Virus record (IMG/VR): IMGVR_UViG_3300025120_014916
Coordinates: 32,001 to 96,000 of that record
Origin: a virus
Reading direction: 5' to 3' (one strand)
Length of the DNA stretch: 64,000 bases
Part shown: positions 1 through 64,000 of the stretch, in pieces
How positions within the stretch are numbered: the stretch's first letter is position 1
How the letters are laid out: each line of letters starts with the position of its first letter
Notes under the pieces: model-generated
The model's input: only the letters and a program-made list of their open reading frames with translations
Told to the model about the DNA's origin: nothing
The model's database searches: none
Translations under genes and position numbers: made by a program

Positions 1-304
1 CAGCTGCACAGCAGTCTTCACGAGAAACATTGCCCATTGAAGATCCCATCATTGGAGTTGCGTCTGATGTGTGCATTGGAAGAAGTGCATCCATGTCATT
101 ATCCTTAGGCATGTCATCTTCGTATTCATCACAACCGCAAGGACTCATTCCACATGCGTCACATCCGTGTTTATGACTTCCAACATGTCCTATGTCTTGT
201 GAGAATGCACCGACTTTTCCGAAAGGTTGCATTCCAGTCATACCGATCATTTTAAATTCTGTAAGAATCATTTTTTGTAGTTGTTTCCGATTTAGTTTTG
301 ACAT
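1..304 (-). CDS. Hypothetical protein, partial (runs off window); candidate head-internal protein
   Basis: Not in the ORF track. Manual translation from ATG at 304 gives MSKLNRKQLQKMILTEFKMIG...HKHGCDACGMSPCGCDEYEDD..., open to the window edge, with an AGGAG RBS upstream. Confidence 0.8.
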   Translation of the reverse strand, partial: MSKLNRKQLQKMILTEFKMIGMTGMQPFGKVGAFSQDIGHVGSHKHGCDACGMSPCGCDEYEDDMPKDNDMDALLPMHTSDATPMMGSSMGNVSREDCCAA

Positions 305-330
305 CTCTGTGCTCCTGTAAAGTTTACCTT

Positions 331-339
331 ATTAAATAT
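331..339 (-). promoter_or_regulatory. Putative late promoter, variant ATATTTAAT
   Basis: 27 nt upstream of ATG 304; the same variant occurs at 22855-22863 and 54700-54708. Confidence 0.45.
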
Positions 340-391
340 ACCTGTGCGAACGTAAATGATCATAGATTTTAACCTCGTTTGCAGAAAACAT

Positions 392-420
392 AAAAAAAGA
401 CACCCACAAGGGGTGTCTTT
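392..420 (-). terminator. Rho-independent terminator
   Basis: AAAGACACCC / GGGTGTCTTT stem followed by a U-tract on the minus strand, downstream of 470..1288. Confidence 0.85.
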
Positions 421-469
421 AAAATATTATTAGACTAACTAATTTATACTTTTTAAGAGCTTATTGTAT

Positions 470-1288
470 TTATTGCAATCCAAATTCAAACTCTTTCCAA
501 ATCAGCGCGCCACCTACGTCGGAGTCGTGTCTGTGGAACCAGTATGGCGTTACAACTTCAGCATCGTCAAAGCTATAAGCTACAGCACCAGTGCCTGCTA
601 CTCCGTCAATAGTATATGTTACTGCGCCTGCTGCAGATACCATAACTTTAAGTGTATGAGTTCCACCATTTGCCCAGTTTCCGGCGCCGTCGCCACCGCC
701 AGATGTGATATCTGTTACAACTGTACTGGCATTATTAATAATTGTTGTGGTTTTAATATCGCCTGAAACTACTGATAGTGCAGCTAGCTCATCTAATGCG
801 TCTGGACTGGCGTTGTGTGCCTCAACCTTTGCAAAGCCGCATCGAATATCATCAAACCCGGAAACATCTTCTATTGAAAACTTAACAGACATAAAGAATG
901 CTGGAGATGTGCCTACTGTAAAATAGTCTTTGTTTAGTTTGCCTAAGGCTGCTACTGATCTACCTCGAATAGCCCAGCCTTCATTATTTGTTTGATCGCC
1001 TGATACATTTAACCCTGCTACATTTAATGCTGGTGCTAAAAGCGTTTGAGTTCCAATAGCATGTACTGCTAGTGTATTACCACATCTAAATCCCCATTGA
1101 TTAATTTCTCCGGTTGCGCCGGAGAAAATTGTCCCGTCTGATTGTGGATCTAAACTTACTTGTGCACCTAAATCAAATTTAGTTACGCGTATGTCACTAG
1201 TAGTAAATGTAACTGTTGACGCACAGTTGACACCTGATCCTGTTTTTTGAATCAGACCTTTTGAGTCTGTGATTTCTATTGCTGGCAT
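470..1288 (-). CDS. Putative virion structural/decoration protein (beta-rich)
   Basis: 272 aa, G/A/S/T-rich, AGGAG RBS, own terminator, close to the capsid gene. Function is inferred from context only. Confidence 0.55.
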   Translation of the reverse strand: MPAIEITDSKGLIQKTGSGVNCASTVTFTTSDIRVTKFDLGAQVSLDPQSDGTIFSGATGEINQWGFRCGNTLAVHAIGTQTLLAPALNVAGLNVSGDQTNNEGWAIRGRSVAALGKLNKDYFTVGTSPAFFMSVKFSIEDVSGFDDIRCGFAKVEAHNASPDALDELAALSVVSGDIKTTTIINNASTVVTDITSGGGDGAGNWANGGTHTLKVMVSAAGAVTYTIDGVAGTGAVAYSFDDAEVVTPYWFHRHDSDVGGALIWKEFEFGLQ

Positions 1289-1330
1289 AATTTTCTCCTA
1301 TTTTTTAGATTTGTTTTAGAGTTTACTTGT

Positions 1331-1379
1331 TCGCAAGATTCCGTCACGCTGGCGAGGTCAGCTTTATGCAATGTGTCGG
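1331..1379 (-). ncRNA. Candidate structured 5' leader (pseudoknot-like)
   Basis: GC-rich island in an AT-rich intergenic region. Pairings: CCGACAC/GUGACGG (1 mismatch), GCUG-ACCUCGC-CAGC hairpin, UUGCA/UGCGA crossing pairing. Confidence 0.4.
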
Positions 1380-1427
1380 GCCTACTATTATATATTACTT
1401 AAGAATGCATTTAATTACAACAAATGA

Positions 1428-1769
1428 TTATTTGTTTTTATATTTTAATCTTAATTGCGCATAACCAATATTATGCTTAATGTTTGAAATTAACTTATCA
1501 ACTCTAGGATCTCTAGCTGATAATTCTTTAGAGTTAGTCTCGCCAACTTTTAACTTAAGCAATTCTAAAGTCTCAGCAAGCTGTGCATCTGATTTCTCAT
1601 GAGCAATAATTGACTCAGCAAGCGCTAATTTTAAAATAGCAACTTCTTTCTTTAAACTATCAATATCTGACTTAAGTTCTGAGTGGTCATGCGAAACTGC
1701 TGCAACTTCTTTTTTCGCTACTGCGGGCTTTTTTGCTGTAGGCACAGCTGTTGTTTTCTTTGAGGGCAT
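1428..1769 (-). CDS. Hypothetical protein, Lys/Ala-rich N-terminus plus coiled coil
   Basis: 113 aa ORF with AGGAG RBS; heptad-like central region. Confidence 0.75.
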   Translation of the reverse strand: MPSKKTTAVPTAKKPAVAKKEVAAVSHDHSELKSDIDSLKKEVAILKLALAESIIAHEKSDAQLAETLELLKLKVGETNSKELSARDPRVDKLISNIKHNIGYAQLRLKYKNK

Positions 1770-1803
1770 TTTTATTTCTCCTATGAAATTATTAATTAAT
1801 ACA

Positions 1804-1813
1804 TATAATTATA
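1804..1813. promoter_or_regulatory. Palindromic late-promoter-like motif TATAATTATA (ATANTTATA on both strands)
   Basis: Sits between divergent starts at 1769 (-) and 1852 (+), 35-39 nt from each. Confidence 0.5.
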
Positions 1814-1851
1814 ACGTCAAAACAAAAATTTTAAAGGAATATAGAAATATT

Positions 1852-2202
1852 ATGAAGCCTATTATTATTAAGTCAAATCTAATCACAAAAGTGCTCTCTG
1901 TCTACATAGACGTCTGCGCCATTACATTATACCCATTTATAGTAATTAACGAAGCTTGTGATCATCCTGTTATCATGAACCATGAAAAGATTCATTTAAA
2001 GCAACAAAGTGAGCTCTGGATCATTCCTTTTTATGTTCTATATGTATGGTATTGGCTTAAAGGAAGGATGCAAGGAATGGACAACCACGATGCTTATATG
2101 TCTATTCCGTTTGAAAAAGAAGCATATGAACATCAATACGATTTTGAGTATATTGAGAACAGAAAACCCGGGTCATGGAAAAGTTATATTAATTTAACTT
2201 AA
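1852..2202 (+). CDS. Small HExxH zincin-like putative metallopeptidase
   Basis: Likely start MKPIIIKS at 1852 (AAGGA RBS; the ORF track starts at 1783). Motifs NHEKIHLKQQ and PFEKEAY. Only credible plus-strand gene. Confidence 0.7.
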   Translation: MKPIIIKSNLITKVLSVYIDVCAITLYPFIVINEACDHPVIMNHEKIHLKQQSELWIIPFYVLYVWYWLKGRMQGMDNHDAYMSIPFEKEAYEHQYDFEYIENRKPGSWKSYINLT

Positions 2203-2926
2203 CACCCATAAAAAGACCTATTGAGGCTTGATGAAGATTTTTGTCAATAAGTCTAGGGGGTATAGAAAACCTTAAAGGTAGATCTTCTTTAGACTTATCA
2301 ATGTTTGTTACTGAATTAATCTGCGGGTTAACGGGAACCGGTATACAATTTGCACCAACACAGTTAACGTTACTAGGTTGAACTACTGTCGGTGTGGTTG
2401 TTGCAGAATTTGATCTGACTTCTTGCTGCTTGATCCACTTTACAACTTCTTTAGACCCGTTGGAAGATGTGTTAACAATAAGTGCACTAGAATTATATAG
2501 CGTCATTCTCACGACTATTTCATAATCATTAATACTAATATTTGTTCGAACTAAGTAATGATCATTCTTTACAGCACATGCTAATGCATCTTTTTTATAA
2601 TTGCAATCTTCATATGCATAGTTTATTGTATCAGCATCGTATACTTCAATTCTTTCTGTGTGCATTGTTACCGGTTCGTATATGCCTCTTTGATTTTTTA
2701 CTTTACCTAGTCTAGAATGTGAATTTACGTATCCAGCAATTGACGCGTCATTTATATCATCACTTATTTTTTTACTTACATTATCTATGATCGGATCTTC
2801 TACATAAATAACCATATTTCTTCGGGCTTCAACAATAATTGTTTTACCTACATTTTCATCATCAAGCAAAGCCGGTTCATCAGCATATGCTATTTGTATT
2901 ACCAAACCAATCAGAATTGCAATCAT
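2189..2926 (-). CDS. Hypothetical exported protein with signal peptide
   Basis: N-terminal MIAILIGLVIQIAYA-D resembles a Sec signal with an A-Y-A cleavage site; 245 aa. Confidence 0.65.
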   Translation of the reverse strand: MIAILIGLVIQIAYADEPALLDDENVGKTIIVEARRNMVIYVEDPIIDNVSKKISDDINDASIAGYVNSHSRLGKVKNQRGIYEPVTMHTERIEVYDADTINYAYEDCNYKKDALACAVKNDHYLVRTNISINDYEIVVRMTLYNSSALIVNTSSNGSKEVVKWIKQQEVRSNSATTTPTVVQPSNVNCVGANCIPVPVNPQINSVTNIDKSKEDLPLRFSIPPRLIDKNLHQASIGLFMGVKLN

Positions 2927-2945
2927 ATAACTTTCCCTTTTATTA

Positions 2946-2954
2946 TATAAATAT
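2946..2954 (-). promoter_or_regulatory. Putative late promoter ATATTTATA
   Basis: Perfect ATANTTATA match 20 nt upstream of ATG 2926. Confidence 0.5.
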
Positions 2955-2964
2955 ACACATGCAT

Positions 2965-2991
2965 AAAAAAAGGATGCTTTAAAAGCACCCT
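2965..2991 (-). terminator. Rho-independent terminator
   Basis: AGGGTGCTTT / AAAGCATCCT stem plus U-tract downstream of 3025..3291. Confidence 0.75.
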
Positions 2992-3024
2992 CATTAATTT
3001 AAATATCACTTAAATTTAAATATT

Positions 3025-3291
3025 TTATTCATAATCTTCGTATATAAAGTCTAATAACTCTCTGGCACCTTCAATAATGCCGGGAATTGAGACGTCGATA
3101 AACTTGGTATTTGTTTCCCATGATAGATGTGACTGGTGCTCTAGTATTTCTTTTGATAATCCCAGTAGTTGAAGTCTCATTGCAGCAGGAGATATTTCTT
3201 CAGGCTGCTGTATCATTAAAACTTCCTCTTCTTGGGGGGTTTCAACAACTTCGGGTTCTTCTACTAATTCTTGTTTCTTTTTGCGAGGCAT
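3025..3291 (-). CDS. Small hypothetical protein (paralog of 3333..3545)
   Basis: 88 aa; MRLQLLGLSKEIL...IIEGARELLDFI pattern; sigma70-like TTGTAC-N18-TATAAT upstream (3320-3349). Confidence 0.75.
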   Translation of the reverse strand: MPRKKKQELVEEPEVVETPQEEEVLMIQQPEEISPAAMRLQLLGLSKEILEHQSHLSWETNTKFIDVSIPGIIEGARELLDFIYEDYE

Positions 3292-3332
3292 AATTTCTCC
3301 TAATTATTTCTTTTGTTACATTATATAAGGTT

Positions 3333-3545
3333 TTATTTTGTTTGTACAAACTTATAAAGTTTTTCTGCCTCTAAAATAATGTTTTCTGTGGATGGTAGTG
3401 TAGGCCATACAGTTGTCTTTAAGACAATTGCATCCCGATCACAAAGGTATCTAATTCTTTCATATTCCTGATGATATCTGTGTGTTAAAATTTGCGCAGC
3501 TTGCGCTAACAGGCTTGCCCGCAGTGCATAAGTTGTTCCATTCAT
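3333..3545 (-). CDS. Small hypothetical protein (paralog of 3025..3291)
   Basis: Likely start MNGTTYALR at 3545 (AGGA RBS; the ORF track extends to 3611). Pattern LRASLLAQAAQIL...IILEAEKLYKFV. Confidence 0.7.
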   Translation of the reverse strand: MNGTTYALRASLLAQAAQILTHRYHQEYERIRYLCDRDAIVLKTTVWPTLPSTENIILEAEKLYKFVQTK

Positions 3546-3650
3546 ATCATTTCCTGTGTACTGTGTAGATCTGTTCTTAGTAAACAGTATCAGTATATAC
3601 AAAAAATACACATTTTATAATACTTTATCTATTGGGTGATCATAAAAAAC

Positions 3651-3678
3651 AAAAAAGGCGCCCATAAAGAGCGCCTTT
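3651..3678 (-). terminator. Rho-independent terminator after major capsid gene
   Basis: AAAGGCGC / GCGCCTTT stem followed by a U-tract. Confidence 0.85.
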
Positions 3679-3711
3679 CATTTAACTATACACACCACGA
3701 AGGCGTTAGAT

Positions 3712-5661
3712 TTAGATAATTTCCATATCTAAACATGTAACTGTTCCGTAGAAGTCGGCACGAACCATTTTCTTTCCGTAACGAGTCATAACACCTTTTC
3801 TTGGGGTGAAATCCTCTGGAGCGAAGATGGTAGGTGTAACAATCAATGGTACGTAAGGAGCATAGACGTATCCAGACTCTAAGTAAGAACCACCTTTATA
3901 TCCAACAAGAATCTTGTTACGTGGGAAGTAAGGATCTTTATAAACAGTAAATCTGTTAGTAAGTGATCCAATAGCTTCAGCACCAAGACTGAATGGGGCA
4001 GCAACTTGACCTTGACCATCAATTTTAATTGAAGGCTTGTAAAGTACAGAAGCTTCGAAGATTGTCGCGACTTCAGGGGAAACTACGATGAAGTTTGCAC
4101 TTCCACGAAGAGTCTTTCTGTGAATCTCATTAGCAACGTCGATAATGGTCTCAACAAGAGTCTCATACCATTCGCGAACTGTACCAGTAAAAGTCGGACT
4201 CATTGACAAAGAAGAAGCTAATTCTTGAATTGCCCCTGTTCTTTTGTTAACAAATCTACCTGGCGCACGTGACCAAAAGAAGTTTGCACCTTTTGCTTCA
4301 ACCAAGAGGTCATTAAGAATCTCACGATCGATTTCTAATGCAATCTGCTCTGAAAGAATCTGAGTCAATTCAACTTCAGCGTCCAAAGAGTGATAAGCAT
4401 TAAGATCTTGTGCAAGTTCTGGGGACCAACGAGCTCTTAACTTACGTGTTTGAGCTGTTACCGCAATAGATTCGATCTTAATGTCGATCTCGGGTATGAT
4501 TGGTGTAGGATCAGATCCGGAGAAGCTAGACTCAAAGCTTGGAATTGTAACAACACCACCTGTACCACCCTCGGCAGTTAGACCGTCAGCTTTAGGGTAA
4601 GCTACAATTGTAATGCCACCGGTGAATAATGCATCAGCTGAGGTACTAACAGTACCAGGACAAACAAACAGCACGTCCACAGCAGCCGAATCGGCTGATG
4701 TTCTTTGAGTCCATGTTGATCCATCCCAAGATCCTAATTGATTAAGTCTACGTACGTTTAATACGTTCGTACCTTGCTGAATAGTAGATTTAACTTTAGT
4801 AATACCACCGGAACTAGTTCCTCCAGCTGAATCAAGCAGTGATACACCTTTAACAAGTGTTTTGTCAAAGCTAGTTAGCTTTGATATATCTGCAATTACA
4901 AAGTGATAATTTGTGCTGTTATCAACAATATCAGCAATAATTTGCGGATCATGTTGCAATAGCGCCAAGTTTTTACTATTTGTAGTTTCAATCTGATTAC
5001 CAATCGCAAAAACACCAGTTGTTGCATGGTATGCACCAGCAGCTGTTGCGTGTGCTGCAGCAATTTGTCCAGCAGCATGACCGGAGATTGCGTGTCCTGA
5101 ACCAGTAACATATGCTTTTGAATATGTTGAACCAGCTAAGTCATACATACCGCCGATTGCGTCAGCACCTGACTGAATACTGTTTCCACTTGGTGAGCCA
5201 TAAAGTGAGTTACCTTTTTCAAAAGTAGCTGCTGTATTTCCTGTTAAAGCTGCGTTTCCGAGTGTACTTCCTGCAGAACCGGCATCTTCACCACCTACTT
5301 GACTTCCATAAGAATAGTCTAAGTAGAAAAGAAGTCCACTTGGAAGACTCATTGGCTGAATAGATACTAGTTCATTAGCAACTAAACCACCAAATACACG
5401 GCGTACAATTGGAAATGCGATGTTACTAAAACCATCGATTGCGCCTGCGCCACCAGATCCGTTACCCATTGTGTTAGCTTCTCTAAGTACTTGAGCAGCT
5501 TGATTTTCAAGCAAACGAGCCATATTCTCGCGCTTGGTTTCTTGAAGGCCACGTAACAATCCTGTTCGTGTCCATTTGTTCATAAGTCGGCTACCGTCTT
5601 GACCCACGTTTCTATCGCGGATGCCCTCGGTAAGTTGACCTAATGTAAATTCTCTAGACAT
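3712..5661 (-). CDS. gp23: Major capsid protein, T4 gp23-like, with large insertion
   Basis: Motifs FPIVRRVF...VSIQPMSLPSGLLFYLD, VTAQTRKLRARWSPELAQDL, EIDREIL, GYVYAPYVPL, PRKGVMTRYG; strong AGGAG RBS. Confidence 0.97.
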   Translation of the reverse strand: MSREFTLGQLTEGIRDRNVGQDGSRLMNKWTRTGLLRGLQETKRENMARLLENQAAQVLREANTMGNGSGGAGAIDGFSNIAFPIVRRVFGGLVANELVSIQPMSLPSGLLFYLDYSYGSQVGGEDAGSAGSTLGNAALTGNTAATFEKGNSLYGSPSGNSIQSGADAIGGMYDLAGSTYSKAYVTGSGHAISGHAAGQIAAAHATAAGAYHATTGVFAIGNQIETTNSKNLALLQHDPQIIADIVDNSTNYHFVIADISKLTSFDKTLVKGVSLLDSAGGTSSGGITKVKSTIQQGTNVLNVRRLNQLGSWDGSTWTQRTSADSAAVDVLFVCPGTVSTSADALFTGGITIVAYPKADGLTAEGGTGGVVTIPSFESSFSGSDPTPIIPEIDIKIESIAVTAQTRKLRARWSPELAQDLNAYHSLDAEVELTQILSEQIALEIDREILNDLLVEAKGANFFWSRAPGRFVNKRTGAIQELASSLSMSPTFTGTVREWYETLVETIIDVANEIHRKTLRGSANFIVVSPEVATIFEASVLYKPSIKIDGQGQVAAPFSLGAEAIGSLTNRFTVYKDPYFPRNKILVGYKGGSYLESGYVYAPYVPLIVTPTIFAPEDFTPRKGVMTRYGKKMVRADFYGTVTCLDMEII

Positions 5662-5694
5662 GTTATATATCTCCTATAAACAATTGAAATTAAG

Positions 5695-7185
5695 TTATTT
5701 TTTAAGTCCCGCAAGTTTTTGCCAGCGTCCAAGATCACTAGAACCTTGTGCCTTTCTTGAGCTAGCTGACGTAGTAGTGCGGGATGAACTACCGTATCTC
5801 ACTGATTCATTAATTGTACCTTTCCTACTTGAAGAAAGAGATTCAGTTAATGACTTATATAATGCTTTAGTTTCGCTAAGTGAGTTTGCTTCGTCAAGAG
5901 CCTTGATTACAGATTTTTTCTGAGATTCATTAAGTGACTTATTCTGAAGTAGCTTATTCACATAAAGTAATTTAGCATTAAATAAATTGAGATCTTCCAA
6001 CTGTTCACGAAGAGTATTAATAGCTCCTCTGTATTTATTCAGTTTCTCAGACTGAGCTCGATTTGTACGTCTCAGATTTCGAATTGCTTCGTTTAATTTG
6101 TTAATTTGTGGTGGATTGACGAAAGGATCTTGGCCTTCTTTGCCGCCGCCAAATGCTGATTTAACACCTGCGTTCTTCTTTCCTTTTCCGCCATATGATC
6201 CATCGACGCCTGCCTTAGCACCGCCGTTACCACCAAAGTGATGATCCATTTTTCCTTCACGGAGTTGTCTTTTAACTCGAGCTAATTCTTGACGAAGCAT
6301 GCGAGGATCGATATCAAAGGTTTCGTTTAAAGCAGCTTCATCTTCTGCATCTTCACCTTCTTCATCAAACATCCCTTCTAGATCTGGTAATTCTGGAGCA
6401 TCTTCACCTTCTTCGTCTTCTTCACCTTCTTCTTCACCTAGTTCTAACGCGTCTTCTGCATCTTCACCTTCTTCTTCTTCTTCGGCCATGCCTTTAAGAA
6501 TTTCTGGTAGGTTATCAATTTCGATATCATCGCCTAAATCAAGAACAAGACGAATTTCATTCATCAGTGCGTCCATGTCATCTTCTTCCATAGGCTCATC
6601 TGCTTCATATGCATCATCCATTTCTTCCATAGAATCATTATCCATTTCATCCATATCACTCATTTCTTTTTCAATGGATTCTCTTAGTGCTTGAAGATCA
6701 ACTTCATAAAATTTTTCGCGGTTTGACATTTCTGTTTTCTCCTGATTTAAATCAATGTTATTATTTATATTGCGCGATTCTAAAATATCTGCTTTTTTGT
6801 TAAATTTATTTGCAATTTGCTGCAATTTTCTTCTGTTAGAACTTGAAAGACCACCAAGTGTCTTCTCAACAGATTCTTGAACCACACTTGAAGAAGATGA
6901 AAGATCAAATTCAGAAAGTATTTCTTCGCCTCCAACAAGATTAATTAAAGCTTTAAGAGCAGATTCATCCAAGACAACCTCTTCTTTTTCTTCAATATCT
7001 TCTTTTTCAGCGTCTAGTTCGTTTTTATTAGTGTCTTCTTCGTCGCCTTCTATTAATTGAGCTTCGATGAATTCTCTAATTCTAGGTGTAACTGCTTCTA
7101 ATATTGCCTTTTTGGCATTATCTTCAGCAACTTCGCGAAGCTTTTTAGCATCGGCAATTGCTTCTTCAAAAAGTTTGCTTGACAT
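5695..7185 (-). CDS. Prohead core/scaffolding protein (gp22-like)
   Basis: Directly upstream of the MCP; very acidic with coiled coils; many L/I-x-E sites; C-terminal RWQKLAGL. Confidence 0.8.
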   Translation of the reverse strand: MSSKLFEEAIADAKKLREVAEDNAKKAILEAVTPRIREFIEAQLIEGDEEDTNKNELDAEKEDIEEKEEVVLDESALKALINLVGGEEILSEFDLSSSSSVVQESVEKTLGGLSSSNRRKLQQIANKFNKKADILESRNINNNIDLNQEKTEMSNREKFYEVDLQALRESIEKEMSDMDEMDNDSMEEMDDAYEADEPMEEDDMDALMNEIRLVLDLGDDIEIDNLPEILKGMAEEEEEGEDAEDALELGEEEGEEDEEGEDAPELPDLEGMFDEEGEDAEDEAALNETFDIDPRMLRQELARVKRQLREGKMDHHFGGNGGAKAGVDGSYGGKGKKNAGVKSAFGGGKEGQDPFVNPPQINKLNEAIRNLRRTNRAQSEKLNKYRGAINTLREQLEDLNLFNAKLLYVNKLLQNKSLNESQKKSVIKALDEANSLSETKALYKSLTESLSSSRKGTINESVRYGSSSRTTTSASSRKAQGSSDLGRWQKLAGLKK

Positions 7186-7216
7186 TATGTCCTACTCCTG
7201 TTAATTCTTTTATACT

Positions 7217-7225
7217 TATAAGTAT
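7217..7225 (-). promoter_or_regulatory. Putative late promoter ATACTTATA (inside palindrome 7212-7225)
   Basis: Perfect motif 32 nt upstream of the scaffold ATG. Confidence 0.55.
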
Positions 7226-7236
7226 CTTTACTAAAG

Positions 7237-7809
7237 TTAATTATCTCTCAAACACTCATTAATCTTATATAAAGTATGCTTTAATGACTTTTGATATCTT
7301 TTAAACGATCTTTCAATAGGATCTAATATGTCATCTAAACTCTTTATATTGTCATCTTCTGTATCTGTCAATAACTTATGAGGACCAACCCAACCTTTTT
7401 CATCACCAGTAAACATCTGATTACCCGTAGTGCTAAATGCTTGATTAGCGCCACCGGTACCTATTATAGGCCCTGTTCCATTTGGGTATAACTGATTATG
7501 GGAAAAAGGAGAAATAGTTGATCTAGCAGTTGTTGTATGCGTGCCTTCATTTCTATAACCGGTTGTCAAGCTATTCATGTCACTTCTTTGCGGTTCCATC
7601 TTAATAGCAGTATTGCCATCTCCATGTATTTTCTTTGCGATTAAATCTTCTACAAAATCATCTACGTCATTTACATCTTCAGGTACAGGTTCTAGAGTTT
7701 CTGATTCTAATGCATTGTTATACATTGCTCTAGTTGAGCCTAGCGGTCCATTCTTTATAGATCCGTAACCGTGACCTATGTTTCTAGCATGTGCACCAGA
7801 CGAAGACAT
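7237..7809 (-). CDS. Hypothetical head-module protein
   Basis: 190 aa, G/T-rich, between protease and scaffold genes. Confidence 0.75.
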   Translation of the reverse strand: MSSSGAHARNIGHGYGSIKNGPLGSTRAMYNNALESETLEPVPEDVNDVDDFVEDLIAKKIHGDGNTAIKMEPQRSDMNSLTTGYRNEGTHTTTARSTISPFSHNQLYPNGTGPIIGTGGANQAFSTTGNQMFTGDEKGWVGPHKLLTDTEDDNIKSLDDILDPIERSFKRYQKSLKHTLYKINECLRDN

Positions 7810-7811
7810 GT

Positions 7812-8336
7812 TTAGGCTTGCCCGTCCGATCCTGCATAAGATCTACCCGAGATATATGAAGATAGATATACACTTTGCTTGCTAATTTCTTTTGCAGTTT
7901 CACTTGGTGAAACAGTACCACCTTTTCCGGAACCAAACTCTATATTAAAATCTTGATCTGGGACGTCGCCTGTGTATGCCGGTTTGTCAGCAGCATTAAT
8001 ACTTCCTGGACCGGGAGATGTCGGATTCGGCATATAAGGTGAAGGCAGATTATGTGTAGTCACATCGACGTCTTCTAAATTTGGGGCATCAACAAAGTCT
8101 CTATTGAAACTATTAAGACCATTACCTGGGCCGGCCAGGGGGCCTCCGCTAACTGCAACGTCGCCTTCCAATGCTAGCTTTGCATACATTTGTTTTCTTT
8201 CTTCATTGCTAATACCACCGGGCGCATAAATTGGAGATCCGGGGAAACATGATGTCAAATTATCTTGTTTTCTAGACCCTTTTGCTGCACCTGTTGCAAC
8301 AACAGGTTCTACAATGATTTGATTTTGTTCAGCCAT
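7812..8336 (-). CDS. Hypothetical Pro/Gly-rich head-module protein
   Basis: 174 aa, abuts neighbours; LPSPYMPNPTSPGPGS segment. Confidence 0.75.
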   Translation of the reverse strand: MAEQNQIIVEPVVATGAAKGSRKQDNLTSCFPGSPIYAPGGISNEERKQMYAKLALEGDVAVSGGPLAGPGNGLNSFNRDFVDAPNLEDVDVTTHNLPSPYMPNPTSPGPGSINAADKPAYTGDVPDQDFNIEFGSGKGGTVSPSETAKEISKQSVYLSSYISGRSYAGSDGQA

Positions 8337-8337
8337 C

Positions 8338-8574
8338 TTATAACCTCTTTAATAGTTTTTGTTTAAGAGTATTTTTTACTGCTTCTATTTTTTTTAAATC
8401 AGATCTTTTTTTTGTTTTTGATTCGTTAAGAAGTTTAATAACTTTTAAATACGATTCAATAATTCTTTTATTTGATAATTTACTTTTTCTATTTTGCAAC
8501 TTTCTAAGTTTAAATTTTTCTTCTGCAATTATTCTTTTAAGCGTTGCAGGTGTTAGTTTTCTTACTCTTTTCAT
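8338..8574 (-). CDS. Small basic protein, candidate head-internal protein
   Basis: 78 aa, Lys-rich; N-terminal KLTPATLKRIIAEE motif; AGGAG RBS. Confidence 0.75.
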   Translation of the reverse strand: MKRVRKLTPATLKRIIAEEKFKLRKLQNRKSKLSNKRIIESYLKVIKLLNESKTKKRSDLKKIEAVKNTLKQKLLKRL

Positions 8575-8587
8575 ATCTTCTCCTGTT

Positions 8588-8644
8588 AAAATAAAAACAC
8601 AACTTAACTTTGCATTTATAACTATCGCCTAGGTTAAGTTGTGT
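8588..8644 (-). terminator. Terminator-like hairpin with a late-promoter motif in its loop
   Basis: Perfect 12-bp inverted repeat (8597-8608 / 8633-8644) followed by UUUUAUUUU; the 24-nt loop contains ATAGTTATA (8617-8625). Confidence 0.55.
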
Positions 8645-8667
8645 CTTATTTATAAAATAAAAAAATG

Positions 8668-9138
8668 TTATCCAAACGCTAAAGATGCCCATTTTGAAGA
8701 AGCTTCTTCCCCAAACAATTTCTCAGGACTATTACTCTCTACCATTCGCTGCGCAGTATCACCAGAACCTGTGGGTGTAAAACCTTTTTTACTATCTGCT
8801 GCTAATTGATCCTGGAGGGTTGTATGTGCTGTATCAGCCAACATTTCTGCAAGTACAGGATCGTTAGTAATATTTGAAGCTAACTCATCTAGCCTTTTGT
8901 TCTTTTTTATATTCTTACTGACTTCACTGTCATTGTCAATGTTATCTAAGTATTTGGGCGTTTTTGATCTTCTGCTATACTTGCTTTCTGAAACAGACAT
9001 CGCTTCTTTGAGTGTTCTGGCTTTTTTTGCGCTCGAACGCGATGTCTTGGCTTCAGAATTCAAACCTTCAGCTAAGATTTCTATTAAGCATTCTTTAACA
9101 ATACCTTTTATAACGTTTTTGGTTAATTTATCTGCCAT
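8668..9138 (-). CDS. Hypothetical protein, candidate head-internal protein
   Basis: Likely start MADKLTK at 9138 via TAATG overlap with the protease stop (the ORF track starts at 9150). Motif KLTKNVIKGIVKE. Confidence 0.75.
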   Translation of the reverse strand: MADKLTKNVIKGIVKECLIEILAEGLNSEAKTSRSSAKKARTLKEAMSVSESKYSRRSKTPKYLDNIDNDSEVSKNIKKNKRLDELASNITNDPVLAEMLADTAHTTLQDQLAADSKKGFTPTGSGDTAQRMVESNSPEKLFGEEASSKWASLAFG

Positions 9139-9743
9139 TAGTCTTCCCACCTTAATATGTCATTAAACATTCTATTTATTCTATCTGATTTGTTAAAAGA
9201 TTTGTTAAGCTCAGAATTTGATATTTTCTTACCTTCACTCATCATAAAAGCACCTGGGGTGCTAGGTTCGGAAACCATGTCAAAGCAGATTAATTGAAAA
9301 TCTTCTTGAACTATTTGTGTATCGCCTTGGCTTTGTGTAGAACCTACGCCACGTGATGAGATGCCTAGTGTTACGCCACTCTCAATAAGTGACTGTATAA
9401 TTTTACCGCTAGGCGTATCAAGTAACTCTATGACACCGTAGACGTTGTCACCTTGCATCCTAGCTTCTTTTACTACGTGCGAAACATTTTTAAGTTCAAC
9501 AACAGATGATTCTGGGTGGTCACATTCGCCCAGTGCTCTATTTTCTTGAATGAGTTTTTGATAATTAATCACTTCCCGTTCTAAAATTGTTCTGGGGTAT
9601 ATTCTGCCATTTTGATTAAGTGTATTAGCTCTTTGTATAATGCCTTTTAGTAATACCTTTCCGTATTTTTCTTTTGATTCTTTAAGCATCTGCTTGTCAA
9701 TACTAATTGGACACCATTCTGTTAATAATTTTCTATCTGTCAT
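9138..9743 (-). CDS. gp21: Prohead maturation protease, T4 gp21-like
   Basis: NQNGRIYP, ALGECDHP, VSH, LGISSRGVGS and FDMVSEPSTPGA motifs. Confidence 0.95.
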   Translation of the reverse strand: MTDRKLLTEWCPISIDKQMLKESKEKYGKVLLKGIIQRANTLNQNGRIYPRTILEREVINYQKLIQENRALGECDHPESSVVELKNVSHVVKEARMQGDNVYGVIELLDTPSGKIIQSLIESGVTLGISSRGVGSTQSQGDTQIVQEDFQLICFDMVSEPSTPGAFMMSEGKKISNSELNKSFNKSDRINRMFNDILRWED

Positions 9744-9745
9744 TT

Positions 9746-10603
9746 TTATTCCCCTAAACTAATTTCTTCAACTAATTTTGTTAAAGTTAAAAACTTACTT
9801 ATCGTACCATCATTAAGCACTTCGACATCTAGATTTATAATTTTATTTTTAACAAGATCGATCTTTTTTGATAAATATGAATTTTCATTTATTGTGCCAA
9901 AACTTTTTAATGATTTTAGTGATATTTGTTTTTGTGTGTTCAAATATTTTTTAAGCTTTTCATGCTTGTCACTATCATTACTATATAATGCGTATTTTTG
10001 CAATATTTCTCTCTGTGATGATGAAAAATCTGTATATTTTTTATTTATTTTTTCCATCATTATTTTTTCAACAAGAACATCAGAATTAGTTTCACTAGCT
10101 GAAGTATTTAAAATATCTAGACTTGAGTCTGATTTTTCTTTAATAAGATGATTTAGCGCGCTTTGCTCTAAAATTACCATCTTTTTCAAATCAGATGTAT
10201 CTCCTTTTTGCCATTCTTGAATCATATTGTGAATATTTGCCAACTCTCTGTACTCTGGGATTGATCGATAATAAAACGATCTATCTTTAATACTATAGTT
10301 AATGTCTCTAATCAACATTGATTTTTCTTTTTCAATTTTATTTCTATTAAATCTTCTAGCTGCGTTTTTTGCTTCTGTTAGAATTGCCGCGGCTATTTCT
10401 GTATTTTGAACTGTTGTCTTTGCCAATGCATTAAAAAGACGAAACTCTTTATACAATTCTGTATCTTTACTAAAACGTTTTTCTATAATTCTGGTTGCAG
10501 ATAATGCACCCTTTCTATCATTTTCAATTAATTTGGTAGATATATGCCTTAACAGTAGTTCGTACATTATACCTATGTTTCTTTTTTTATTATGCTTTGT
10601 CAT
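9746..10603 (-). CDS. Hypothetical head-assembly protein between portal and protease
   Basis: 285 aa, helical, overlaps the portal stop; occupies the position of T4 gp67/gp68. Confidence 0.7.
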   Translation of the reverse strand: MTKHNKKRNIGIMYELLLRHISTKLIENDRKGALSATRIIEKRFSKDTELYKEFRLFNALAKTTVQNTEIAAAILTEAKNAARRFNRNKIEKEKSMLIRDINYSIKDRSFYYRSIPEYRELANIHNMIQEWQKGDTSDLKKMVILEQSALNHLIKEKSDSSLDILNTSASETNSDVLVEKIMMEKINKKYTDFSSSQREILQKYALYSNDSDKHEKLKKYLNTQKQISLKSLKSFGTINENSYLSKKIDLVKNKIINLDVEVLNDGTISKFLTLTKLVEEISLGE

Positions 10604-12605
10604 CGTCTTCCCCTGATGAATTGTTCTCAGAGATTATACTTTGCTTTAGTGATTTACCAAACTTACCATCAAACCTCTTAAGTGTTGATTCTAACCTTGA
10701 TGTCATTTTAGCGTTTTGTATTATCTTACTATCTAAGTATTCACTAATATCCCATTCTTCTTCATTTAACATCGTATCTTTTGCTAAATTTCTCACTGGG
10801 TTAATTAATGCTTTCATGTCTGACATATGTCGAGGCATTCCAGAAGCGTCAAATTTTCCTTTATTACCCTTATAAGACATTATGTCTTCAGTACCGGCAT
10901 CCTCTTTATGTTTTGCTTTTTTTCTTTTTGTTTTATAATCTTGCTGTGCTTTCTTTTGCCATGATTCAAATTCTGTTAGTTTGAATTCTTCTTTATCTTC
11001 TTCATTGATCATTGCAGCATTATTTATCATGTTTTGTACCCTAATAGGGGCATTTTCATCTGATATGGAAAGTTTATTTTCTTCAGAAAGACCCGGTATA
11101 TCCGGTCCCGGGCCTATTCCGCCTAAATCAAGCCCGGGCAATTGAGGGCCACCATCGCCTATCGTATCTGGTGGCCCTAGCTCAGGACCTTCAGGCGCTT
11201 GCAATTGAGTTCCTTCAATTTCTAAATCTCCGATCTTGTCAGAAACCAATCCCGATCTGATAGCTTTAACTTCTTCATCATTAAGTCTTAATATATTTTT
11301 TTGAACCCATTTTCTATCAACTATACCTGGAACTTGTAATGCTGAACCGGCGACTTCAAATCTAGTTCTAAAAAGCTCAAGTTTTTGTTGTTGTGCTATT
11401 GTAGAAGGATTAGAAAGTCTAAGTTCAAAATCTAGAAGATCTTCGTCAGTAAAACCCTGGCAATAAAGGTGAACTATCGCAATTTTGTTCATTTCTGAAA
11501 GTATTGTTCTTTGTATTCTTGCTATGGTTCTACTAAATCTTATGTCTTCTTGGGATAACGTCGCCTTTGCCCCTAAGCCTTCATCATAGCCTAAATAAGC
11601 TTTAGGTATTTTAAGAGCAGAAAATAATTTCTTTTGAATATACTCAACATCATTTGTTTCACCGGCCATAGTTCCGCCGCCCAAGGTATCTATCGCAGTT
11701 CCCGAATCAGCGCCTCTAACAGGAATAAAATAGTCCTCGTCAACTGAAAGCGGATTATATCTTAGATCAACCTTACCGGTTGTCTTGTCGACAACCTGTG
11801 AACGTTTAAGACTGCTTTGAGCCTGTTCCATGTAGTTTTGTACATCTTCTGGAGGGACGTTACCAACGTCAATTTTAAAAACTCTTCTTTCTGGCGCTCT
11901 GACTATTCTATATACTAGCATCGCGTCTTCTAATAAAATTAATTGTCGCCAAATTCTTCTAGCAGGTTCTAATACTGAAGAACCGTATGGCAAGAATGCA
12001 TCGTTACCTAAAAGTCGCATATGAGAAATTTGCCAGTTTTCTAATATCTGATTACCTTGTGTTACCCATCTAAACCTAACTGCCATCGGATCGTTAGTAT
12101 CAAACCCTTCTTCTCTTTCTAGCTCTGCTATGGGTAGCGGATATGCGTTTATTACACCGTACTTGGGATGTACATCATTAAATAAGAAAAAGTCACCATA
12201 TTTTACTAAATTTCTTACCCATGAAGTCATATTAAATTCAATATTTAGTGTATCATAAAACAATTCGTTTAAGATCTCTTTGATTTTTGAATTTTCTGAG
12301 TATATATGAAGTGTCTTGCCGTTTTCGTCTGCTGCTACTGATTCTTCTGCGTAGATGTCTAAAGCACTCGCGATTTCCGGTGTGTACTCCATTTCTGAAA
12401 AGTCTGCATATCTGGCCATTCTGTCATACGCACCGTATGCAGACATAGCAGCACTGTATACCTGACTCTGGTTTTTTCTAAAAGTTTCAAACGCTGTTGA
12501 TGTTTTGTTATCAATTGGTTTTAAAACATTTCTTTTGACCACCGGTCCGGACCTAAATAGTCGAGTAAGTCTACCAAATAAACTTCCTTGTTGCTTGTCT
12601 GCCAT
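10590..12605 (-). CDS. gp20: Portal protein, T4 gp20-like, with extended C-terminus
   Basis: LEDAMLVYRIVRAPERRVFKIDVGN, EDYFIPVRG and DVEYIQKKLFSALKIP motifs; 671 aa. Confidence 0.95.
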   Translation of the reverse strand: MADKQQGSLFGRLTRLFRSGPVVKRNVLKPIDNKTSTAFETFRKNQSQVYSAAMSAYGAYDRMARYADFSEMEYTPEIASALDIYAEESVAADENGKTLHIYSENSKIKEILNELFYDTLNIEFNMTSWVRNLVKYGDFFLFNDVHPKYGVINAYPLPIAELEREEGFDTNDPMAVRFRWVTQGNQILENWQISHMRLLGNDAFLPYGSSVLEPARRIWRQLILLEDAMLVYRIVRAPERRVFKIDVGNVPPEDVQNYMEQAQSSLKRSQVVDKTTGKVDLRYNPLSVDEDYFIPVRGADSGTAIDTLGGGTMAGETNDVEYIQKKLFSALKIPKAYLGYDEGLGAKATLSQEDIRFSRTIARIQRTILSEMNKIAIVHLYCQGFTDEDLLDFELRLSNPSTIAQQQKLELFRTRFEVAGSALQVPGIVDRKWVQKNILRLNDEEVKAIRSGLVSDKIGDLEIEGTQLQAPEGPELGPPDTIGDGGPQLPGLDLGGIGPGPDIPGLSEENKLSISDENAPIRVQNMINNAAMINEEDKEEFKLTEFESWQKKAQQDYKTKRKKAKHKEDAGTEDIMSYKGNKGKFDASGMPRHMSDMKALINPVRNLAKDTMLNEEEWDISEYLDSKIIQNAKMTSRLESTLKRFDGKFGKSLKQSIISENNSSGEDDDKA

Positions 12606-12616
12606 TACTTATTTCC

Positions 12617-14245
12617 TTACTTTAGAACCCATAACATATCATTAGGTATATTACTGCGATTTGTTGCAGAATTAATATCTGTTTTAACAATTCTTTTATT
12701 TTGATCACCATTTGATCTATAGATCGGTGACCCTAGTCCGTTGCCACTGCTTTCTGATTGATAGCTTTTTCTTTCTACCTTAAATGCGTTTATCATTGCT
12801 TGATTGACAGCTTTTGAATCTTTGCTATAGTCAGAACTAGCATCATATAACCAAGACCCTATTGCAAGACTCATTACTAGATCATCGTTAAAGCCTCTTT
12901 TTGCTTGTGCTTTACCACTTTGCCATGTAAAAACTTTTAATTCTTCATAAAATCGAGAAGAATAAGATATTATTTGCTTATTTCTTATAACTTCTTCTAA
13001 TTTAGCAAGAATCGTACCTCTTGTTTTCCCGTTTGTATTGAAGCCAGCTTGATCGGCTGTTGACGGAGGGACGTAGTTACCTATATAAGCAGCTTTTTTA
13101 TTTTGCTTATAGTAAATCCTAGGGTATCTTAGTTCAATCAATTTAAGTATCGTGGCAAACCCGTACGAATTGTTTTCTGGACACAGCAATGCTTTATTAT
13201 ATTTTATGCCAAATTCATTTAAAAGCAAACCGAAGTTATCTGGCCTTATTTTACCTTTATACTCACAAACAACTTCGCCTGTATTGCAGTCAACTATATG
13301 AAACGTTGAGTAGTCTTTTGAATCGCCTCTTGATACATCTGCAGACATTATATAGTCATGTTCTGAGAGAGGATATTTCCATATCCAAACATTTCTGTCG
13401 TCGCCAGCTCTATCAATAGGCTTTTGTATACAGGTTCTCATCCATTCTATAGCAGCATCATCTAAAAACGTTTCACCGCTGCTAGCAAAATCACATAAAA
13501 ATTCTTGAGCAATCTGTCTTTTTGACATGTTTGATGTCATCTTGTCAAACCATGCTTGATCATAATCAGGGTTGAAGTGCCATGGGATTTTTATTGCATT
13601 AAATTCATTAAGGTTTGCTTCAGCTTGTGTATAGAGTTTATAATATTGGCCGCCGGCTCCATTTGGCGTTGACAGTATAATTGCACGCCCACCTGTCGAT
13701 AGTGTTGGGTATATACCCGTCCATATAGTATCAAAATTTCTTACAAAAGCAGCCTCATCTACAATGAGTAGTGATAACGACTCAGAACGTCCAGCATCTT
13801 CAGAAGTTGGAATTGCTTTTATTTGTGAGCCAGTGTTAAATACGATCTCTTGCTTATTATTTGATACCATTTCTGGGAGTATCAGCCACTTAGGTAATGA
13901 TCTTAGCATAGACTTTACTTTTACAATAAAGTTTTGAGCAATTTTAAGTTTTGTGGCAATTACTAATATACTTTGTTCTTTTTTAAATATAGCTAGCCAA
14001 ACAGAATATGCTGCAGCCAGTGTCGACAATCCTTGTTGTCTAGATTTAAGAACTATGTTAAATCTATGTTCATTAAAATCATCAATGCAATCTTTTTGAA
14101 AGTCATACATGTTAAACGGGATCATTCCGCGCATAGGATGCTGTATCTTTACATAAGTTTCAAAGAAATAATTAGCATTCTTACCACACTTAATTATTTC
14201 TTGAACTTGCTGCTGCCTAGATTTAATGCTAGATTTAATTGCCAT
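12617..14245 (-). CDS. terL: Terminase large subunit, T4 gp17-like
   Basis: Walker A KSRQQGLST, Walker B LLIVDEAAF, STPNG coupling motif, RNase H-like nuclease SADVSRG...DYS...DDLVMSLA. Confidence 0.97.
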   Translation of the reverse strand: MAIKSSIKSRQQQVQEIIKCGKNANYFFETYVKIQHPMRGMIPFNMYDFQKDCIDDFNEHRFNIVLKSRQQGLSTLAAAYSVWLAIFKKEQSILVIATKLKIAQNFIVKVKSMLRSLPKWLILPEMVSNNKQEIVFNTGSQIKAIPTSEDAGRSESLSLLIVDEAAFVRNFDTIWTGIYPTLSTGGRAIILSTPNGAGGQYYKLYTQAEANLNEFNAIKIPWHFNPDYDQAWFDKMTSNMSKRQIAQEFLCDFASSGETFLDDAAIEWMRTCIQKPIDRAGDDRNVWIWKYPLSEHDYIMSADVSRGDSKDYSTFHIVDCNTGEVVCEYKGKIRPDNFGLLLNEFGIKYNKALLCPENNSYGFATILKLIELRYPRIYYKQNKKAAYIGNYVPPSTADQAGFNTNGKTRGTILAKLEEVIRNKQIISYSSRFYEELKVFTWQSGKAQAKRGFNDDLVMSLAIGSWLYDASSDYSKDSKAVNQAMINAFKVERKSYQSESSGNGLGSPIYRSNGDQNKRIVKTDINSATNRSNIPNDMLWVLK

Positions 14246-14622
14246 TAACTAATCTCAAACGAATAGACATTTCTTACTAGCGCAGTACCTTTTGGTGAAA
14301 AAGCAGACATATTTATTAACTCTACAGATGGGTTTTCACCTATATTTTTAGTCTTGAGTACTCGACCCGCTGCTATCTTAAATTCATCTTTAATTTCTTT
14401 AAGACTAACATCACATGCTTTGTTTAGTTGATCTTGAGCTTTTTTAGCTTCTGCATGCATTTCAGATCGGTTCAACAAATTAACAACTGTCATGACAGTT
14501 ATTTCTAGCAGGCCTTCAGAGACAATTTTTGGAAGTACCTTAAAAGCTCCGATGCTGTCATATGCATTTTTATATGTTGGATCAATAATGTTTCCTAATA
14601 TGTTAGTTTCTTCTAAATTCAT
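14245..14622 (-). CDS. Hypothetical protein translationally coupled to terL
   Basis: 125 aa; TAATG overlap with terL; preceded by ATATTTATA. Confidence 0.75.
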   Translation of the reverse strand: MNLEETNILGNIIDPTYKNAYDSIGAFKVLPKIVSEGLLEITVMTVVNLLNRSEMHAEAKKAQDQLNKACDVSLKEIKDEFKIAAGRVLKTKNIGENPSVELINMSAFSPKGTALVRNVYSFEIS

Positions 14623-14885
14623 TTTTTCTCCTCAGGGTTTAACTGACATTTTCTATTATAAATATGCGTTTCTAGAGTTTCTTTATCAGGTCGCCACCCT
14701 TCTTTCCATTCTTTTTTTCTTGCTTCTATAAAAGTTAAGTAACAATCATTACAAGAACCGTCATAATCTTTTGAACTTTTAAAGTCTAATAAAGATGTTA
14801 ATGTAAACTTGCACAACGAACAGAAAAAATATTCATTACTTTGAGATAGTGAATCTTTAAAAATAACTTTATGGTTGATATACAT
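14619..14885 (-). CDS. Small zinc-finger protein
   Basis: 88 aa with CSLC and CNDC; overlaps both neighbours. Confidence 0.7.
   Translation of the reverse strand: MYINHKVIFKDSLSQSNEYFFCSLCKFTLTSLLDFKSSKDYDGSCNDCYLTFIEARKKEWKEGWRPDKETLETHIYNRKCQLNPEEKK
14657..14665 (-). promoter_or_regulatory. Putative late promoter ATATTTATA for the terminase-portal operon
   Basis: Perfect motif inside the 3' end of the Zn-finger gene, 35 nt upstream of ATG 14622. Confidence 0.5.
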
Positions 14886-17800
14886 GTGAATCTACTCCTT
14901 CTTTTATTATTTCTATTGTATTGTCTACAATATCTTTAATCGCATCAATATGAGAAATAATTATAATGTTTTTAAATAATTTTTTAAACGATGTTAGTAG
15001 TTTACTACAAGATTCTAGATTTGTTTCATCTAGCGCACCAAAACCTTCATCAATTATCAGCATGTTTGTCTTAGGAAGCGTTGAGACATTAATCAATGCA
15101 ACCCTTATCGCCAACGATGCCATCATTTTTTCCATACCTGATGCTAATTCAACAATTCTTCTGCTATCACCGTAGTTTATATAGATATCCATAGCATTAC
15201 TTTTTAAATCTGCTTCTAACTCTATAGTGAATCCGACAACGCCTTGTAAGATTTTTGATATCTCTGCATTAATTTTTGGTAATAGTGAGTATAGAAGCTG
15301 AACTGGAATTCCTCTTTTTGAGGTTGCTTGAATAAACATGTCATAAAGTTTAAGATCTTTATTTATTTTCTGATAATCCTCTAAATTCTTTTTGTAGAGA
15401 TCTCTTTTTGCGCGCCATGATGCAGTTTGACTTATCGCAGTGTCTCTTTTAGAATTAATTTGTTTTCTTTCTCTTTCAAGCTGACTGATGCGATTATGTA
15501 TTTCTTGAAACTCGCTCGAGTCTTGCGAATTAAAAAGTACTAATGTGTTTTTGTAATCTTGTTCTGCAGTGTTTAGCTGTCTTTTTAAGTTAACTATAGT
15601 TTGAATTGCTCTTTCAATTTTAATCTTTCTTTCAGATATTTCATCTACAAATTTTGACTTTTTGCTTAGAATTGTATTGTATTGTTCTATTTTCTTTTCG
15701 TAATCTTCTGATAGATTATTTAATTCGTTATCTATGTCATCAACTTTTACAGATAGAAAAGTTACTTTTTCTTCTTGATTGTCAAGTTTTTGCTTATTTC
15801 TATGTGAATTCTTAATGAATTTGCATGTTGGGAAACTGTCGCCACAAGGTACTTGATCTAGTATTTTTACAGATTTAGATATGTTATCTAATTCTTTCCT
15901 CTCAAGTTTTAAATTTCCTTTGAGTTCAATCAAAGATTGCCTGATTTTTCTTTTTGCGTCCCTCTTCTTTTTTATATCTTTTAAATTAAAATTGACTAAA
16001 AAGTTTTCAATCTTTTTAATTTTTGCTGTTTGCTCACTAATAGATTCAACTAGTTCAAACTTTTTATTTTCTAAAATTGATATATCGTTTTTTATCTTTA
16101 TGCAGCTAGCTTCCTTCTTATCAACAGTAGACTGCGGCATGTATTCTATTTCTTCGCTTATGCTCGTTTTCATTTCTTTTATTGTTGATTCAACTTCTTC
16201 TAGCTTGTTTTCACACGAAACCTTTACTAATAAGTGTTCATCAATCTTGCTTAAGCAGTGATTGTATTTATCTTCCCAGTTATCTGATGACAATACATTG
16301 ATTTTACTTCTTAAAGGACTGCACTCTTTTTTTGCCAATTCTGACATTTTATCGAAAACTTCCAAGTCTAAAAAGTTTGATAGGATATTTTTTCTAGCAG
16401 CCGCCTTTTCTTTAATAAAATTATTTATCTCTCCCTGTGAAGCTAAACTTGTCATTAAAAATTCTTCACTGGTGCCTATTGTCTTTCTAAGTATTTTTTC
16501 TGTTTCTCTTCTTTGTTCATCTGTTAAATCCTCTATAATATCTCCCGATCCGTTAAGTCTATAAAACTTTAAAGAGGTAGGTGCCCAAATATCTTTCTTT
16601 GTCTGCTTTTTAATTGTTTCTCTAGATATTCTATAAGGTATTCCTGCTACGCTTATGTCTATGTCTGCTGAACAGCTACTAAATCTTGTGTTGATTATGT
16701 GTAGATTTTTTATAGAGCCACGATCTGATGCATTAAAAAGTCCGTATACTAGACTTCCAATAACAGAAGACTTTCCGCGTGCATTTCTTCCAAATATACC
16801 AGTAATACCCGGCAAATTATCAAAATTAATATAGTTACCTTTACCGTATGAAAAGGTACTATCAAATTTCATGGAGTTGATGGTCCAATTGGAATTTCTA
16901 TTGTCTTCACCAGATTTTGATATTGTGTCAATATATTGGCTAGTCATTAAATTTAACTTTTCCCACTGATGATCATCTAAGTCATGACTGTCATAATAAG
17001 CTTTGATTAATTCAATTTGAACGTTTGAGTCTCTTAGATTTAATGCCTTATCATTTGTTTGATCGACTAGATTTTTTTCAGAATCAAACTTTGTCTCTAT
17101 CTTAAAAACAACTTCTTTTGCGTTATGACTCTTTTTTAACTGTTTTCTCAGTCTTTTAGCATCTGCTTGGGATATAAAATTATCAGCGCGTATTCTAAAT
17201 CTAGATTGGCGCGGATGATATTTGCATTCTATTAGCGTTGTCTTTATATCGCCTTGCCAGTCAACAGTTATGAAAGGATGAATATTTTTTACAGGTATGT
17301 ATTTAACATCAAAGTCGTTTCGGCCTCTTATGTCCCAAAACAAAAAACCCTTATCTGGCGTTTCGCCATAATTTTGCTGAATCGTACTTCCACAATACGC
17401 AACAGTTTTGTGTTTATCTAGAAACTGTCGCTTATGTATGTCTCCTAGTAATGCAAAATCATAATTTTTAAAAAACCCTAAGTTAACTTCGCCGCCTAAT
17501 TGCCAATCAATGTCTGTTAGTGATCCTCGCACGGAGCCATGAAACAATGCGATATTTATATCAGAAGGATCAGGTTTTAGATCGACCCAGTTTTCTTCAT
17601 CAAAACATGAAAAGACGCACCATTTAAAACCTGGATGACCCGTATCATATATACCTGTATCCTTTAAAAGAAATATGTTAGGATTGTCTATAGCGTTTAT
17701 GATTGGTGTGATTGCGTCTTGTCGATCTTTGTTTAATATGAGTCCGTCATGATTGCCTAATATTACATGAACTGGGCATATTGATGCCATCTTATTAAAC

Positions 17801-17991
17801 CACCAACAGAGACTCTGTATTAGCTCTGGTGATATTCCTTGTGTTTTACTATGTACAATATCACCCCCAATGTATATTACGTCAGGTTTGCAATCTCGTG
17901 CTTTTTTAAAAAAATCATTAAATGCTAATATGTACTCTTCATGCCTAGATAGTCCGCGCCAGTGGACGTCTGCAATATGAATAATCTTCAT
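14869..17991 (-). CDS. Fused Mre11/SbcD nuclease - Rad50/SbcC ATPase (gp47-gp46-like)
   Basis: Metallophosphoesterase motifs DVH, GGD, GNHD, HG, GDIH; then Walker A GRNARGKS, coiled coil, signature LASGMEK, Walker B IIDEGFGALD and H-loop ISH in one 1040-aa ORF. Confidence 0.93.
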   Translation of the reverse strand: MKIIHIADVHWRGLSRHEEYILAFNDFFKKARDCKPDVIYIGGDIVHSKTQGISPELIQSLCWWFNKMASICPVHVILGNHDGLILNKDRQDAITPIINAIDNPNIFLLKDTGIYDTGHPGFKWCVFSCFDEENWVDLKPDPSDINIALFHGSVRGSLTDIDWQLGGEVNLGFFKNYDFALLGDIHKRQFLDKHKTVAYCGSTIQQNYGETPDKGFLFWDIRGRNDFDVKYIPVKNIHPFITVDWQGDIKTTLIECKYHPRQSRFRIRADNFISQADAKRLRKQLKKSHNAKEVVFKIETKFDSEKNLVDQTNDKALNLRDSNVQIELIKAYYDSHDLDDHQWEKLNLMTSQYIDTISKSGEDNRNSNWTINSMKFDSTFSYGKGNYINFDNLPGITGIFGRNARGKSSVIGSLVYGLFNASDRGSIKNLHIINTRFSSCSADIDISVAGIPYRISRETIKKQTKKDIWAPTSLKFYRLNGSGDIIEDLTDEQRRETEKILRKTIGTSEEFLMTSLASQGEINNFIKEKAAARKNILSNFLDLEVFDKMSELAKKECSPLRSKINVLSSDNWEDKYNHCLSKIDEHLLVKVSCENKLEEVESTIKEMKTSISEEIEYMPQSTVDKKEASCIKIKNDISILENKKFELVESISEQTAKIKKIENFLVNFNLKDIKKKRDAKRKIRQSLIELKGNLKLERKELDNISKSVKILDQVPCGDSFPTCKFIKNSHRNKQKLDNQEEKVTFLSVKVDDIDNELNNLSEDYEKKIEQYNTILSKKSKFVDEISERKIKIERAIQTIVNLKRQLNTAEQDYKNTLVLFNSQDSSEFQEIHNRISQLERERKQINSKRDTAISQTASWRAKRDLYKKNLEDYQKINKDLKLYDMFIQATSKRGIPVQLLYSLLPKINAEISKILQGVVGFTIELEADLKSNAMDIYINYGDSRRIVELASGMEKMMASLAIRVALINVSTLPKTNMLIIDEGFGALDETNLESCSKLLTSFKKLFKNIIIISHIDAIKDIVDNTIEIIKEGVDSHVYQP

Positions 17992-18004
17992 TTATTCTCC
18001 TTGT

Positions 18005-19264
18005 TTAACTCATCTTCACAATAGAATCTCTTTTTTCTTTTGTGAAGTGAAGTTCGTATCCTGGTAATAATACCCAGCATCTTTTAGAAATACAAGTTTT
18101 TGGTTTAGGGGCACAACCATCTGTCATTACAATGCAACCGTCAAACTCAGATGATCTAGATCGAAAGTGATCTTCAACGCAATTAAAACATGTACCACCT
18201 GTTAATGTTCTCATAGGATTTCTATATTTCTGACCTTTTCTCCATGCGTACTCTGAGCCTTTATCAACTGTTGTATCAAAATGAAAGACCTTAAATGATA
18301 CGTTTTTTGCTAGTCCTTCTAAGGCTGAAAAAAACATTGCAATGCCATCATCGCCAACAGATCCGGATTGATCTATGTATATCGCAAGACTGGACGTCCT
18401 TCTTACTCTTGTCCCAGGATGAATATAAGGATATTTTCTATTTATTTTTCTAAAAGTTCTAGATTTTTTTGACTTTTGTTTAGTTCCACAAAAGTACTGG
18501 AGCGTTTTTTTCCAATCAATAACGGTGTCAAACATTAACGATATATCATCTTTTACCAATGTTGAACATGATCCCCAGCCATTCGATCTTGTATTTGCTT
18601 TATTTGCTGATCTCTTTATAATATCTTTAAGTTTTCCTTTCATAATTTCAATATCAGAATCTGTTAATGATCCGTCACCATCTAGATGCACATCAAAACC
18701 TGATGATGTTCCATCACCATATGCTTCTTGAAAAGCGCTTGAGACTTCTTTGTCTTCCTTAAGCTTTTCCATGTACCACTCTGAAGCCTTGCACTTTGGA
18801 AGATCAGCTAAAAACTTAGACATTTTTTTATTTCTTTTAATTATTTCTTCGGGCAAGTCTGACACACTTTTTTCGCTTAACGGTTTTCCCGGAATCAAAC
18901 CACCATCTGGTAGATAGTTTTCTGAAATAAGTGAATTAATTGCGAGATCTGTTGCTATATTCCAAAGTGTGTGTGGATCTTGCTTTCTAGCTACTACGTG
19001 TTGGTATATCAAGTGGTAACATTCATGTTTCATAAGTCCATAAAATTTAAGCTTGGGTAAGCTCGAAACAAAGTCAGGATTCCAATAAAGTGCAAAAGAG
19101 TTGTCTTTTACTGTAACACCCGCAGTCGGAATGTCATACGTCTTTATTTTCTTTAAATTCATAACTATTGATGCAAAAAATGGTTCTTCAAGTAAAAAAT
19201 CAACCATTAATTTATCAAATTTTCTGTCTGTTATCGTATGACCGTTAAATTCTTTAATTTCCAT
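18005..19264 (-). CDS. Putative metallopeptidase plus VWA-domain protein (DUF2201-like)
   Basis: HECYH (HExxH), NIATDLAINS, MIDAS DQSGS, GGT and MTDG motifs; adjacent to a MoxR ATPase. Confidence 0.85.
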   Translation of the reverse strand: MEIKEFNGHTITDRKFDKLMVDFLLEEPFFASIVMNLKKIKTYDIPTAGVTVKDNSFALYWNPDFVSSLPKLKFYGLMKHECYHLIYQHVVARKQDPHTLWNIATDLAINSLISENYLPDGGLIPGKPLSEKSVSDLPEEIIKRNKKMSKFLADLPKCKASEWYMEKLKEDKEVSSAFQEAYGDGTSSGFDVHLDGDGSLTDSDIEIMKGKLKDIIKRSANKANTRSNGWGSCSTLVKDDISLMFDTVIDWKKTLQYFCGTKQKSKKSRTFRKINRKYPYIHPGTRVRRTSSLAIYIDQSGSVGDDGIAMFFSALEGLAKNVSFKVFHFDTTVDKGSEYAWRKGQKYRNPMRTLTGGTCFNCVEDHFRSRSSEFDGCIVMTDGCAPKPKTCISKRCWVLLPGYELHFTKEKRDSIVKMS

Positions 19265-19290
19265 TATTTCTCCTTTATGTTTATAATACT

Positions 19291-19319
19291 ATTATAACGT
19301 ATTATGCATACCGTTACAT
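19291..19319 (-). promoter_or_regulatory. Sigma70-like promoter ATGTAA-N17-TATAAT
   Basis: Exact 17-nt spacer; upstream of the VWA gene. Confidence 0.6.
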
Positions 19320-19364
19320 GCGTTAACAATTACTGCATATGCATAATACATGCTTATAAAACTA

Positions 19365-20432
19365 TTATTTCATTTCCGGACTGGCTTTGACTATTTTTGT
19401 TACTAGCGTTCCAAAATGTCTATGAAAATTCTTTATCAAATTAAGAATTTTTGTTTCCATAATCAAGTTAAAGAAATTGACAATCATTTCATCCGGACAT
19501 GCTTTAACATAATCTGAAATATTTTTAACTTGCTTAAGTGTAATGGTTTCGTGATTGGCATCAAGATATAACATGATTTTTTCAATTAAATCATTTTTCT
19601 TATCTTCGTTTAACATTGTCATTATGTCGTCTTTTACTTCACCATAACGATCTGCTACATCTTCAGCGCTAAAGCTTCTTGTATAGTCTTGCAAAAATCC
19701 AATAAACTTAGTTGTTGCAGAACTTCCAATAAATCCTAAACTTAGAGGAAATAAAAGTGCCGGCATTGATTTGTTTCCAGCATAATGATTAGGATTTAAA
19801 TTAGCGTGAATGAGTGTTTCACATAATCTATGCCATGACGCAGGATTTGGATATACTTTCCCCGGTTCCATTTCACCAGTATGACGCAAAAAATTTGAAT
19901 GCGTTTTTATAAATTCTTGCACAACAGAAGGAATATCGTCTCTGCTATACGCCCAGTCTAACCAGTCGTCTACAGTAGGCTCTAAGTCTATAGTCCAAAA
20001 TCTACGCAATAGTGCTGGATCCATATCTAGAACTTGGTATTCACTGCCTTCGTTAACTGCTGCATAAACACGTGTCTCTGGGTGCAATTTATGGCCGTTA
20101 AGCTCTCTATCTAAAACGATCTGGAATGCGCATTGTTGTACTTCCAAAGTTGCTCTGTTAAGCTCATCAAAAAATAGTACAACAGGCTCTTTACATGCCC
20201 TTACATACCAGTTTACCGGTGCAAAGCGCGTAACGCCATCAACCAATTCCGGAAGGCCTATAATATCACCTTCAGTCATTTGTGCTAGACGTCTATCGAT
20301 AACCGGCATATTAAGCGCTTTACCGACACTATGAACAATGTGTGATTTTCCAATACCTGTTGGGCCTTTTGCCAAAATAGAAATATGTGCAGGTAGGTTT
20401 GATGCTGACTTGATGAATGTTTTGATATCCAT
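19365..20432 (-). CDS. MoxR-like AAA+ ATPase
   Basis: Walker A GPTGIGKS, Walker B LFFDELNR, DPALLRRF and PNPASW motifs. Confidence 0.92.
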   Translation of the reverse strand: MDIKTFIKSASNLPAHISILAKGPTGIGKSHIVHSVGKALNMPVIDRRLAQMTEGDIIGLPELVDGVTRFAPVNWYVRACKEPVVLFFDELNRATLEVQQCAFQIVLDRELNGHKLHPETRVYAAVNEGSEYQVLDMDPALLRRFWTIDLEPTVDDWLDWAYSRDDIPSVVQEFIKTHSNFLRHTGEMEPGKVYPNPASWHRLCETLIHANLNPNHYAGNKSMPALLFPLSLGFIGSSATTKFIGFLQDYTRSFSAEDVADRYGEVKDDIMTMLNEDKKNDLIEKIMLYLDANHETITLKQVKNISDYVKACPDEMIVNFFNLIMETKILNLIKNFHRHFGTLVTKIVKASPEMK

Positions 20433-20468
20433 GTTTTTCTCCTTGATTGTTATTTTGTTTGCTTTATT

Positions 20469-20497
20469 ATTATATTTGGTTTTTGTTTTGATTGCAC
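20469..20497 (-). promoter_or_regulatory. Sigma70-like promoter GTGCAA-N17-TATAAT
   Basis: Exact 17-nt spacer; upstream of the AAA gene. Confidence 0.6.
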
Positions 20498-20502
20498 GAT
20501 TT

Positions 20503-20931
20503 TCATCTAACGGGTTTTAATGTTTTTGGGTAATACCAGTTATTACCGGAGGAAGTAACAACATATACTTGACCCGAATAGCTATCTAGATTTTTTTTCA
20601 TATCATGAGCGTGATTTTGATTTAATTCTATGTTTACTGCATTGTTGTTAACTATAATACCGATTTCACCATTTGGTAAGTATACTAACTCACCTTCTAA
20701 ATAGTTCCAGCTTACTTTAGGCTTAGGCTTGTTAATTTCTTTCTTGCGATCATATATTTCAGACCGGTCCTTCCTGGTAAAGCCTAACTTGTCTTTTTTC
20801 TCTTTAGACTCAATAACTTTTTCTTCATACATGTCAGGATTTTTGTCTTTCAGCGCTTCAAGTTCTAGTTGCCTTTTTTCTTTAGCTTGCTCTCTGGCTT
20901 TTTTTATTTGGGATCTAGATAATTTTGCCAT
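20503..20931 (-). CDS. Hypothetical protein (charged N-terminus, small beta-barrel-like C-terminus)
   Basis: 142 aa; C-terminal GELVYLPNGEIGIIV...VYVVT pattern is reminiscent of SH3/KOW folds. Confidence 0.7.
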   Translation of the reverse strand: MAKLSRSQIKKAREQAKEKRQLELEALKDKNPDMYEEKVIESKEKKDKLGFTRKDRSEIYDRKKEINKPKPKVSWNYLEGELVYLPNGEIGIIVNNNAVNIELNQNHAHDMKKNLDSYSGQVYVVTSSGNNWYYPKTLKPVR

Positions 20932-20963
20932 GGCTGTACCTTTTGTTTAATTGTTATGTTTAT

Positions 20964-20992
20964 ATTATATACCAATTATAAGGTGATTGCAT
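20964..20992 (-). promoter_or_regulatory. Sigma70-like promoter ATGCAA-N17-TATAAT
   Basis: Exact 17-nt spacer; upstream of the 142-aa gene. Confidence 0.6.
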
Positions 20993-21008
20993 GAAAATTA
21001 CAAGTATA

Positions 21009-22274
21009 CTATCTTAAAGCATCAAAGTACAAGTTTAATTTATCTATATAGTTATGACCTATTATTTTATTGACCCTTTCAAAGTTATAATTCATGTCTT
21101 TGCAAAGAATTGTTCTGCCAATCCTTCCATTACCATCAGAAAATGGATGTATATGCTCAAAATATGCGTGTCTCATGAATGGGTTTGAAGAATCTAGCGC
21201 GCAAAAATATTGTAGTTCATTGTAAATTTTATTAGTATCTATATATTTGTGACCGGTCGGGGAATTATGTTCAAAGTTTCGAAATTCCCCAGGTTTACCT
21301 CTTGTAAGACACTCAGGAAACATCTGGTTGTGCAAAGCAACAATATTAAAAGGGCTTTCAATATCATTAAACTTATATGAATATACTAGTGGTGCTATTA
21401 AAGTTTTTAAAAAAACACTATCAGTAACATATTCGAGAGGATACCCGCTATAAACTTTTGATGCCGCATTAATGCATTCTTGATATGGTACATTAAAGTT
21501 TTCTTTTTGATTAGACTTGTGAAGAAATGTGGCTAATGCAGTAATTGAATTATCTAGATTGTTTGACTTTTTTATCAAGAAGTTTGCAAAGCTTTTGTGA
21601 TCAGCTTTTTTTAACTTTTCAAAATTATAATTTTTATCTTGTGTTCCTGCAATAAATATTGCAGATAACATTTGGCCTATTATTTTGCCTGATGATATAT
21701 CAGTCGGGTAGTGTTTTCCGTTTTCTATTCTTGACTGGCCAATTAACTCTGCCAACATTTCCAAATCAGGCATCAATTCAGGATAAGAATCTCCAAGAAT
21801 GCCAGCTATAAAATAAGCTATACATGTATGTCCGGACGGAAAAGAAGGCGAAGATGATTCCTTAATTGACTCATAAATACTTCCCTCATCAACCAGGTAT
21901 GTTTTTGGTCGGGGCCGCTTGTGGGTGTACTTAAGTCTAAGAATGATTGTGTCTACATCTTTTAGAATATTTTTTATTTTTTTCCAATCAGGATTTAAAC
22001 TCATTTCTTCACAAAATACATTAAAACAATCTTCAACGGAACTGTCAGAAAGATTTAAAAAGCCGTCATCAAGACTAGGATTACTATAATAAAACTTTAC
22101 TGCGTCTAGATCTCTTTGATGCTCTATAGAGAAAACATCGGGACATGTTAATCGAGGTAGATTTTTTTCACTGTCTATAATAAACTTGCAATCTCTAGCA
22201 ATTCTTTTCTTAAATTTCTTAGGTACAACATTGTCGTCCTTAGTAAGATCAAATAGAGATTGTATCGAATTCAT
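21009..22274 (-). CDS. PAP2-family phosphatase - Fic (AMP-transferase) fusion protein
   Basis: PAP2 motifs KYTHKRPRP (Kx6RP), PSGH and SRIENGKHYPTD (SRx5Hx3D); Fic inhibitory motif SNQKEN; Fic active site HPFSDGNGRIGR. Confidence 0.88.
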   Translation of the reverse strand: MNSIQSLFDLTKDDNVVPKKFKKRIARDCKFIIDSEKNLPRLTCPDVFSIEHQRDLDAVKFYYSNPSLDDGFLNLSDSSVEDCFNVFCEEMSLNPDWKKIKNILKDVDTIILRLKYTHKRPRPKTYLVDEGSIYESIKESSSPSFPSGHTCIAYFIAGILGDSYPELMPDLEMLAELIGQSRIENGKHYPTDISSGKIIGQMLSAIFIAGTQDKNYNFEKLKKADHKSFANFLIKKSNNLDNSITALATFLHKSNQKENFNVPYQECINAASKVYSGYPLEYVTDSVFLKTLIAPLVYSYKFNDIESPFNIVALHNQMFPECLTRGKPGEFRNFEHNSPTGHKYIDTNKIYNELQYFCALDSSNPFMRHAYFEHIHPFSDGNGRIGRTILCKDMNYNFERVNKIIGHNYIDKLNLYFDALR

Positions 22275-22813
22275 TACAGATCGCCTTCAAATTTATCGTA
22301 GTCAAGCGAGTGATACACTTCTGATATATCATCAGATATTTGTGCTATTTTAGTTCTTTGCCAATCATCTAGCTCGTAACCATCAGGAATCATTCCTAAA
22401 AGCTTTTGTGCGTATTTTGCAACTTTATAAAGTGAAGGCTTTGCCATGTAATTGTTGGATTTAATTTCGTGACTGTTAGCGTCGTTAAAACTAATCTGTG
22501 TTGATTTTGCGCCTACATCAAACAAATCATACATTGCATCTATAGAATTGTCTGTGCTATTATTAGAAGATCCTCCGCAACCGCAGTCACCCTCAGTCAA
22601 ACTAGATATTTCATACATGCTACCGCATTGTTCGCAAACTGATTCACCTTCATACATTGCTGACCCACACTCTGTACATGATCTTTTATTCTGCATGCTT
22701 CTATACAAATCTTGTCGACCCGGGTCATCAAAGCCTGATTGTAATGCGTCTTCTTTGATTTTATTTATTTCTTGAATTATAAGCTTTCTAATTATGCTTC
22801 TTTTTAGCTTCAT
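22274..22813 (-). CDS. Hypothetical protein, candidate head-internal protein
   Basis: 179 aa; N-terminal KLKRSIIRKLIIQE motif, CTEC/CEQC/CGC motifs, helical C-terminus; TAATG-coupled to PAP2-Fic. Confidence 0.75.
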   Translation of the reverse strand: MKLKRSIIRKLIIQEINKIKEDALQSGFDDPGRQDLYRSMQNKRSCTECGSAMYEGESVCEQCGSMYEISSLTEGDCGCGGSSNNSTDNSIDAMYDLFDVGAKSTQISFNDANSHEIKSNNYMAKPSLYKVAKYAQKLLGMIPDGYELDDWQRTKIAQISDDISEVYHSLDYDKFEGDL

Positions 22814-22823
22814 GGTATATCCT

Positions 22824-23789
22824 TTAAAACATTGAGCCTGAATTGATGTTCGATATTAAATATCTTACAGACTGAGCAAAATCAAAAGGTTTTGCATTGT
22901 TTATGTAGTATTGTACTTCATCTTTTTTCATGTCACCAAAATCTTTATTTTTGTGAAGTGAGATTCTAGCTGGTACACAATAACTATTAAGTAGCTTAAC
23001 TATATTTAATGATTTTTTTCTGGCATCCGGGTCTAGACAAACAACAACTGGCGTTTTGTTTTTTACAATTTCTTTAAAAAGCAGGTAGTCTTCACCAAGC
23101 CAACTGCCTAAAATGCAAGTGGCATTGTCAGGAGCATTCATTAAATCAAATACGCCCTCTACAAGAATCAATTCTTTTTTAAAGTCTAAATTAAATTGTC
23201 TAAATATCACTTCTTTTCTGGAAACTGTACAGTTTTTGTATCTTCTTGGATTTTTTCTATTTATAGATCGCGAAACAAAATAATTTAAATTGCCGATAGC
23301 ATCATGCGAAGGAAAGATAACTCTGTCTTTAAACTCATAGCTGTTACTAACGCCTATGCAGAATTTATGTAAATGATCGTTACTCATTCCGCGTTCTTTT
23401 AAATAGTTGATATGATATCGATATCTTTGCATGCCGCGAGAACTTAAGTTTGTCAATAGTGTAAAGTCATCAGGAAGTTCAACCTTTTTTTCTTCTTCCT
23501 CTTCTATTTCTTTTTTAAACCCGCCATACGAATCTGACAGTTTTTTCGCGGTATCTTTGTTTTTTGCAAATTTAAATGCGGGCCGGCCAATATTTCTACC
23601 TTTTGACTCGCAAACCCAGCAGTGATACACACCGCTTTCTAATCGTATTGATAATTTCTTCTTTGAAGATATTTTTCCTTTTTCTTTACAGAAAGGACAT
23701 GCGATAGACACGTTTTTTTCGTCCCCAGATAGGGAATATTTACCAAAGCATGCTTCAATTAAATTTAATTTTTGAGATAATGTAATCAT
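22824..23789 (-). CDS. DNA primase (Zn-finger plus TOPRIM)
   Basis: CPFC...CWVC zinc-binding domain, RVIFP, LVEGVFD, DPDA and DFGDM TOPRIM motifs. Confidence 0.9.
   Translation of the reverse strand: MITLSQKLNLIEACFGKYSLSGDEKNVSIACPFCKEKGKISSKKKLSIRLESGVYHCWVCESKGRNIGRPAFKFAKNKDTAKKLSDSYGGFKKEIEEEEEKKVELPDDFTLLTNLSSRGMQRYRYHINYLKERGMSNDHLHKFCIGVSNSYEFKDRVIFPSHDAIGNLNYFVSRSINRKNPRRYKNCTVSRKEVIFRQFNLDFKKELILVEGVFDLMNAPDNATCILGSWLGEDYLLFKEIVKNKTPVVVCLDPDARKKSLNIVKLLNSYCVPARISLHKNKDFGDMKKDEVQYYINNAKPFDFAQSVRYLISNINSGSMF
22855..22863 (-). promoter_or_regulatory. Putative late promoter, variant ATATTTAAT
   Basis: Inside the primase 3' end, 42 nt upstream of ATG 22813. Confidence 0.4.
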
Positions 23790-23795
23790 GTGTAT

Positions 23796-23824
23796 ATTAT
23801 ATCAAAACATTAATCTTTTTTCAA
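23796..23824 (-). promoter_or_regulatory. Sigma70 promoter TTGAAA-N17-TATAAT, probably giving a leaderless primase mRNA
   Basis: The -10 box ends 6 nt before the primase ATG; no SD in between. Confidence 0.6.
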
Positions 23825-24351
23825 ATTTTATTATACGCTCTTCCAATAACATATGCATCTGCCATATCATAACAAGCAGACAGCTCTCTAGTCTTGCCTT
23901 TGCTTGGGCCACTTTTCATAATCTTTGTTGGCCATTTTACATTTTCTTGTAACTTTACCCAATCTAAAACCTGTTCTTTGGTTGAAGCATCAGATTTTCT
24001 ATTAATTTTTAAACCTACAGACTTTCTAGCAGAATTAACATTAATTGATTCTATTTCAACATTAAGCATCTCATGGCATATCCACCTAACAGTTCCGTTA
24101 AACTGGGCTAATGTCATTAAAGTTTTTGCTGAGCTTAGTCCTGGCCTAAATGCTTGCAAGTTCTCTTCAATTCCAATTTTTGTAATATTATACTTTTTAT
24201 TTATCTTAGATATCTCAGATTTGATGTGAGCAGCTTTTTTGTAAAAGTCCTTATGTTTACTTAGTTCTATATAACCGATGTCTCTAAGTTCATCCTGGTC
24301 AAACACACAGTATCCTGTGCAACTAGTTGATACGTCTAGTGATAATAACAT
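23821..24351 (-). CDS. RuvC-like Holliday junction resolvase
   Basis: LSLDVSTSCTGY, IGIEE and DMADAYVIG RNase H-fold acidic motifs. Confidence 0.82.
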   Translation of the reverse strand: MLLSLDVSTSCTGYCVFDQDELRDIGYIELSKHKDFYKKAAHIKSEISKINKKYNITKIGIEENLQAFRPGLSSAKTLMTLAQFNGTVRWICHEMLNVEIESINVNSARKSVGLKINRKSDASTKEQVLDWVKLQENVKWPTKIMKSGPSKGKTRELSACYDMADAYVIGRAYNKI

Positions 24352-26732
24352 TAAAAATCCTGTTTAAGTCTGATAATAAATTCATCTTCCTCAGTCTTTG
24401 GAATCGGTTGAGAAAAATTTGCCTTCATTATAATATTAAAGTTATCATCATGAATGTTAACTGCTGAAATGTAAACAGTTGTTAAATCTCTATCAGAAAC
24501 AGCATTTGTTGGGGGATTAGGTCTAAATGTTTTATTGCTCGAGCTATTTATCTGGCCTTTTTCACAAGGTACGTTTAATATCATTGTGTGAATGTTTTGA
24601 TCACCTTTAAACTTTATATCTGTCTTGTCTTTTCCAAAATAAGGCAGGTGAGGGGTTTTTAAAACAACCATACCTTCATGATAAAATATGTCACCAATAT
24701 TATTCCATCTTGCTTGTTTTGTTTTACAATCTGCCCTGTAAAGACTTCCAGCACCATTGTCTTTAATCTTTATTTTTATCTTGCCTTCTGATCCTGTCAA
24801 GTTTTCATCATATATTTCTAAAGTCTCTTCTGTTATTTTGTTACCATAATACAGATTAGATATGTCAAAAATAGTTGTTTCATTACTGGAAAGATCTCTT
24901 GTTCTTTGAGCTATTGTAAGAACGCTACCCGGAGCTGATCCGGGGTTTTCCGGGCTAGCTCCAACTATTTGATCAAAGATAGACCCAGCTTGGAAAACTA
25001 ATCCTGGGTACAAAGAAGACGCAGGAATCAAGTCATCTAAATTTATCCTGCCATAATCTACTACACTTCCATTGTTAACATAAGACAAGCTAGCACTTTG
25101 CGCAGATATCGAAAGCGGATAATAGTCAGGATAAAACAGACCATTATCACATGGCAGCAGTGAAAGATTTCTCTTTTTTAGTGAGCCGGTGTTATAGACA
25201 AAGTCATCAGCAGTTATGTTTAATACAGTTTCTGTCATAACAGAACCGGTTAGCGATTGCAATCTCGGGTATTCGCCTTTTATAAATTCTCTTACAAAAT
25301 TTTCTAAATTTATCATCTTGCCGCCTACTCCAAAAGAGTACGCAGTATTAATAGGATCGTCTGTCTTTGTCTTTATTGTCTGAAAAGGCGTGACAATAAC
25401 TTCTCTTGTTCTCGAGTCAGGATAAAAGAAGGGGGGCACATAAAATATAAGATCAGAATACAAACTATCATCTGACACATCACAGCCTTCTTTAGTTGTC
25501 TTGACTTGATTGACACCTTGAATCGCTAGATTGTTTATTTCATGCGGGTTTAAAGCGCGCTTGAATAGCTTAACATCATGTAATTCTGCATTTAGCGGAT
25601 GATTTAATAAACTTTCTTGATTTAAAGGCTCACTTGAAATAGAAGTCAATTGCGTTAAACCTTGAGCTACAGAAACTGTCGAGTTAAAAAATGTTTCGGC
25701 TACTGAAGGGCTACCATTGTAGTAATTACCAATGCATATTATTTTATTATTACTAGTTGTAATAGAACTAGAAGGGATATGAAAATCAGTGTAATTTTTG
25801 TCAATACCAATACTGCCTGATGCATTATTAAAATTTGGATCCCAGTACACAGTTACATGATGCCAATTATTCTTTCTTAAAGCAAAAGAGGAAGTAAATA
25901 TCAAATCACTTTGACCATTAATGTTATTTAAATTTATACTTGCAGGCGTAATGTCAGCACTATGACTAAGTTGTAATAATATTTTATAATCATCAACTAG
26001 ATTATACTCATCTCTCAAAGAGCCTGTAACTAAACTTACAGCAATTGACGATGACATGTGAAATATTGTTCCTGCTGAAAACTCAGCGCTGGGTGTTACA
26101 TTGTCATACCTGGGATTGATCCAGAAATCAAGTGTAAACCCAGCTGATGGGTTGTACACATCATTTTTGTTTGGGTAGATTAAACAACTATCGTCGGGAG
26201 TATTGTTTGTTGTATAAAAATTAAGACAGTTAAAGTTTGTATAGTGTATTCCAGAGTCTGGATATCTGTGTTTGTGATATGGGTATAATATGTTGTTTAA
26301 ATTTCGTTTAACAACATGGTTTAAATTAAACTTTAAAGGTGTGTCAAATCTAAAAATATCAAGAAGTTTGGAAAATCTAATGTTTTTCGGTGCTTTGTTT
26401 GATGCATCTAAATACTCAGACATGTGACTATGTATGTCAATACCCGGAGATGAGTATTTAGATGCAGATGTGATTGTTTTTACTTTTGCATCACTTAAAA
26501 CATTATCAATATTAAAATCTAACTCGTTAAACGCAATATTATCTTTTTTTAAATTGACCTCAGTGATATTATCACTAGCAATATTGCGAATACATTTTGA
26601 TCTTATAGGTGAAACATAAACACTACCAGTCGCAGGTATTTCTCCGATTGAAGAAGAAATGAAATGTACCTGTGGTCTGGTTTTGATAGTTGTTGTTTCA
26701 AACAATTCACGTGATAGTTTAATAAAGGACAT
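24351..26732 (-). CDS. Virion structural protein with LamG/concanavalin-like domain
   Basis: FTLDFWINP, WHHVTV and ELHDVKLF motifs; C-terminal module paralogous to 26734..27939. Confidence 0.75.
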   Translation of the reverse strand: MSFIKLSRELFETTTIKTRPQVHFISSSIGEIPATGSVYVSPIRSKCIRNIASDNITEVNLKKDNIAFNELDFNIDNVLSDAKVKTITSASKYSSPGIDIHSHMSEYLDASNKAPKNIRFSKLLDIFRFDTPLKFNLNHVVKRNLNNILYPYHKHRYPDSGIHYTNFNCLNFYTTNNTPDDSCLIYPNKNDVYNPSAGFTLDFWINPRYDNVTPSAEFSAGTIFHMSSSIAVSLVTGSLRDEYNLVDDYKILLQLSHSADITPASINLNNINGQSDLIFTSSFALRKNNWHHVTVYWDPNFNNASGSIGIDKNYTDFHIPSSSITTSNNKIICIGNYYNGSPSVAETFFNSTVSVAQGLTQLTSISSEPLNQESLLNHPLNAELHDVKLFKRALNPHEINNLAIQGVNQVKTTKEGCDVSDDSLYSDLIFYVPPFFYPDSRTREVIVTPFQTIKTKTDDPINTAYSFGVGGKMINLENFVREFIKGEYPRLQSLTGSVMTETVLNITADDFVYNTGSLKKRNLSLLPCDNGLFYPDYYPLSISAQSASLSYVNNGSVVDYGRINLDDLIPASSLYPGLVFQAGSIFDQIVGASPENPGSAPGSVLTIAQRTRDLSSNETTIFDISNLYYGNKITEETLEIYDENLTGSEGKIKIKIKDNGAGSLYRADCKTKQARWNNIGDIFYHEGMVVLKTPHLPYFGKDKTDIKFKGDQNIHTMILNVPCEKGQINSSSNKTFRPNPPTNAVSDRDLTTVYISAVNIHDDNFNIIMKANFSQPIPKTEEDEFIIRLKQDF

Positions 26733-26733
26733 A

Positions 26734-27939
26734 TTAAAAATCTAGTCTGACTCTCATAGTAAGGTCTTTTTCATCATTTTTCTCAACAGGCCTACTTAAT
26801 TTTGAAACTGCCAACAATTGCTCATTTGCATCATAAAGTCCTACTGTTGTTATAAAAGAAAAAGCTTTTTGGATTGATTGTTGCGATTCGTCAATTACTA
26901 CAATTCTACCTTCAGAATCTGTGTAAGTTGGATTTGAAGAGAAGTTAAATTCATCTGCTGTAGCTCTACAAAATATCAAGGTTGAATTGATTTGTGTATT
27001 GTTTTGAAAAGTTAAAAATGTTTGTGAACCGCTTCCAAATCTTGTGGTTGCAAAATGATCTATACAATCATCCATCGATGCTGACACGATAAAGTTTGGA
27101 ATTAGCTTATCTTCCATTACCACTTTGCCACTCGCAGCGCCCACAGCATTAATAGAACCGCTTATTAATTGAGAGCCTGAACAGATTTTTTCAATGTCAA
27201 GCACTACTATACCTTTTTGATAGAATATTAATCCTAATGTTTCTGATGTGTTTGAACTATTAACAATGTTGCCCACATCTCCACCAAAGCTTGATCTTTC
27301 AATACTGCTAGCAGCGCCTACGTCTGTTAGTATAATAGAACCGCTAATTGAAGAATTGAAGACGTTACTCTGGCCGCCTACAGGTAGTGCACCATCTTCA
27401 GCCTTCTCTGCTGCTGATGCGCTTCGATACATCCTCATTGCAAATGTTTCTCGCTTAATTCCATCACGGACAAATAATCTTTTAAAGTTAAGAAAAAGTG
27501 CTGTATCAATCTTATCAGCATCAGTTGCACTACCAAAAGGAGCTGTGAACTGTTGTGTATTATCTCCTAATAAATCCTGTGTAAACTGATTATAAACTGC
27601 AACTTTCTCTCTCATCATTAATGACTTACTAGGGAATAGAAGCTTGTCATTAATGTCAGTGCCTGTAGATGAATTAGTAACTATATCGGAAGTTTTAAAC
27701 ACACCCAATGTTATGTCAAACAACTCATTTGATGTTTGAAGTGTAAAGTCTTGATCGTAAACTGTCTGATAGATAGAGCTAGTGACGCCTGGATCTGCTG
27801 TTGTTCCCGTCACAAAAACTTTAAACTTTTTTCTAGTTAGTGATCCGGATATATCTTCTTCAACAAAATCTATTAACTGATTTAACGTTGATCTTGTGGT
27901 TTTAATATCAGCGCTTGATATTGTTTTAAAAGTTGCCAT
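26734..27939 (-). CDS. Virion structural protein (baseplate/tail)
   Basis: 401 aa; C-terminal ITTVGLYD...LLAVSKLSRPVEK...RLDF module; in a structural operon. Confidence 0.7.
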   Translation of the reverse strand: MATFKTISSADIKTTRSTLNQLIDFVEEDISGSLTRKKFKVFVTGTTADPGVTSSIYQTVYDQDFTLQTSNELFDITLGVFKTSDIVTNSSTGTDINDKLLFPSKSLMMREKVAVYNQFTQDLLGDNTQQFTAPFGSATDADKIDTALFLNFKRLFVRDGIKRETFAMRMYRSASAAEKAEDGALPVGGQSNVFNSSISGSIILTDVGAASSIERSSFGGDVGNIVNSSNTSETLGLIFYQKGIVVLDIEKICSGSQLISGSINAVGAASGKVVMEDKLIPNFIVSASMDDCIDHFATTRFGSGSQTFLTFQNNTQINSTLIFCRATADEFNFSSNPTYTDSEGRIVVIDESQQSIQKAFSFITTVGLYDANEQLLAVSKLSRPVEKNDEKDLTMRVRLDF

Positions 27940-27949
27940 TATTTTTTCC

Positions 27950-28636
27950 TTATGATATTCTGCATTCTATAGTTTTTGTCAAGCCAGAATTAATACCTAT
28001 AACTTTTATATAAGTTCTTATGTAAGATGAACCAGCTACGCTGTATGTATTGAACGTGCTTGTTGCAAAAGATTTAATTCTAAGCGGTATTTTTGCTGAA
28101 ATTGAATCACCTGTTGACGATTGACTAGTTGGCATTCTATACACTGCAATATTATCTGTGTATCTTACGTCTGGTGTTTCACCAACAATACCTAAAAACA
28201 AATGATTGATTTCAACCAAAACCTCAGGATCAAGTAAATCATATTCGATTGTTGTACCCGTCTGTGAAGCAATTTCAATATTCAATGAGAGTATTGAGAC
28301 GTTTGATTTTCTATCAAATGTAATTGGATTTGTTTTTGATGTCAAAGTCAAAGTTGGCATGTGAGTCAAAAACTCATTTGATATACTCACTAGCGGATAT
28401 TTCAACCCTAAGCTTCCAACTGTCATAGCTTCCATTACAGGCGTGTTTTTTTCTATTTTTTCTTTTCCCACTGTTCTACCGAATTGTTGAATAATGCCAT
28501 AGTCAATTTCATCATCAGCTAGCGCAAATTGATATATTGAAAAAGATCCATCATTTTTTGCTAGTGCTTGTCTTCCCAAATCTGTTAAAACAGCATCAAC
28601 AATAATGTTATTTGTTGAATGATCTAAAAATCCCAT
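27950..28636 (-). CDS. Virion structural protein, tail-collar-like N-terminus
   Basis: DAVLTDLGRQALAKNDGSF...FALADDEIDY; paralogous N-terminus in 38627..39685. Confidence 0.7.
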   Translation of the reverse strand: MGFLDHSTNNIIVDAVLTDLGRQALAKNDGSFSIYQFALADDEIDYGIIQQFGRTVGKEKIEKNTPVMEAMTVGSLGLKYPLVSISNEFLTHMPTLTLTSKTNPITFDRKSNVSILSLNIEIASQTGTTIEYDLLDPEVLVEINHLFLGIVGETPDVRYTDNIAVYRMPTSQSSTGDSISAKIPLRIKSFATSTFNTYSVAGSSYIRTYIKVIGINSGLTKTIECRIS

Positions 28637-28670
28637 TTCTTATATTCCTCTTTAATAATGTATTTATGCA

Positions 28671-28679
28671 TATAAATAT
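28671..28679 (-). promoter_or_regulatory. Putative late promoter ATATTTATA
   Basis: Perfect motif 35 nt upstream of ATG 28636. Confidence 0.55.
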
Positions 28680-28705
28680 AACTTAGCTAAAATTTTTAGT
28701 AAAAC

Positions 28706-30754
28706 TTATTCAACGCCATATTCAAAATTTATGTTACTCTTTGAAATATTTGCAACGCTTGTTAGTTTAGGTATGCCTGATTTGTCTGCTATTTTAATAT
28801 TAACTATCTGGTCTTTCTGATTATCAATATTTAAAATTTGAATTTTATAAGTTACCTTGTCAGGATTGACTATTAAAAAATTTTGATCTTTTTCAACATT
28901 TGGTCCGGTGTTTGCTGCTGCGTTTGTTCTTGTATTAGCTTTAACGCTCTTAACAACTCTATAATACTCCGGATCAAAGAAAACTGTCATTCTGTCGTAA
29001 CCTGATGTTTTCATAGCATCTGAAAATGCATCACTTTCTAAAAGCAGGTTTGGATAAGGTTTTGGGGCGCCTTCTCCACTTATTACTACTGTTTCTATCT
29101 TATTTTTAAAATTATTATATTTTACTTCAATTTGTGCGCTAAGACTAGAGGACATTCCGTGTGCGTCTACACACGAAACTGCATAAATTGCTTTTTCACC
29201 CTTCACATAGCTAGAATCTAAAAAATCTAACTTCGGTGATTTAATTCGATACAAAACTTTTTTACTGGCAATCTCGATCGGTTCAGTTCTTATCATCGAG
29301 TCGTCAAAATCATATTCACACACAAGTGTATATGCATCTAAAATCGATGGCCTTTTAAATATTTGAAATCTTTTAATATCCCGCTGTGTATTTAAAGGAA
29401 ACTGCCAAACTATTACTGGCTTTTTTAGTCTAGGCTCTAGTCTAGCTCTTACTCTTGTTGGAGGCGGTGGAGGAATATTTTCTGTACATGTTACTGATGT
29501 TGTTATTCCCTCTGATGCCAATAAAAACTCTGCTATGCTTAGCTGATCGTATGTTGGATCATTTTCATCTGTATCTCTTAGCAAAGTTTTTACTTTGGAT
29601 ACTGTTCTTATTTTATAAACATATGTTCCGCCATATCTTACGTTCTTGTCTATTGCATATAAACCTATAGGATTGTCGATAAATAGTGGTTCTAAATTTA
29701 CAGCAGATTCGTCAGGCATTATTTCAATTCTTTGAATAATATATCCAAGCTGTGTAACTTCGTGATTAGTAACAAGCATATCACTATCTTTAATTCTGTC
29801 TAGAGGTCGGACGTCAATTGCCTTCACAGAATTTTCAAATTCGGCATCACTTATTACAAACGGATCTATTTTTACTCCTGACTGTATTTCTTCACTTGCT
29901 TCTCGCAAGCTTTCAATTTCATCTTGAAAAACTTTATCAGGAATTCTAGAAGCTGCTTTTATAATATCACTAAAAAATAAATTATTAAACTTTAAAGAAA
30001 ACGTTTGCTTTGACAACGGATCGTCTGATGTTTGCGCAATTTCAGGTGGGACGTCAGATCTTGCAAAGCTCATTCCTTCGGGCTGCATATTTGTCATTGC
30101 TTCTAAAATAAGTTTTTTTGAATTACCTGAAAGACCACCCGATTCGCGAAGTTCTTTTTCTAGTTTTGAGGCTGCTGACGCTGGAGAATCTTTTCCTGTA
30201 ACTGTATCTATAAAAGTAAAAGAACCAGAAAGCATTCTATATATTGTTTTTTCTATATTTGTATCAAGTAATTCTACTCCCGTGTGGAACTTAGAAGAGC
30301 CGGCACCTTCTATTAATAGCTTATCTAGATTGTCTCTAATTATTGTGGCAGAATTTGTTGCCAAAGATTTTGCGTAAGGATCAAGGGCAGGCTGAAAAGA
30401 AAACTTAACATATCTGGGTAGTTTGTCATTTTTAACTTGATAAAATATATCGCTTGTATTGTCTGCATCTAAATTAACTAGCTGTTCATCAGGAGAGAGT
30501 AATTTTCTTACTCTTTCGTCTCTAGTAAAATAATTATATACAAATTCAGCCCGGAGCGATTTTACCTCTGGCACATCATAAGAGAAAACTGCTCTAGATA
30601 AAAAAGATCTGGCCGGGAGTGTCTCACCAAAAAAAGCTTTTTCGACATCACTGTTTATTGAACTTGACTCGATATCCCTAGAAGTTGATCTAACATCTGG
30701 CATCATTTCGCTTTTCATAGGTATTATTTGTAAATTTTTTTTATTATTTATCAT
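28706..30754 (-). CDS. Putative virion structural protein with FN3/Ig-like repeats
   Basis: 682 aa; IDKNVRYGGTYVYKI and PPPPTRVRA...WQFP FN3-like patterns. Start codon uncertain. Confidence 0.6.
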   Translation of the reverse strand: MINNKKNLQIIPMKSEMMPDVRSTSRDIESSSINSDVEKAFFGETLPARSFLSRAVFSYDVPEVKSLRAEFVYNYFTRDERVRKLLSPDEQLVNLDADNTSDIFYQVKNDKLPRYVKFSFQPALDPYAKSLATNSATIIRDNLDKLLIEGAGSSKFHTGVELLDTNIEKTIYRMLSGSFTFIDTVTGKDSPASAASKLEKELRESGGLSGNSKKLILEAMTNMQPEGMSFARSDVPPEIAQTSDDPLSKQTFSLKFNNLFFSDIIKAASRIPDKVFQDEIESLREASEEIQSGVKIDPFVISDAEFENSVKAIDVRPLDRIKDSDMLVTNHEVTQLGYIIQRIEIMPDESAVNLEPLFIDNPIGLYAIDKNVRYGGTYVYKIRTVSKVKTLLRDTDENDPTYDQLSIAEFLLASEGITTSVTCTENIPPPPPTRVRARLEPRLKKPVIVWQFPLNTQRDIKRFQIFKRPSILDAYTLVCEYDFDDSMIRTEPIEIASKKVLYRIKSPKLDFLDSSYVKGEKAIYAVSCVDAHGMSSSLSAQIEVKYNNFKNKIETVVISGEGAPKPYPNLLLESDAFSDAMKTSGYDRMTVFFDPEYYRVVKSVKANTRTNAAANTGPNVEKDQNFLIVNPDKVTYKIQILNIDNQKDQIVNIKIADKSGIPKLTSVANISKSNINFEYGVE

Positions 30755-30781
30755 TTTGCATCTCTTATAACCTTATTGATA

Positions 30782-33700
30782 CTAATCTATTTTAGACGAT
30801 TTTAAAATTGCAACTTCAATAACAAAAGAAGATACATCTGTCTTGTTACTGTCTAGACCTTTTTTAAATTCCAATATTTTCTTTGCAGGACTATAATTGA
30901 ACATTTCATTAAAAGATGATTTACGCTGTACCTCATCCATCCCTGTTACAGTACTGAGCTTATTAGCACTTATCATTTTTTTATTTGTTAGTGTGAGAAC
31001 GGGTATAGATTCAGGCTTGTATAGAACTGTTGTGTCCATATTATCTTCTGATGTTTTAAGTACAAAGTCTCTTTCTGAAACAGGAATACTGAATATTCTT
31101 TGAAAACATTGCGTTGCTAAACAGCTTTTAAGTCGCGATTCTGATGAAAAGTACAACGTATTCCTTATTGATTTAAAAACTCTATAAAATTTTTGTGCTT
31201 CTTCCGGAATTATGTTTGCTGCTGGGTATCTATTAATAACTTCTCTTGCCAATTCCTCGTAATTTAATTTGGCCGCATCATCAACTGTTCCTTCAAATAA
31301 TACATCTCTATCGATGGGAAATAAAGTTTCAGATATATCAATTCCTGTTGTTGAATGTGTATAAAGTTTTAAATAGTGATCATAAATAAGATTTTCGAGA
31401 ATTGATTCGTATACGTCTTCATCGTATTCTGACTCTTTTTTAGCTGCTGTACTAGCATTCTCAGGCAAATCTACATCTTCGATTATTGTGATTCCGTTTA
31501 AACCAATCCCGTATCCTGGCTTAATGCTACCTGCAGTTAATATTTCAATATTTTCTTTAATATTTTTAATTGACCAATTATCATCATACTTTTCTAGGTG
31601 GTTTCCAAGCGTAAATTTACCTGGCGCTGATACCGTCTTGTAACTTTCAGAAGTTTTAAAAGAAGCTACATGCTTTGCCATATTAAATACGTAAGTTCTA
31701 GATTGATATTTTATTTGTGGATCTAGATCATTCTTTTTTGTTATATGAATAGCTATGTTGTTACTATTATAATATTCTATCTCACCTGTCTTATTATACG
31801 CCTCGTTTTGAAGTGCCTTTAGCATGCCATGAGGAATACCAATATGGAAAATGCTTTTTCTGCCAAGTAAATCATCTGTATCAGAAGTTAAACCTCTACC
31901 TTTTTCAGAAAATAACTTTGCCATAATTTTTAATTCTCTTATGTCATAGCTCTCTAGCTTAAAGTAAGGATAAACTGATATGCCTTCTGGATTTGCTAGC
32001 TCATCTTCGTCTGATCTAAAGTCTAATAAATAATTTTTTTGATAATTTTTTAATAATACGCCTGCTGTACCACTATTTAAAAAAGCAAAACCTGTTTTAA
32101 CAAACCCAACCTTTCTTAAATATTCTAAAGCGATTATTTCACCAGGTGATATTTCAGAAGACGTTCCTGCCAGTACAGACTCTGCTCTTCGAATAGCCTC
32201 ACGTATTTCGACTGTATTTTGTTTAAGATACGCTAAATTTCTCAATATAGCACTGCGCCTATACATCATGGAATTTCTTACTTGTGAGATCATAGTAATA
32301 GCACTCGAATATGAGTGATCATACACGCTTTTAAGCTCTGAATATTTTCCATTTGTATCATAGTCACTATTTTTACTTTTTCTTTCTAATGCATCTGCCA
32401 TAGCAATCCAGCATGTCGGGTAATGCTTTATGATCATATGTTTACCTTTTCCACCGTATCTTACTACCAAGCTTTTGTACATAATTCTAGAAAAGAATAG
32501 CGAAAATAAAGCATATCGAGAGGCGGTGTTTGTTTTAAATATCCCACCATACTCTCCTGCTTTTTCATTCCAGTCAAATTGATATGGCTCATAATAGCTC
32601 TCATTTTCTCCTATGAGAGCATCACCTAGTTGATCATCATTGTCATCGCTAAACCAATTTGATGGGTTGAGCGCGCTTAAAAATTCAGCAAATTTATCAA
32701 TTAGATCAACAAGATGCCACGCTTTAAACGTACCATTTCCAGGTTTTGCCTTGATCATATAATTTTGTCCAGATTGGTTGCCAAAGCACAAAGACATGAT
32801 CTTTGACATAATTGATGGATCATTTAGCTCTGTTGATGTTTTCGGTTTAGCTGAGTCTGGTATTAGCGCAGCATTTGATAGTAGAATTGTTTCAAATGTT
32901 CCTGATTTTGAAAAACCTATGCCTGCCGGACGTCCTTCCGATGCAGGCATAGTACCCTGATTGGAAATTAAGACTGCAGTACCTGCTGCCGTTGCTGATA
33001 CAGCTAATACAGCTACCCCTAGTGAGCTAAATATTGCTGCGCTAGCTGCACCGATCAGTGTTGTCGTTAATAATGGACCGGTGACGACCACACCACTAGC
33101 TGTTGTTGTGGATACAATGCCCAGTGCGCCGGCACCTAAGAATGTTGAACCGTATGAAGCTGCTATCGCTACGCCGGCGATTGAGATTGCGCCAAGTCCT
33201 ACAATAGCTACTGCTGCTATAAGTAATACATCCCATGCCTCGAGACCCGAATCGATGTTTAACCTCTCGCCTAATTTGACGTCTGTGTCATTTTGGTGAA
33301 TTTTAGTATAGCTATAGTCGTCGTGTACGTTGTCTATTCTTCCTGCTCTGCCAAAGTCAATTCCGACAAACGTGTCATTGTCATCATCATCTTTTGAATC
33401 ATTAAACGATGCTGATCCGTTACCAAACCCGTTATAAATGATGCTTTTGTACTTTTTTGATTTGTCTGCTGGGTATTTTGCATCATCTTTTATTTTTACA
33501 GAATCGGAAGAACCATCCTTAAGAATACTTTTCATGTTGACTGTAAAGAGTTTGCACCATATTCTGTCTTCTGTATAATATGATCTTTCTGCTCCAAAAA
33601 TAACTGCTGCTTCTTCGGATGCCCACTTAGCGTTTTTAATGTTTGGATCTAGATCTGGATTAGCATTTACTAACATGTGTTGGTTTGTGGCGTTTGAGAC

Positions 33701-35806
33701 ACTTGCAAAGAAAGATGCTTTAATTGCATCTGCTGTGAATTCTAGACTGCTAAACGAGCCGGCTTGTATTAAAGGAACAGCTAGCTCTACACCGCCTTCT
33801 AAGTCATTTGCTGTTCTTCTCGCTTCTTTGCCTAAAGCATCACACATTGAATTAAAGTAAGATAATGGGTTTTGATCATCTGAAAACCCGTTAATATTGC
33901 CAACATCCGGATTGCCCTCAGCATCAAAATCAAGTCCCATTATTGCAGATATGTCGTGTGTTATAATATCAATTTCACGAGTGATTTCGTTAGCTTGCGC
34001 GCGAAGTTGATTAAAATTTAATTTTTCAGACGTTACTGCCTTGTTGAAAAAATAGTCTGGTCCATTAACAAATATATCATCAGTATAAACATTGTCTTCA
34101 TATGAATGTTCGTTAGGTATATACTTTGTACCTTCATCTGTTGCTGGGGAGAATCTAGACTTGAAATAAGCGCCTAACATATTTTCGTCTTTTGCAATGT
34201 TGCTGTAATCAAATGAATTAACTCCGCTTGATGCTAATTGGTCCCAATCCCCTCCTAATTTAAAAAATATTTTTTCAAAGTACTCTATTAAAAGATTATC
34301 TAAGGAAGAAAAATCATTAATATTGAATTTACCCGGTGCTAGCAATTTACTTCCAGAGCCTAAAATATTTGCCCCTGCGACCTGGTCATAACAAACTGCT
34401 GAAACTAGTTCAACTAATGCCTCGTCGCGATCAGAGGAGACTGCTGAGAGCATATCTGATATTTTTGTACCATCTAATCTTTCACTGGCTGTTGGTATCT
34501 TTAAAACTGTATGCCCAGATGCCATTGACTTGGGCGTAATTGACCTTAGTATACTCAAGCCTTTTGCTAAATTTTTTTCTCCTGACGTAAACGATATCTT
34601 TGATTTATTAACGGTATTCTTAATCTCTGCTGTCTTAGATAACGTTTGCATAAATGTCATGGTTTTTAATAAGCTAGAAAATAAATTTGCATACATATGC
34701 TTATTTGATCCAAACATTTCTTCTGTTTTGTCAGCAGACACGTCAGCATTTATAACACTTACTAAATTATGCTTACTGTCTTTTGAAAAACCGTCTGGCC
34801 CTTCGTTTCCCGACATACCCCATCTTGATAATAGGGATTTGGCAGCAAGAATCCTATCATCATTTACGACATCAATTAGACCTAATCCATTCTGTATAAG
34901 TCTCACACTATCTATATCTCGAGTTAATTTGCTTATATTTCCAAAGGGAGTTGCTACAACTATTTTCTGTGCATGATCTTCTGGGGGCGGTAATGCTGTG
35001 GAAGCAATAGAAATTGACTCCCTGAGCAGACTTTTTAGATCGTTTATTCTGGTAATAAAAGCAATTGATTTTTGCGCGACATAATTTAGCAAAACGTATC
35101 TTGCAATTGATCTTAAGTACTCAGATTTGTCACTATTATTAATAGTTTCTATTGATTTAAATAACACTTTTACTGATCTTCGACTTCCGTATTTAGATTT
35201 TCCTATAAAAGTGTCTGGTGTTGAGCTGAGTTTTATGATTAAGTCGATCATTTTTTCAGTATCAGAGCCAAATTCTGCTAATTTTTTACTTTTACTCTTA
35301 ACAATCTCATGCATAATCGAAATTATTTTTTTCTGCTTAATATTGTCAATGCCAATGTAATCTTCGACTAAGTCTCCAGATTCTTTTAAAATATACTTTC
35401 TAATCACTCTTTGCAAATCTATGAGGCGCATCACCTGATTTACTTTTAAGTTCGCCCCTTCACCATAGTTTATATTGATTGATGCTGTATCTTGATTATC
35501 TGCTTCTACCTCTCCGGGGCTAATTGGAGCTAGCTCGTTTATGAATATAATTTCTGCTCTTAAGGGGTTGATACCTCTTTTGTGTAAGTCTTCAAAAGCT
35601 TTTGAAACATGTCTGTTTTCCAAAGCAGAAACTGTTTCTTTTGATAAACTATCTTCTTTTTTAAGATTATTGACGATCGAAATTATATTTGAATCTACTG
35701 CAACGACTCCGGTAGGCTGAGCAATTGATGACTGCGTTTGGCCAAAATTATCTTTTGGTTGTATGTTGATTTTAAATTTTGATGCTTTTGTTATTTTAAA
35801 TGCCAT
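30782..35806 (-). CDS. Giant virion protein with an 88-aa hydrophobic segment (tape-measure or ejection-protein candidate)
   Basis: 1674 aa, mostly helical; uncharged Gly/Ala/Val/Ile/Leu stretch encoded at 32966-33229. Confidence 0.6.
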   Translation of the reverse strand: MAFKITKASKFKINIQPKDNFGQTQSSIAQPTGVVAVDSNIISIVNNLKKEDSLSKETVSALENRHVSKAFEDLHKRGINPLRAEIIFINELAPISPGEVEADNQDTASININYGEGANLKVNQVMRLIDLQRVIRKYILKESGDLVEDYIGIDNIKQKKIISIMHEIVKSKSKKLAEFGSDTEKMIDLIIKLSSTPDTFIGKSKYGSRRSVKVLFKSIETINNSDKSEYLRSIARYVLLNYVAQKSIAFITRINDLKSLLRESISIASTALPPPEDHAQKIVVATPFGNISKLTRDIDSVRLIQNGLGLIDVVNDDRILAAKSLLSRWGMSGNEGPDGFSKDSKHNLVSVINADVSADKTEEMFGSNKHMYANLFSSLLKTMTFMQTLSKTAEIKNTVNKSKISFTSGEKNLAKGLSILRSITPKSMASGHTVLKIPTASERLDGTKISDMLSAVSSDRDEALVELVSAVCYDQVAGANILGSGSKLLAPGKFNINDFSSLDNLLIEYFEKIFFKLGGDWDQLASSGVNSFDYSNIAKDENMLGAYFKSRFSPATDEGTKYIPNEHSYEDNVYTDDIFVNGPDYFFNKAVTSEKLNFNQLRAQANEITREIDIITHDISAIMGLDFDAEGNPDVGNINGFSDDQNPLSYFNSMCDALGKEARRTANDLEGGVELAVPLIQAGSFSSLEFTADAIKASFFASVSNATNQHMLVNANPDLDPNIKNAKWASEEAAVIFGAERSYYTEDRIWCKLFTVNMKSILKDGSSDSVKIKDDAKYPADKSKKYKSIIYNGFGNGSASFNDSKDDDDNDTFVGIDFGRAGRIDNVHDDYSYTKIHQNDTDVKLGERLNIDSGLEAWDVLLIAAVAIVGLGAISIAGVAIAASYGSTFLGAGALGIVSTTTASGVVVTGPLLTTTLIGAASAAIFSSLGVAVLAVSATAAGTAVLISNQGTMPASEGRPAGIGFSKSGTFETILLSNAALIPDSAKPKTSTELNDPSIMSKIMSLCFGNQSGQNYMIKAKPGNGTFKAWHLVDLIDKFAEFLSALNPSNWFSDDNDDQLGDALIGENESYYEPYQFDWNEKAGEYGGIFKTNTASRYALFSLFFSRIMYKSLVVRYGGKGKHMIIKHYPTCWIAMADALERKSKNSDYDTNGKYSELKSVYDHSYSSAITMISQVRNSMMYRRSAILRNLAYLKQNTVEIREAIRRAESVLAGTSSEISPGEIIALEYLRKVGFVKTGFAFLNSGTAGVLLKNYQKNYLLDFRSDEDELANPEGISVYPYFKLESYDIRELKIMAKLFSEKGRGLTSDTDDLLGRKSIFHIGIPHGMLKALQNEAYNKTGEIEYYNSNNIAIHITKKNDLDPQIKYQSRTYVFNMAKHVASFKTSESYKTVSAPGKFTLGNHLEKYDDNWSIKNIKENIEILTAGSIKPGYGIGLNGITIIEDVDLPENASTAAKKESEYDEDVYESILENLIYDHYLKLYTHSTTGIDISETLFPIDRDVLFEGTVDDAAKLNYEELAREVINRYPAANIIPEEAQKFYRVFKSIRNTLYFSSESRLKSCLATQCFQRIFSIPVSERDFVLKTSEDNMDTTVLYKPESIPVLTLTNKKMISANKLSTVTGMDEVQRKSSFNEMFNYSPAKKILEFKKGLDSNKTDVSSFVIEVAILKSSKID

Positions 35807-35807
35807 G

Positions 35808-38624
35808 CTAGACCGCCTTGATTTTTTTCGAAGTACACAAAAGATTTGTTATGTTATTTGGCTCTAAAAATGTACCATCTTTTAAAATATTTACACAATA
35901 AATTTCAACAACACCGACAGTTTCTCTCAGGTCTATAAAAAAGTTATATTGATTTTTTTTAAACTTTTCTGGGCTTATCATACCTAAAAAAGACAAAGCC
36001 CCGTTTGTTCTTGCATATATCGCATAAAAACTAGTTAATAATGATGAAGCAGATGATGTCATACCTAGAATACCCATTTTTCTATAAGCTTTTTGATTTC
36101 CATGAATTTTTTGTGAATGTGACATGTCTAAAAAGTTTGAAAACAGCAAAGATGACACTTTTTCTAAAGAGTCCGGGCTATATAGCTTATAAGTAAAGTT
36201 ATCGCCTGTTGTCCCTTCAAAGTAAAAATCATCTTTTTCTTTATTGTATTTTGTGATCGGATCAAGTATTAAACCAAAAAATCTTACACTTTTTCCCGTG
36301 TATTTGTCAACAGGTACACTAGATATAACCGTACCTGTTTTTCTTTTTTTATTTTTTCTAGCAGCTAATGTTCTTAAAAAAGAAGATATCGGTAAACTAT
36401 TTTGCTGTAAAGGGAGCTTTTCTATTTTATTTAACAAGTTTTCAACAACATAAGATATAGATGCTATCCTGGGTGTGATAACAACAATATATTCAGACAG
36501 CACATCTTCTATATCAATGGTCATAGAAACTGTTCTTGTTTTTTCTGGTACAATAAAGTTGCCAATATTTGTCTTTTCTCCCGTTCTGGTGTTGATCAGC
36601 GTTGCATTGCAAGAAATATTCTTCTTTAAAGATTCCTTGATTTCATTAAACTCAGCAGCAAATAGATCATATGAGTTTCTGTCTAGAGAATCAAAGAGTT
36701 TGTCTATCGAATCTTTTTTAACAGATACAGAAAAGCTTATAGGCAAAGAAAACTTATCTTGCATTTGATTGTTTTGACTATCAATAGCTTTTTTAGATCT
36801 AATCTTGACGTCAATAATATTTCTTCTTTTTTCATAAATTATCTCATATGAGTTAACTGAGAGCTCTGTTTCGCCGTTATCCTTGTAGACCATGGCCTTA
36901 TATTCGTATGCGTCACCTTCTTCTATGTCATTATCAATAAAAACAAATTCGTTGTCGTTGTTTTGCTTTTTTAAAAAAATTGTTTTCTGCGTTTTTAATT
37001 CTAAAATGTTTAAAGATTTTTCTTTTTGCAAGTTTGTGTCTTCTTGGTCAAAGTTTTGAATTATGTTAAACTTTTTTTCTTTTTTAGTAATATTTCTTTT
37101 AACGACATTTATTGCGCGGCAATCAAAAGGAATGTTTTTAATATATATACTTACCTCTTCTTGCTTTTTTACATTTGCCTTATTGGCATCGTTGATGCAG
37201 GTAATGCTAACGTAAGGACCGGTCTTCTTTTGATTTTTGCTTTTCATTATTATGTTATCAAAGAAGGTGTTGTCAAATGAGTATTCTGGATAGCTTACTT
37301 TCATTCTATAAAAATAGCTTTTTTGGTTTGAAATATTAGGCGCATTACCTCCTTTGAAAAAGTAGTGCGAGTTTTTTGACTCAATTTTCGCGATACCTAT
37401 ATGATTAAAAAAATAATTATTTTTAATATTTTTTGCATTAAAATCTGCTTGCATAATTCTGTATGAAGCATTGTGACTTGTATTATTTTGTATTTTAAGT
37501 ATTGGTTTTCCGGCCGGAGATCTTTGACACATCAACCCGTGATTTGAAAGGTGTAAGCTTTGTTCACGAAGATTTTTCTTGTTTATAAGCTTGTCTAAAT
37601 CTATCTTTGTTATGTAATAATCAATAATTCTTCTTTTTTTGTCTTTTGCATACACGATTATGTCAAATGTGTTTGATCCAAATTCCTTTATAAGCCTGCT
37701 AGAAATTTCAAGCTTTACTTCAATAACTTCATGCGTTTTTTCTATCTTTATTTTTTTTATTGAAAAATTGTTCTCGAGTTGAGGTATTGACGCTTCTACT
37801 AGCTTATGAAACTTGTTTTCAAATTTTGTCATATCCTGCCTAGACTTTATATTTTTCTGAAGCCGTCCTTTCAACATTTCATCTAGTGACTGGCTGGAAT
37901 AAAAAGATTTTGATATAATGCTAGCAGGATCAATTCCTGACATAAGATACTTATTAAAATCTTTTTTAAAATTTAGTTTTGATATTGATTCTTTTGATAT
38001 TGCTTGTAGCCTAGTATTTTCAATTATTTTAAAATTTTCTATTTCTCCTGTTTTTGAATTTGAAGACCTTAGTGAAAACAAATCAGCGCGGTGTTTGTTT
38101 TTGGAAAGATGATCATGAGGTTTTTTGATTTTTTGTAACTCAATTATATTTTCATAACCGAATATATCAATATAAGGTTTCTTTTTTTCAATAACATCAA
38201 TTATTTTTATTCCGGGAAAAAGCCTCGAAGCTATATCTACACCAAAAACCTGTGTCTGGTAAGCCTTTTCCATCTTGCTTTTAAAAGAGTCTCTGGCTAG
38301 TTGCTCTTTGTTTGCTATTGCAAAGTTAACATCTCTTGCGCTGCTTTTATTAAACCCTGACAGCAGATTATTTCGTGTTCTAAGATGACTTATATCACGG
38401 CATACATAACCTTCTAGTGCTGATGATTGATTTTTAATAGCAGAAACTTTATCAATAGGCACTTTTAACAAGATTATATGCTTTTCAATCAATTCTTTAT
38501 TTTTTAGATTTTCGTCTTTAGCTGTTACTGTGGCTAAGTATTCCGCCTCTAGATCTAAAGCAAACTTTTGGATATCTCTATACTTTGAAAATATATTCTT
38601 TTTTTTATTTGTTTTTATTAACAT
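35808..38624 (-). CDS. Large Lys-rich putative structural protein
   Basis: 938 aa in the structural operon; FIDNDIEEGDAYEYKA FN3-like motif; TAG stop. Confidence 0.6.
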   Translation of the reverse strand: MLIKTNKKKNIFSKYRDIQKFALDLEAEYLATVTAKDENLKNKELIEKHIILLKVPIDKVSAIKNQSSALEGYVCRDISHLRTRNNLLSGFNKSSARDVNFAIANKEQLARDSFKSKMEKAYQTQVFGVDIASRLFPGIKIIDVIEKKKPYIDIFGYENIIELQKIKKPHDHLSKNKHRADLFSLRSSNSKTGEIENFKIIENTRLQAISKESISKLNFKKDFNKYLMSGIDPASIISKSFYSSQSLDEMLKGRLQKNIKSRQDMTKFENKFHKLVEASIPQLENNFSIKKIKIEKTHEVIEVKLEISSRLIKEFGSNTFDIIVYAKDKKRRIIDYYITKIDLDKLINKKNLREQSLHLSNHGLMCQRSPAGKPILKIQNNTSHNASYRIMQADFNAKNIKNNYFFNHIGIAKIESKNSHYFFKGGNAPNISNQKSYFYRMKVSYPEYSFDNTFFDNIIMKSKNQKKTGPYVSITCINDANKANVKKQEEVSIYIKNIPFDCRAINVVKRNITKKEKKFNIIQNFDQEDTNLQKEKSLNILELKTQKTIFLKKQNNDNEFVFIDNDIEEGDAYEYKAMVYKDNGETELSVNSYEIIYEKRRNIIDVKIRSKKAIDSQNNQMQDKFSLPISFSVSVKKDSIDKLFDSLDRNSYDLFAAEFNEIKESLKKNISCNATLINTRTGEKTNIGNFIVPEKTRTVSMTIDIEDVLSEYIVVITPRIASISYVVENLLNKIEKLPLQQNSLPISSFLRTLAARKNKKRKTGTVISSVPVDKYTGKSVRFFGLILDPITKYNKEKDDFYFEGTTGDNFTYKLYSPDSLEKVSSLLFSNFLDMSHSQKIHGNQKAYRKMGILGMTSSASSLLTSFYAIYARTNGALSFLGMISPEKFKKNQYNFFIDLRETVGVVEIYCVNILKDGTFLEPNNITNLLCTSKKIKAV

Positions 38625-38626
38625 TT

Positions 38627-39685
38627 TTAATCCATTATAATCGTAAACATGCTAATGAATGTTGGCGTGTTAAACGTGTCAAGGTATATTTTACCTACAT
38701 AAAAAACTCTTTTTTCATATTTTAAATTTACGTCTTCTTCTTCGTAGAAAACGCCGGCGTCGACAATATCAAGTTTTTTTAGTTTAGATCTAGACTCATC
38801 AATTTCAAATAGTTGCATTATTAAATTATTATCGTTTGATGTTTTTTTAAATCTAACAACTTTATATTCTTTAACTAATTCTGTGTCTACGGGCAAAAGA
38901 CTCTTTCTATTAACTACCTTAAAATCACCCGACTTGTCAATTCGCATGTCATCGTTTTCTTCTGCAAAATCTGTTATTTCTTCAAAATGCTTAAATCCTA
39001 AACTGTGTTTTATATCTTCCCATGTCTCTTTGTTTAGATTTCTCATATCTGTATAATTACCGTAATTGCTACCATCTATGTTAACAGGCGGTAAATAAGC
39101 AAAACTAGGTAGGTGCGTGAGTTTCGGATCTAGTAAAAAAGGCTCAGCATTATCAACATTAATCACCTCTTTGTTAGGTCCGGTTTCAAAAGGAACAGAG
39201 TTTGATATTGCAAAATTTAACTCATTAGTAGACAACTCAAATTCTTCTATTTCGTTAAAAGATTTTGTTCCTACAAACTGGTTTGCAACAAAATGTTTTA
39301 AAAATGATGAAGGTAGCGATTTAGATAGTGATGCAAACTGGTTGCCTTTTGTAAGTTTCAGCTTGTGCAAGTCCTCAGGTATGGCTTCTTTATCTTTTGA
39401 AAATATGTTTTCGCCGACTATACTTCCTGTCGGCGAAAAATCAAAATCAACAAGCTTGCCGCTATCATCCTTTTCTAAAACTATTGTATTATTAGGGCTT
39501 TCCATAGCTTCAAAATATATTCTTTTTCTTACTTCTTCAGTTTTTTCATTTGAAGTGTAATACACAGAAGCATCTGTTAATGAAGCGTACTCAGCTCTTA
39601 AATTGCCACTAGCAATTTGTCTTTTACCTTCTTTTGTTATAACTAAATCTATAAATCTAGTTCGCTTATTAAGAATTCCAGCCAT
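38627..39685 (-). CDS. Virion structural protein, tail-collar-like N-terminus
   Basis: Likely start MAGIL at 39685 (the ORF track gives 39691). DLVITKEGKRQIASG resembles 27950..28636. Confidence 0.65.
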   Translation of the reverse strand: MAGILNKRTRFIDLVITKEGKRQIASGNLRAEYASLTDASVYYTSNEKTEEVRKRIYFEAMESPNNTIVLEKDDSGKLVDFDFSPTGSIVGENIFSKDKEAIPEDLHKLKLTKGNQFASLSKSLPSSFLKHFVANQFVGTKSFNEIEEFELSTNELNFAISNSVPFETGPNKEVINVDNAEPFLLDPKLTHLPSFAYLPPVNIDGSNYGNYTDMRNLNKETWEDIKHSLGFKHFEEITDFAEENDDMRIDKSGDFKVVNRKSLLPVDTELVKEYKVVRFKKTSNDNNLIMQLFEIDESRSKLKKLDIVDAGVFYEEEDVNLKYEKRVFYVGKIYLDTFNTPTFISMFTIIMD

Positions 39686-39709
39686 AACCATCCAATTACG
39701 TATTGTACC

Positions 39710-39718
39710 TATAATTAT
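39710..39718 (-). promoter_or_regulatory. Putative late promoter ATAATTATA
   Basis: Perfect motif 25 nt upstream of ATG 39685. Confidence 0.5.
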
Positions 39719-39764
39719 ACATACAACAAGTATTTCTATAAAATTTTAATGCTACTTTAAAGTG

Positions 39765-42700
39765 TCAGTATCCATCGCGATACGAAGCTGTTATTTCACC
39801 ATTTGTTGTTGTATTATATGAATTTGTTGCGTTTTGATTAATTATTGTATGATACTCTAACGTGTTATTATCTAGATTGATTGCACCTGTGACAAATTGT
39901 GCAATTATGGGTGAATTTTTAAAAAAGCCTGATTTAAACTTTGAATCTCTTGATACTTCTAATAAATCAGAATAGTGACCGAAGTGATCATGAGAAAATA
40001 TATACTTCTCTCTTGATATAATTTGTTGATTTTTCCCTAGCACACTTAATGTATCTGGCGTTTGTAATTCGCCTTCGTCAAAATATCTTCTTGACTTATT
40101 AAAATGAGATGTAAACGGAAATACAAAAGTTTGTCTGCCTACATGTTTTGATCCATCTGGATTATTTAAAAAATTTGTTTCTGAATAAGTTCCTGCAAAA
40201 CTCTGATTAATTGAACTTATATAACTTCCTGTAAATCCATGTGGTACGTTTAACGATGAAAAACTACTACTGGCAACTTGATAAGTATGATAATGGTGAA
40301 CTTTACTTCCTTGAAGATATCCAATTCGATCTGCAGGTGTTGGGGTGTTTTTTCCAAATATTCTTTTTATGCCTGCGCCGTCATTTCTGTTTTCAAAACT
40401 ATAAACTATTCTATCAGAGTAACTTCCACCACCTAGTGACTCCGGCCTTGCAAATGACGCATTCATAGGTATCTTGTCTAAGTATGATCCAAAGTATTCG
40501 TCTTTTGTTGAGATATTAAATTTATCTACAACAGCTTCACTACCTATAGGTTCATTTATCTGTACAGACGTCAGCGATTGATTCATATTTTCATGATACT
40601 CTTTATTTTCTTTGACAAGCGAACCGTAAAGGTGTAATTTTAGATTTTTGCCTATTGTCATTTTATTAAATGAAGTGTCAGTATTTCCGGGTACGCCCTC
40701 AATCCCCCCAAGTGGGAGTGGATAATGAAACGTTAATGTTACTTTATCTTCTGGTAGAAGAATATAAGGCGAGATGTTAATATTCGAGCCCTGAATATTT
40801 CCGGAGGTTTTTATCTTATAGGGTAATTTGTCTGAATAGAAAGCATTTATATCATATTCTTTAACGTTACTTTTATCAATTGAATAATTGTTGTTTATTA
40901 TTCCTCTTGCTGTCTTGGTAAAAGTTGTTACACTTTGATTTGTTTCTAGTTTATCTGACAGGGTAAAACCTCGGCCTCCGGTTGGATTACCTGAGTATAC
41001 TGCAAACAGTTCCCCTGTATCCACGCCTTTAAGATAGATTCTTTGCGTTTCAGAAACAATTGGCATATTCCTAACAGGTGCTTCAATAGTAAAACTACCT
41101 GTGATGGGATTTAATCCCACATCGGCCCAATTTAATGGTTGACTGCTTATATTAGATATTTCATGAGTTCTGTCTCTAGACAACCCATCGTTTAAAAGTT
41201 TTTCTACATCTATTTTTGAATTTGATGACGTTGCATATAGGGTCATCTGTCCGTATGTTATTAATTCTGCTGTATGACGTGGGTACCCAAAAATATTATC
41301 TGACGTTGAATCTAAAATATCTCTTCTTTCAAGCGTGCCATCATTTTTTTCTATTTTGAAGTTTTGGGAATACAACTTTCCTGAATTCTTGTTGAGACGT
41401 AATAATGAAAAAGATGGAATCATTACTAGCGATGAATCAGACATCTTTTTTGAAGGTTTGTTTTCTGATGTATTGTTGTAACTATATGAAAGTTTATATG
41501 CATCCCTAGAACCTGTATTAACACTATTCGCAAATTCAAATTTTGAATCAAATTCTAAAACTACTTTTTCTAGCAAGAATGGTTTTGAAATATAGTTTTT
41601 AAGACTTATACCTACATCATGGTTACCCCAGAATCTCGAATCGGCTGGAAACCCAAAAGATGTTGTGGGTTGTGCAAATGATGACAAGGCTTCCCTAGAT
41701 CTGTTTTTTAAGTTGGTTTGAGAAGTTGAAGCTGATGCCACTGTATCTATTGTTGTAAATGCTTGTCCGTTTTTATTTAAAAATAATTCAAAGTCCCCAG
41801 CATTTTGGTATGTTACTGCGCGCCATGGGAATACTGAGGGTGAGAATTTTTTTTGAGTTTCATCCCAATAGACATTTATATTTTGGGCAATATTCGGATC
41901 GTTTACTGCTGTATATACAGAGTTTCCAGATGTTGAATTTAAATTATTTGAATAATTCTCAGTAATTCCTATTACTTGCTCGAAATTACTGTTTAAATCA
42001 ATTGTAAATGAAGTTTTATCTTTTAATGGTGAAGTAAAACCATCTATAATGTTACTATCTACACCTTCGTCAAAAAATGATCTTCCAGTGAAAGGCAACA
42101 TTACGTTGTCTTTAAATGCAGTTATTTTCTGGTTTTCATCTGTAAAATATAATGAAGCATCTGAAATACCGGATACAGTACGTGCTGTTGTTGTTATATC
42201 TGATCGCGTGTGTGGGGTTGCAATAAAGTTTTGATCAATATACTTTCCTGCAAAAGATTCATGATCTATTAATATTGGATATCTTATTTCCTGGTTTGCA
42301 GAAAGAATCTCAATTCTGCCAATCCCCCAACAAGTATCTAAAGATCTAAATCTGATTCGGTATGGATTTCTGGAAAATACCATGCCAGACTTATCAATAT
42401 CTTTAAAGTGAATTGTAAAAGATCTTCTAAACTGGTGCTGCTTAGGTGTCAATATTATTCCGTTTGAGTATTGAGGACTATAAAACTCTTCCAAGCTAGT
42501 TTCATCTGTTGCTGTATGTGTTTTTATTACTTTCCAAGGTGCCCCGGGTAAAGTCTGTATTTCAACAAACAAACTTGATCCTGGACTAGTAAGCGGTTTA
42601 GAAAGATTCAAATGACCCGATTTTTGATTATAGGGACCAAGTATTAAATCATAATATATTATTGCGTTGTTGACGTAGTCTTTTGTTTGTATCCAAGACT

Positions 42701-44315
42701 CGCCTGGCTGAGAAAAAGAAAGTGCTTTATCATATACTTTGCCAGAAACACCAATCTTTTGTTCTCTTTTTATAGATGCTAATGAAACAATCCACAAATT
42801 GTCGTCAGGTATTATACCTAATTTTGGAATATTAAAAAGTCTTTCGCTATCTGTTATATTAGAACTTAAAAATCTGTGCCTTCCTTTTTTAAACTCATCT
42901 ATTATTTTACTACCAAAAAACAATGTGTGTTTATCATCAAAAGGAGCCCTATCCTTAACACGACGGTCACTTCTATCACCTGTTCTATTAATTACTGACA
43001 AACTGTTTTGCTTTTGATCTCTAATTTTTTGCATAATTTTAGGAGATAAGTTTATATAGCCGCTATCTCTTCCAAATACATTAGAGTTTTCAAGTATGCA
43101 ATTTCTTGTTGAATCGCAAACAGCGCCTACGTCCTCAGCTGATAAAGCAGAAGACCAAATTGCAATGTCGAATAGAAGACTGTTAGGAAGCTGGGTTCCT
43201 CTTACATAAATCATATTTGTTTTACTAAGGCTGGTCATTGAGCTAGCATTAGCAGGAATTGCAGTTGAAGCGAATATTAAAGGGGTAGTATAGGTATGCA
43301 TTGCTGCATAGTCTGCCGGGGTTTCTCCTTCTCCTGCTGAACCCAAAACATCACTCATGAATGCTTGATGTGTTGATACCCAAGTATTTTTATCAGCACC
43401 TGAAAAAGAACGCGAACGACTAGCGACAACGCTTGGTACATCAGACGTGTTTGTGGAATCAACGCAATTAACGTATATCTTCATTCCGGCTCTAGTTCCT
43501 GATCCGTCATATGTCACACAAATATGATTCCATTCTCCTGGTTTTAAAATATTAGCTGATGATCTAACTGACAAAGTAGAACTAGTTCCTGAATATGAAT
43601 ATGTTGTACCGGTCAAACCTGATGTGATGTTAACATCAAACAATGTAAATTCTAGTTTTCCACACTCCTTTATAAACAAACCGTATTGAAATGTTTTATG
43701 AAATATGGCAGGTGAATTAAGTCTTAAAGTGCCGCCTCTATCGTATACTCTTTGCGGATTTTGCGTCGAATCAACTGGGTGGTACCATATGCTTATGGTA
43801 AACGGTGTATCTTGTGTTGCGCCGGCGTTGGCAAAATTAATATTTGAAATATTGTCAATAAATAACTTGTCATCACCTATATTTGTAGCCAAACAATTAT
43901 TATCTTTTGATGGTGCACTTATCATTGTTGTGTTTAACCAATAACAATTATCTCCGCATAGTGACATATTTTCCATACTAAAATATGATCTTAGCTTTCT
44001 AGGAAGTAGACTAGTTAAATATGAAAATTTTGCACTGTCTGATTGTTGGAATACTTGAGTTTTTGCAATTTTTGATGTAAATAAAGAAATATCTGATGAA
44101 TTCAAACTTCTGTCGTCTGCTACCTTAATAAATGTATCATCACCTAGTGCTTGAATAGAACCGGTTTTGTCTCCGCAAAAGTTAGACCAAAATACTAAAT
44201 TTTCTTTTTGAGTATACACTTTTTCTGAATTTTGAGATATGTAATTTTGATTATGATCATAATAGTCTGTGGCTATCAATTCAGTTGTTCTAGTTTTATT
44301 ATTAAGTCTTGGCAT
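39765..44315 (-). CDS. Giant LamG-domain virion protein (fibre/baseplate)
   Basis: 1516 aa; FTISIWYHP, WNHICVTYDG and FDIAIWSSALS LamG motifs; TGA stop. Confidence 0.75.
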   Translation of the reverse strand: MPRLNNKTRTTELIATDYYDHNQNYISQNSEKVYTQKENLVFWSNFCGDKTGSIQALGDDTFIKVADDRSLNSSDISLFTSKIAKTQVFQQSDSAKFSYLTSLLPRKLRSYFSMENMSLCGDNCYWLNTTMISAPSKDNNCLATNIGDDKLFIDNISNINFANAGATQDTPFTISIWYHPVDSTQNPQRVYDRGGTLRLNSPAIFHKTFQYGLFIKECGKLEFTLFDVNITSGLTGTTYSYSGTSSTLSVRSSANILKPGEWNHICVTYDGSGTRAGMKIYVNCVDSTNTSDVPSVVASRSRSFSGADKNTWVSTHQAFMSDVLGSAGEGETPADYAAMHTYTTPLIFASTAIPANASSMTSLSKTNMIYVRGTQLPNSLLFDIAIWSSALSAEDVGAVCDSTRNCILENSNVFGRDSGYINLSPKIMQKIRDQKQNSLSVINRTGDRSDRRVKDRAPFDDKHTLFFGSKIIDEFKKGRHRFLSSNITDSERLFNIPKLGIIPDDNLWIVSLASIKREQKIGVSGKVYDKALSFSQPGESWIQTKDYVNNAIIYYDLILGPYNQKSGHLNLSKPLTSPGSSLFVEIQTLPGAPWKVIKTHTATDETSLEEFYSPQYSNGIILTPKQHQFRRSFTIHFKDIDKSGMVFSRNPYRIRFRSLDTCWGIGRIEILSANQEIRYPILIDHESFAGKYIDQNFIATPHTRSDITTTARTVSGISDASLYFTDENQKITAFKDNVMLPFTGRSFFDEGVDSNIIDGFTSPLKDKTSFTIDLNSNFEQVIGITENYSNNLNSTSGNSVYTAVNDPNIAQNINVYWDETQKKFSPSVFPWRAVTYQNAGDFELFLNKNGQAFTTIDTVASASTSQTNLKNRSREALSSFAQPTTSFGFPADSRFWGNHDVGISLKNYISKPFLLEKVVLEFDSKFEFANSVNTGSRDAYKLSYSYNNTSENKPSKKMSDSSLVMIPSFSLLRLNKNSGKLYSQNFKIEKNDGTLERRDILDSTSDNIFGYPRHTAELITYGQMTLYATSSNSKIDVEKLLNDGLSRDRTHEISNISSQPLNWADVGLNPITGSFTIEAPVRNMPIVSETQRIYLKGVDTGELFAVYSGNPTGGRGFTLSDKLETNQSVTTFTKTARGIINNNYSIDKSNVKEYDINAFYSDKLPYKIKTSGNIQGSNINISPYILLPEDKVTLTFHYPLPLGGIEGVPGNTDTSFNKMTIGKNLKLHLYGSLVKENKEYHENMNQSLTSVQINEPIGSEAVVDKFNISTKDEYFGSYLDKIPMNASFARPESLGGGSYSDRIVYSFENRNDGAGIKRIFGKNTPTPADRIGYLQGSKVHHYHTYQVASSSFSSLNVPHGFTGSYISSINQSFAGTYSETNFLNNPDGSKHVGRQTFVFPFTSHFNKSRRYFDEGELQTPDTLSVLGKNQQIISREKYIFSHDHFGHYSDLLEVSRDSKFKSGFFKNSPIIAQFVTGAINLDNNTLEYHTIINQNATNSYNTTTNGEITASYRDGY

Positions 44316-44319
44316 TATT

Positions 44320-45501
44320 TTATTCCCTTAAAAGGCCGGCAAAAGCTATTGAGTCTGTGCCCAGGATGGTCTGTATTACATTTTCATACTTAGGTCTTAG
44401 TATACTACCGTTACCACTACTTTTAAACCTCGTACCTACGTCCGAAACGTCTCTTGTTGATTCACTGCTTAATATTGCATTTTGCAATTTTTCGTTTTTT
44501 ATACTAGTATATCTCGCTTCGTAAGCCCTGTCTTTTGCTATCTTGTCAATGTAAGGTGGACTCATATACTTTCCAGTAGACACATAGCCATCCAAACTAT
44601 ACTGATATCCTGACGTTGTGGTGTTTCCTAGCTTAGTATACGTAAATTTACTGTCTGCAAATACCAAATCTTGACAATCTTCAAAAAAATCATACTTGTA
44701 AGATTCAAAATCAGTTTTATTCTGTATTTGGCTGGTTCCTTTTCTCAACTCAGTTGTACTGCCGGCCGGTAAATCCCACGGTCCAGAACAAAAAGATGCT
44801 CTGATTCCTCTTACTTGAATATCAGCTGCAGATGTATTTGCTTTTTTACTTCTAACTTCAAGTACGTCAATGGCACCGTCATAAATGGCTTCTTCAGGTT
44901 CAGTATAATGCAAATAATCTTCAACGTTGTTATTGATGATCATATAAGCTCTATAGTATTTTCCTCTTCTAATATATTCCACTGGGTCCAGGCGTCCCGG
45001 ATAATCATAAAAAGGATTAAACTTTTTTTCTATTCCGTCATTTATAACATTAAAATTATAAGAGTACAATTGACCAAATGTTGTTTCTTCATATGTATTA
45101 ACAACATTACCAAATTCATCAACAACCTCGGGTGAGTTAATTGTTAAATGTGGTAGCATGGAACAAACTTTATCGTTTAAGTGATTGACATTGTGACCTT
45201 GTTTAAAGTCTGAAAGACTGTGCGAAGAAACAGAGTCTCCTAAAATCGACACCCTACCTATTCTTTTAACACCTAAGGTATCATCCTCAATTACTACTTT
45301 GACTTCAGACTGTTTTCTTTCAACAGTTATCTGGCCTATTCTAACTGTGGCAGCTGTGGAAACTGACTGTGCTGCTTCGTCGACATTCTTTAATGTATCT
45401 GAAGGAAGCCCAGCAGCTTTGTCAGAAAAAAATGTTGTCATGTGCTTTCTTAATCTATTATTAAGTCTGGCCTTGACTATGTGTGATGTAACTGATGCCA
45501 T
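44320..45501 (-). CDS. Hypothetical virion structural protein
   Basis: 393 aa, tightly packed in the baseplate operon. Confidence 0.65.
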   Translation of the reverse strand: MASVTSHIVKARLNNRLRKHMTTFFSDKAAGLPSDTLKNVDEAAQSVSTAATVRIGQITVERKQSEVKVVIEDDTLGVKRIGRVSILGDSVSSHSLSDFKQGHNVNHLNDKVCSMLPHLTINSPEVVDEFGNVVNTYEETTFGQLYSYNFNVINDGIEKKFNPFYDYPGRLDPVEYIRRGKYYRAYMIINNNVEDYLHYTEPEEAIYDGAIDVLEVRSKKANTSAADIQVRGIRASFCSGPWDLPAGSTTELRKGTSQIQNKTDFESYKYDFFEDCQDLVFADSKFTYTKLGNTTTSGYQYSLDGYVSTGKYMSPPYIDKIAKDRAYEARYTSIKNEKLQNAILSSESTRDVSDVGTRFKSSGNGSILRPKYENVIQTILGTDSIAFAGLLRE

Positions 45502-45511
45502 AATAATTCTC

Positions 45512-48500
45512 TTAAAATTTACAAATTTTGGTAGTTAGTTGTGATAAAAGTAGTGTTCCACGGTTCGGATCTCTAGGTAGTGATTTTAAATAAATCTCAT
45601 CAAAAAGATATTTAAATCTATTTCTTTCTAAAACATGCGATTCATATACAAAATTAATACCCATAAATGTTGTTGTTCTAGGTATGAGAGAATAAACTAA
45701 GTCTGTATAAGAATTATCAATCCATTTAAAAATATTTCTATATCTTCCCAAATCTAGATCTTCTATGACATTATGAAAGTAAACATTACTAAAAGACCTG
45801 ATGTCACGATATTCCTCTGCGAACAATGAATTTGGTTGACCTAATGCATTTTCAATGGGCTGAAAGTCTGGAAATATCGTCATAATATTTTCATTAAGCC
45901 CTTTCATAACTGACATGTCTATTGAAAACCTAGTATCGTCTACAGTTTCTTCAAGTAGAGGTGTTTCATAAACAGGTGAAATTAAAGCAAACTTATTATC
46001 TTTTAAAAAGCTAGAATTCTGTAGAGATCTTATACGGATTTTTTCTTTTGTGCTGTTTAAGTCAAAATTTTCAGATAGTATTTCGTATATGTGATGATTT
46101 GGTGTCATAACAATTTTTAGCGGTTCAAAATTTTCCCCTTGCAAATGCAAGTTATTTTGTGAAAAGTCAAAAAATTTAATTTTTCCATCTACTTTTGAGC
46201 TAGTTGTTGCTTGTTTTCCGTAGGTTTGAAGTCTCAATCTTTCAAAGCTACCGGTCTCACTTAAAGAAAAGTTATAATTAATTTCAGGATTGTTTGTGCC
46301 AACTGAGTTTGGATTTTTTGCATAACTTAAAAATTCATTTTCTTTTTTAAATGATGACCAAAAATTTAAATAAGATACTTCACCAGAAAATATTGTTGAC
46401 TTATATTTTTCGTCACTACTTTTATTGATAAACTTTGCTGATGATTCTATACTTTGTGAACCTATTATTAAAAAAGACCCAGAAGAATTATACTGTGGTG
46501 ACCAATTGGTGACAACTGAATCGCTTTTTTTAGATATGAAAGAAGAAGTATAATGATACTCTTGCTGCTTACCACCTAAATATTTTGCTGCTCTTAAGAA
46601 ATATTCGTCACTATAAGTATTACTTGAATTAATTCCATTGTTTTTCGAAAAGTTAATTGACCATATGTCGCCGTCTAAAATATTAACATTTTTTATTTCA
46701 ATTGAATTAATTAAATTGTTAGAAACTCCGTCGCTTATATGCGCGTTTATTGCTGTGTCGGTTGCAACAAGATTAATTACTGTACCTTCTTTATTTGTGC
46801 TAGCATCTGATCCCGTTACATTCACCCTAAACAAGCTTTGTGTTGACGGGTGATTTAATCTCTTGTCAAAGGTATAATAACCTTGTATCGTAAAAGAAGA
46901 CGTTGTGAAAAGGCCATCAGATTTATCGTTACTTTGACCGTTTACGTATGAACCTTTTATTATGGGTATACCCATTTCGCTTCTAGTGCCGGACAAATAA
47001 GGAGATTTTAAAGATGGGGTAGATGAGCTTCGACCCTCATTGTTTAAAGCAGTAATATTTAAATTAGAAATACTTCCTGAAAAATTTAAAAAATTAATAA
47101 TATCTTTTTTTAACTCTACAGATGTTGACAAGTCTTTGGTTTTTGAGCCGCCATATTCACGAAAATTAAATATATTTTCAGCTTCAATACCTGAAGAACG
47201 AAATATAGACCTAATTGCGTCCATATGTCCTTTTGTTTGCTTGATATTTGCAATATCTGATAGTATTCTGCGCCATATTAGGTTTTGTAACTCTTGAAGG
47301 CCTCTTACAGCTAGTTCAGGATTGCTTTTGATGTCGTAACCAGATATTAACTGGTCTACATTTGCATTTGAAAAAAGGCTTGGCAGGTTGAGCCCTAAGT
47401 GAGTACCTAGCCTACTAAGAAACTTATTTGAAACTGTTTCGTATTCATCGTATTCTACAAAATTAATTTTTGAAAAATGATCTAGATATATCTTGATCTC
47501 ATCGAATATTTTTGCCCAACTTAAAAGAAGTTTAACTAATAGTTGAATTGATGTTCTTGTATTTTGCGTTGACTGAATTGATGACTTTTCGCTTAGCGCG
47601 TTTTCTAAATTGCCGAGTGTTTTTTGAAGATTATCTTGCTCATTTCCTAGTTCTAAGTAGTGGGGTGGCACCAATTTTGTAATTAAGTTTGGATTTACAT
47701 TATCATATTCAACTGCTTCATCTAACAAACTTGTGTTTAATGCTACGACCGGTGCATAGCCCGGAAACAATACGGGTGAATCTGACATTTTTTCCAGTTT
47801 AACAGGCTGTGTTGTGTGACTACCTGTATTTCTTGTATACGCTGCGAGATAATTTTTTATTGTTGAATTTAGACTATTTCCTGACGCGTCTAATACAATG
47901 TTGTTGCCGGCATACACACCAAAAGGTTCATTAAACTTATAATACAGTGCTAGATTGTCATGACCTGACACAGATCGATACATATATTTTTTAATTTCTT
48001 TTTTAGATATTGCCCTATGAAATATTCTTAATTCATCGATCGATCCTGTCAAAGTTTCTTCAAGGGTAAATATACTCTTGTCATCTCTTACATTGAACCC
48101 TCTACCTATTGACATGTCACCTGTTGGAGATATGCTATTAAAATATACTTTGTTACTAGAGGTTGCATATGTATGATCCTGTATACTGTCAGACATAAGC
48201 ATTAAAGAGCTGAACTGGTTGCAATCATGGTATTCAGCTGTAACATGAACAAATTCACCCTTAGGTAGTGTTGCTGATGCTTTAATTGATCTAGATCCTG
48301 AATTAATTAAAAAATCAATTTTGCAATTATTAACATCACTTGATGCGCTTAGGTATACACCAAAATTATAAGCAAGTGATTGATGTTTTTGAATGATCGC
48401 CTGATTGTCATTTGATTGTTTTGGTAAGTTTATAAAAAATTGTACATTTAAAGGTAATGAACCCGGGTTTATTTTGCTTTCTGCCTTTTTGTTTTTAGAT

Positions 48501-48994
48501 ATATCTTTATATTCAATACCTGAAAAGTCTTTAACGTCGATGTAAGTTCCGTTTAGTTGACTTTCTCCCTTTTTTGTTCCTGATAAAATTAAATAGCCTA
48601 GGTTTCTAGGATATATGTCATAAACATGTTTTTCATAGCCAGTTAGGCTATCTTCAAAAGATTCGATATCTTTATTTGTTCCTTCGTACGGAAACTTATT
48701 TAGTATTAAGTCAAAAGATTCATTAACTTTTGCAACAGCTGAATGGAAGAATGTATGATTAATAAAGTTGCTGTAATCAGTATTTATTTCTTGTGTGGAC
48801 ACTACGGCTTCTTTATCACCGTATCTGTAAGAAGCTGTACTAAAAATATTTGTATTTTTAAAAGATTCAAAAGAAATATTTTTATCTTGAGCTCGATTAA
48901 GATAATCAGATGATTGCCTGGTACTTTTTCTCATTTTAGGTTTAAATAACTTACTAGGTTGTCGCTGCCTAGATATTGTTTTTCTTTTTGACAT
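45512..48994 (-). CDS. LamG-domain baseplate protein
   Basis: 1160 aa; FVHVTAEY, GSIDELRIF...LALYYKFNEP LamG module plus a second beta-sandwich. Confidence 0.75.
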   Translation of the reverse strand: MSKRKTISRQRQPSKLFKPKMRKSTRQSSDYLNRAQDKNISFESFKNTNIFSTASYRYGDKEAVVSTQEINTDYSNFINHTFFHSAVAKVNESFDLILNKFPYEGTNKDIESFEDSLTGYEKHVYDIYPRNLGYLILSGTKKGESQLNGTYIDVKDFSGIEYKDISKNKKAESKINPGSLPLNVQFFINLPKQSNDNQAIIQKHQSLAYNFGVYLSASSDVNNCKIDFLINSGSRSIKASATLPKGEFVHVTAEYHDCNQFSSLMLMSDSIQDHTYATSSNKVYFNSISPTGDMSIGRGFNVRDDKSIFTLEETLTGSIDELRIFHRAISKKEIKKYMYRSVSGHDNLALYYKFNEPFGVYAGNNIVLDASGNSLNSTIKNYLAAYTRNTGSHTTQPVKLEKMSDSPVLFPGYAPVVALNTSLLDEAVEYDNVNPNLITKLVPPHYLELGNEQDNLQKTLGNLENALSEKSSIQSTQNTRTSIQLLVKLLLSWAKIFDEIKIYLDHFSKINFVEYDEYETVSNKFLSRLGTHLGLNLPSLFSNANVDQLISGYDIKSNPELAVRGLQELQNLIWRRILSDIANIKQTKGHMDAIRSIFRSSGIEAENIFNFREYGGSKTKDLSTSVELKKDIINFLNFSGSISNLNITALNNEGRSSSTPSLKSPYLSGTRSEMGIPIIKGSYVNGQSNDKSDGLFTTSSFTIQGYYTFDKRLNHPSTQSLFRVNVTGSDASTNKEGTVINLVATDTAINAHISDGVSNNLINSIEIKNVNILDGDIWSINFSKNNGINSSNTYSDEYFLRAAKYLGGKQQEYHYTSSFISKKSDSVVTNWSPQYNSSGSFLIIGSQSIESSAKFINKSSDEKYKSTIFSGEVSYLNFWSSFKKENEFLSYAKNPNSVGTNNPEINYNFSLSETGSFERLRLQTYGKQATTSSKVDGKIKFFDFSQNNLHLQGENFEPLKIVMTPNHHIYEILSENFDLNSTKEKIRIRSLQNSSFLKDNKFALISPVYETPLLEETVDDTRFSIDMSVMKGLNENIMTIFPDFQPIENALGQPNSLFAEEYRDIRSFSNVYFHNVIEDLDLGRYRNIFKWIDNSYTDLVYSLIPRTTTFMGINFVYESHVLERNRFKYLFDEIYLKSLPRDPNRGTLLLSQLTTKICKF

Positions 48995-49002
48995 TTTTAC
49001 AC

Positions 49003-50517
49003 CTACTCAACTATGAACTTTGAAGCAGCGTCTGTTATATAAGTATTTATGCTGCCTTGTTTGACTAAATATTCAAAAACATATGATCTACCTCGAGGCA
49101 AACTTGACATGTAAAAGTCATAATACATACCATCAGAATCTGTAGATAATTTTGTTGAATTGTTTTTTATATCAAAAGGTATAAGCATCTTACCGTTGAT
49201 AGCGTCTCTTACTGAATAGTGTACGTTTTCAAATATCTCGCTTGGCTTATCTATAGGGCCTTTTGTAAAAACAACTTCTCGGTCTGCGTTTTCAATAAAC
49301 AAGCGTATCCTTACATAGTCTGTTTCTTTATATCTGTCATTTAAATTTAATGTGGTTGCCAAAAGCCTTCTTTCTCTATACTTTAAACTAGTCCTTAAGT
49401 TCTTTTTTACTTTTAAAGATGAAGACAAGTATGTAATTGTTTCATCATTAGAAGACCAAATTGCATCAAACTCTAATTCTTTTTTTGTCTTAAGCGCTGT
49501 GTTTAAGCCGGTATCGTAACTTGAAAGAGCAAAAGAAGCAGAGTATAATCCAACTATTCTATTTTCGCTTCTAATGGCTTGTGACACATTGAAGTTTTTA
49601 GAAAAAGATCCGGATCGGATTTTTAGTATCATCGCCCCTGTTGGCGCGATATCTGTATTATCAGAATTTTTAATATTGCTGGGTGCAGATCTAGAAAAGT
49701 TATTTAGATACAATGAACCTGAATAATCAAAAACATAATTTCCATGATTATCAGTAATACTGTCATTATATTTAATAACTAACTTTGGCCTCAATGCAGA
49801 ATTTGCTGTATTTCTTGATGCAAACCTTTTAACAAAGTAAGAGCGATCATCTTTTTCATATGATCCGGATAGCGCAACAAGTAGACCATTATTTGTTATT
49901 AAGTTCTTAACTGACGCTGACACAAAACTGGTCACATCAATATTTAAGTTTTCCTCTCCTGTTGAAAAGAATTGTTCAGAGCAAAGAGGGATTGCAGAAG
50001 CCTGCCCTGCCAGTGTTCCACTTACTATGACGTCAATATTTGATTCTCCTAAGCTTCCTGATTTACTTGCCCCGGGTAATTGCCACGCTGTCAATACACC
50101 GTTTTTATACGATGCAGTTATCCAGTTTGTTGCTCCTAAATCTTTGTATTCAGTTATATCGTAACCTGAACCCTCATCAAAGTCTTTTGCTAAAGGAAAG
50201 ACTATTACATTGAAGTTTGAAGGTGTGGTTTGGCCGCCGTATACATCGTGTAGAACTAAGCTTGCTTTAAAACTAGCATCGCCTACATTTATAGATCCGT
50301 TATTGTGCATATCTTTGATGTCGCTTAAACCAAACTTTAAAAGAAGTCTAGAGTTTTCAATTGGCTTGGTTTCTCCGGAGATCGATGATTCATTATATAA
50401 CTTAAACAAGTCAAGAGTTCCCGCCTGGCCTACATTCGCATCAGTTGCTCTGAATCTGTTGTTTATTATTTTATTGGTAATGTAGCCGTCTTTACTAGCT
50501 GATAAAACTCTTTGCAT
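49003..50517 (-). CDS. Baseplate-associated structural protein (beta-sandwich, DNRLRE-like)
   Basis: 504 aa; SRLLLKF, LNIDVT, NNGLL and RPKLVI pattern; TAATG-coupled to the gp6-like gene. Confidence 0.6.
   Translation of the reverse strand: MQRVLSASKDGYITNKIINNRFRATDANVGQAGTLDLFKLYNESSISGETKPIENSRLLLKFGLSDIKDMHNNGSINVGDASFKASLVLHDVYGGQTTPSNFNVIVFPLAKDFDEGSGYDITEYKDLGATNWITASYKNGVLTAWQLPGASKSGSLGESNIDVIVSGTLAGQASAIPLCSEQFFSTGEENLNIDVTSFVSASVKNLITNNGLLVALSGSYEKDDRSYFVKRFASRNTANSALRPKLVIKYNDSITDNHGNYVFDYSGSLYLNNFSRSAPSNIKNSDNTDIAPTGAMILKIRSGSFSKNFNVSQAIRSENRIVGLYSASFALSSYDTGLNTALKTKKELEFDAIWSSNDETITYLSSSLKVKKNLRTSLKYRERRLLATTLNLNDRYKETDYVRIRLFIENADREVVFTKGPIDKPSEIFENVHYSVRDAINGKMLIPFDIKNNSTKLSTDSDGMYYDFYMSSLPRGRSYVFEYLVKQGSINTYITDAASKFIVE
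49038..49046 (-). promoter_or_regulatory. Putative late promoter ATACTTATA
   Basis: Perfect motif inside the 3' end of the upstream gene, 44 nt before ATG 48994. Confidence 0.45.
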
Positions 50518-52364
50518 TAGTTAATCCTTCCAATTATGTCATCATTGGGATGTCTAAACTCAAATATTCCGCCTCGCGGCGGGAAAAGCATGCCTCTGTC
50601 TAGATTTCTTGCGGGGCTATAAGTTTCAGGTGAGTATTGCCTATTTTCAAAAGTTCCGAACCTGTTTAAAAATCTTAAGCTTCCTATTGACAATACGCCT
50701 CGCGTATTTAAAATCATGTTTTCTATATCACCTGTTATGATCGGTTGATCGATTTGAAAATTTTCAATTTTAAAATAGCTTTTAAGGCTACTATTAATTG
50801 ACTGAATTACTACTTCTGGATTTGATTTAACATCAATGTTTACAGAATATTTTAACGAAAGATTAATTACTTGTGCGTCTAATACATCAACAGCATCTGA
50901 TATTAGTCTATACTGACTTAAGTAAAGTCCTAGATTTTCTTTTAACACATCCGGAGATAGGATTAATTTTCCAGAACTATCTCTTGAAATAATGTGCAGC
51001 TGCGCGGAAAGAGGATTTGACGGATTATCTCTAACAGATACTCTAAAAACTCTTCCAAAGTTAGAAGGCATACTGTAAACTCTTGCAATTAAGTCTTCTC
51101 TAGTAACAACACGTCCTTGTGACGTCTTTGCAAAAAGTGCTGTCGTTCTTAATTCTTCCAGAGAAGGTTCGTTTTCACCGCCGGCTGCCGGCAGTCTGTT
51201 AGTAACAGACAGTGTGCTTCTAATTTCTGAAACTTGACTACTAGGTACGCTTGAATTAAATTTTGTCAATAATTTTTTAACGCCTTGTATTTCTCCAGCA
51301 GAAACATTATTGTCTAATCCGCCGCCATGGCGGTAAACTATTGTCAAGACAGTATTTTTAGGGCTAACGCCTAGTGTACTTGTTCCTAATAGAGCATTTG
51401 GATCAATTGCTATTTTTGAAAACGTTTTTCTATCACCAAATAATTTGATTGCATGATCTGATGGATCTGGTATAATGTCTTCATCAAATTTTTCTTCATT
51501 ACCTGAACCAAACCTAAGAGTTGTCACCCCGGATGTCCTGGATCTAAACTTTATAAATCTTTTAGGCGCAGGAATTACGCGTATTCTTTGTTGAACTAGT
51601 TCTGGATTGTTTCTTGTATTTTCCATTCTTTCGTATACAGTATCTTGGGTTAGAGACTCAACTTCATAATAGTCATCTTCTGAGGCATCTTTGACAGAAA
51701 TAATTTCAGTAACATTTGTTTTTTCTAAATTAACTTTTCTAAATGGCACAAAAGTATCAGGTATTGACAATTGCTGTGTGTATGTTTTCGCACTCGTGCA
51801 AACACCAGGTAGTGTCATAGTTACTTCTGTAACTTCATTCTGACTGTTTGTGGTAAATATTTCAATGTCTGCAACATAATTTCCTAACTCATCTTTTTTT
51901 GCAAAGTCAATTGTATCTAAAAGCGTAAATGTTGTTCCGCCCTGACTAGTAAACATTGATTCGTTTAAGACTTTTGGTATAAAGATAGAATCAGGAATGT
52001 AATCAGCGCCTGACAGTTTTGCTGGGACTTTTATTCTTACTAATAATTCTACAATTGAAGGTGATGGACCGGATATTTCTATTCCTGTCTGTCTTATATG
52101 CTGTTCAATATTTGCTTGTTCAACAGCAGTTTCTAGGGATAGTTCATTAAATTGATGATCCATATAAAATGACATACTATCACCAACATAAGCTGCTATG
52201 TCTATGAGCATTCCTGCAAGAGATCCTTCTGAAAGATCGACAATTTTATCACCGTAGTGTTGTCTAGAGAAAGATTCTAATTGACTTCTAAAAGATTGAA
52301 AGTCTTTTTGAAGATATGAAACCTCTTTGTGTTTTTTTACTTCTTTTTTAATATTTCTTGCCAT
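50517..52364 (-). CDS. gp6: Baseplate wedge protein, T4 gp6-like
   Basis: LIDIAAYVGDSMSFY...ETAVEQANI, AAGGENEPSLEELR and RVVTREDL motifs; follows gp25. Confidence 0.88.
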   Translation of the reverse strand: MARNIKKEVKKHKEVSYLQKDFQSFRSQLESFSRQHYGDKIVDLSEGSLAGMLIDIAAYVGDSMSFYMDHQFNELSLETAVEQANIEQHIRQTGIEISGPSPSIVELLVRIKVPAKLSGADYIPDSIFIPKVLNESMFTSQGGTTFTLLDTIDFAKKDELGNYVADIEIFTTNSQNEVTEVTMTLPGVCTSAKTYTQQLSIPDTFVPFRKVNLEKTNVTEIISVKDASEDDYYEVESLTQDTVYERMENTRNNPELVQQRIRVIPAPKRFIKFRSRTSGVTTLRFGSGNEEKFDEDIIPDPSDHAIKLFGDRKTFSKIAIDPNALLGTSTLGVSPKNTVLTIVYRHGGGLDNNVSAGEIQGVKKLLTKFNSSVPSSQVSEIRSTLSVTNRLPAAGGENEPSLEELRTTALFAKTSQGRVVTREDLIARVYSMPSNFGRVFRVSVRDNPSNPLSAQLHIISRDSSGKLILSPDVLKENLGLYLSQYRLISDAVDVLDAQVINLSLKYSVNIDVKSNPEVVIQSINSSLKSYFKIENFQIDQPIITGDIENMILNTRGVLSIGSLRFLNRFGTFENRQYSPETYSPARNLDRGMLFPPRGGIFEFRHPNDDIIGRIN

Positions 52365-52380
52365 ATAAGCCCTCTTTGAT

Positions 52381-52929
52381 TTATCCTGCGACAGTAAGTG
52401 TTACTTCTATAGCTTGATTTACTGTTTGTAACCTAGGTATGTTATACTTTACAAAAACAACAATTCCAAATAATCCGGCTGAGTTTCCTGCATGCTGATA
52501 GTCGTTATAAGTATTTGTTGATTTAACATCTTTGCTATTCGAATCTAGCCCTAATGAATTTATTTCGATATTTGTAATTTCTACAATTGGTATGTATTTG
52601 TTTGCTGTGACAGTGATTCTTCTAATCACTTCGGATTCAATCGACTCTAGGCTAGACGCATCGTATAACAAACCTTTAAGATTTGCACCTAGACCGGCAT
52701 TACATAGACGTTCTCCGAAATTTGTAAGCAAAAGATTTCTAAAATTGTCTTTAATCTGTGCTGCAGCATCAAAGTGCATTTTGTACATATCTTCGCCTGT
52801 TACCCCTTTGCCGAACTCTAGAGGGGTTTTTATTCCGATCGGTGGGTTAATGACAACGATGTTTTCTGTTAGTTCCCTAGCAGTTACTAACTTTCCTGAA
52901 CTTTTAAAACTAAATTTCTTTCTGGCCAT
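52381..52929 (-). CDS. gp25: Baseplate wedge protein, gp25-like
   Basis: QIKDNFRNLLLTNFGER...LGANLKGLLYD...YIPIVEI motif. Confidence 0.88.
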   Translation of the reverse strand: MARKKFSFKSSGKLVTARELTENIVVINPPIGIKTPLEFGKGVTGEDMYKMHFDAAAQIKDNFRNLLLTNFGERLCNAGLGANLKGLLYDASSLESIESEVIRRITVTANKYIPIVEITNIEINSLGLDSNSKDVKSTNTYNDYQHAGNSAGLFGIVVFVKYNIPRLQTVNQAIEVTLTVAG

Positions 52930-53002
52930 GACATTCCTTGTTATACATTAGATATATATTCTTTTGTTTAAATTTGTTGTCATGTTAATTTAAAAGTTTA
53001 TT

Positions 53003-54682
53003 TTATTCGCCAAAGATTTTTTCTGACTTGATATTAATATCAATAACATTAATAGCTTCTTCCTGAATGTTGTCTTGTGTAATGTTATTGCCTGCTGCTT
53101 CTAATGAAATTGAACTCGGTATTGGCGGTGTTGCCGGTGAGGTTTCATTACCCTCTTCATCAAATACAGCTGAAGTTGCAGGAATTTCAAAAGATTCAGA
53201 TTGTTGCGCTGATGCGCCGCTGTCTCTTAAATCTCTAGCAGCATTTAACGCTTCAACAATAGGGCTTAAAATCGGAGCTATAGGAGGAACTTTTGCTAAT
53301 GCCTGAAGGAGTGTATCTAAAATAAAATTTGCATATGCAGCATCGCCTGACAGCTTTTTAAGTAGCGGCGCTAATTCGCTATGCAAAATATAGGGCTCAG
53401 TTGGCGATTCATTATCTTCTCTAACTGCTAGTTCTATTTTTGTTTTACCCTGTAATCTTACTTTACCTTCTGAGTCCATGTCAAGAAAAGACTGTCCTAA
53501 CCTATTAGTAAGTCTCAAAGATTCATCTGCGACTACCCTGTTATGGTCAGCATACGTTACAATACTAGAGCCTCCCAGTGTCGGTAAATCACTAATAGCT
53601 GAACCAAATGTTTCATCAATCGCACAATTATTACTTAAATAAAGCCTAGCACCACAATTTGTTGCCTCAAAATCTGTTGACAAACCCGAGAAAAACTCTC
53701 TATTTTTATCTAAAAGATTTCCTATTTTATCTATTTCATAATTTTCTAGTTCAGAATACAGCGAGCCTCTTTCTGCTTTTACTATTCTTACCTCGCCGGC
53801 TTGTGCTTTGTCTGTGGTTGTGTTTTTTAGTTGATCGAGTTCTAATTTTTTTCTGCCCACGCAGAGGTCGATGGCCGGCGAAAAAGGGTATCTACCTTCA
53901 ATGTTGGGCTCCGTCAGCAAACCAGTAAAATCTTTTCTATTAAGTGTATTTGTTTTAAATTTTTCTGTTGTCAAGTGAACAAGCGAATTGTTTGAACCTA
54001 GTATTAGTGTATCTCCGCACTTTCTTCTGACAGGAGGCACGGGTTCTGCTGTAAATTCACGCTTATAAGAAAAAGAACTATCTGCCAACATGCTGGTACT
54101 AATATCTCTGGGTAGATTAGACTGGGATTTGTTGTCAAAGCTTGTATACGCAGATTCATCTATTTTCGATACAGATTCATCATCAAATAAATTTGTTTTT
54201 TCTTTTTTATTGTTTGGATTGTTTTCATTTAATTTTGATTCTATTAAACTAAATCTTTCAGCATGGGTGTAGTTTAGATCATCAGTTTGTTTAATTCCTG
54301 TCTTTCTAGAAAGCCAATAATACACGTCCCGACCATGAAATTCTTCTTTTAGCAGCCAAACGTGCTCACCTACTTTTATAGGTAAAGACATGTGAGGAAA
54401 AAAGGGATAGCATATAACAGGCAGGCCGCTGATATCAACGAGATATGCGATCAAACAATTCTTTGTCATTATTTCATAGTCGCCGCCATTTGAAACTCGA
54501 GGAAGTTTTCCTTTTCTTACTTTAAGATAAACATCTGGCTCGCCAATGAACTCCTTAACGATTCCTGTTTGATAAAAATATCCTGTTCCAGACCCAAATA
54601 AATTTTTACGATCTTCTGTTAGTCTGGTCGGATCTTTGTCACCAACATTCTTTTTTAAACTTGTTGCTAAATATTTTGTCAT
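53003..54682 (-). CDS. Putative baseplate hub/spike protein (gp5-like OB-fold N-terminus)
   Basis: CYPFFPHMSLPIKVGEHVW and GDTLILGSNNSLV motifs; immediately upstream of gp25. Confidence 0.55.
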   Translation of the reverse strand: MTKYLATSLKKNVGDKDPTRLTEDRKNLFGSGTGYFYQTGIVKEFIGEPDVYLKVRKGKLPRVSNGGDYEIMTKNCLIAYLVDISGLPVICYPFFPHMSLPIKVGEHVWLLKEEFHGRDVYYWLSRKTGIKQTDDLNYTHAERFSLIESKLNENNPNNKKEKTNLFDDESVSKIDESAYTSFDNKSQSNLPRDISTSMLADSSFSYKREFTAEPVPPVRRKCGDTLILGSNNSLVHLTTEKFKTNTLNRKDFTGLLTEPNIEGRYPFSPAIDLCVGRKKLELDQLKNTTTDKAQAGEVRIVKAERGSLYSELENYEIDKIGNLLDKNREFFSGLSTDFEATNCGARLYLSNNCAIDETFGSAISDLPTLGGSSIVTYADHNRVVADESLRLTNRLGQSFLDMDSEGKVRLQGKTKIELAVREDNESPTEPYILHSELAPLLKKLSGDAAYANFILDTLLQALAKVPPIAPILSPIVEALNAARDLRDSGASAQQSESFEIPATSAVFDEEGNETSPATPPIPSSISLEAAGNNITQDNIQEEAINVIDINIKSEKIFGE

Positions 54683-54684
54683 TT

Positions 54685-55050
54685 TTAATCCGATATTTTA
54701 TTAAATATATCATCATCAGATATCATGCTTGTATTTTCTTCTTCTTTTGCTATTAACTCAGCTAACTTAAGTATTTGGTCATTTGACTTGCTCATTCTTT
54801 CCAGATATTTGGTCATCAAAGTCCCGAACTGAATGTGATTTGTTGAATTGCCGTGAGTCTGCAAAACTAAATCTGTTAATAGAAGTCCTGCTGTTTCTCT
54901 ATCGTCAACAGCATTTTGGTATGATTCTTTCCACAAAAGCTTTTTTTTATCTTCAGTATTTTCCAAAGAATCTAAAAGATCTGAAAATTCTTTTATTTTT
55001 TCTTCTTTTTTGTCGTTAACATCGCTTATAATTTCTTTTGATTTCGTCAT
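54685..55050 (-). CDS. Hypothetical alpha-helical protein
   Basis: 121 aa, downstream of the sigma factor; KYLERMSKSNDQILKLAELI helix. Confidence 0.75.
   Translation of the reverse strand: MTKSKEIISDVNDKKEEKIKEFSDLLDSLENTEDKKKLLWKESYQNAVDDRETAGLLLTDLVLQTHGNSTNHIQFGTLMTKYLERMSKSNDQILKLAELIAKEEENTSMISDDDIFNKISD
54700..54708 (-). promoter_or_regulatory. Putative late promoter, variant ATATTTAAT
   Basis: 18 nt upstream of ATG 54682, inside the upstream gene. Confidence 0.35.
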
Positions 55051-55052
55051 TG

Positions 55053-55808
55053 TTATCTCTTAAAAAGAACGTACTCATCATTGTTTTTTGCCAATTCTCT
55101 ATACTGTTTTCTAATTCCTGACATTGCAACTGATAATTGTTTTGGGTTTAGCCCTGATATTTCTCTTAAATATACAAATACAGCTCGCTTGTTTAAAAAG
55201 TCTAAGTCTTCTATGCTATTAAAGAGTGTAATGATTGCATCTATGCAAAGTTTTTCATTTGAATTTGTAATTTTATCTTTTAGTTTTTCATTAACGATAT
55301 GAATTGTTGCAATTTCTTCTTTTAGTATGAAACTATCTTCTGGTGAGGGGGATATCTGGTGTGACTCTATATACGACTTGTCTCTAAAGCTTAAGTTTTC
55401 ATCATGTATACTAACATGCCTATTTCTATTTTTGACACGTTTTTTGCTTTGAATTATTAAAAAGTTTTTTGCACACACATTAAAATAAGAAAAAGCTTTA
55501 GAACCTTTCGCCGGATCAAATTTTTCCAGTATTTCAAATAAAAAGCTAACACAATCATTTTTTAGTTGTACAAAATGATTTTGACTGTATGAGAAGCCAT
55601 GAATAAAAATTAGATTTTCTGCTAACTTTTCAAATGAAGGCTTAATATCAGCAGTGTAGATTTTATTTTTTACATTCCTACAATCTGCATCTTGATAGCG
55701 AACAACAGCATTGTGTGCGTCTTTTCCAAAATAAGGTCTTTTTTTAGTCTTTTTTTGATTTTTTGATTTTATATTACTTGACTTGACGGTCTTCTTCTTT
55801 AATTTCAC
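55053..55808 (-). CDS. Phage sigma factor, gp55-like (sigma70 region 2)
   Basis: LKNDCVSFLFEILEKFDPAKGSKAFSYFNVCAKNFL region-2 signature; 251 aa. Confidence 0.8.
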   Translation of the reverse strand: MKLKKKTVKSSNIKSKNQKKTKKRPYFGKDAHNAVVRYQDADCRNVKNKIYTADIKPSFEKLAENLIFIHGFSYSQNHFVQLKNDCVSFLFEILEKFDPAKGSKAFSYFNVCAKNFLIIQSKKRVKNRNRHVSIHDENLSFRDKSYIESHQISPSPEDSFILKEEIATIHIVNEKLKDKITNSNEKLCIDAIITLFNSIEDLDFLNKRAVFVYLREISGLNPKQLSVAMSGIRKQYRELAKNNDEYVLFKR

Positions 55809-56100
55809 TTTGCATCCCAGAATCAGAAGTTAGCTTATTAGCGATTTTTAAAATAGCAAAGTGACACTGTTTAATGTCGTTCATAACTTGTCTTACTTCA
55901 ATAGAATCAAAAAAGACAGGTTTCTGAATGACTTCATTCATTTTGCCATAGTGATGGTTTAACAAGTCTAAGCTTTCTTCAATTGATTCTTCTACGTTAA
56001 GAATTATAACTGAAAATGTATATAGCTTTTTTGCAGCAATACACAAGCATGCAAATAGAAGAATAATAATAGAGATATAAAAATATTCTGGTAAAAACAC
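55774..56100 (-). CDS. Small membrane-anchored coiled-coil protein
   Basis: 108 aa; N-terminal hydrophobic helix; GTG start overlapping the GT stop (TAGTG). Confidence 0.7.
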   Translation of the reverse strand: MFLPEYFYISIIILLFACLCIAAKKLYTFSVIILNVEESIEESLDLLNHHYGKMNEVIQKPVFFDSIEVRQVMNDIKQCHFAILKIANKLTSDSGMQSEIKEEDRQVK

Positions 56101-57269
56101 TACAGTACTTCCGCAAATAACTTATTATACTTTTTAATAATTGCATTTTTTGAAAAGTTCTTACAAATGTGTGTAGAAACTTCCAAAGCATTACTTTTAT
56201 GGTATTCATAATTATAATACACGTCATTTAACTTTGTAAAATAAGATTCTTTTGATGGTTCAGCCCACCTTGTATCTTTTACAAATATTCGATCATCTAT
56301 TTTTTCCTTAGGTATGTCTACCATATTATAGTCTATAGGTAGAAATTTTTGACCTTTTAGAAATTGTAAGTGACCAGAATAGTTTGTCACGATTATCGGC
56401 AGGCCTGCAGCAGCAGCTTCTACTAGCGGTAATCCATATCCTTCTGCCCTAGTTAGGGATACATAACATTTTATATTTTTACTTCTATATAGCGCTGCAA
56501 TCTCTTTTTTTGTCATATCACCATGCAAAAGATATATCTTTGGATAAATAGAATCTCCTTTTGCAGCTTTTGCTATCTGGCTAAAATATTCCTTTGTTTT
56601 CTTTCTATCAAAAGAAGAATTCTTACCTAAACATGTTTTTACAACAATACCTACATCTTTATTGTTTTTAAATTTTTCACACAAATGCGATATTGTATTG
56701 AATATATTTTTCCTATCTTGCTTAGGATCAGTATGAGTTAACATACCTACAGTTAAAAAATTAAAAGATGTGCTAAGATTTAGGTTTATTTCTTCTAGGG
56801 TATTGTCTTCAATTGTTTCATGAAACCACTCAGGAACAACGTCTATTTGCTTTAATAGGATTCCAGATCGCTTTAAAACGTTTTTTGTGAATACTGACGG
56901 GACAATTATGCGATCCATTTTGTTGCAACATTCTAGCCATTCTTGATTACACTTGTCAGACTCTACAGCAGCTGTTATCCCTACGTTAAATTTACCTAAT
57001 GCTGGATTCCATTCGTCGGGTAACTGAATTTGGAAAGTTATATCATACGGTGCAGATAAAGGTTTTGATCTTTGCATTATTTCTTTTATCAAACCTGATT
57101 CTTTTTCTTCACTTACAATCCAAGAACAGTTTCCCCAGTTTAGACACTCAACGTCTATTTCAAAATTTCTTTTTTTACTTTCAGCTAGCAGCCAACTAAA
57201 GACTTGCCTTGAATGGACTCCATATCCACTATTTGTTAATAGTGGAGCTCTTACTAAAACTTTTTTCAT
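56100..57269 (-). CDS. Glycosyltransferase family 4 (GT-B)
   Basis: TRAEGYGLPLVEAAAAGLPII (Ex7E). Likely start MKKVLV at 57269 (the ORF track gives 57275). Confidence 0.9.
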   Translation of the reverse strand: MKKVLVRAPLLTNSGYGVHSRQVFSWLLAESKKRNFEIDVECLNWGNCSWIVSEEKESGLIKEIMQRSKPLSAPYDITFQIQLPDEWNPALGKFNVGITAAVESDKCNQEWLECCNKMDRIIVPSVFTKNVLKRSGILLKQIDVVPEWFHETIEDNTLEEINLNLSTSFNFLTVGMLTHTDPKQDRKNIFNTISHLCEKFKNNKDVGIVVKTCLGKNSSFDRKKTKEYFSQIAKAAKGDSIYPKIYLLHGDMTKKEIAALYRSKNIKCYVSLTRAEGYGLPLVEAAAAGLPIIVTNYSGHLQFLKGQKFLPIDYNMVDIPKEKIDDRIFVKDTRWAEPSKESYFTKLNDVYYNYEYHKSNALEVSTHICKNFSKNAIIKKYNKLFAEVL

Positions 57270-57288
57270 TTGCACCTTGCCTTATTTG

Positions 57289-58554
57289 CTAATAGTCAAA
57301 AACTTGCCAAGAAGTCTTGCTTTTGTTTTCTTTAAAATTTTTAATTGCATCAAACATTGAATTGTCCCATAAGTCAACAACCTTTTGATGTGAAAATTCT
57401 GTTCTTGCGTAATTCAAAACCTTCTTTCTTAGCTTTTTGTATTCGTAAGGTTTTCTTTTCCACATTTTATAAAGTTTCATTATACCAAACGAAGTGTTTT
57501 TATTCGTAACATAGTCTTCATATATATACGGTACATTTTGACTCCCAACTAGTGTTTTAAGGTCTATGTTAAGTGCTACGCCATTCTCCCTTCCCGTCTT
57601 ATGATCAATAACTTGCCTAGTTAGTCCGCCTGTTTTGGCTGCAATTATAGGTGATCCTGTCATCATCGCTTCAAGTGTTGATAGGCCAAATCCTTCAGCA
57701 AAAGATATATTAATACAAAAGTCTGTTATATTATATAGTACATTTATTTTTTCAAATTCTAAGCGTTCTCTAGAGAAAAATACATTTTGCTGAATTCCTA
57801 ATTCATTGGCAGTCGCAAACAGATTAGGACCTTCCGCGTCTGTTGGCTCAGTATGCATTATTAACGTTGCTTTTCTATGCCCTTCTCTCTTTTCTAACAT
57901 GTCTAAAAACAATTTCCATGATTCAAGTACATCATTTGGTCTTTTTCTTTTTGCATTCCTGTTAACCCATATACCTACAAAATGATCGGAACGGTCTACA
58001 CCTAACAAGTTAATCTTGTGTTTTCTTTTTTCTTCATCTGGTAACGGAAAAAATAAATTTTCAGGCAATGCGTGAGGGATAAAATGTGTTTTTTCTGGGT
58101 AGTACTTTTTTAACATTGTATACGTCATATGAGAATGACAGTTTATAACATCTGTGCCTTCATAGTAAGGCTCGTTAAACTTTGGAAAAGGATAATTATC
58201 CCAGACATGCCACCATACTATTGGACATACCTGATGAACCTCATCTTCCATATCAAAGAGCCACGTAAAAAATCTAGGGTCTGTAAAGATAAACAAAAGG
58301 TCGGGTTTTTCTGTGGCTAGCGTAATTCTTAACAGCTCTGGTGTTCCAAACCCATCTATTGGCTTGATTATAAAATCATCGTTAACAACAACAGTGCGAT
58401 AATCACTATGTTTCATCGCAGCTCCAAATTGTCTAAAAGTCCACCTATTTTTCTTTATAAGCCCTTCAATAAGGTGTCTTGTTTGTGTTCCAACTCCGCT
58501 GGTAGAAAGTGCATGATCTGAAAGTACTAGTACCTTAAGTTTTTTATTGTTCAT
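57289..58554 (-). CDS. Glycosyltransferase family 4 (GT-B)
   Basis: SFAEGFGLSTLEAMMTGSPII (Ex7E) and NRNAKRK motifs. Confidence 0.9.
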   Translation of the reverse strand: MNNKKLKVLVLSDHALSTSGVGTQTRHLIEGLIKKNRWTFRQFGAAMKHSDYRTVVVNDDFIIKPIDGFGTPELLRITLATEKPDLLFIFTDPRFFTWLFDMEDEVHQVCPIVWWHVWDNYPFPKFNEPYYEGTDVINCHSHMTYTMLKKYYPEKTHFIPHALPENLFFPLPDEEKRKHKINLLGVDRSDHFVGIWVNRNAKRKRPNDVLESWKLFLDMLEKREGHRKATLIMHTEPTDAEGPNLFATANELGIQQNVFFSRERLEFEKINVLYNITDFCINISFAEGFGLSTLEAMMTGSPIIAAKTGGLTRQVIDHKTGRENGVALNIDLKTLVGSQNVPYIYEDYVTNKNTSFGIMKLYKMWKRKPYEYKKLRKKVLNYARTEFSHQKVVDLWDNSMFDAIKNFKENKSKTSWQVFDY

Positions 58555-58646
58555 AAGTTTAAAATCCTCTCCAAATATATACTAATTTTATACTTCTGTC
58601 ATTAAAAGTAAACTTTTTTATAGCAGAATTAGTATACAGGCTTAAC

Positions 58647-59489
58647 TTATTTACAGTGTTCTGTGTTTAAATAGGGACAAAATTTGCAACTATGCCTATT
58701 TTTTAAAAACATTCCTTTTCTAACAGACTTAATCATGTTTCTCATTAGCTTGACACCCTTTGCGTGAGTTTTAGGTCCTACACCTACATTTACAATATCA
58801 CAAAGCTTGCCTGGCTTAGCACCTCTCTTAAGTAAAATAAAAGCGCAACGTACGTCTTTCAAGGGAATGTTGTGTTTCTTTGACCAAAAATGCTTATATA
58901 GAATAAGTTGTGCTGTCATACCTAAATCTTGCTTTTTATCTCTTCGCCATCCGTATGCTCCGGCTGTCTTCCAATCAACGATCCAGTATTCGTGACCTTT
59001 GCCTCTTTTTTTAGGAACTTTAAAAACAGCATCAATAAAGCCTTTAAAAGAAAGATCTTTGTCTAAGTTTTCTATTTCTTCATATAGCTGTTCTTCAGCT
59101 TTAAAACATTCCCAACCTGGAAGCTGTGTATCTAAAAAACCTAACACTTCATCCCACATATTATTTGCCCAACTTTCCCATTCTTCAACAGGTTGGTGTT
59201 TATACCAGCCGGGCTGCTTAGAATACCATGTTGGGTCCTCGAAACCAGCTTTCTGCCAACTTTCTTTCATGACACCTAGTATTTTATCACGGTCAACTTT
59301 TCCTGTCTCTATAAGCGTTTCACAGCCTTCGTGGACTGCAGTTCCAAAATGAAGATAGGGACTGTCTTGAAACATATCTATCTTGTCAATGTACGTTAAC
59401 TTATGACGGTAGCTACATTCTTTCCATTGTTTTATTTCAGAAAAAGATATGTGTGGTTTTCCTGTCGGAAATAATTCCTGTGTACTCAT
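58647..59489 (-). CDS. PD-(D/E)XK nuclease (RecB/Cas4-like exonuclease)
   Basis: HISFS...C, FGTAVH, GFIDAVF, IVDWKT, QLILY and CKFCPY motifs. Confidence 0.88.
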   Translation of the reverse strand: MSTQELFPTGKPHISFSEIKQWKECSYRHKLTYIDKIDMFQDSPYLHFGTAVHEGCETLIETGKVDRDKILGVMKESWQKAGFEDPTWYSKQPGWYKHQPVEEWESWANNMWDEVLGFLDTQLPGWECFKAEEQLYEEIENLDKDLSFKGFIDAVFKVPKKRGKGHEYWIVDWKTAGAYGWRRDKKQDLGMTAQLILYKHFWSKKHNIPLKDVRCAFILLKRGAKPGKLCDIVNVGVGPKTHAKGVKLMRNMIKSVRKGMFLKNRHSCKFCPYLNTEHCK

Positions 59490-59570
59490 TTTTCACCATA
59501 TTATTAGAGATATATCAAAACTGTATCAGCTATGTTAAGATATACTAAGTTTACACAAAATATATTAGAT

Positions 59571-59883
59571 TTACACAACTAGTTCTGGGTCGTACAAAGT
59601 ATACTTTGCAGTTAATTCTTCGTTGGGCTGTATGTCTTTTATTGTTACTAGAAATAAATAGTCATCATCCTTTAGTATTTTACAGTTTGGCTTATTTGGA
59701 TTGTGATTAAAAAACCCGCCCAGTGGAGTTCTTATGTAATTATTTATTATTTTCAAAGAGCGGGTTAAAAATATGGGTTAATCCTAAATTTGTATTTTTT
59801 TTAATACTTGCTGTTGCAAACAGACCTAATCCGTGGACTTTCGATTCTTTGATTGTTAAAGACGCTGGCAAGGGTTTAAACAT
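59571..59883 (-). pseudogene. SET-domain protein gene frameshifted by a 7-nt tandem duplication
   Basis: ATG at 59883 gives MFKPLPASLTIKESKVHGLGLFAT...LFENNK*. The rest, YIRTPLGGFFNH...EELTAKY, is in another frame. The duplication (AAATAAT)x2 lies at 59739-59752. Confidence 0.85.
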
Positions 59884-60774
59884 TTAATAACTCATTATTT
59901 TTTCTGATAGTGTGTATTTGGGTGACCATCCTAAATCTTTTATAGTCTCGCTTATATCTGCAAGTGTTTCTTGAACTTCTGCCGGCCGTAAAGGAATTAT
60001 ATCTGTTTTCCCTCCAATCATCTCTGCTATTTCCCACATTGAATGATTTTTTCCTGTTCCGACGTTATAGACGTTAAATGGGATATCAACAGTTGATGAT
60101 CTCATTGCAAGAATATTTGCTTCCACTACATCTTCGATATATGTAAAATCTCTTCTTTGTGTCCCGGGTGCAACTATGGTCATAAATTTATTATTCTTGC
60201 TTTGACGTTTAAATAAACCAATTACTGGAGCGTATTCTCCCTTGATAGGCTCTCTCGGCCCGTATACATTAAAGTATCTTAAAGTTATGCTTGGTACCCC
60301 GTAAAGCTGGTTATAAAGTTTACAAATTTGTTCACCCATCCATTTTGACATTGAATATGGGTTGAGGCAGTCTGCAGGCATATTGGGTGCAAACGGAATT
60401 GAATTCTGGTGACCATAAAGTGAAGAGGTACCTGAATATATTACTCTTTTTACAGAATGCAATCTGGACCATTCTAGGACCCTCTGCGTGCCTACTACGT
60501 TAACCTCGAAACACTCATTAGGCGCACCAATAGTTGGTTGGATGCGGCTTCTTGCTGCTAGATGAAAGACATAATCAACTGACTTGAAAATGTCGTTGCA
60601 GTCATCTTTAGATATATCTTTTTGCCAATATGTTACTTGATCATTATAATAAAATCTCTCATTTTCTTGTGCAGACAAGTCATCTATCACAACTACCTCG
60701 CAACCAATCAAAATAAGCTTATCTACTATATGGCTACCTATAAATCCGCAACCGCCTGTTACTAAACATTTCAT
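59884..60774 (-). CDS. NAD-dependent nucleotide-sugar epimerase/dehydratase (extended SDR)
   Basis: TGGCGFIG, FHLAA, YSMSK (YxxxK), RYFNVYGP and RDFTY motifs. Confidence 0.93.
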   Translation of the reverse strand: MKCLVTGGCGFIGSHIVDKLILIGCEVVVIDDLSAQENERFYYNDQVTYWQKDISKDDCNDIFKSVDYVFHLAARSRIQPTIGAPNECFEVNVVGTQRVLEWSRLHSVKRVIYSGTSSLYGHQNSIPFAPNMPADCLNPYSMSKWMGEQICKLYNQLYGVPSITLRYFNVYGPREPIKGEYAPVIGLFKRQSKNNKFMTIVAPGTQRRDFTYIEDVVEANILAMRSSTVDIPFNVYNVGTGKNHSMWEIAEMIGGKTDIIPLRPAEVQETLADISETIKDLGWSPKYTLSEKIMSY

Positions 60775-60802
60775 AATTAACCTACCTGCTATAATCTAAT
60801 TT

Positions 60803-61660
60803 TTATTTTTTATTTGTACTCACTGCACCCGGGATGTCATACCAGTCTAGATCCTGTCTAACCTGTTTATTCTTTTCCCAAGCACCTTTCATAACATCAG
60901 GTGAAACGCCAAGCTCTTCTGCCTTTTTAATCATTGCATTTAGATCTTTAGGGAAGCATTTACCACCAAAGCCAAAGTCACCATCATGGCCCGGGACATC
61001 AATATGAGAGTTCCCAATTCTACCATCTGTTATAAATCCTTCAAGCGCTTTATCCCAGTCTCCACTAATAGCTTTACAAACTTGGTACATTTCATTCATA
61101 AAAGAAACTTTCGTGGCAAAAAAACAATTTGCCATGTATTTAATTAACTGTGCAGTTCCAAAATCTGTTTTTATGATGTTTGTATGTGGGAACCTTAATC
61201 TATATAAGTCTTCAACTTTTTGCAAAGATTTTTTATTATTACTGCCTAAAACAATTCTTGCAGTATTTATAAAGTCTAGTCTTGCTTTTCGCTCAGTTAG
61301 AAATTCAGGATTGAAGACAAAATTCATGTCCGGGTATTTCGCTGCTAAACGTTCAGTCGTTCCAGGAACGACTGTTGATTTGATTACTAGTACTTGATCT
61401 TTACGCCTATGCGTAAGCGGATAGTTGTTCATTATTTCATCAACAACACCCTCGACAATTGAAAGATCGCATTCTCCTGACTCGAACATCGGTGTTGGTA
61501 CGCAAATAAATACAACGTCTGAGTGTAAAATCAATTCACATAAGCTATGTGTAGACCGCTTTGGGTCTTTGTCATGTATCATTATATCATCTGAATGGAG
61601 CATGAAGCCGTGTATTATTGCGGAGCCTACAAACCCGTTACCTATTATTCCAATTTTCAT
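60803..61660 (-). CDS. ugd: UDP-glucose/GDP-mannose dehydrogenase family, lacking the C-terminal domain
   Basis: GNGFVG, FICVPTP, KSTVVPGT, FNPEFL and GFGGKCFPKD motifs; only 285 aa. Confidence 0.88.
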   Translation of the reverse strand: MKIGIIGNGFVGSAIIHGFMLHSDDIMIHDKDPKRSTHSLCELILHSDVVFICVPTPMFESGECDLSIVEGVVDEIMNNYPLTHRRKDQVLVIKSTVVPGTTERLAAKYPDMNFVFNPEFLTERKARLDFINTARIVLGSNNKKSLQKVEDLYRLRFPHTNIIKTDFGTAQLIKYMANCFFATKVSFMNEMYQVCKAISGDWDKALEGFITDGRIGNSHIDVPGHDGDFGFGGKCFPKDLNAMIKKAEELGVSPDVMKGAWEKNKQVRQDLDWYDIPGAVSTNKK

Positions 61661-61673
61661 AATCTAACCTTTT

Positions 61674-62267
61674 TTATTTTTGAGCAATTATTGTACTGTT
61701 GACATAGTAAGCATTTTCTGATATTACGTTTCCGCTAAAGATAGATTTAACCATGTCATTAGGTAGGTATTGAATCTTTTTAAACTCTTCACTTCTTCTA
61801 TCAGTTGGATTGTTGATCATGTGTATCATCATCTTATAATTACCTGTTTTTTCTTTTAACAGTATTTTTGAAAATTTTTCAACTAAAACTGCTAAACCCT
61901 CTGTTGTAAATCGCCAAAAGTCGGTAGGGTGTGGGTGTTCTTGGTAGAAAAAGGGTGAAGTTATTATAATTATACCACCCGGCTTAAGCACACGATAAGC
62001 TTCGTCTACGCATATCCATGGCTTTCTAACATGTTCTAAAACCTGGTCAAAAGCAACACAATCGTATTCGTCGTCTTTATACGGTAGTTTATGAGCATCA
62101 ACTTCAGGATAATCAGCTCTTGTTACGTTTTTATAGAAATTTGACCAATGAGGTGTATGACCACTAATTTCTAAAATTTTTTCATTTTTAATCGTACTGT
62201 CGCTTGCAATAATATTGCTTAAAAATTGCTGCGTTTTTACAAGATACTCTATTCTTGTGCATTTCAT
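61674..62267 (-). CDS. Class I SAM-dependent methyltransferase
   Basis: QVLEHV, LKPGG and DFWRFT motifs. Confidence 0.82.
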   Translation of the reverse strand: MKCTRIEYLVKTQQFLSNIIASDSTIKNEKILEISGHTPHWSNFYKNVTRADYPEVDAHKLPYKDDEYDCVAFDQVLEHVRKPWICVDEAYRVLKPGGIIIITSPFFYQEHPHPTDFWRFTTEGLAVLVEKFSKILLKEKTGNYKMMIHMINNPTDRRSEEFKKIQYLPNDMVKSIFSGNVISENAYYVNSTIIAQK

Positions 62268-62281
62268 TACATTTCCTTTTT

Positions 62282-63040
62282 TTAAATTTTTGCTTTTTCA
62301 ATCTCACCAAATACGCTTAGATATTTTGTGTGGAAAAATTGTAAATTTTCTATCGGCATTGTTTTATCATCTAGAAATCTAAAATCATTGTATTTAAAAC
62401 AATCATCATTACCCATATTGTTCATTTTTTCATTGTTATAAAAATTAATTGCGTAAGCTGCTATTTTGCGTATATCATCATCATTAAAATTAAATAAATT
62501 TGCATGACCCCTGTTGATCCTGTTTATGATAACATTACAAATTTTACTCGGGTATTGCTCAAAATCATGAAGATTTGTTACAACATCATACGTTTTCCAT
62601 GAAGCATCCTTTCTTTTGTTTGTGAATAAAGAAATAAAATCAGACTCAGGTTTTTTTGAGTTCGGTACAACGATATTCTTAAAAGCGTCTACTAATTCTT
62701 TTTTGTATATAACGGGTGTTCCGCCTCTATATTTTTTCATTAAACAGTCATAGTATAACCCTTCAGAGCATAAAACATGTTTATCATTAATTGTTAAATC
62801 GACTAATGTATCGAGTCCTTTATAGACTAATCGATCAGCGTCAGATCTAATTACAAGATCATAGTTTTCTAAATTTTCAATACAGTATTTTCTAAACTTA
62901 TCTAATTTTTGATAAAAAGAAATACTTTCGTTATCAACAACAATGTCATTGTAGCCTAACTTTTCAAAACAGTATCTTGACAATTCTTTTGTTCTTTCAT
63001 CTAGTGATGTTATATAAATCAAGCATTTCTTTTTATTCAT
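62282..63040 (-). CDS. Hypothetical protein, possible GT-A-like glycosyltransferase
   Basis: 252 aa in the sugar cluster; LVIRSDAD (DxD-like) after a hydrophobic strand. Confidence 0.45.
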   Translation of the reverse strand: MNKKKCLIYITSLDERTKELSRYCFEKLGYNDIVVDNESISFYQKLDKFRKYCIENLENYDLVIRSDADRLVYKGLDTLVDLTINDKHVLCSEGLYYDCLMKKYRGGTPVIYKKELVDAFKNIVVPNSKKPESDFISLFTNKRKDASWKTYDVVTNLHDFEQYPSKICNVIINRINRGHANLFNFNDDDIRKIAAYAINFYNNEKMNNMGNDDCFKYNDFRFLDDKTMPIENLQFFHTKYLSVFGEIEKAKI

Positions 63041-63947
63041 TTGACAACCTCATAATTAAAGTGTCACACATCCCAAGCGAAGCCAGCTTATTACCGTATG
63101 CCTCATTTAGATTATCACTGTTTAAAAAGTCGTAAACTTTGTGACCATTTGGTTTGTTTTTTTGTAGCCAATGTATGTGATTTGATGGTGGAAATCTTTG
63201 GATTTGTTTTACATAGTCGACTTTGTAACCTGCTTTTTCTCCAATAACTCTTAAACTTTTCTGACTGTAATAATACAGATGGCACGTCCAAAAATACCAG
63301 TCTCTAAAATCTTGAATGTCATATAAATCAAGTAGTGCGTCATTAATGTTGGGCACTTCAATAATTATTTTACCACAATCTTTTAAATTTTTTTTAAGCT
63401 TTTTCAATTCTGATATTGGGTCTTTAATGTGTTCCATAACATGAAAACATGTTATGAAATCAAATTTTTTACTCACCCTGTCTAGACTATGATGAATCGG
63501 TATGTCAAGATCTACAAAGCTATTTTTTAAGTAGTGTATTAGATGAGTGTCAGGTTCAACCCCCACTACTGAGTTACAAAATTGATTAATCTTATTTATA
63601 AAGCCACCAGCGCCGCAACCGTAGTCCAATACAGACTTGTTTGCGACACTATTGACGAGCATGTTTTTTCTTCGTTCGTCGTCAAAATTTGCATTCTTTT
63701 TCCAAGATTCGAATTTTTCAAAATTAGTAATTTGTTGCTTGCTTAAAAACCTATCATTTTTTAGCATTTTTGAGTTTTCGTAAAAGTCGCCCTCAATAAT
63801 GTGATCGTGGTGTGACAAGAATACAAAATCGCAATCATTACATTTTAAAATTTTAAAGTCTAATTCGGGTTTTACATCGACGTCTCTTATTTTAGTTGGA
63901 ATGCACGCAATGTTCATTGATTCACACAAATAACATTTTTTAATCAT
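63033..63947 (-). CDS. Class I SAM methyltransferase with N-terminal Zn-binding CxxC pair
   Basis: CYLC...CNDC, VLDYGCGAGG, FHVMEHIKDP and IIIEVPN motifs, typical of sugar-modifying methyltransferases. Confidence 0.85.
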   Translation of the reverse strand: MIKKCYLCESMNIACIPTKIRDVDVKPELDFKILKCNDCDFVFLSHHDHIIEGDFYENSKMLKNDRFLSKQQITNFEKFESWKKNANFDDERRKNMLVNSVANKSVLDYGCGAGGFINKINQFCNSVVGVEPDTHLIHYLKNSFVDLDIPIHHSLDRVSKKFDFITCFHVMEHIKDPISELKKLKKNLKDCGKIIIEVPNINDALLDLYDIQDFRDWYFWTCHLYYYSQKSLRVIGEKAGYKVDYVKQIQRFPPSNHIHWLQKNKPNGHKVYDFLNSDNLNEAYGNKLASLGMCDTLIMRLSNE

Positions 63948-64000
63948 TTCTATTTTCCTTTCTGTTTAAAGATTGACGTAACAACATTTCAGCATACTCA
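63940..64000 (-). CDS. C-terminal fragment of an upstream CDS
   Basis: ...EYAEMLLRQSLNRKENRND*, overlapping the methyltransferase start. The ending loosely resembles CMP-sugar synthetases, but it is too short to call. Confidence 0.45.
   Translation of the reverse strand, partial: EYAEMLLRQSLNRKENRND

Follow-up and report, generated by a model that had tools for sequence, protein, structure and literature searches.

The PAP2-Fic locus

We analyzed a stretch of 64 000 nt of viral DNA (in the following 'the window'), in which a gene encoding a PAP2 phosphatase domain fused to a Fic domain (PAP2-Fic) lies on the minus strand. The gene and its surroundings are composed as follows:

23796–23824, minus strand: putative sigma70-like promoter TTGAAA-17-(TG)TATAAT (11/12), just upstream of the primase and kept in most related loci
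22824–23789, minus strand: DnaG-type primase, first gene of an apparent operon (Pfam DNAG_N and Zn_ribbon_DnaG; phrog_47)
22274–22813, minus strand: 179-aa protein upstream of PAP2-Fic; it has the leader MKLKRSIIRKLIIQE, Zn-ribbons rich in Cys and, at the C-terminus, a strongly conserved helical hairpin
21009–22274, minus strand: PAP2-Fic ORF, 421 aa (P0001; open frame, Pfam, AF2)
20975–21003, minus strand: second sigma70-like site TTGTAA-17-TATAAT, right after the PAP2-Fic stop and ahead of a 142-aa gene
18005–20432, minus strand: MoxR-type AAA+ ATPase (19365–20432) and metallopeptidase-vWA protein (18005–19264), conserved downstream neighbours

In 14 independent viral contigs (up to 236 kb) we observed the PAP2-Fic gene in one fixed slot with identical gene order: the primase is followed by the leader-tagged Zn-ribbon protein, by PAP2-Fic and then by the MoxR/vWA pair, which has been described in T4-like jumbo phages (PMC7824862). 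The TAA stop of the 179-aa Zn-ribbon gene overlaps the ATG of PAP2-Fic (TAATG), so that the former gene is coupled to the latter. For the Zn-ribbon protein the AF2 model was poor (pLDDT 55), the leader helix and the C-terminal helical hairpin being its only confident parts; the C-terminal domain has no paralog within the contig, where the leader alone is shared. Judging from its match to the consensus, the site ahead of the primase may function as a promoter, and PAP2-Fic, the primase and the leader-tagged Zn-ribbon protein would apparently form one operon that is expressed from a promoter of the host type. Across the region sigma70-like sites were not enriched (48 found versus 40 ± 6 expected). 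An assembly artefact or a chance fusion was considered as well and is excluded by the many independent contigs that show the identical fusion and gene order.

The PAP2 and Fic domains

Within P0001 we located two domains and their motifs; the counts refer to the aligned full-length homologs:

21636–22208, minus strand: soluble PAP2 domain resembling class A acid phosphatases, aa ~23–213 (VIA Z; PDB profile E ~1e-17)
21906–21932, minus strand: PAP2 motif C1, K115-x6-R122-P123, with K115, R122 and P123 invariant (109/109)
21828–21839, minus strand: PAP2 motif C2, P146-S-G-H149, invariant (109/109)
21699–21734, minus strand: PAP2 motif C3, S181-R182-x5-H188-x3-D192, with R182, H188 and D192 invariant (109/109)
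21012–21584, minus strand: class II Fic domain together with its inhibitory helix, aa ~231–421 (VIA Z; profile match to 4x2e)
21498–21515, minus strand: inhibitory motif S254-N-Q-K-E258-N259 (S/T in 97/109, E in 89/109)
21114–21149, minus strand: Fic active site H376-P-F-S-D-G-N-G-R-I-G-R387 (H in 92/109, N382 in 108/109, R384 and R387 in 95/109)

All three PAP2 motifs, the inhibitory motif and the Fic site are intact, as a previous sequence-only reading of this DNA had stated, and each motif for which that reading gave a position lies exactly there. Structure prediction resulted in a confident AF2 model of P0001 (pLDDT 93.7, pTM 0.89). For the model, a pTM of 0.89 implies a rigid arrangement between the PAP2 and the Fic domain. 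We also found the PAP2 half to be devoid of membrane-spanning helices, in line with what had been noticed before: P0001 contains neither a membrane helix nor a signal peptide (maximum of the Kyte–Doolittle 19-residue mean, 1.21), and no member of the family has a hydrophobic segment (family maximum 1.28). The N-terminus of P0001 is hydrophilic, with a mean Kyte–Doolittle value of –0.57 for the first 20 residues. From the lack of a signal peptide and of a membrane anchor it follows that PAP2-Fic is not periplasmic, and we propose that it would act in the cytoplasm.

Pfam PAP2 (PF01569) matched aa 114–214 with an E value of 3.3e-15 and 56.4 bits (gathering cut-off 27.2). With KX6RP, PSGH and SRX5HX3D, a score over the threshold and a helical fold (Z ~18) the domain belongs to the PAP2 superfamily. 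The same all-helical soluble PAP2 fold is found in class A acid phosphatases (Escherichia blattae EB-NSAP 1d2t/1eoi, PhoN 2a96/2akc, PhoC 9qcj and Pseudomonas aeruginosa 7f17). Comparison with the E. blattae enzyme, Salmonella PhoN and Morganella PhoC resulted in VIA Z values of 17.4–18.2 and rmsd values of 2.6–2.9 Å, and the alignments cover 177–184 residues out of 211–226, i.e. nearly the whole chain. All three catalytic motifs are common to these enzymes and the phage domain, although the sequence identity is merely 20–22%. By analogy to class A enzymes, H188 is expected to be the phospho-His nucleophile. The phage domain thus matches the solved enzymes, soluble PAP2 proteins of ~25 kDa without membrane helices, from end to end; however, class A enzymes are secreted or periplasmic and possess a signal peptide, and because the phage domain has none we regard it as class-A-like in fold and do not count it in the periplasmic enzyme class. 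Unlike class A enzymes it is, moreover, fused to Fic and restricted to phages. Vanadium-dependent haloperoxidases (4cit, 3w36, 1qi9) share the active-site residue set and the helical core (Z 15–16), but they score below the acid phosphatases, show an identity of 10–14% and have roughly double the size and a second helical bundle; in size and topology the phage domain corresponds to the acid phosphatases.

The marine origin of the family and its nonspecific acid phosphatase fold would fit an auxiliary metabolic gene that scavenges phosphate in phosphate-poor sea water and supplies Pi for phage DNA synthesis, and marine phages often carry phosphate-acquisition genes. We consider this role improbable, as class A enzymes scavenge phosphate in the periplasm, where a protein with neither signal peptide nor membrane anchor is not expected, and as the domain is always fused to Fic and encoded by a fixed core gene beside replication genes rather than by a variable island gene.

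In the second half of the protein, Pfam Fic (PF02661) matched aa 311–390 (E 1.9e-8, 35.5 bits, cut-off 24), and the HxFx(D/E)GN(G/K)RxxR motif, the score over the cut-off and a fold match of Z 14–15 assign it to the Fic/Fido proteins. Engel et al. 2012 reportedly defined class II Fic proteins by intramolecular inhibition through a helix that bears (S/T)xxxE(G/N) and precedes the Fic core. In P0001 the S254..N259 motif is located 118 residues ahead of H376 in the same chain. The nearest solved relative is the Clostridium difficile Fic protein CdFic (4x2e wild type, profile E 1.4e-13; 4x2c/4x2d S31A/E35A), and for 4x2d we obtained a VIA Z of 15.3 with 179 residues aligned. Both proteins have an inhibitory motif of the S-N-x-I-E-G type N-terminal to HPFxDGNGRxGR; S254-N-Q-K-E258-N259 aligns column for column with HSNKIEGS of CdFic, and the deposited mutant S31A/E35A has Ala at the columns of S254 and E258. 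This motif match and the fold match uphold the earlier assignment of the Fic half to class II. The N and the E of the motif are also invariant across 13 relatives of the Fic half. CdFic differs in being a stand-alone bacterial protein of ~235 aa (identity ~19%), whereas the phage Fic domain is preceded by a phosphatase domain. FICD/HYPE (4u04, 6i7g, 7b7z) has a Glu-gated Fic site like the phage protein and matches it in fold (Z 14.2–15.3), but it contains TPR domains and a membrane anchor, resides in the ER lumen and has no phosphatase partner domain. The Enterococcus faecalis Fic protein is Glu-gated as well, yet belongs to class III (C-terminal Glu) and has no phosphatase partner either. In FICD and E. 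faecalis Fic the equivalent Glu represses AMPylation and is needed for de-AMPylation (10.1101/323253, PMC6826200), and it was proposed that a Glu in the Fic site marks enzymes capable of both AMPylation and de-AMPylation (bioRxiv 10.1101/323253).

Distribution of the family and loss of the Fic site

Full-length homologs form ~118 clusters (90% identity), all of them from marine metagenomes or viral contigs. The alignment comprises 109 full-length homologs whose identity ranges from 86% down to 29%, and both halves are present in all of them. We thereby confirmed that PAP2-Fic is a genuine fusion, conserved in an uncultivated lineage of large T4-like phages from the sea. The ESM Atlas cluster 'Fic/DOC family/PAP2 superfamily domain-containing protein' contains 156 members, all viral. 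A tblastn search of P0001 against 50 697 deposited phage records, from which close relatives of this genome may be missing, gave no match, and a scan of ~185 000 cellular species genomes revealed no confirmed relative, using a single family-specific pattern that very divergent members could escape. With a family found on viral contigs and restricted to viruses, the phage origin of the gene put forward by the sequence-only reading holds. The same reading had not recognized the architecture as a described one; our literature search, too, found no paper describing PAP2+Fic, and it is absent from two surveys. The family is nevertheless sizeable and has already been labelled by automatic pipelines, so that the architecture is not unique, though uncharacterised. 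PF22778 is precomputed for some homologs and was absent on scanning P0014. Fic enzymes have mainly been studied as bacterial toxins, as secreted effectors and as the metazoan BiP regulator FICD, and soluble PAP2 enzymes are mainly known as periplasmic acid phosphatases; here a single phage protein, located in the cytoplasm or in the virion, unites the two, and its gene belongs to the fixed core of an abundant uncultivated marine lineage.

The two halves are conserved to a different extent. While the PAP2 catalytic residues are present in 109 of 109 homologs, the Fic His is found in 92 and the inhibitory Glu in 89, and 15 of the 17 His-less members have no inhibitory Glu as well. In a tree calculated from the PAP2 half only, the Fic His was lost ~6 times, at least 3–4 times of which on supported branches. 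For the co-loss of His and Glu this leaves just three independent contrasts on supported branches, too few for a statistical test. Degenerate members show an identity of 0.22–0.26 in the Fic half compared to 0.34–0.37 at matched PAP2 divergence, and their Fic halves are still full-length. From the invariance of PAP2 alongside the repeated loss of the Fic His and the inhibitory Glu we conclude that the phosphatase is probably the essential activity, and as PAP2 is kept without Fic catalysis it is unlikely to exist only for removing PPi for Fic. The family represents a natural experiment, in which the Fic site and the inhibitory Glu were lost repeatedly with the phosphatase left intact, and from which clear and cheap biochemical predictions can be derived.

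This pattern also bears on a Fic-type toxin for superinfection exclusion or a phage-borne defence gene resembling SoFic. The PADLOC SoFic model matched P0001 with an E value of 4.5e-11 and PDC-S04 models matched too, but these matches are confined to the generic Fic core (aa 311–394); the SoFic match itself extends over aa 311–389, corresponding to positions 119–207 of 361 in the model, and the context is a phage replication/morphogenesis region. Since the gene is a syntenic core gene of a lytic-type T4-like genome and was retained with a dead Fic site in several lineages, we regard such a role as highly improbable.

Both modules are also found outside this fusion. For the PAP2 module the partners are NUDIX (P0213, P0152), an HD domain (P0212, with an HD_4 match below the Pfam cut-off) and a portal protein (P0205), and the module is also common as a stand-alone protein. 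The identified fusions amount to a handful, the partner regions being mostly without a Pfam family. The Fic module occurs fused to a CCA/polyA nucleotidyltransferase (P0157). A split form of the fusion was rejected for the loci L016–L019, which contain a stand-alone Fic relative without an adjacent PAP2 gene.

The identified catalytic partners of the PAP2 module (NUDIX, HD and Fic) all release PPi or a phosphomonoester. Together with the predicted rigid packing between the domains and the fact that class A acid phosphatases accept PPi, this would be consistent with a chemically coupled writer/eraser, in which both sites lie on one reaction path and PAP2 either hydrolyses the PPi of AMPylation, making the reaction irreversible, or processes the AMP or phosphate that the common target retains. 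Such coupling appears rather unlikely to us. The PAP2 residues are invariant in every lineage without the Fic His, the Arg residues and the inhibitory Glu, which shows PAP2 to be under selection without Fic catalysis, and the PAP2 module is common on its own. The earlier suggestion that PAP2 removes PPi to drive AMPylation is thus weakened as a sole role. The sequence-only reading had also put forward that the phosphatase reverses a phosphate mark or degrades phosphorylated nucleotide signals, either of which may apply.

Taken together, we favour, with a probability of roughly 0.55, a soluble host-directed two-enzyme effector with the phosphatase as its core and Fic as an accessory, which is not a mere remover of PPi. 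By analogy to known PAP2 enzymes, the PAP2 half would hydrolyse a soluble phosphomonoester or pyrophosphate via phospho-His H188 with H149 as proton donor. Because of the other fusion partners of PAP2, our best guess for the substrate is a nucleotide-derived phosphate ester or pyrophosphate. The Fic half would offer a canonical AMP-transfer site at H376, gated by E258 on a helix ~120 residues upstream in the same chain, and may AMPylate and/or de-AMPylate a protein hydroxyl in a regulated manner, as other Fic proteins do. The phosphatase would be indispensable and Fic catalysis an accessory that some lineages may have dropped; the two activities might run side by side, or both might act on a single target complex, in which case the Fic fold would double as a scaffold. 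While the domains, motifs, fold, solubility, pattern of conservation, synteny and restriction to viruses are results of our analysis, we infer the catalytic activity, the host as target and the timing of expression, and PAP2-Fic probably modifies host molecules during infection.

The N-terminal peptide and possible delivery with the virion

Two further features of the window concern the way in which PAP2-Fic might reach the host:

22242–22274, minus strand: N-terminal peptide aa 1–11, MNSIQSLFDLT, a candidate Alt-type capsid-targeting sequence (CTS), conserved and flexible in the model (pLDDT 62–71)
9138–9743, minus strand: T4 gp21-type prohead protease (Pfam Peptidase_S77, E 4.5e-27)

The N-terminal consensus of the family is M-x-S-I-x-x-L-F-x-E-T, with I/L4 in 81/83, L7 in 71/83, F8 in 81/83, E10 in 46/83 and T11 in 64/83 sequences, so that a peptide of ~10 residues carries the hydrophobic positions 4 and 7 of a CTS. 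The start of T4 Alt, MELITELFDE, equals this consensus at positions 4, 7, 8 and 10. Alt itself is an ADP-ribosyltransferase, and its homology to PAP2-Fic is confined to the N-terminal peptide. Targeting by the T4 CTS depends on residues 4 and 7 and its processing on residues 8 and 10, and a residue other than Glu at position 10 (Asp) stops cleavage and leaves targeting (PMC9026906). Compared to the gp21 cleavage motif (L/I)-x-E at positions 8–10, the family shows F8-x-E10 (Glu in 46/83) and the copy in the window F8-D-L10. Alt and the internal proteins of T-even phages, a set of T4-type enzymes and effectors, bear a short capsid-targeting peptide at their N-terminus and reach the host by ejection.

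A tentative possibility is therefore that PAP2-Fic is packaged into the capsid and injected like T4 Alt: the N-terminal decapeptide would act as CTS, the protein would be taken up into the core of the prohead, perhaps along with the leader-tagged Zn-ribbon protein, and after entering with the DNA it would dephosphorylate and AMPylate or de-AMPylate host targets before phage gene expression. Besides the conserved decapeptide and the prohead protease encoded in the window, several relatives point in this direction. The nearest stand-alone Fic relatives (L017, L018, P0170, P0185) have a leader with (L/I)-x-E, unlike the N-terminus of PAP2-Fic, and ~10 of 108 stand-alone PAP2 relatives have such a leader compared to a background of 1.7%; furthermore, the Fic-containing protein of L019 is encoded inside a head gene module, and the PAP2–portal fusion P0205 has been mentioned above. 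T-even internal proteins are diverse effectors with nothing but the CTS in common (PMC3012670). However, the likeness to Alt spans ten residues, and Alt was picked for comparison after the motif was seen; a relaxed form of the N-terminal pattern was also observed in 4 of ~1170 unrelated ORFs. Residue 8 is Phe and not the Leu/Ile of the gp21 motif, with Leu10 in the window copy, and the gene belongs to the operon of the primase, which is preceded by a promoter of the host type, and lies outside the head module. Nor was there an excess of the T4 late promoter motif TATAAATA in the window (9 matches versus 10.3 expected).

If PAP2-Fic were delivered in this way, it would be the first case of a Fic or PAP2 effector that a phage injects, and leader-tagged enzymatic modules (Fic, PAP2, NUDIX, HD) would constitute a common stock of cargo for marine T4-like phages. 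Should capsid targeting hold, the T4 internal-protein/Alt paradigm would be extended to new enzyme classes, and a sequence rule for spotting injected effectors in metagenomic phages would be at hand. Delivery of the Alt type would be compatible with the enzymology proposed for the two-enzyme effector.

The fusion protein and the folds of its two halves

On the minus strand at window positions 21009-22274 we found an uninterrupted open reading frame of 421 aa encoding the PAP2-Fic fusion, in which the following domains and motifs were observed:

PAP2 domain: aa 114-214 (Pfam E 3.3e-15, 56.4 bits against a cut-off of 27.2)
PAP2 motifs: K115-x6-R122-P123; P146-S-G-H149; S181-R-x5-H188-x3-D192
Fic domain: aa 311-390 (Pfam E 1.9e-8, 35.5 bits against a cut-off of 24)
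Fic inhibitory motif: S254-N-Q-K-E258-N259
Fic active-site motif: H376-P-F-S-D-G-N-G-R-I-G-R387

All of the PAP2, inhibitory and Fic motifs quoted in the sequence-only reading were thus recovered, at the coordinates it had assigned. Its remark that no membrane-spanning helices are obvious agrees with the Kyte-Doolittle mean over 19 residues, which peaks at 1.21 in this protein and at 1.28 in the family; from these low maxima and the hydrophilic N-terminus we infer that PAP2-Fic has neither a membrane helix nor a signal peptide. None of the homologs is named or characterised; their source databases label them 'hypothetical protein', 'acid phosphatase (class A)' or 'fido'.

The AlphaFold2 model built from 109 homologs reached a pLDDT of 93.7 and a pTM of 0.89, and only residues 1-20 and the linker at about 211-222 scored lower. 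Because of the high pTM the two domains are predicted to sit in a fixed arrangement. The fold of residues ~23-213 matches that of class A nonspecific acid phosphatases (E. blattae, PhoN, PhoC and P. aeruginosa) with Z 17.4-18.2 and an rmsd of 2.6-2.9 A over 177-184 of 211-226 residues, a likeness seen by structure superposition, by Foldseek and by sequence profile (E ~1e-17), whereas vanadium haloperoxidases and membrane PAP2 enzymes match this half less well. For residues ~231-421 the structural matches are C. difficile Fic (Z 15.3) and FICD (Z 14.2-15.3), and a profile of the Fic half with 12 stand-alone relatives matched C. difficile Fic at E 1.4e-13. The family motif S-N-x-I-E-G aligns with HSNKIEGS of that protein, whose deposited S31A/E35A mutant has Ala at the S and E positions of the motif, and the inhibitory Glu precedes the catalytic His by 118 residues in the same PAP2-Fic chain. 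On these grounds the Fic half belongs to class II in the usual sense, which bears out its earlier description as auto-inhibited.

Conservation of the phosphatase and loss of Fic catalysis

Across the 109 aligned homologs K115, R122, P123, P146-S-G-H149, R182, H188 and D192 are invariant; for the Fic half we counted H376 in 92 of 109, R384 and R387 in 95 of 109 each and E258 in 89 of 109. Among the 17 members without the His, 15 have also lost the Glu, mostly through a short deletion; in four other members the Fic motif is kept but Lys replaces the Glu, and in one more the replacement is Asp. A tree of the PAP2 half alone implies about six losses of the Fic His, with well-supported branches accounting for at least three or four. 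Glu loss follows His loss and never the reverse, although supported branches offer only three independent contrasts, too few for statistics. At equal PAP2 divergence the Fic-half identity was 0.22-0.26 in degenerate members versus 0.34-0.37 otherwise; despite this lower conservation their Fic domain is whole. As we read the alignment, the phosphatase would be the constant, selected activity of the protein, Fic catalysis and the Glu gate would form one dispensable functional unit, and the Fic fold may have an additional non-catalytic role.

Our favoured reading, which we put at slightly better than even odds (about 0.55), is that PAP2-Fic acts as a soluble host-directed effector, in which the PAP2 half would be an indispensable His-phosphatase and the Fic half an accessory Glu-gated AMP-transferase/de-AMPylase, the two working in parallel or on one shared target complex. 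In Fic enzymes that bear a Glu, a single site can serve for AMPylation as well as de-AMPylation (10.1101/323253). A strict chemical coupling of the two halves, either as a writer/eraser pair on one mark or by the removal of PPi to drive AMPylation that had been suggested from the sequence, seems unlikely to us because PAP2 persists unchanged in members whose Fic catalysis is lost. Phosphate scavenging by PAP2-Fic we consider very improbable, and a function as a defence or exclusion toxin still less probable.

Distribution of the fusion and of its modules

A word-indexed search returned 118 clusters of full-length PAP2-Fic at 86% to 30% identity. Marine metagenomes (Tara, JGI, ENA, Logan) are the source of nearly all of them, and the contigs reach 196 kb. 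An exhaustive profile search of 1.84 billion representatives gave 119 hits at E <= 1e-30; at the 50%-identity level about 25 of these are full-length fusions. In the ESM Atlas two clusters combine PAP2 and Fic (54 and 156 members), and they are viral wherever the taxon is known. No match was present among 50,697 deposited phage records, and one family-specific pattern gave no confirmed cellular relative in ~185,000 species genomes. The sequence-only reading had not recognised the fusion as a described architecture; within the library searched we likewise found no published account of the domain combination, which is mentioned neither in a jumbo-phage survey nor in a Fic survey. PAP2 and Fic are each well-known families. 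Within the reach of our searches, nobody has described the two joined in one protein, nor that this fusion is confined to phages, is a core gene and has repeatedly lost His and Glu together.

Relatives from the profile search identify both halves as mobile modules. The PAP2 module (aa ~15-215) also occurs alone in proteins of ~200-250 aa and fused to NUDIX (P0213, 379 aa; P0152, also with P-loop kinase-like domains), to a leader and an HD domain (P0212, 381 aa, its HD_4 match lying below the Pfam cut-off), to an HNH domain (P0218) and to a portal protein C-terminus (P0205, 843 aa). The Fic module is likewise found alone (~210 aa), with a CCA/polyA-type nucleotidyltransferase (P0157, 1166 aa) and with LRV/HEAT repeats (P0151); most other partner regions match no Pfam family. 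Every partner that could be identified works on nucleotide pyrophosphate bonds, a faint hint that the PAP2 substrate is nucleotide-derived. The fusions P0205, P0212, P0213 and P0157 suggest a common pool of effector modules in uncultivated phages.

Gene neighbourhood, leaders and possible virion delivery

The window covers bases 32001-96000 of its parent IMG/VR contig (136 kb, CheckV completeness 40%), which carries T4-type terminase, portal, major head protein, baseplate wedge and gp21-type prohead protease genes. Its nearest deposited relatives, at 37-40% terminase identity, are Microcystis phage Mel-JY01, the Flavobacterium 'immuto' phages and an uncultured 484-kb phage. Fourteen related viral contigs, the longest of 236 kb, share one gene order around PAP2-Fic:

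Genes 1-5: 401-aa protein, LamG-domain protein, RuvC-like resolvase, primase, Zn-ribbon protein
Genes 6-10: PAP2-Fic, small protein, MoxR ATPase, peptidase-vWA protein, SbcCD

The MoxR/vWA pair is known from T4-like jumbo phages, where an aid to virion assembly was proposed (PMC7824862). The RuvC/primase gap holds a sigma70-like site, TTGAAA-17-(TG)TATAAT (window 23796-23824, minus strand, 11/12 consensus match), kept in position and sequence in most loci (L003-L007, L009, L010, L012, L014: TTGAAAA-N16/17-TAnAAT). Its -10 element ends 6-8 nt ahead of the primase ATG, which suggests a leaderless or near-leaderless mRNA. The TAA stop of the Zn-ribbon gene overlaps the PAP2-Fic ATG (TAATG), as in six other loci, and another promoter-like site lies beyond the PAP2-Fic stop. 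From this overlap and these consensus matches, a primase operon transcribed by the host polymerase appears to end with PAP2-Fic.

Within the Zn-ribbon protein the C-terminal ~55 residues (YMAKPxLYKVAKYAQKLL..DDWQR..VYHSLDY), a predicted helical hairpin without a paralog in the contig, are much better conserved across loci than PAP2-Fic, and the Cys-rich middle varies greatly in length. The LamG-domain protein (window 24351-26732, minus strand, 793 aa, Laminin_G_3/ConA-like) keeps its place upstream of the RuvC-like gene in every locus, in strict synteny, and has no PHROG family. One 1040-aa ORF (window 14869-17991, minus strand) matches both an SbcD-like (aa 1-379) and an SbcC-like PHROG (aa 275-1033) and is thus an SbcD-SbcC fusion, kept in all related loci at 51-60% identity.

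A shared N-terminal peptide, approximately M-K-L-x-R-K-x-I-R-K-L-I-x-Q-E, opens at least eight otherwise unrelated ORFs of the contig, including the Zn-ribbon protein and two small proteins adjoining the prohead protease:

Window, minus strand: 8338-8574, 8668-9150, 22274-22813
Contig positions (window position plus 32000): 31516-31884, 31906-32304, 128898-129542, 129545-131647, 131666-132340, 133284-133685, 134850-135869

Every such leader contains (L/I)-x-E, at which T4 gp21 cuts (PMC9026906), and loci L017 and L018 bear it on many ORFs; it is likely a capsid-targeting or prohead-protease propeptide system. The leader is present on the closest stand-alone Fic relatives (L017, L018, P0170, P0185), whose neighbours are tagged too. 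It also marks ~10 of the 108 PAP2 relatives that stand alone, the background frequency per 40-residue window being 1.7%. In L019 a 1026-aa Fic protein is flanked by the prohead protease on one side and the scaffold and capsid genes on the other.

The fusion family nearly lacks this leader (1/118) and has its own conserved, flexible N-terminus, M-x-S-I-x-x-L-F-x-E-T (I/L4 81/83, L7 71/83, F8 81/83, E10 46/83, T11 64/83). In the T4 capsid-targeting sequence (CTS) positions 4 and 7 serve targeting and 8 and 10 processing (PMC9026906), and T-even internal proteins are varied effectors with the CTS as their only common part (PMC3012670). T4 Alt, a head-packaged protein that is ejected into the host, starts with M-E-L-I-T-E-L-F-D-E and is identical to the fusion consensus at the CTS positions 4, 7, 8 and 10. 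This likeness is a lead towards an Alt-like virion delivery of PAP2-Fic, compatible with a host-directed effector of two activities, but the match is ten residues long and Alt was picked after the motif was seen, position 8 holds Phe, not Leu or Ile, the protein of the window has Leu at position 10, and the gene position and promoter-like site look early rather than late; we therefore hold such delivery to be possible but somewhat doubtful.

Elsewhere, the T4-type capsid family covers only aa 385-631 of the 649-aa major head protein (window 3712-5661, minus strand), leaving an N-terminal region of ~380 residues without an assigned family. Eight large ORFs of 354-1674 aa (window 28706-54682, minus strand) have no PHROG match at E <= 1e-5; with two further unmatched ORFs at 26734-28636 they enclose the sole recognisable baseplate wedge gene (50517-52364) and probably constitute a highly divergent tail and fibre module. 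From window 56100 to 64000 and on to ~110 kb of the contig runs a carbohydrate island, unusually large for a phage, of glycosyltransferase/sugar-nucleotide-type genes, including two phrog_2170 glycosyltransferases and Rossmann-type N-termini.
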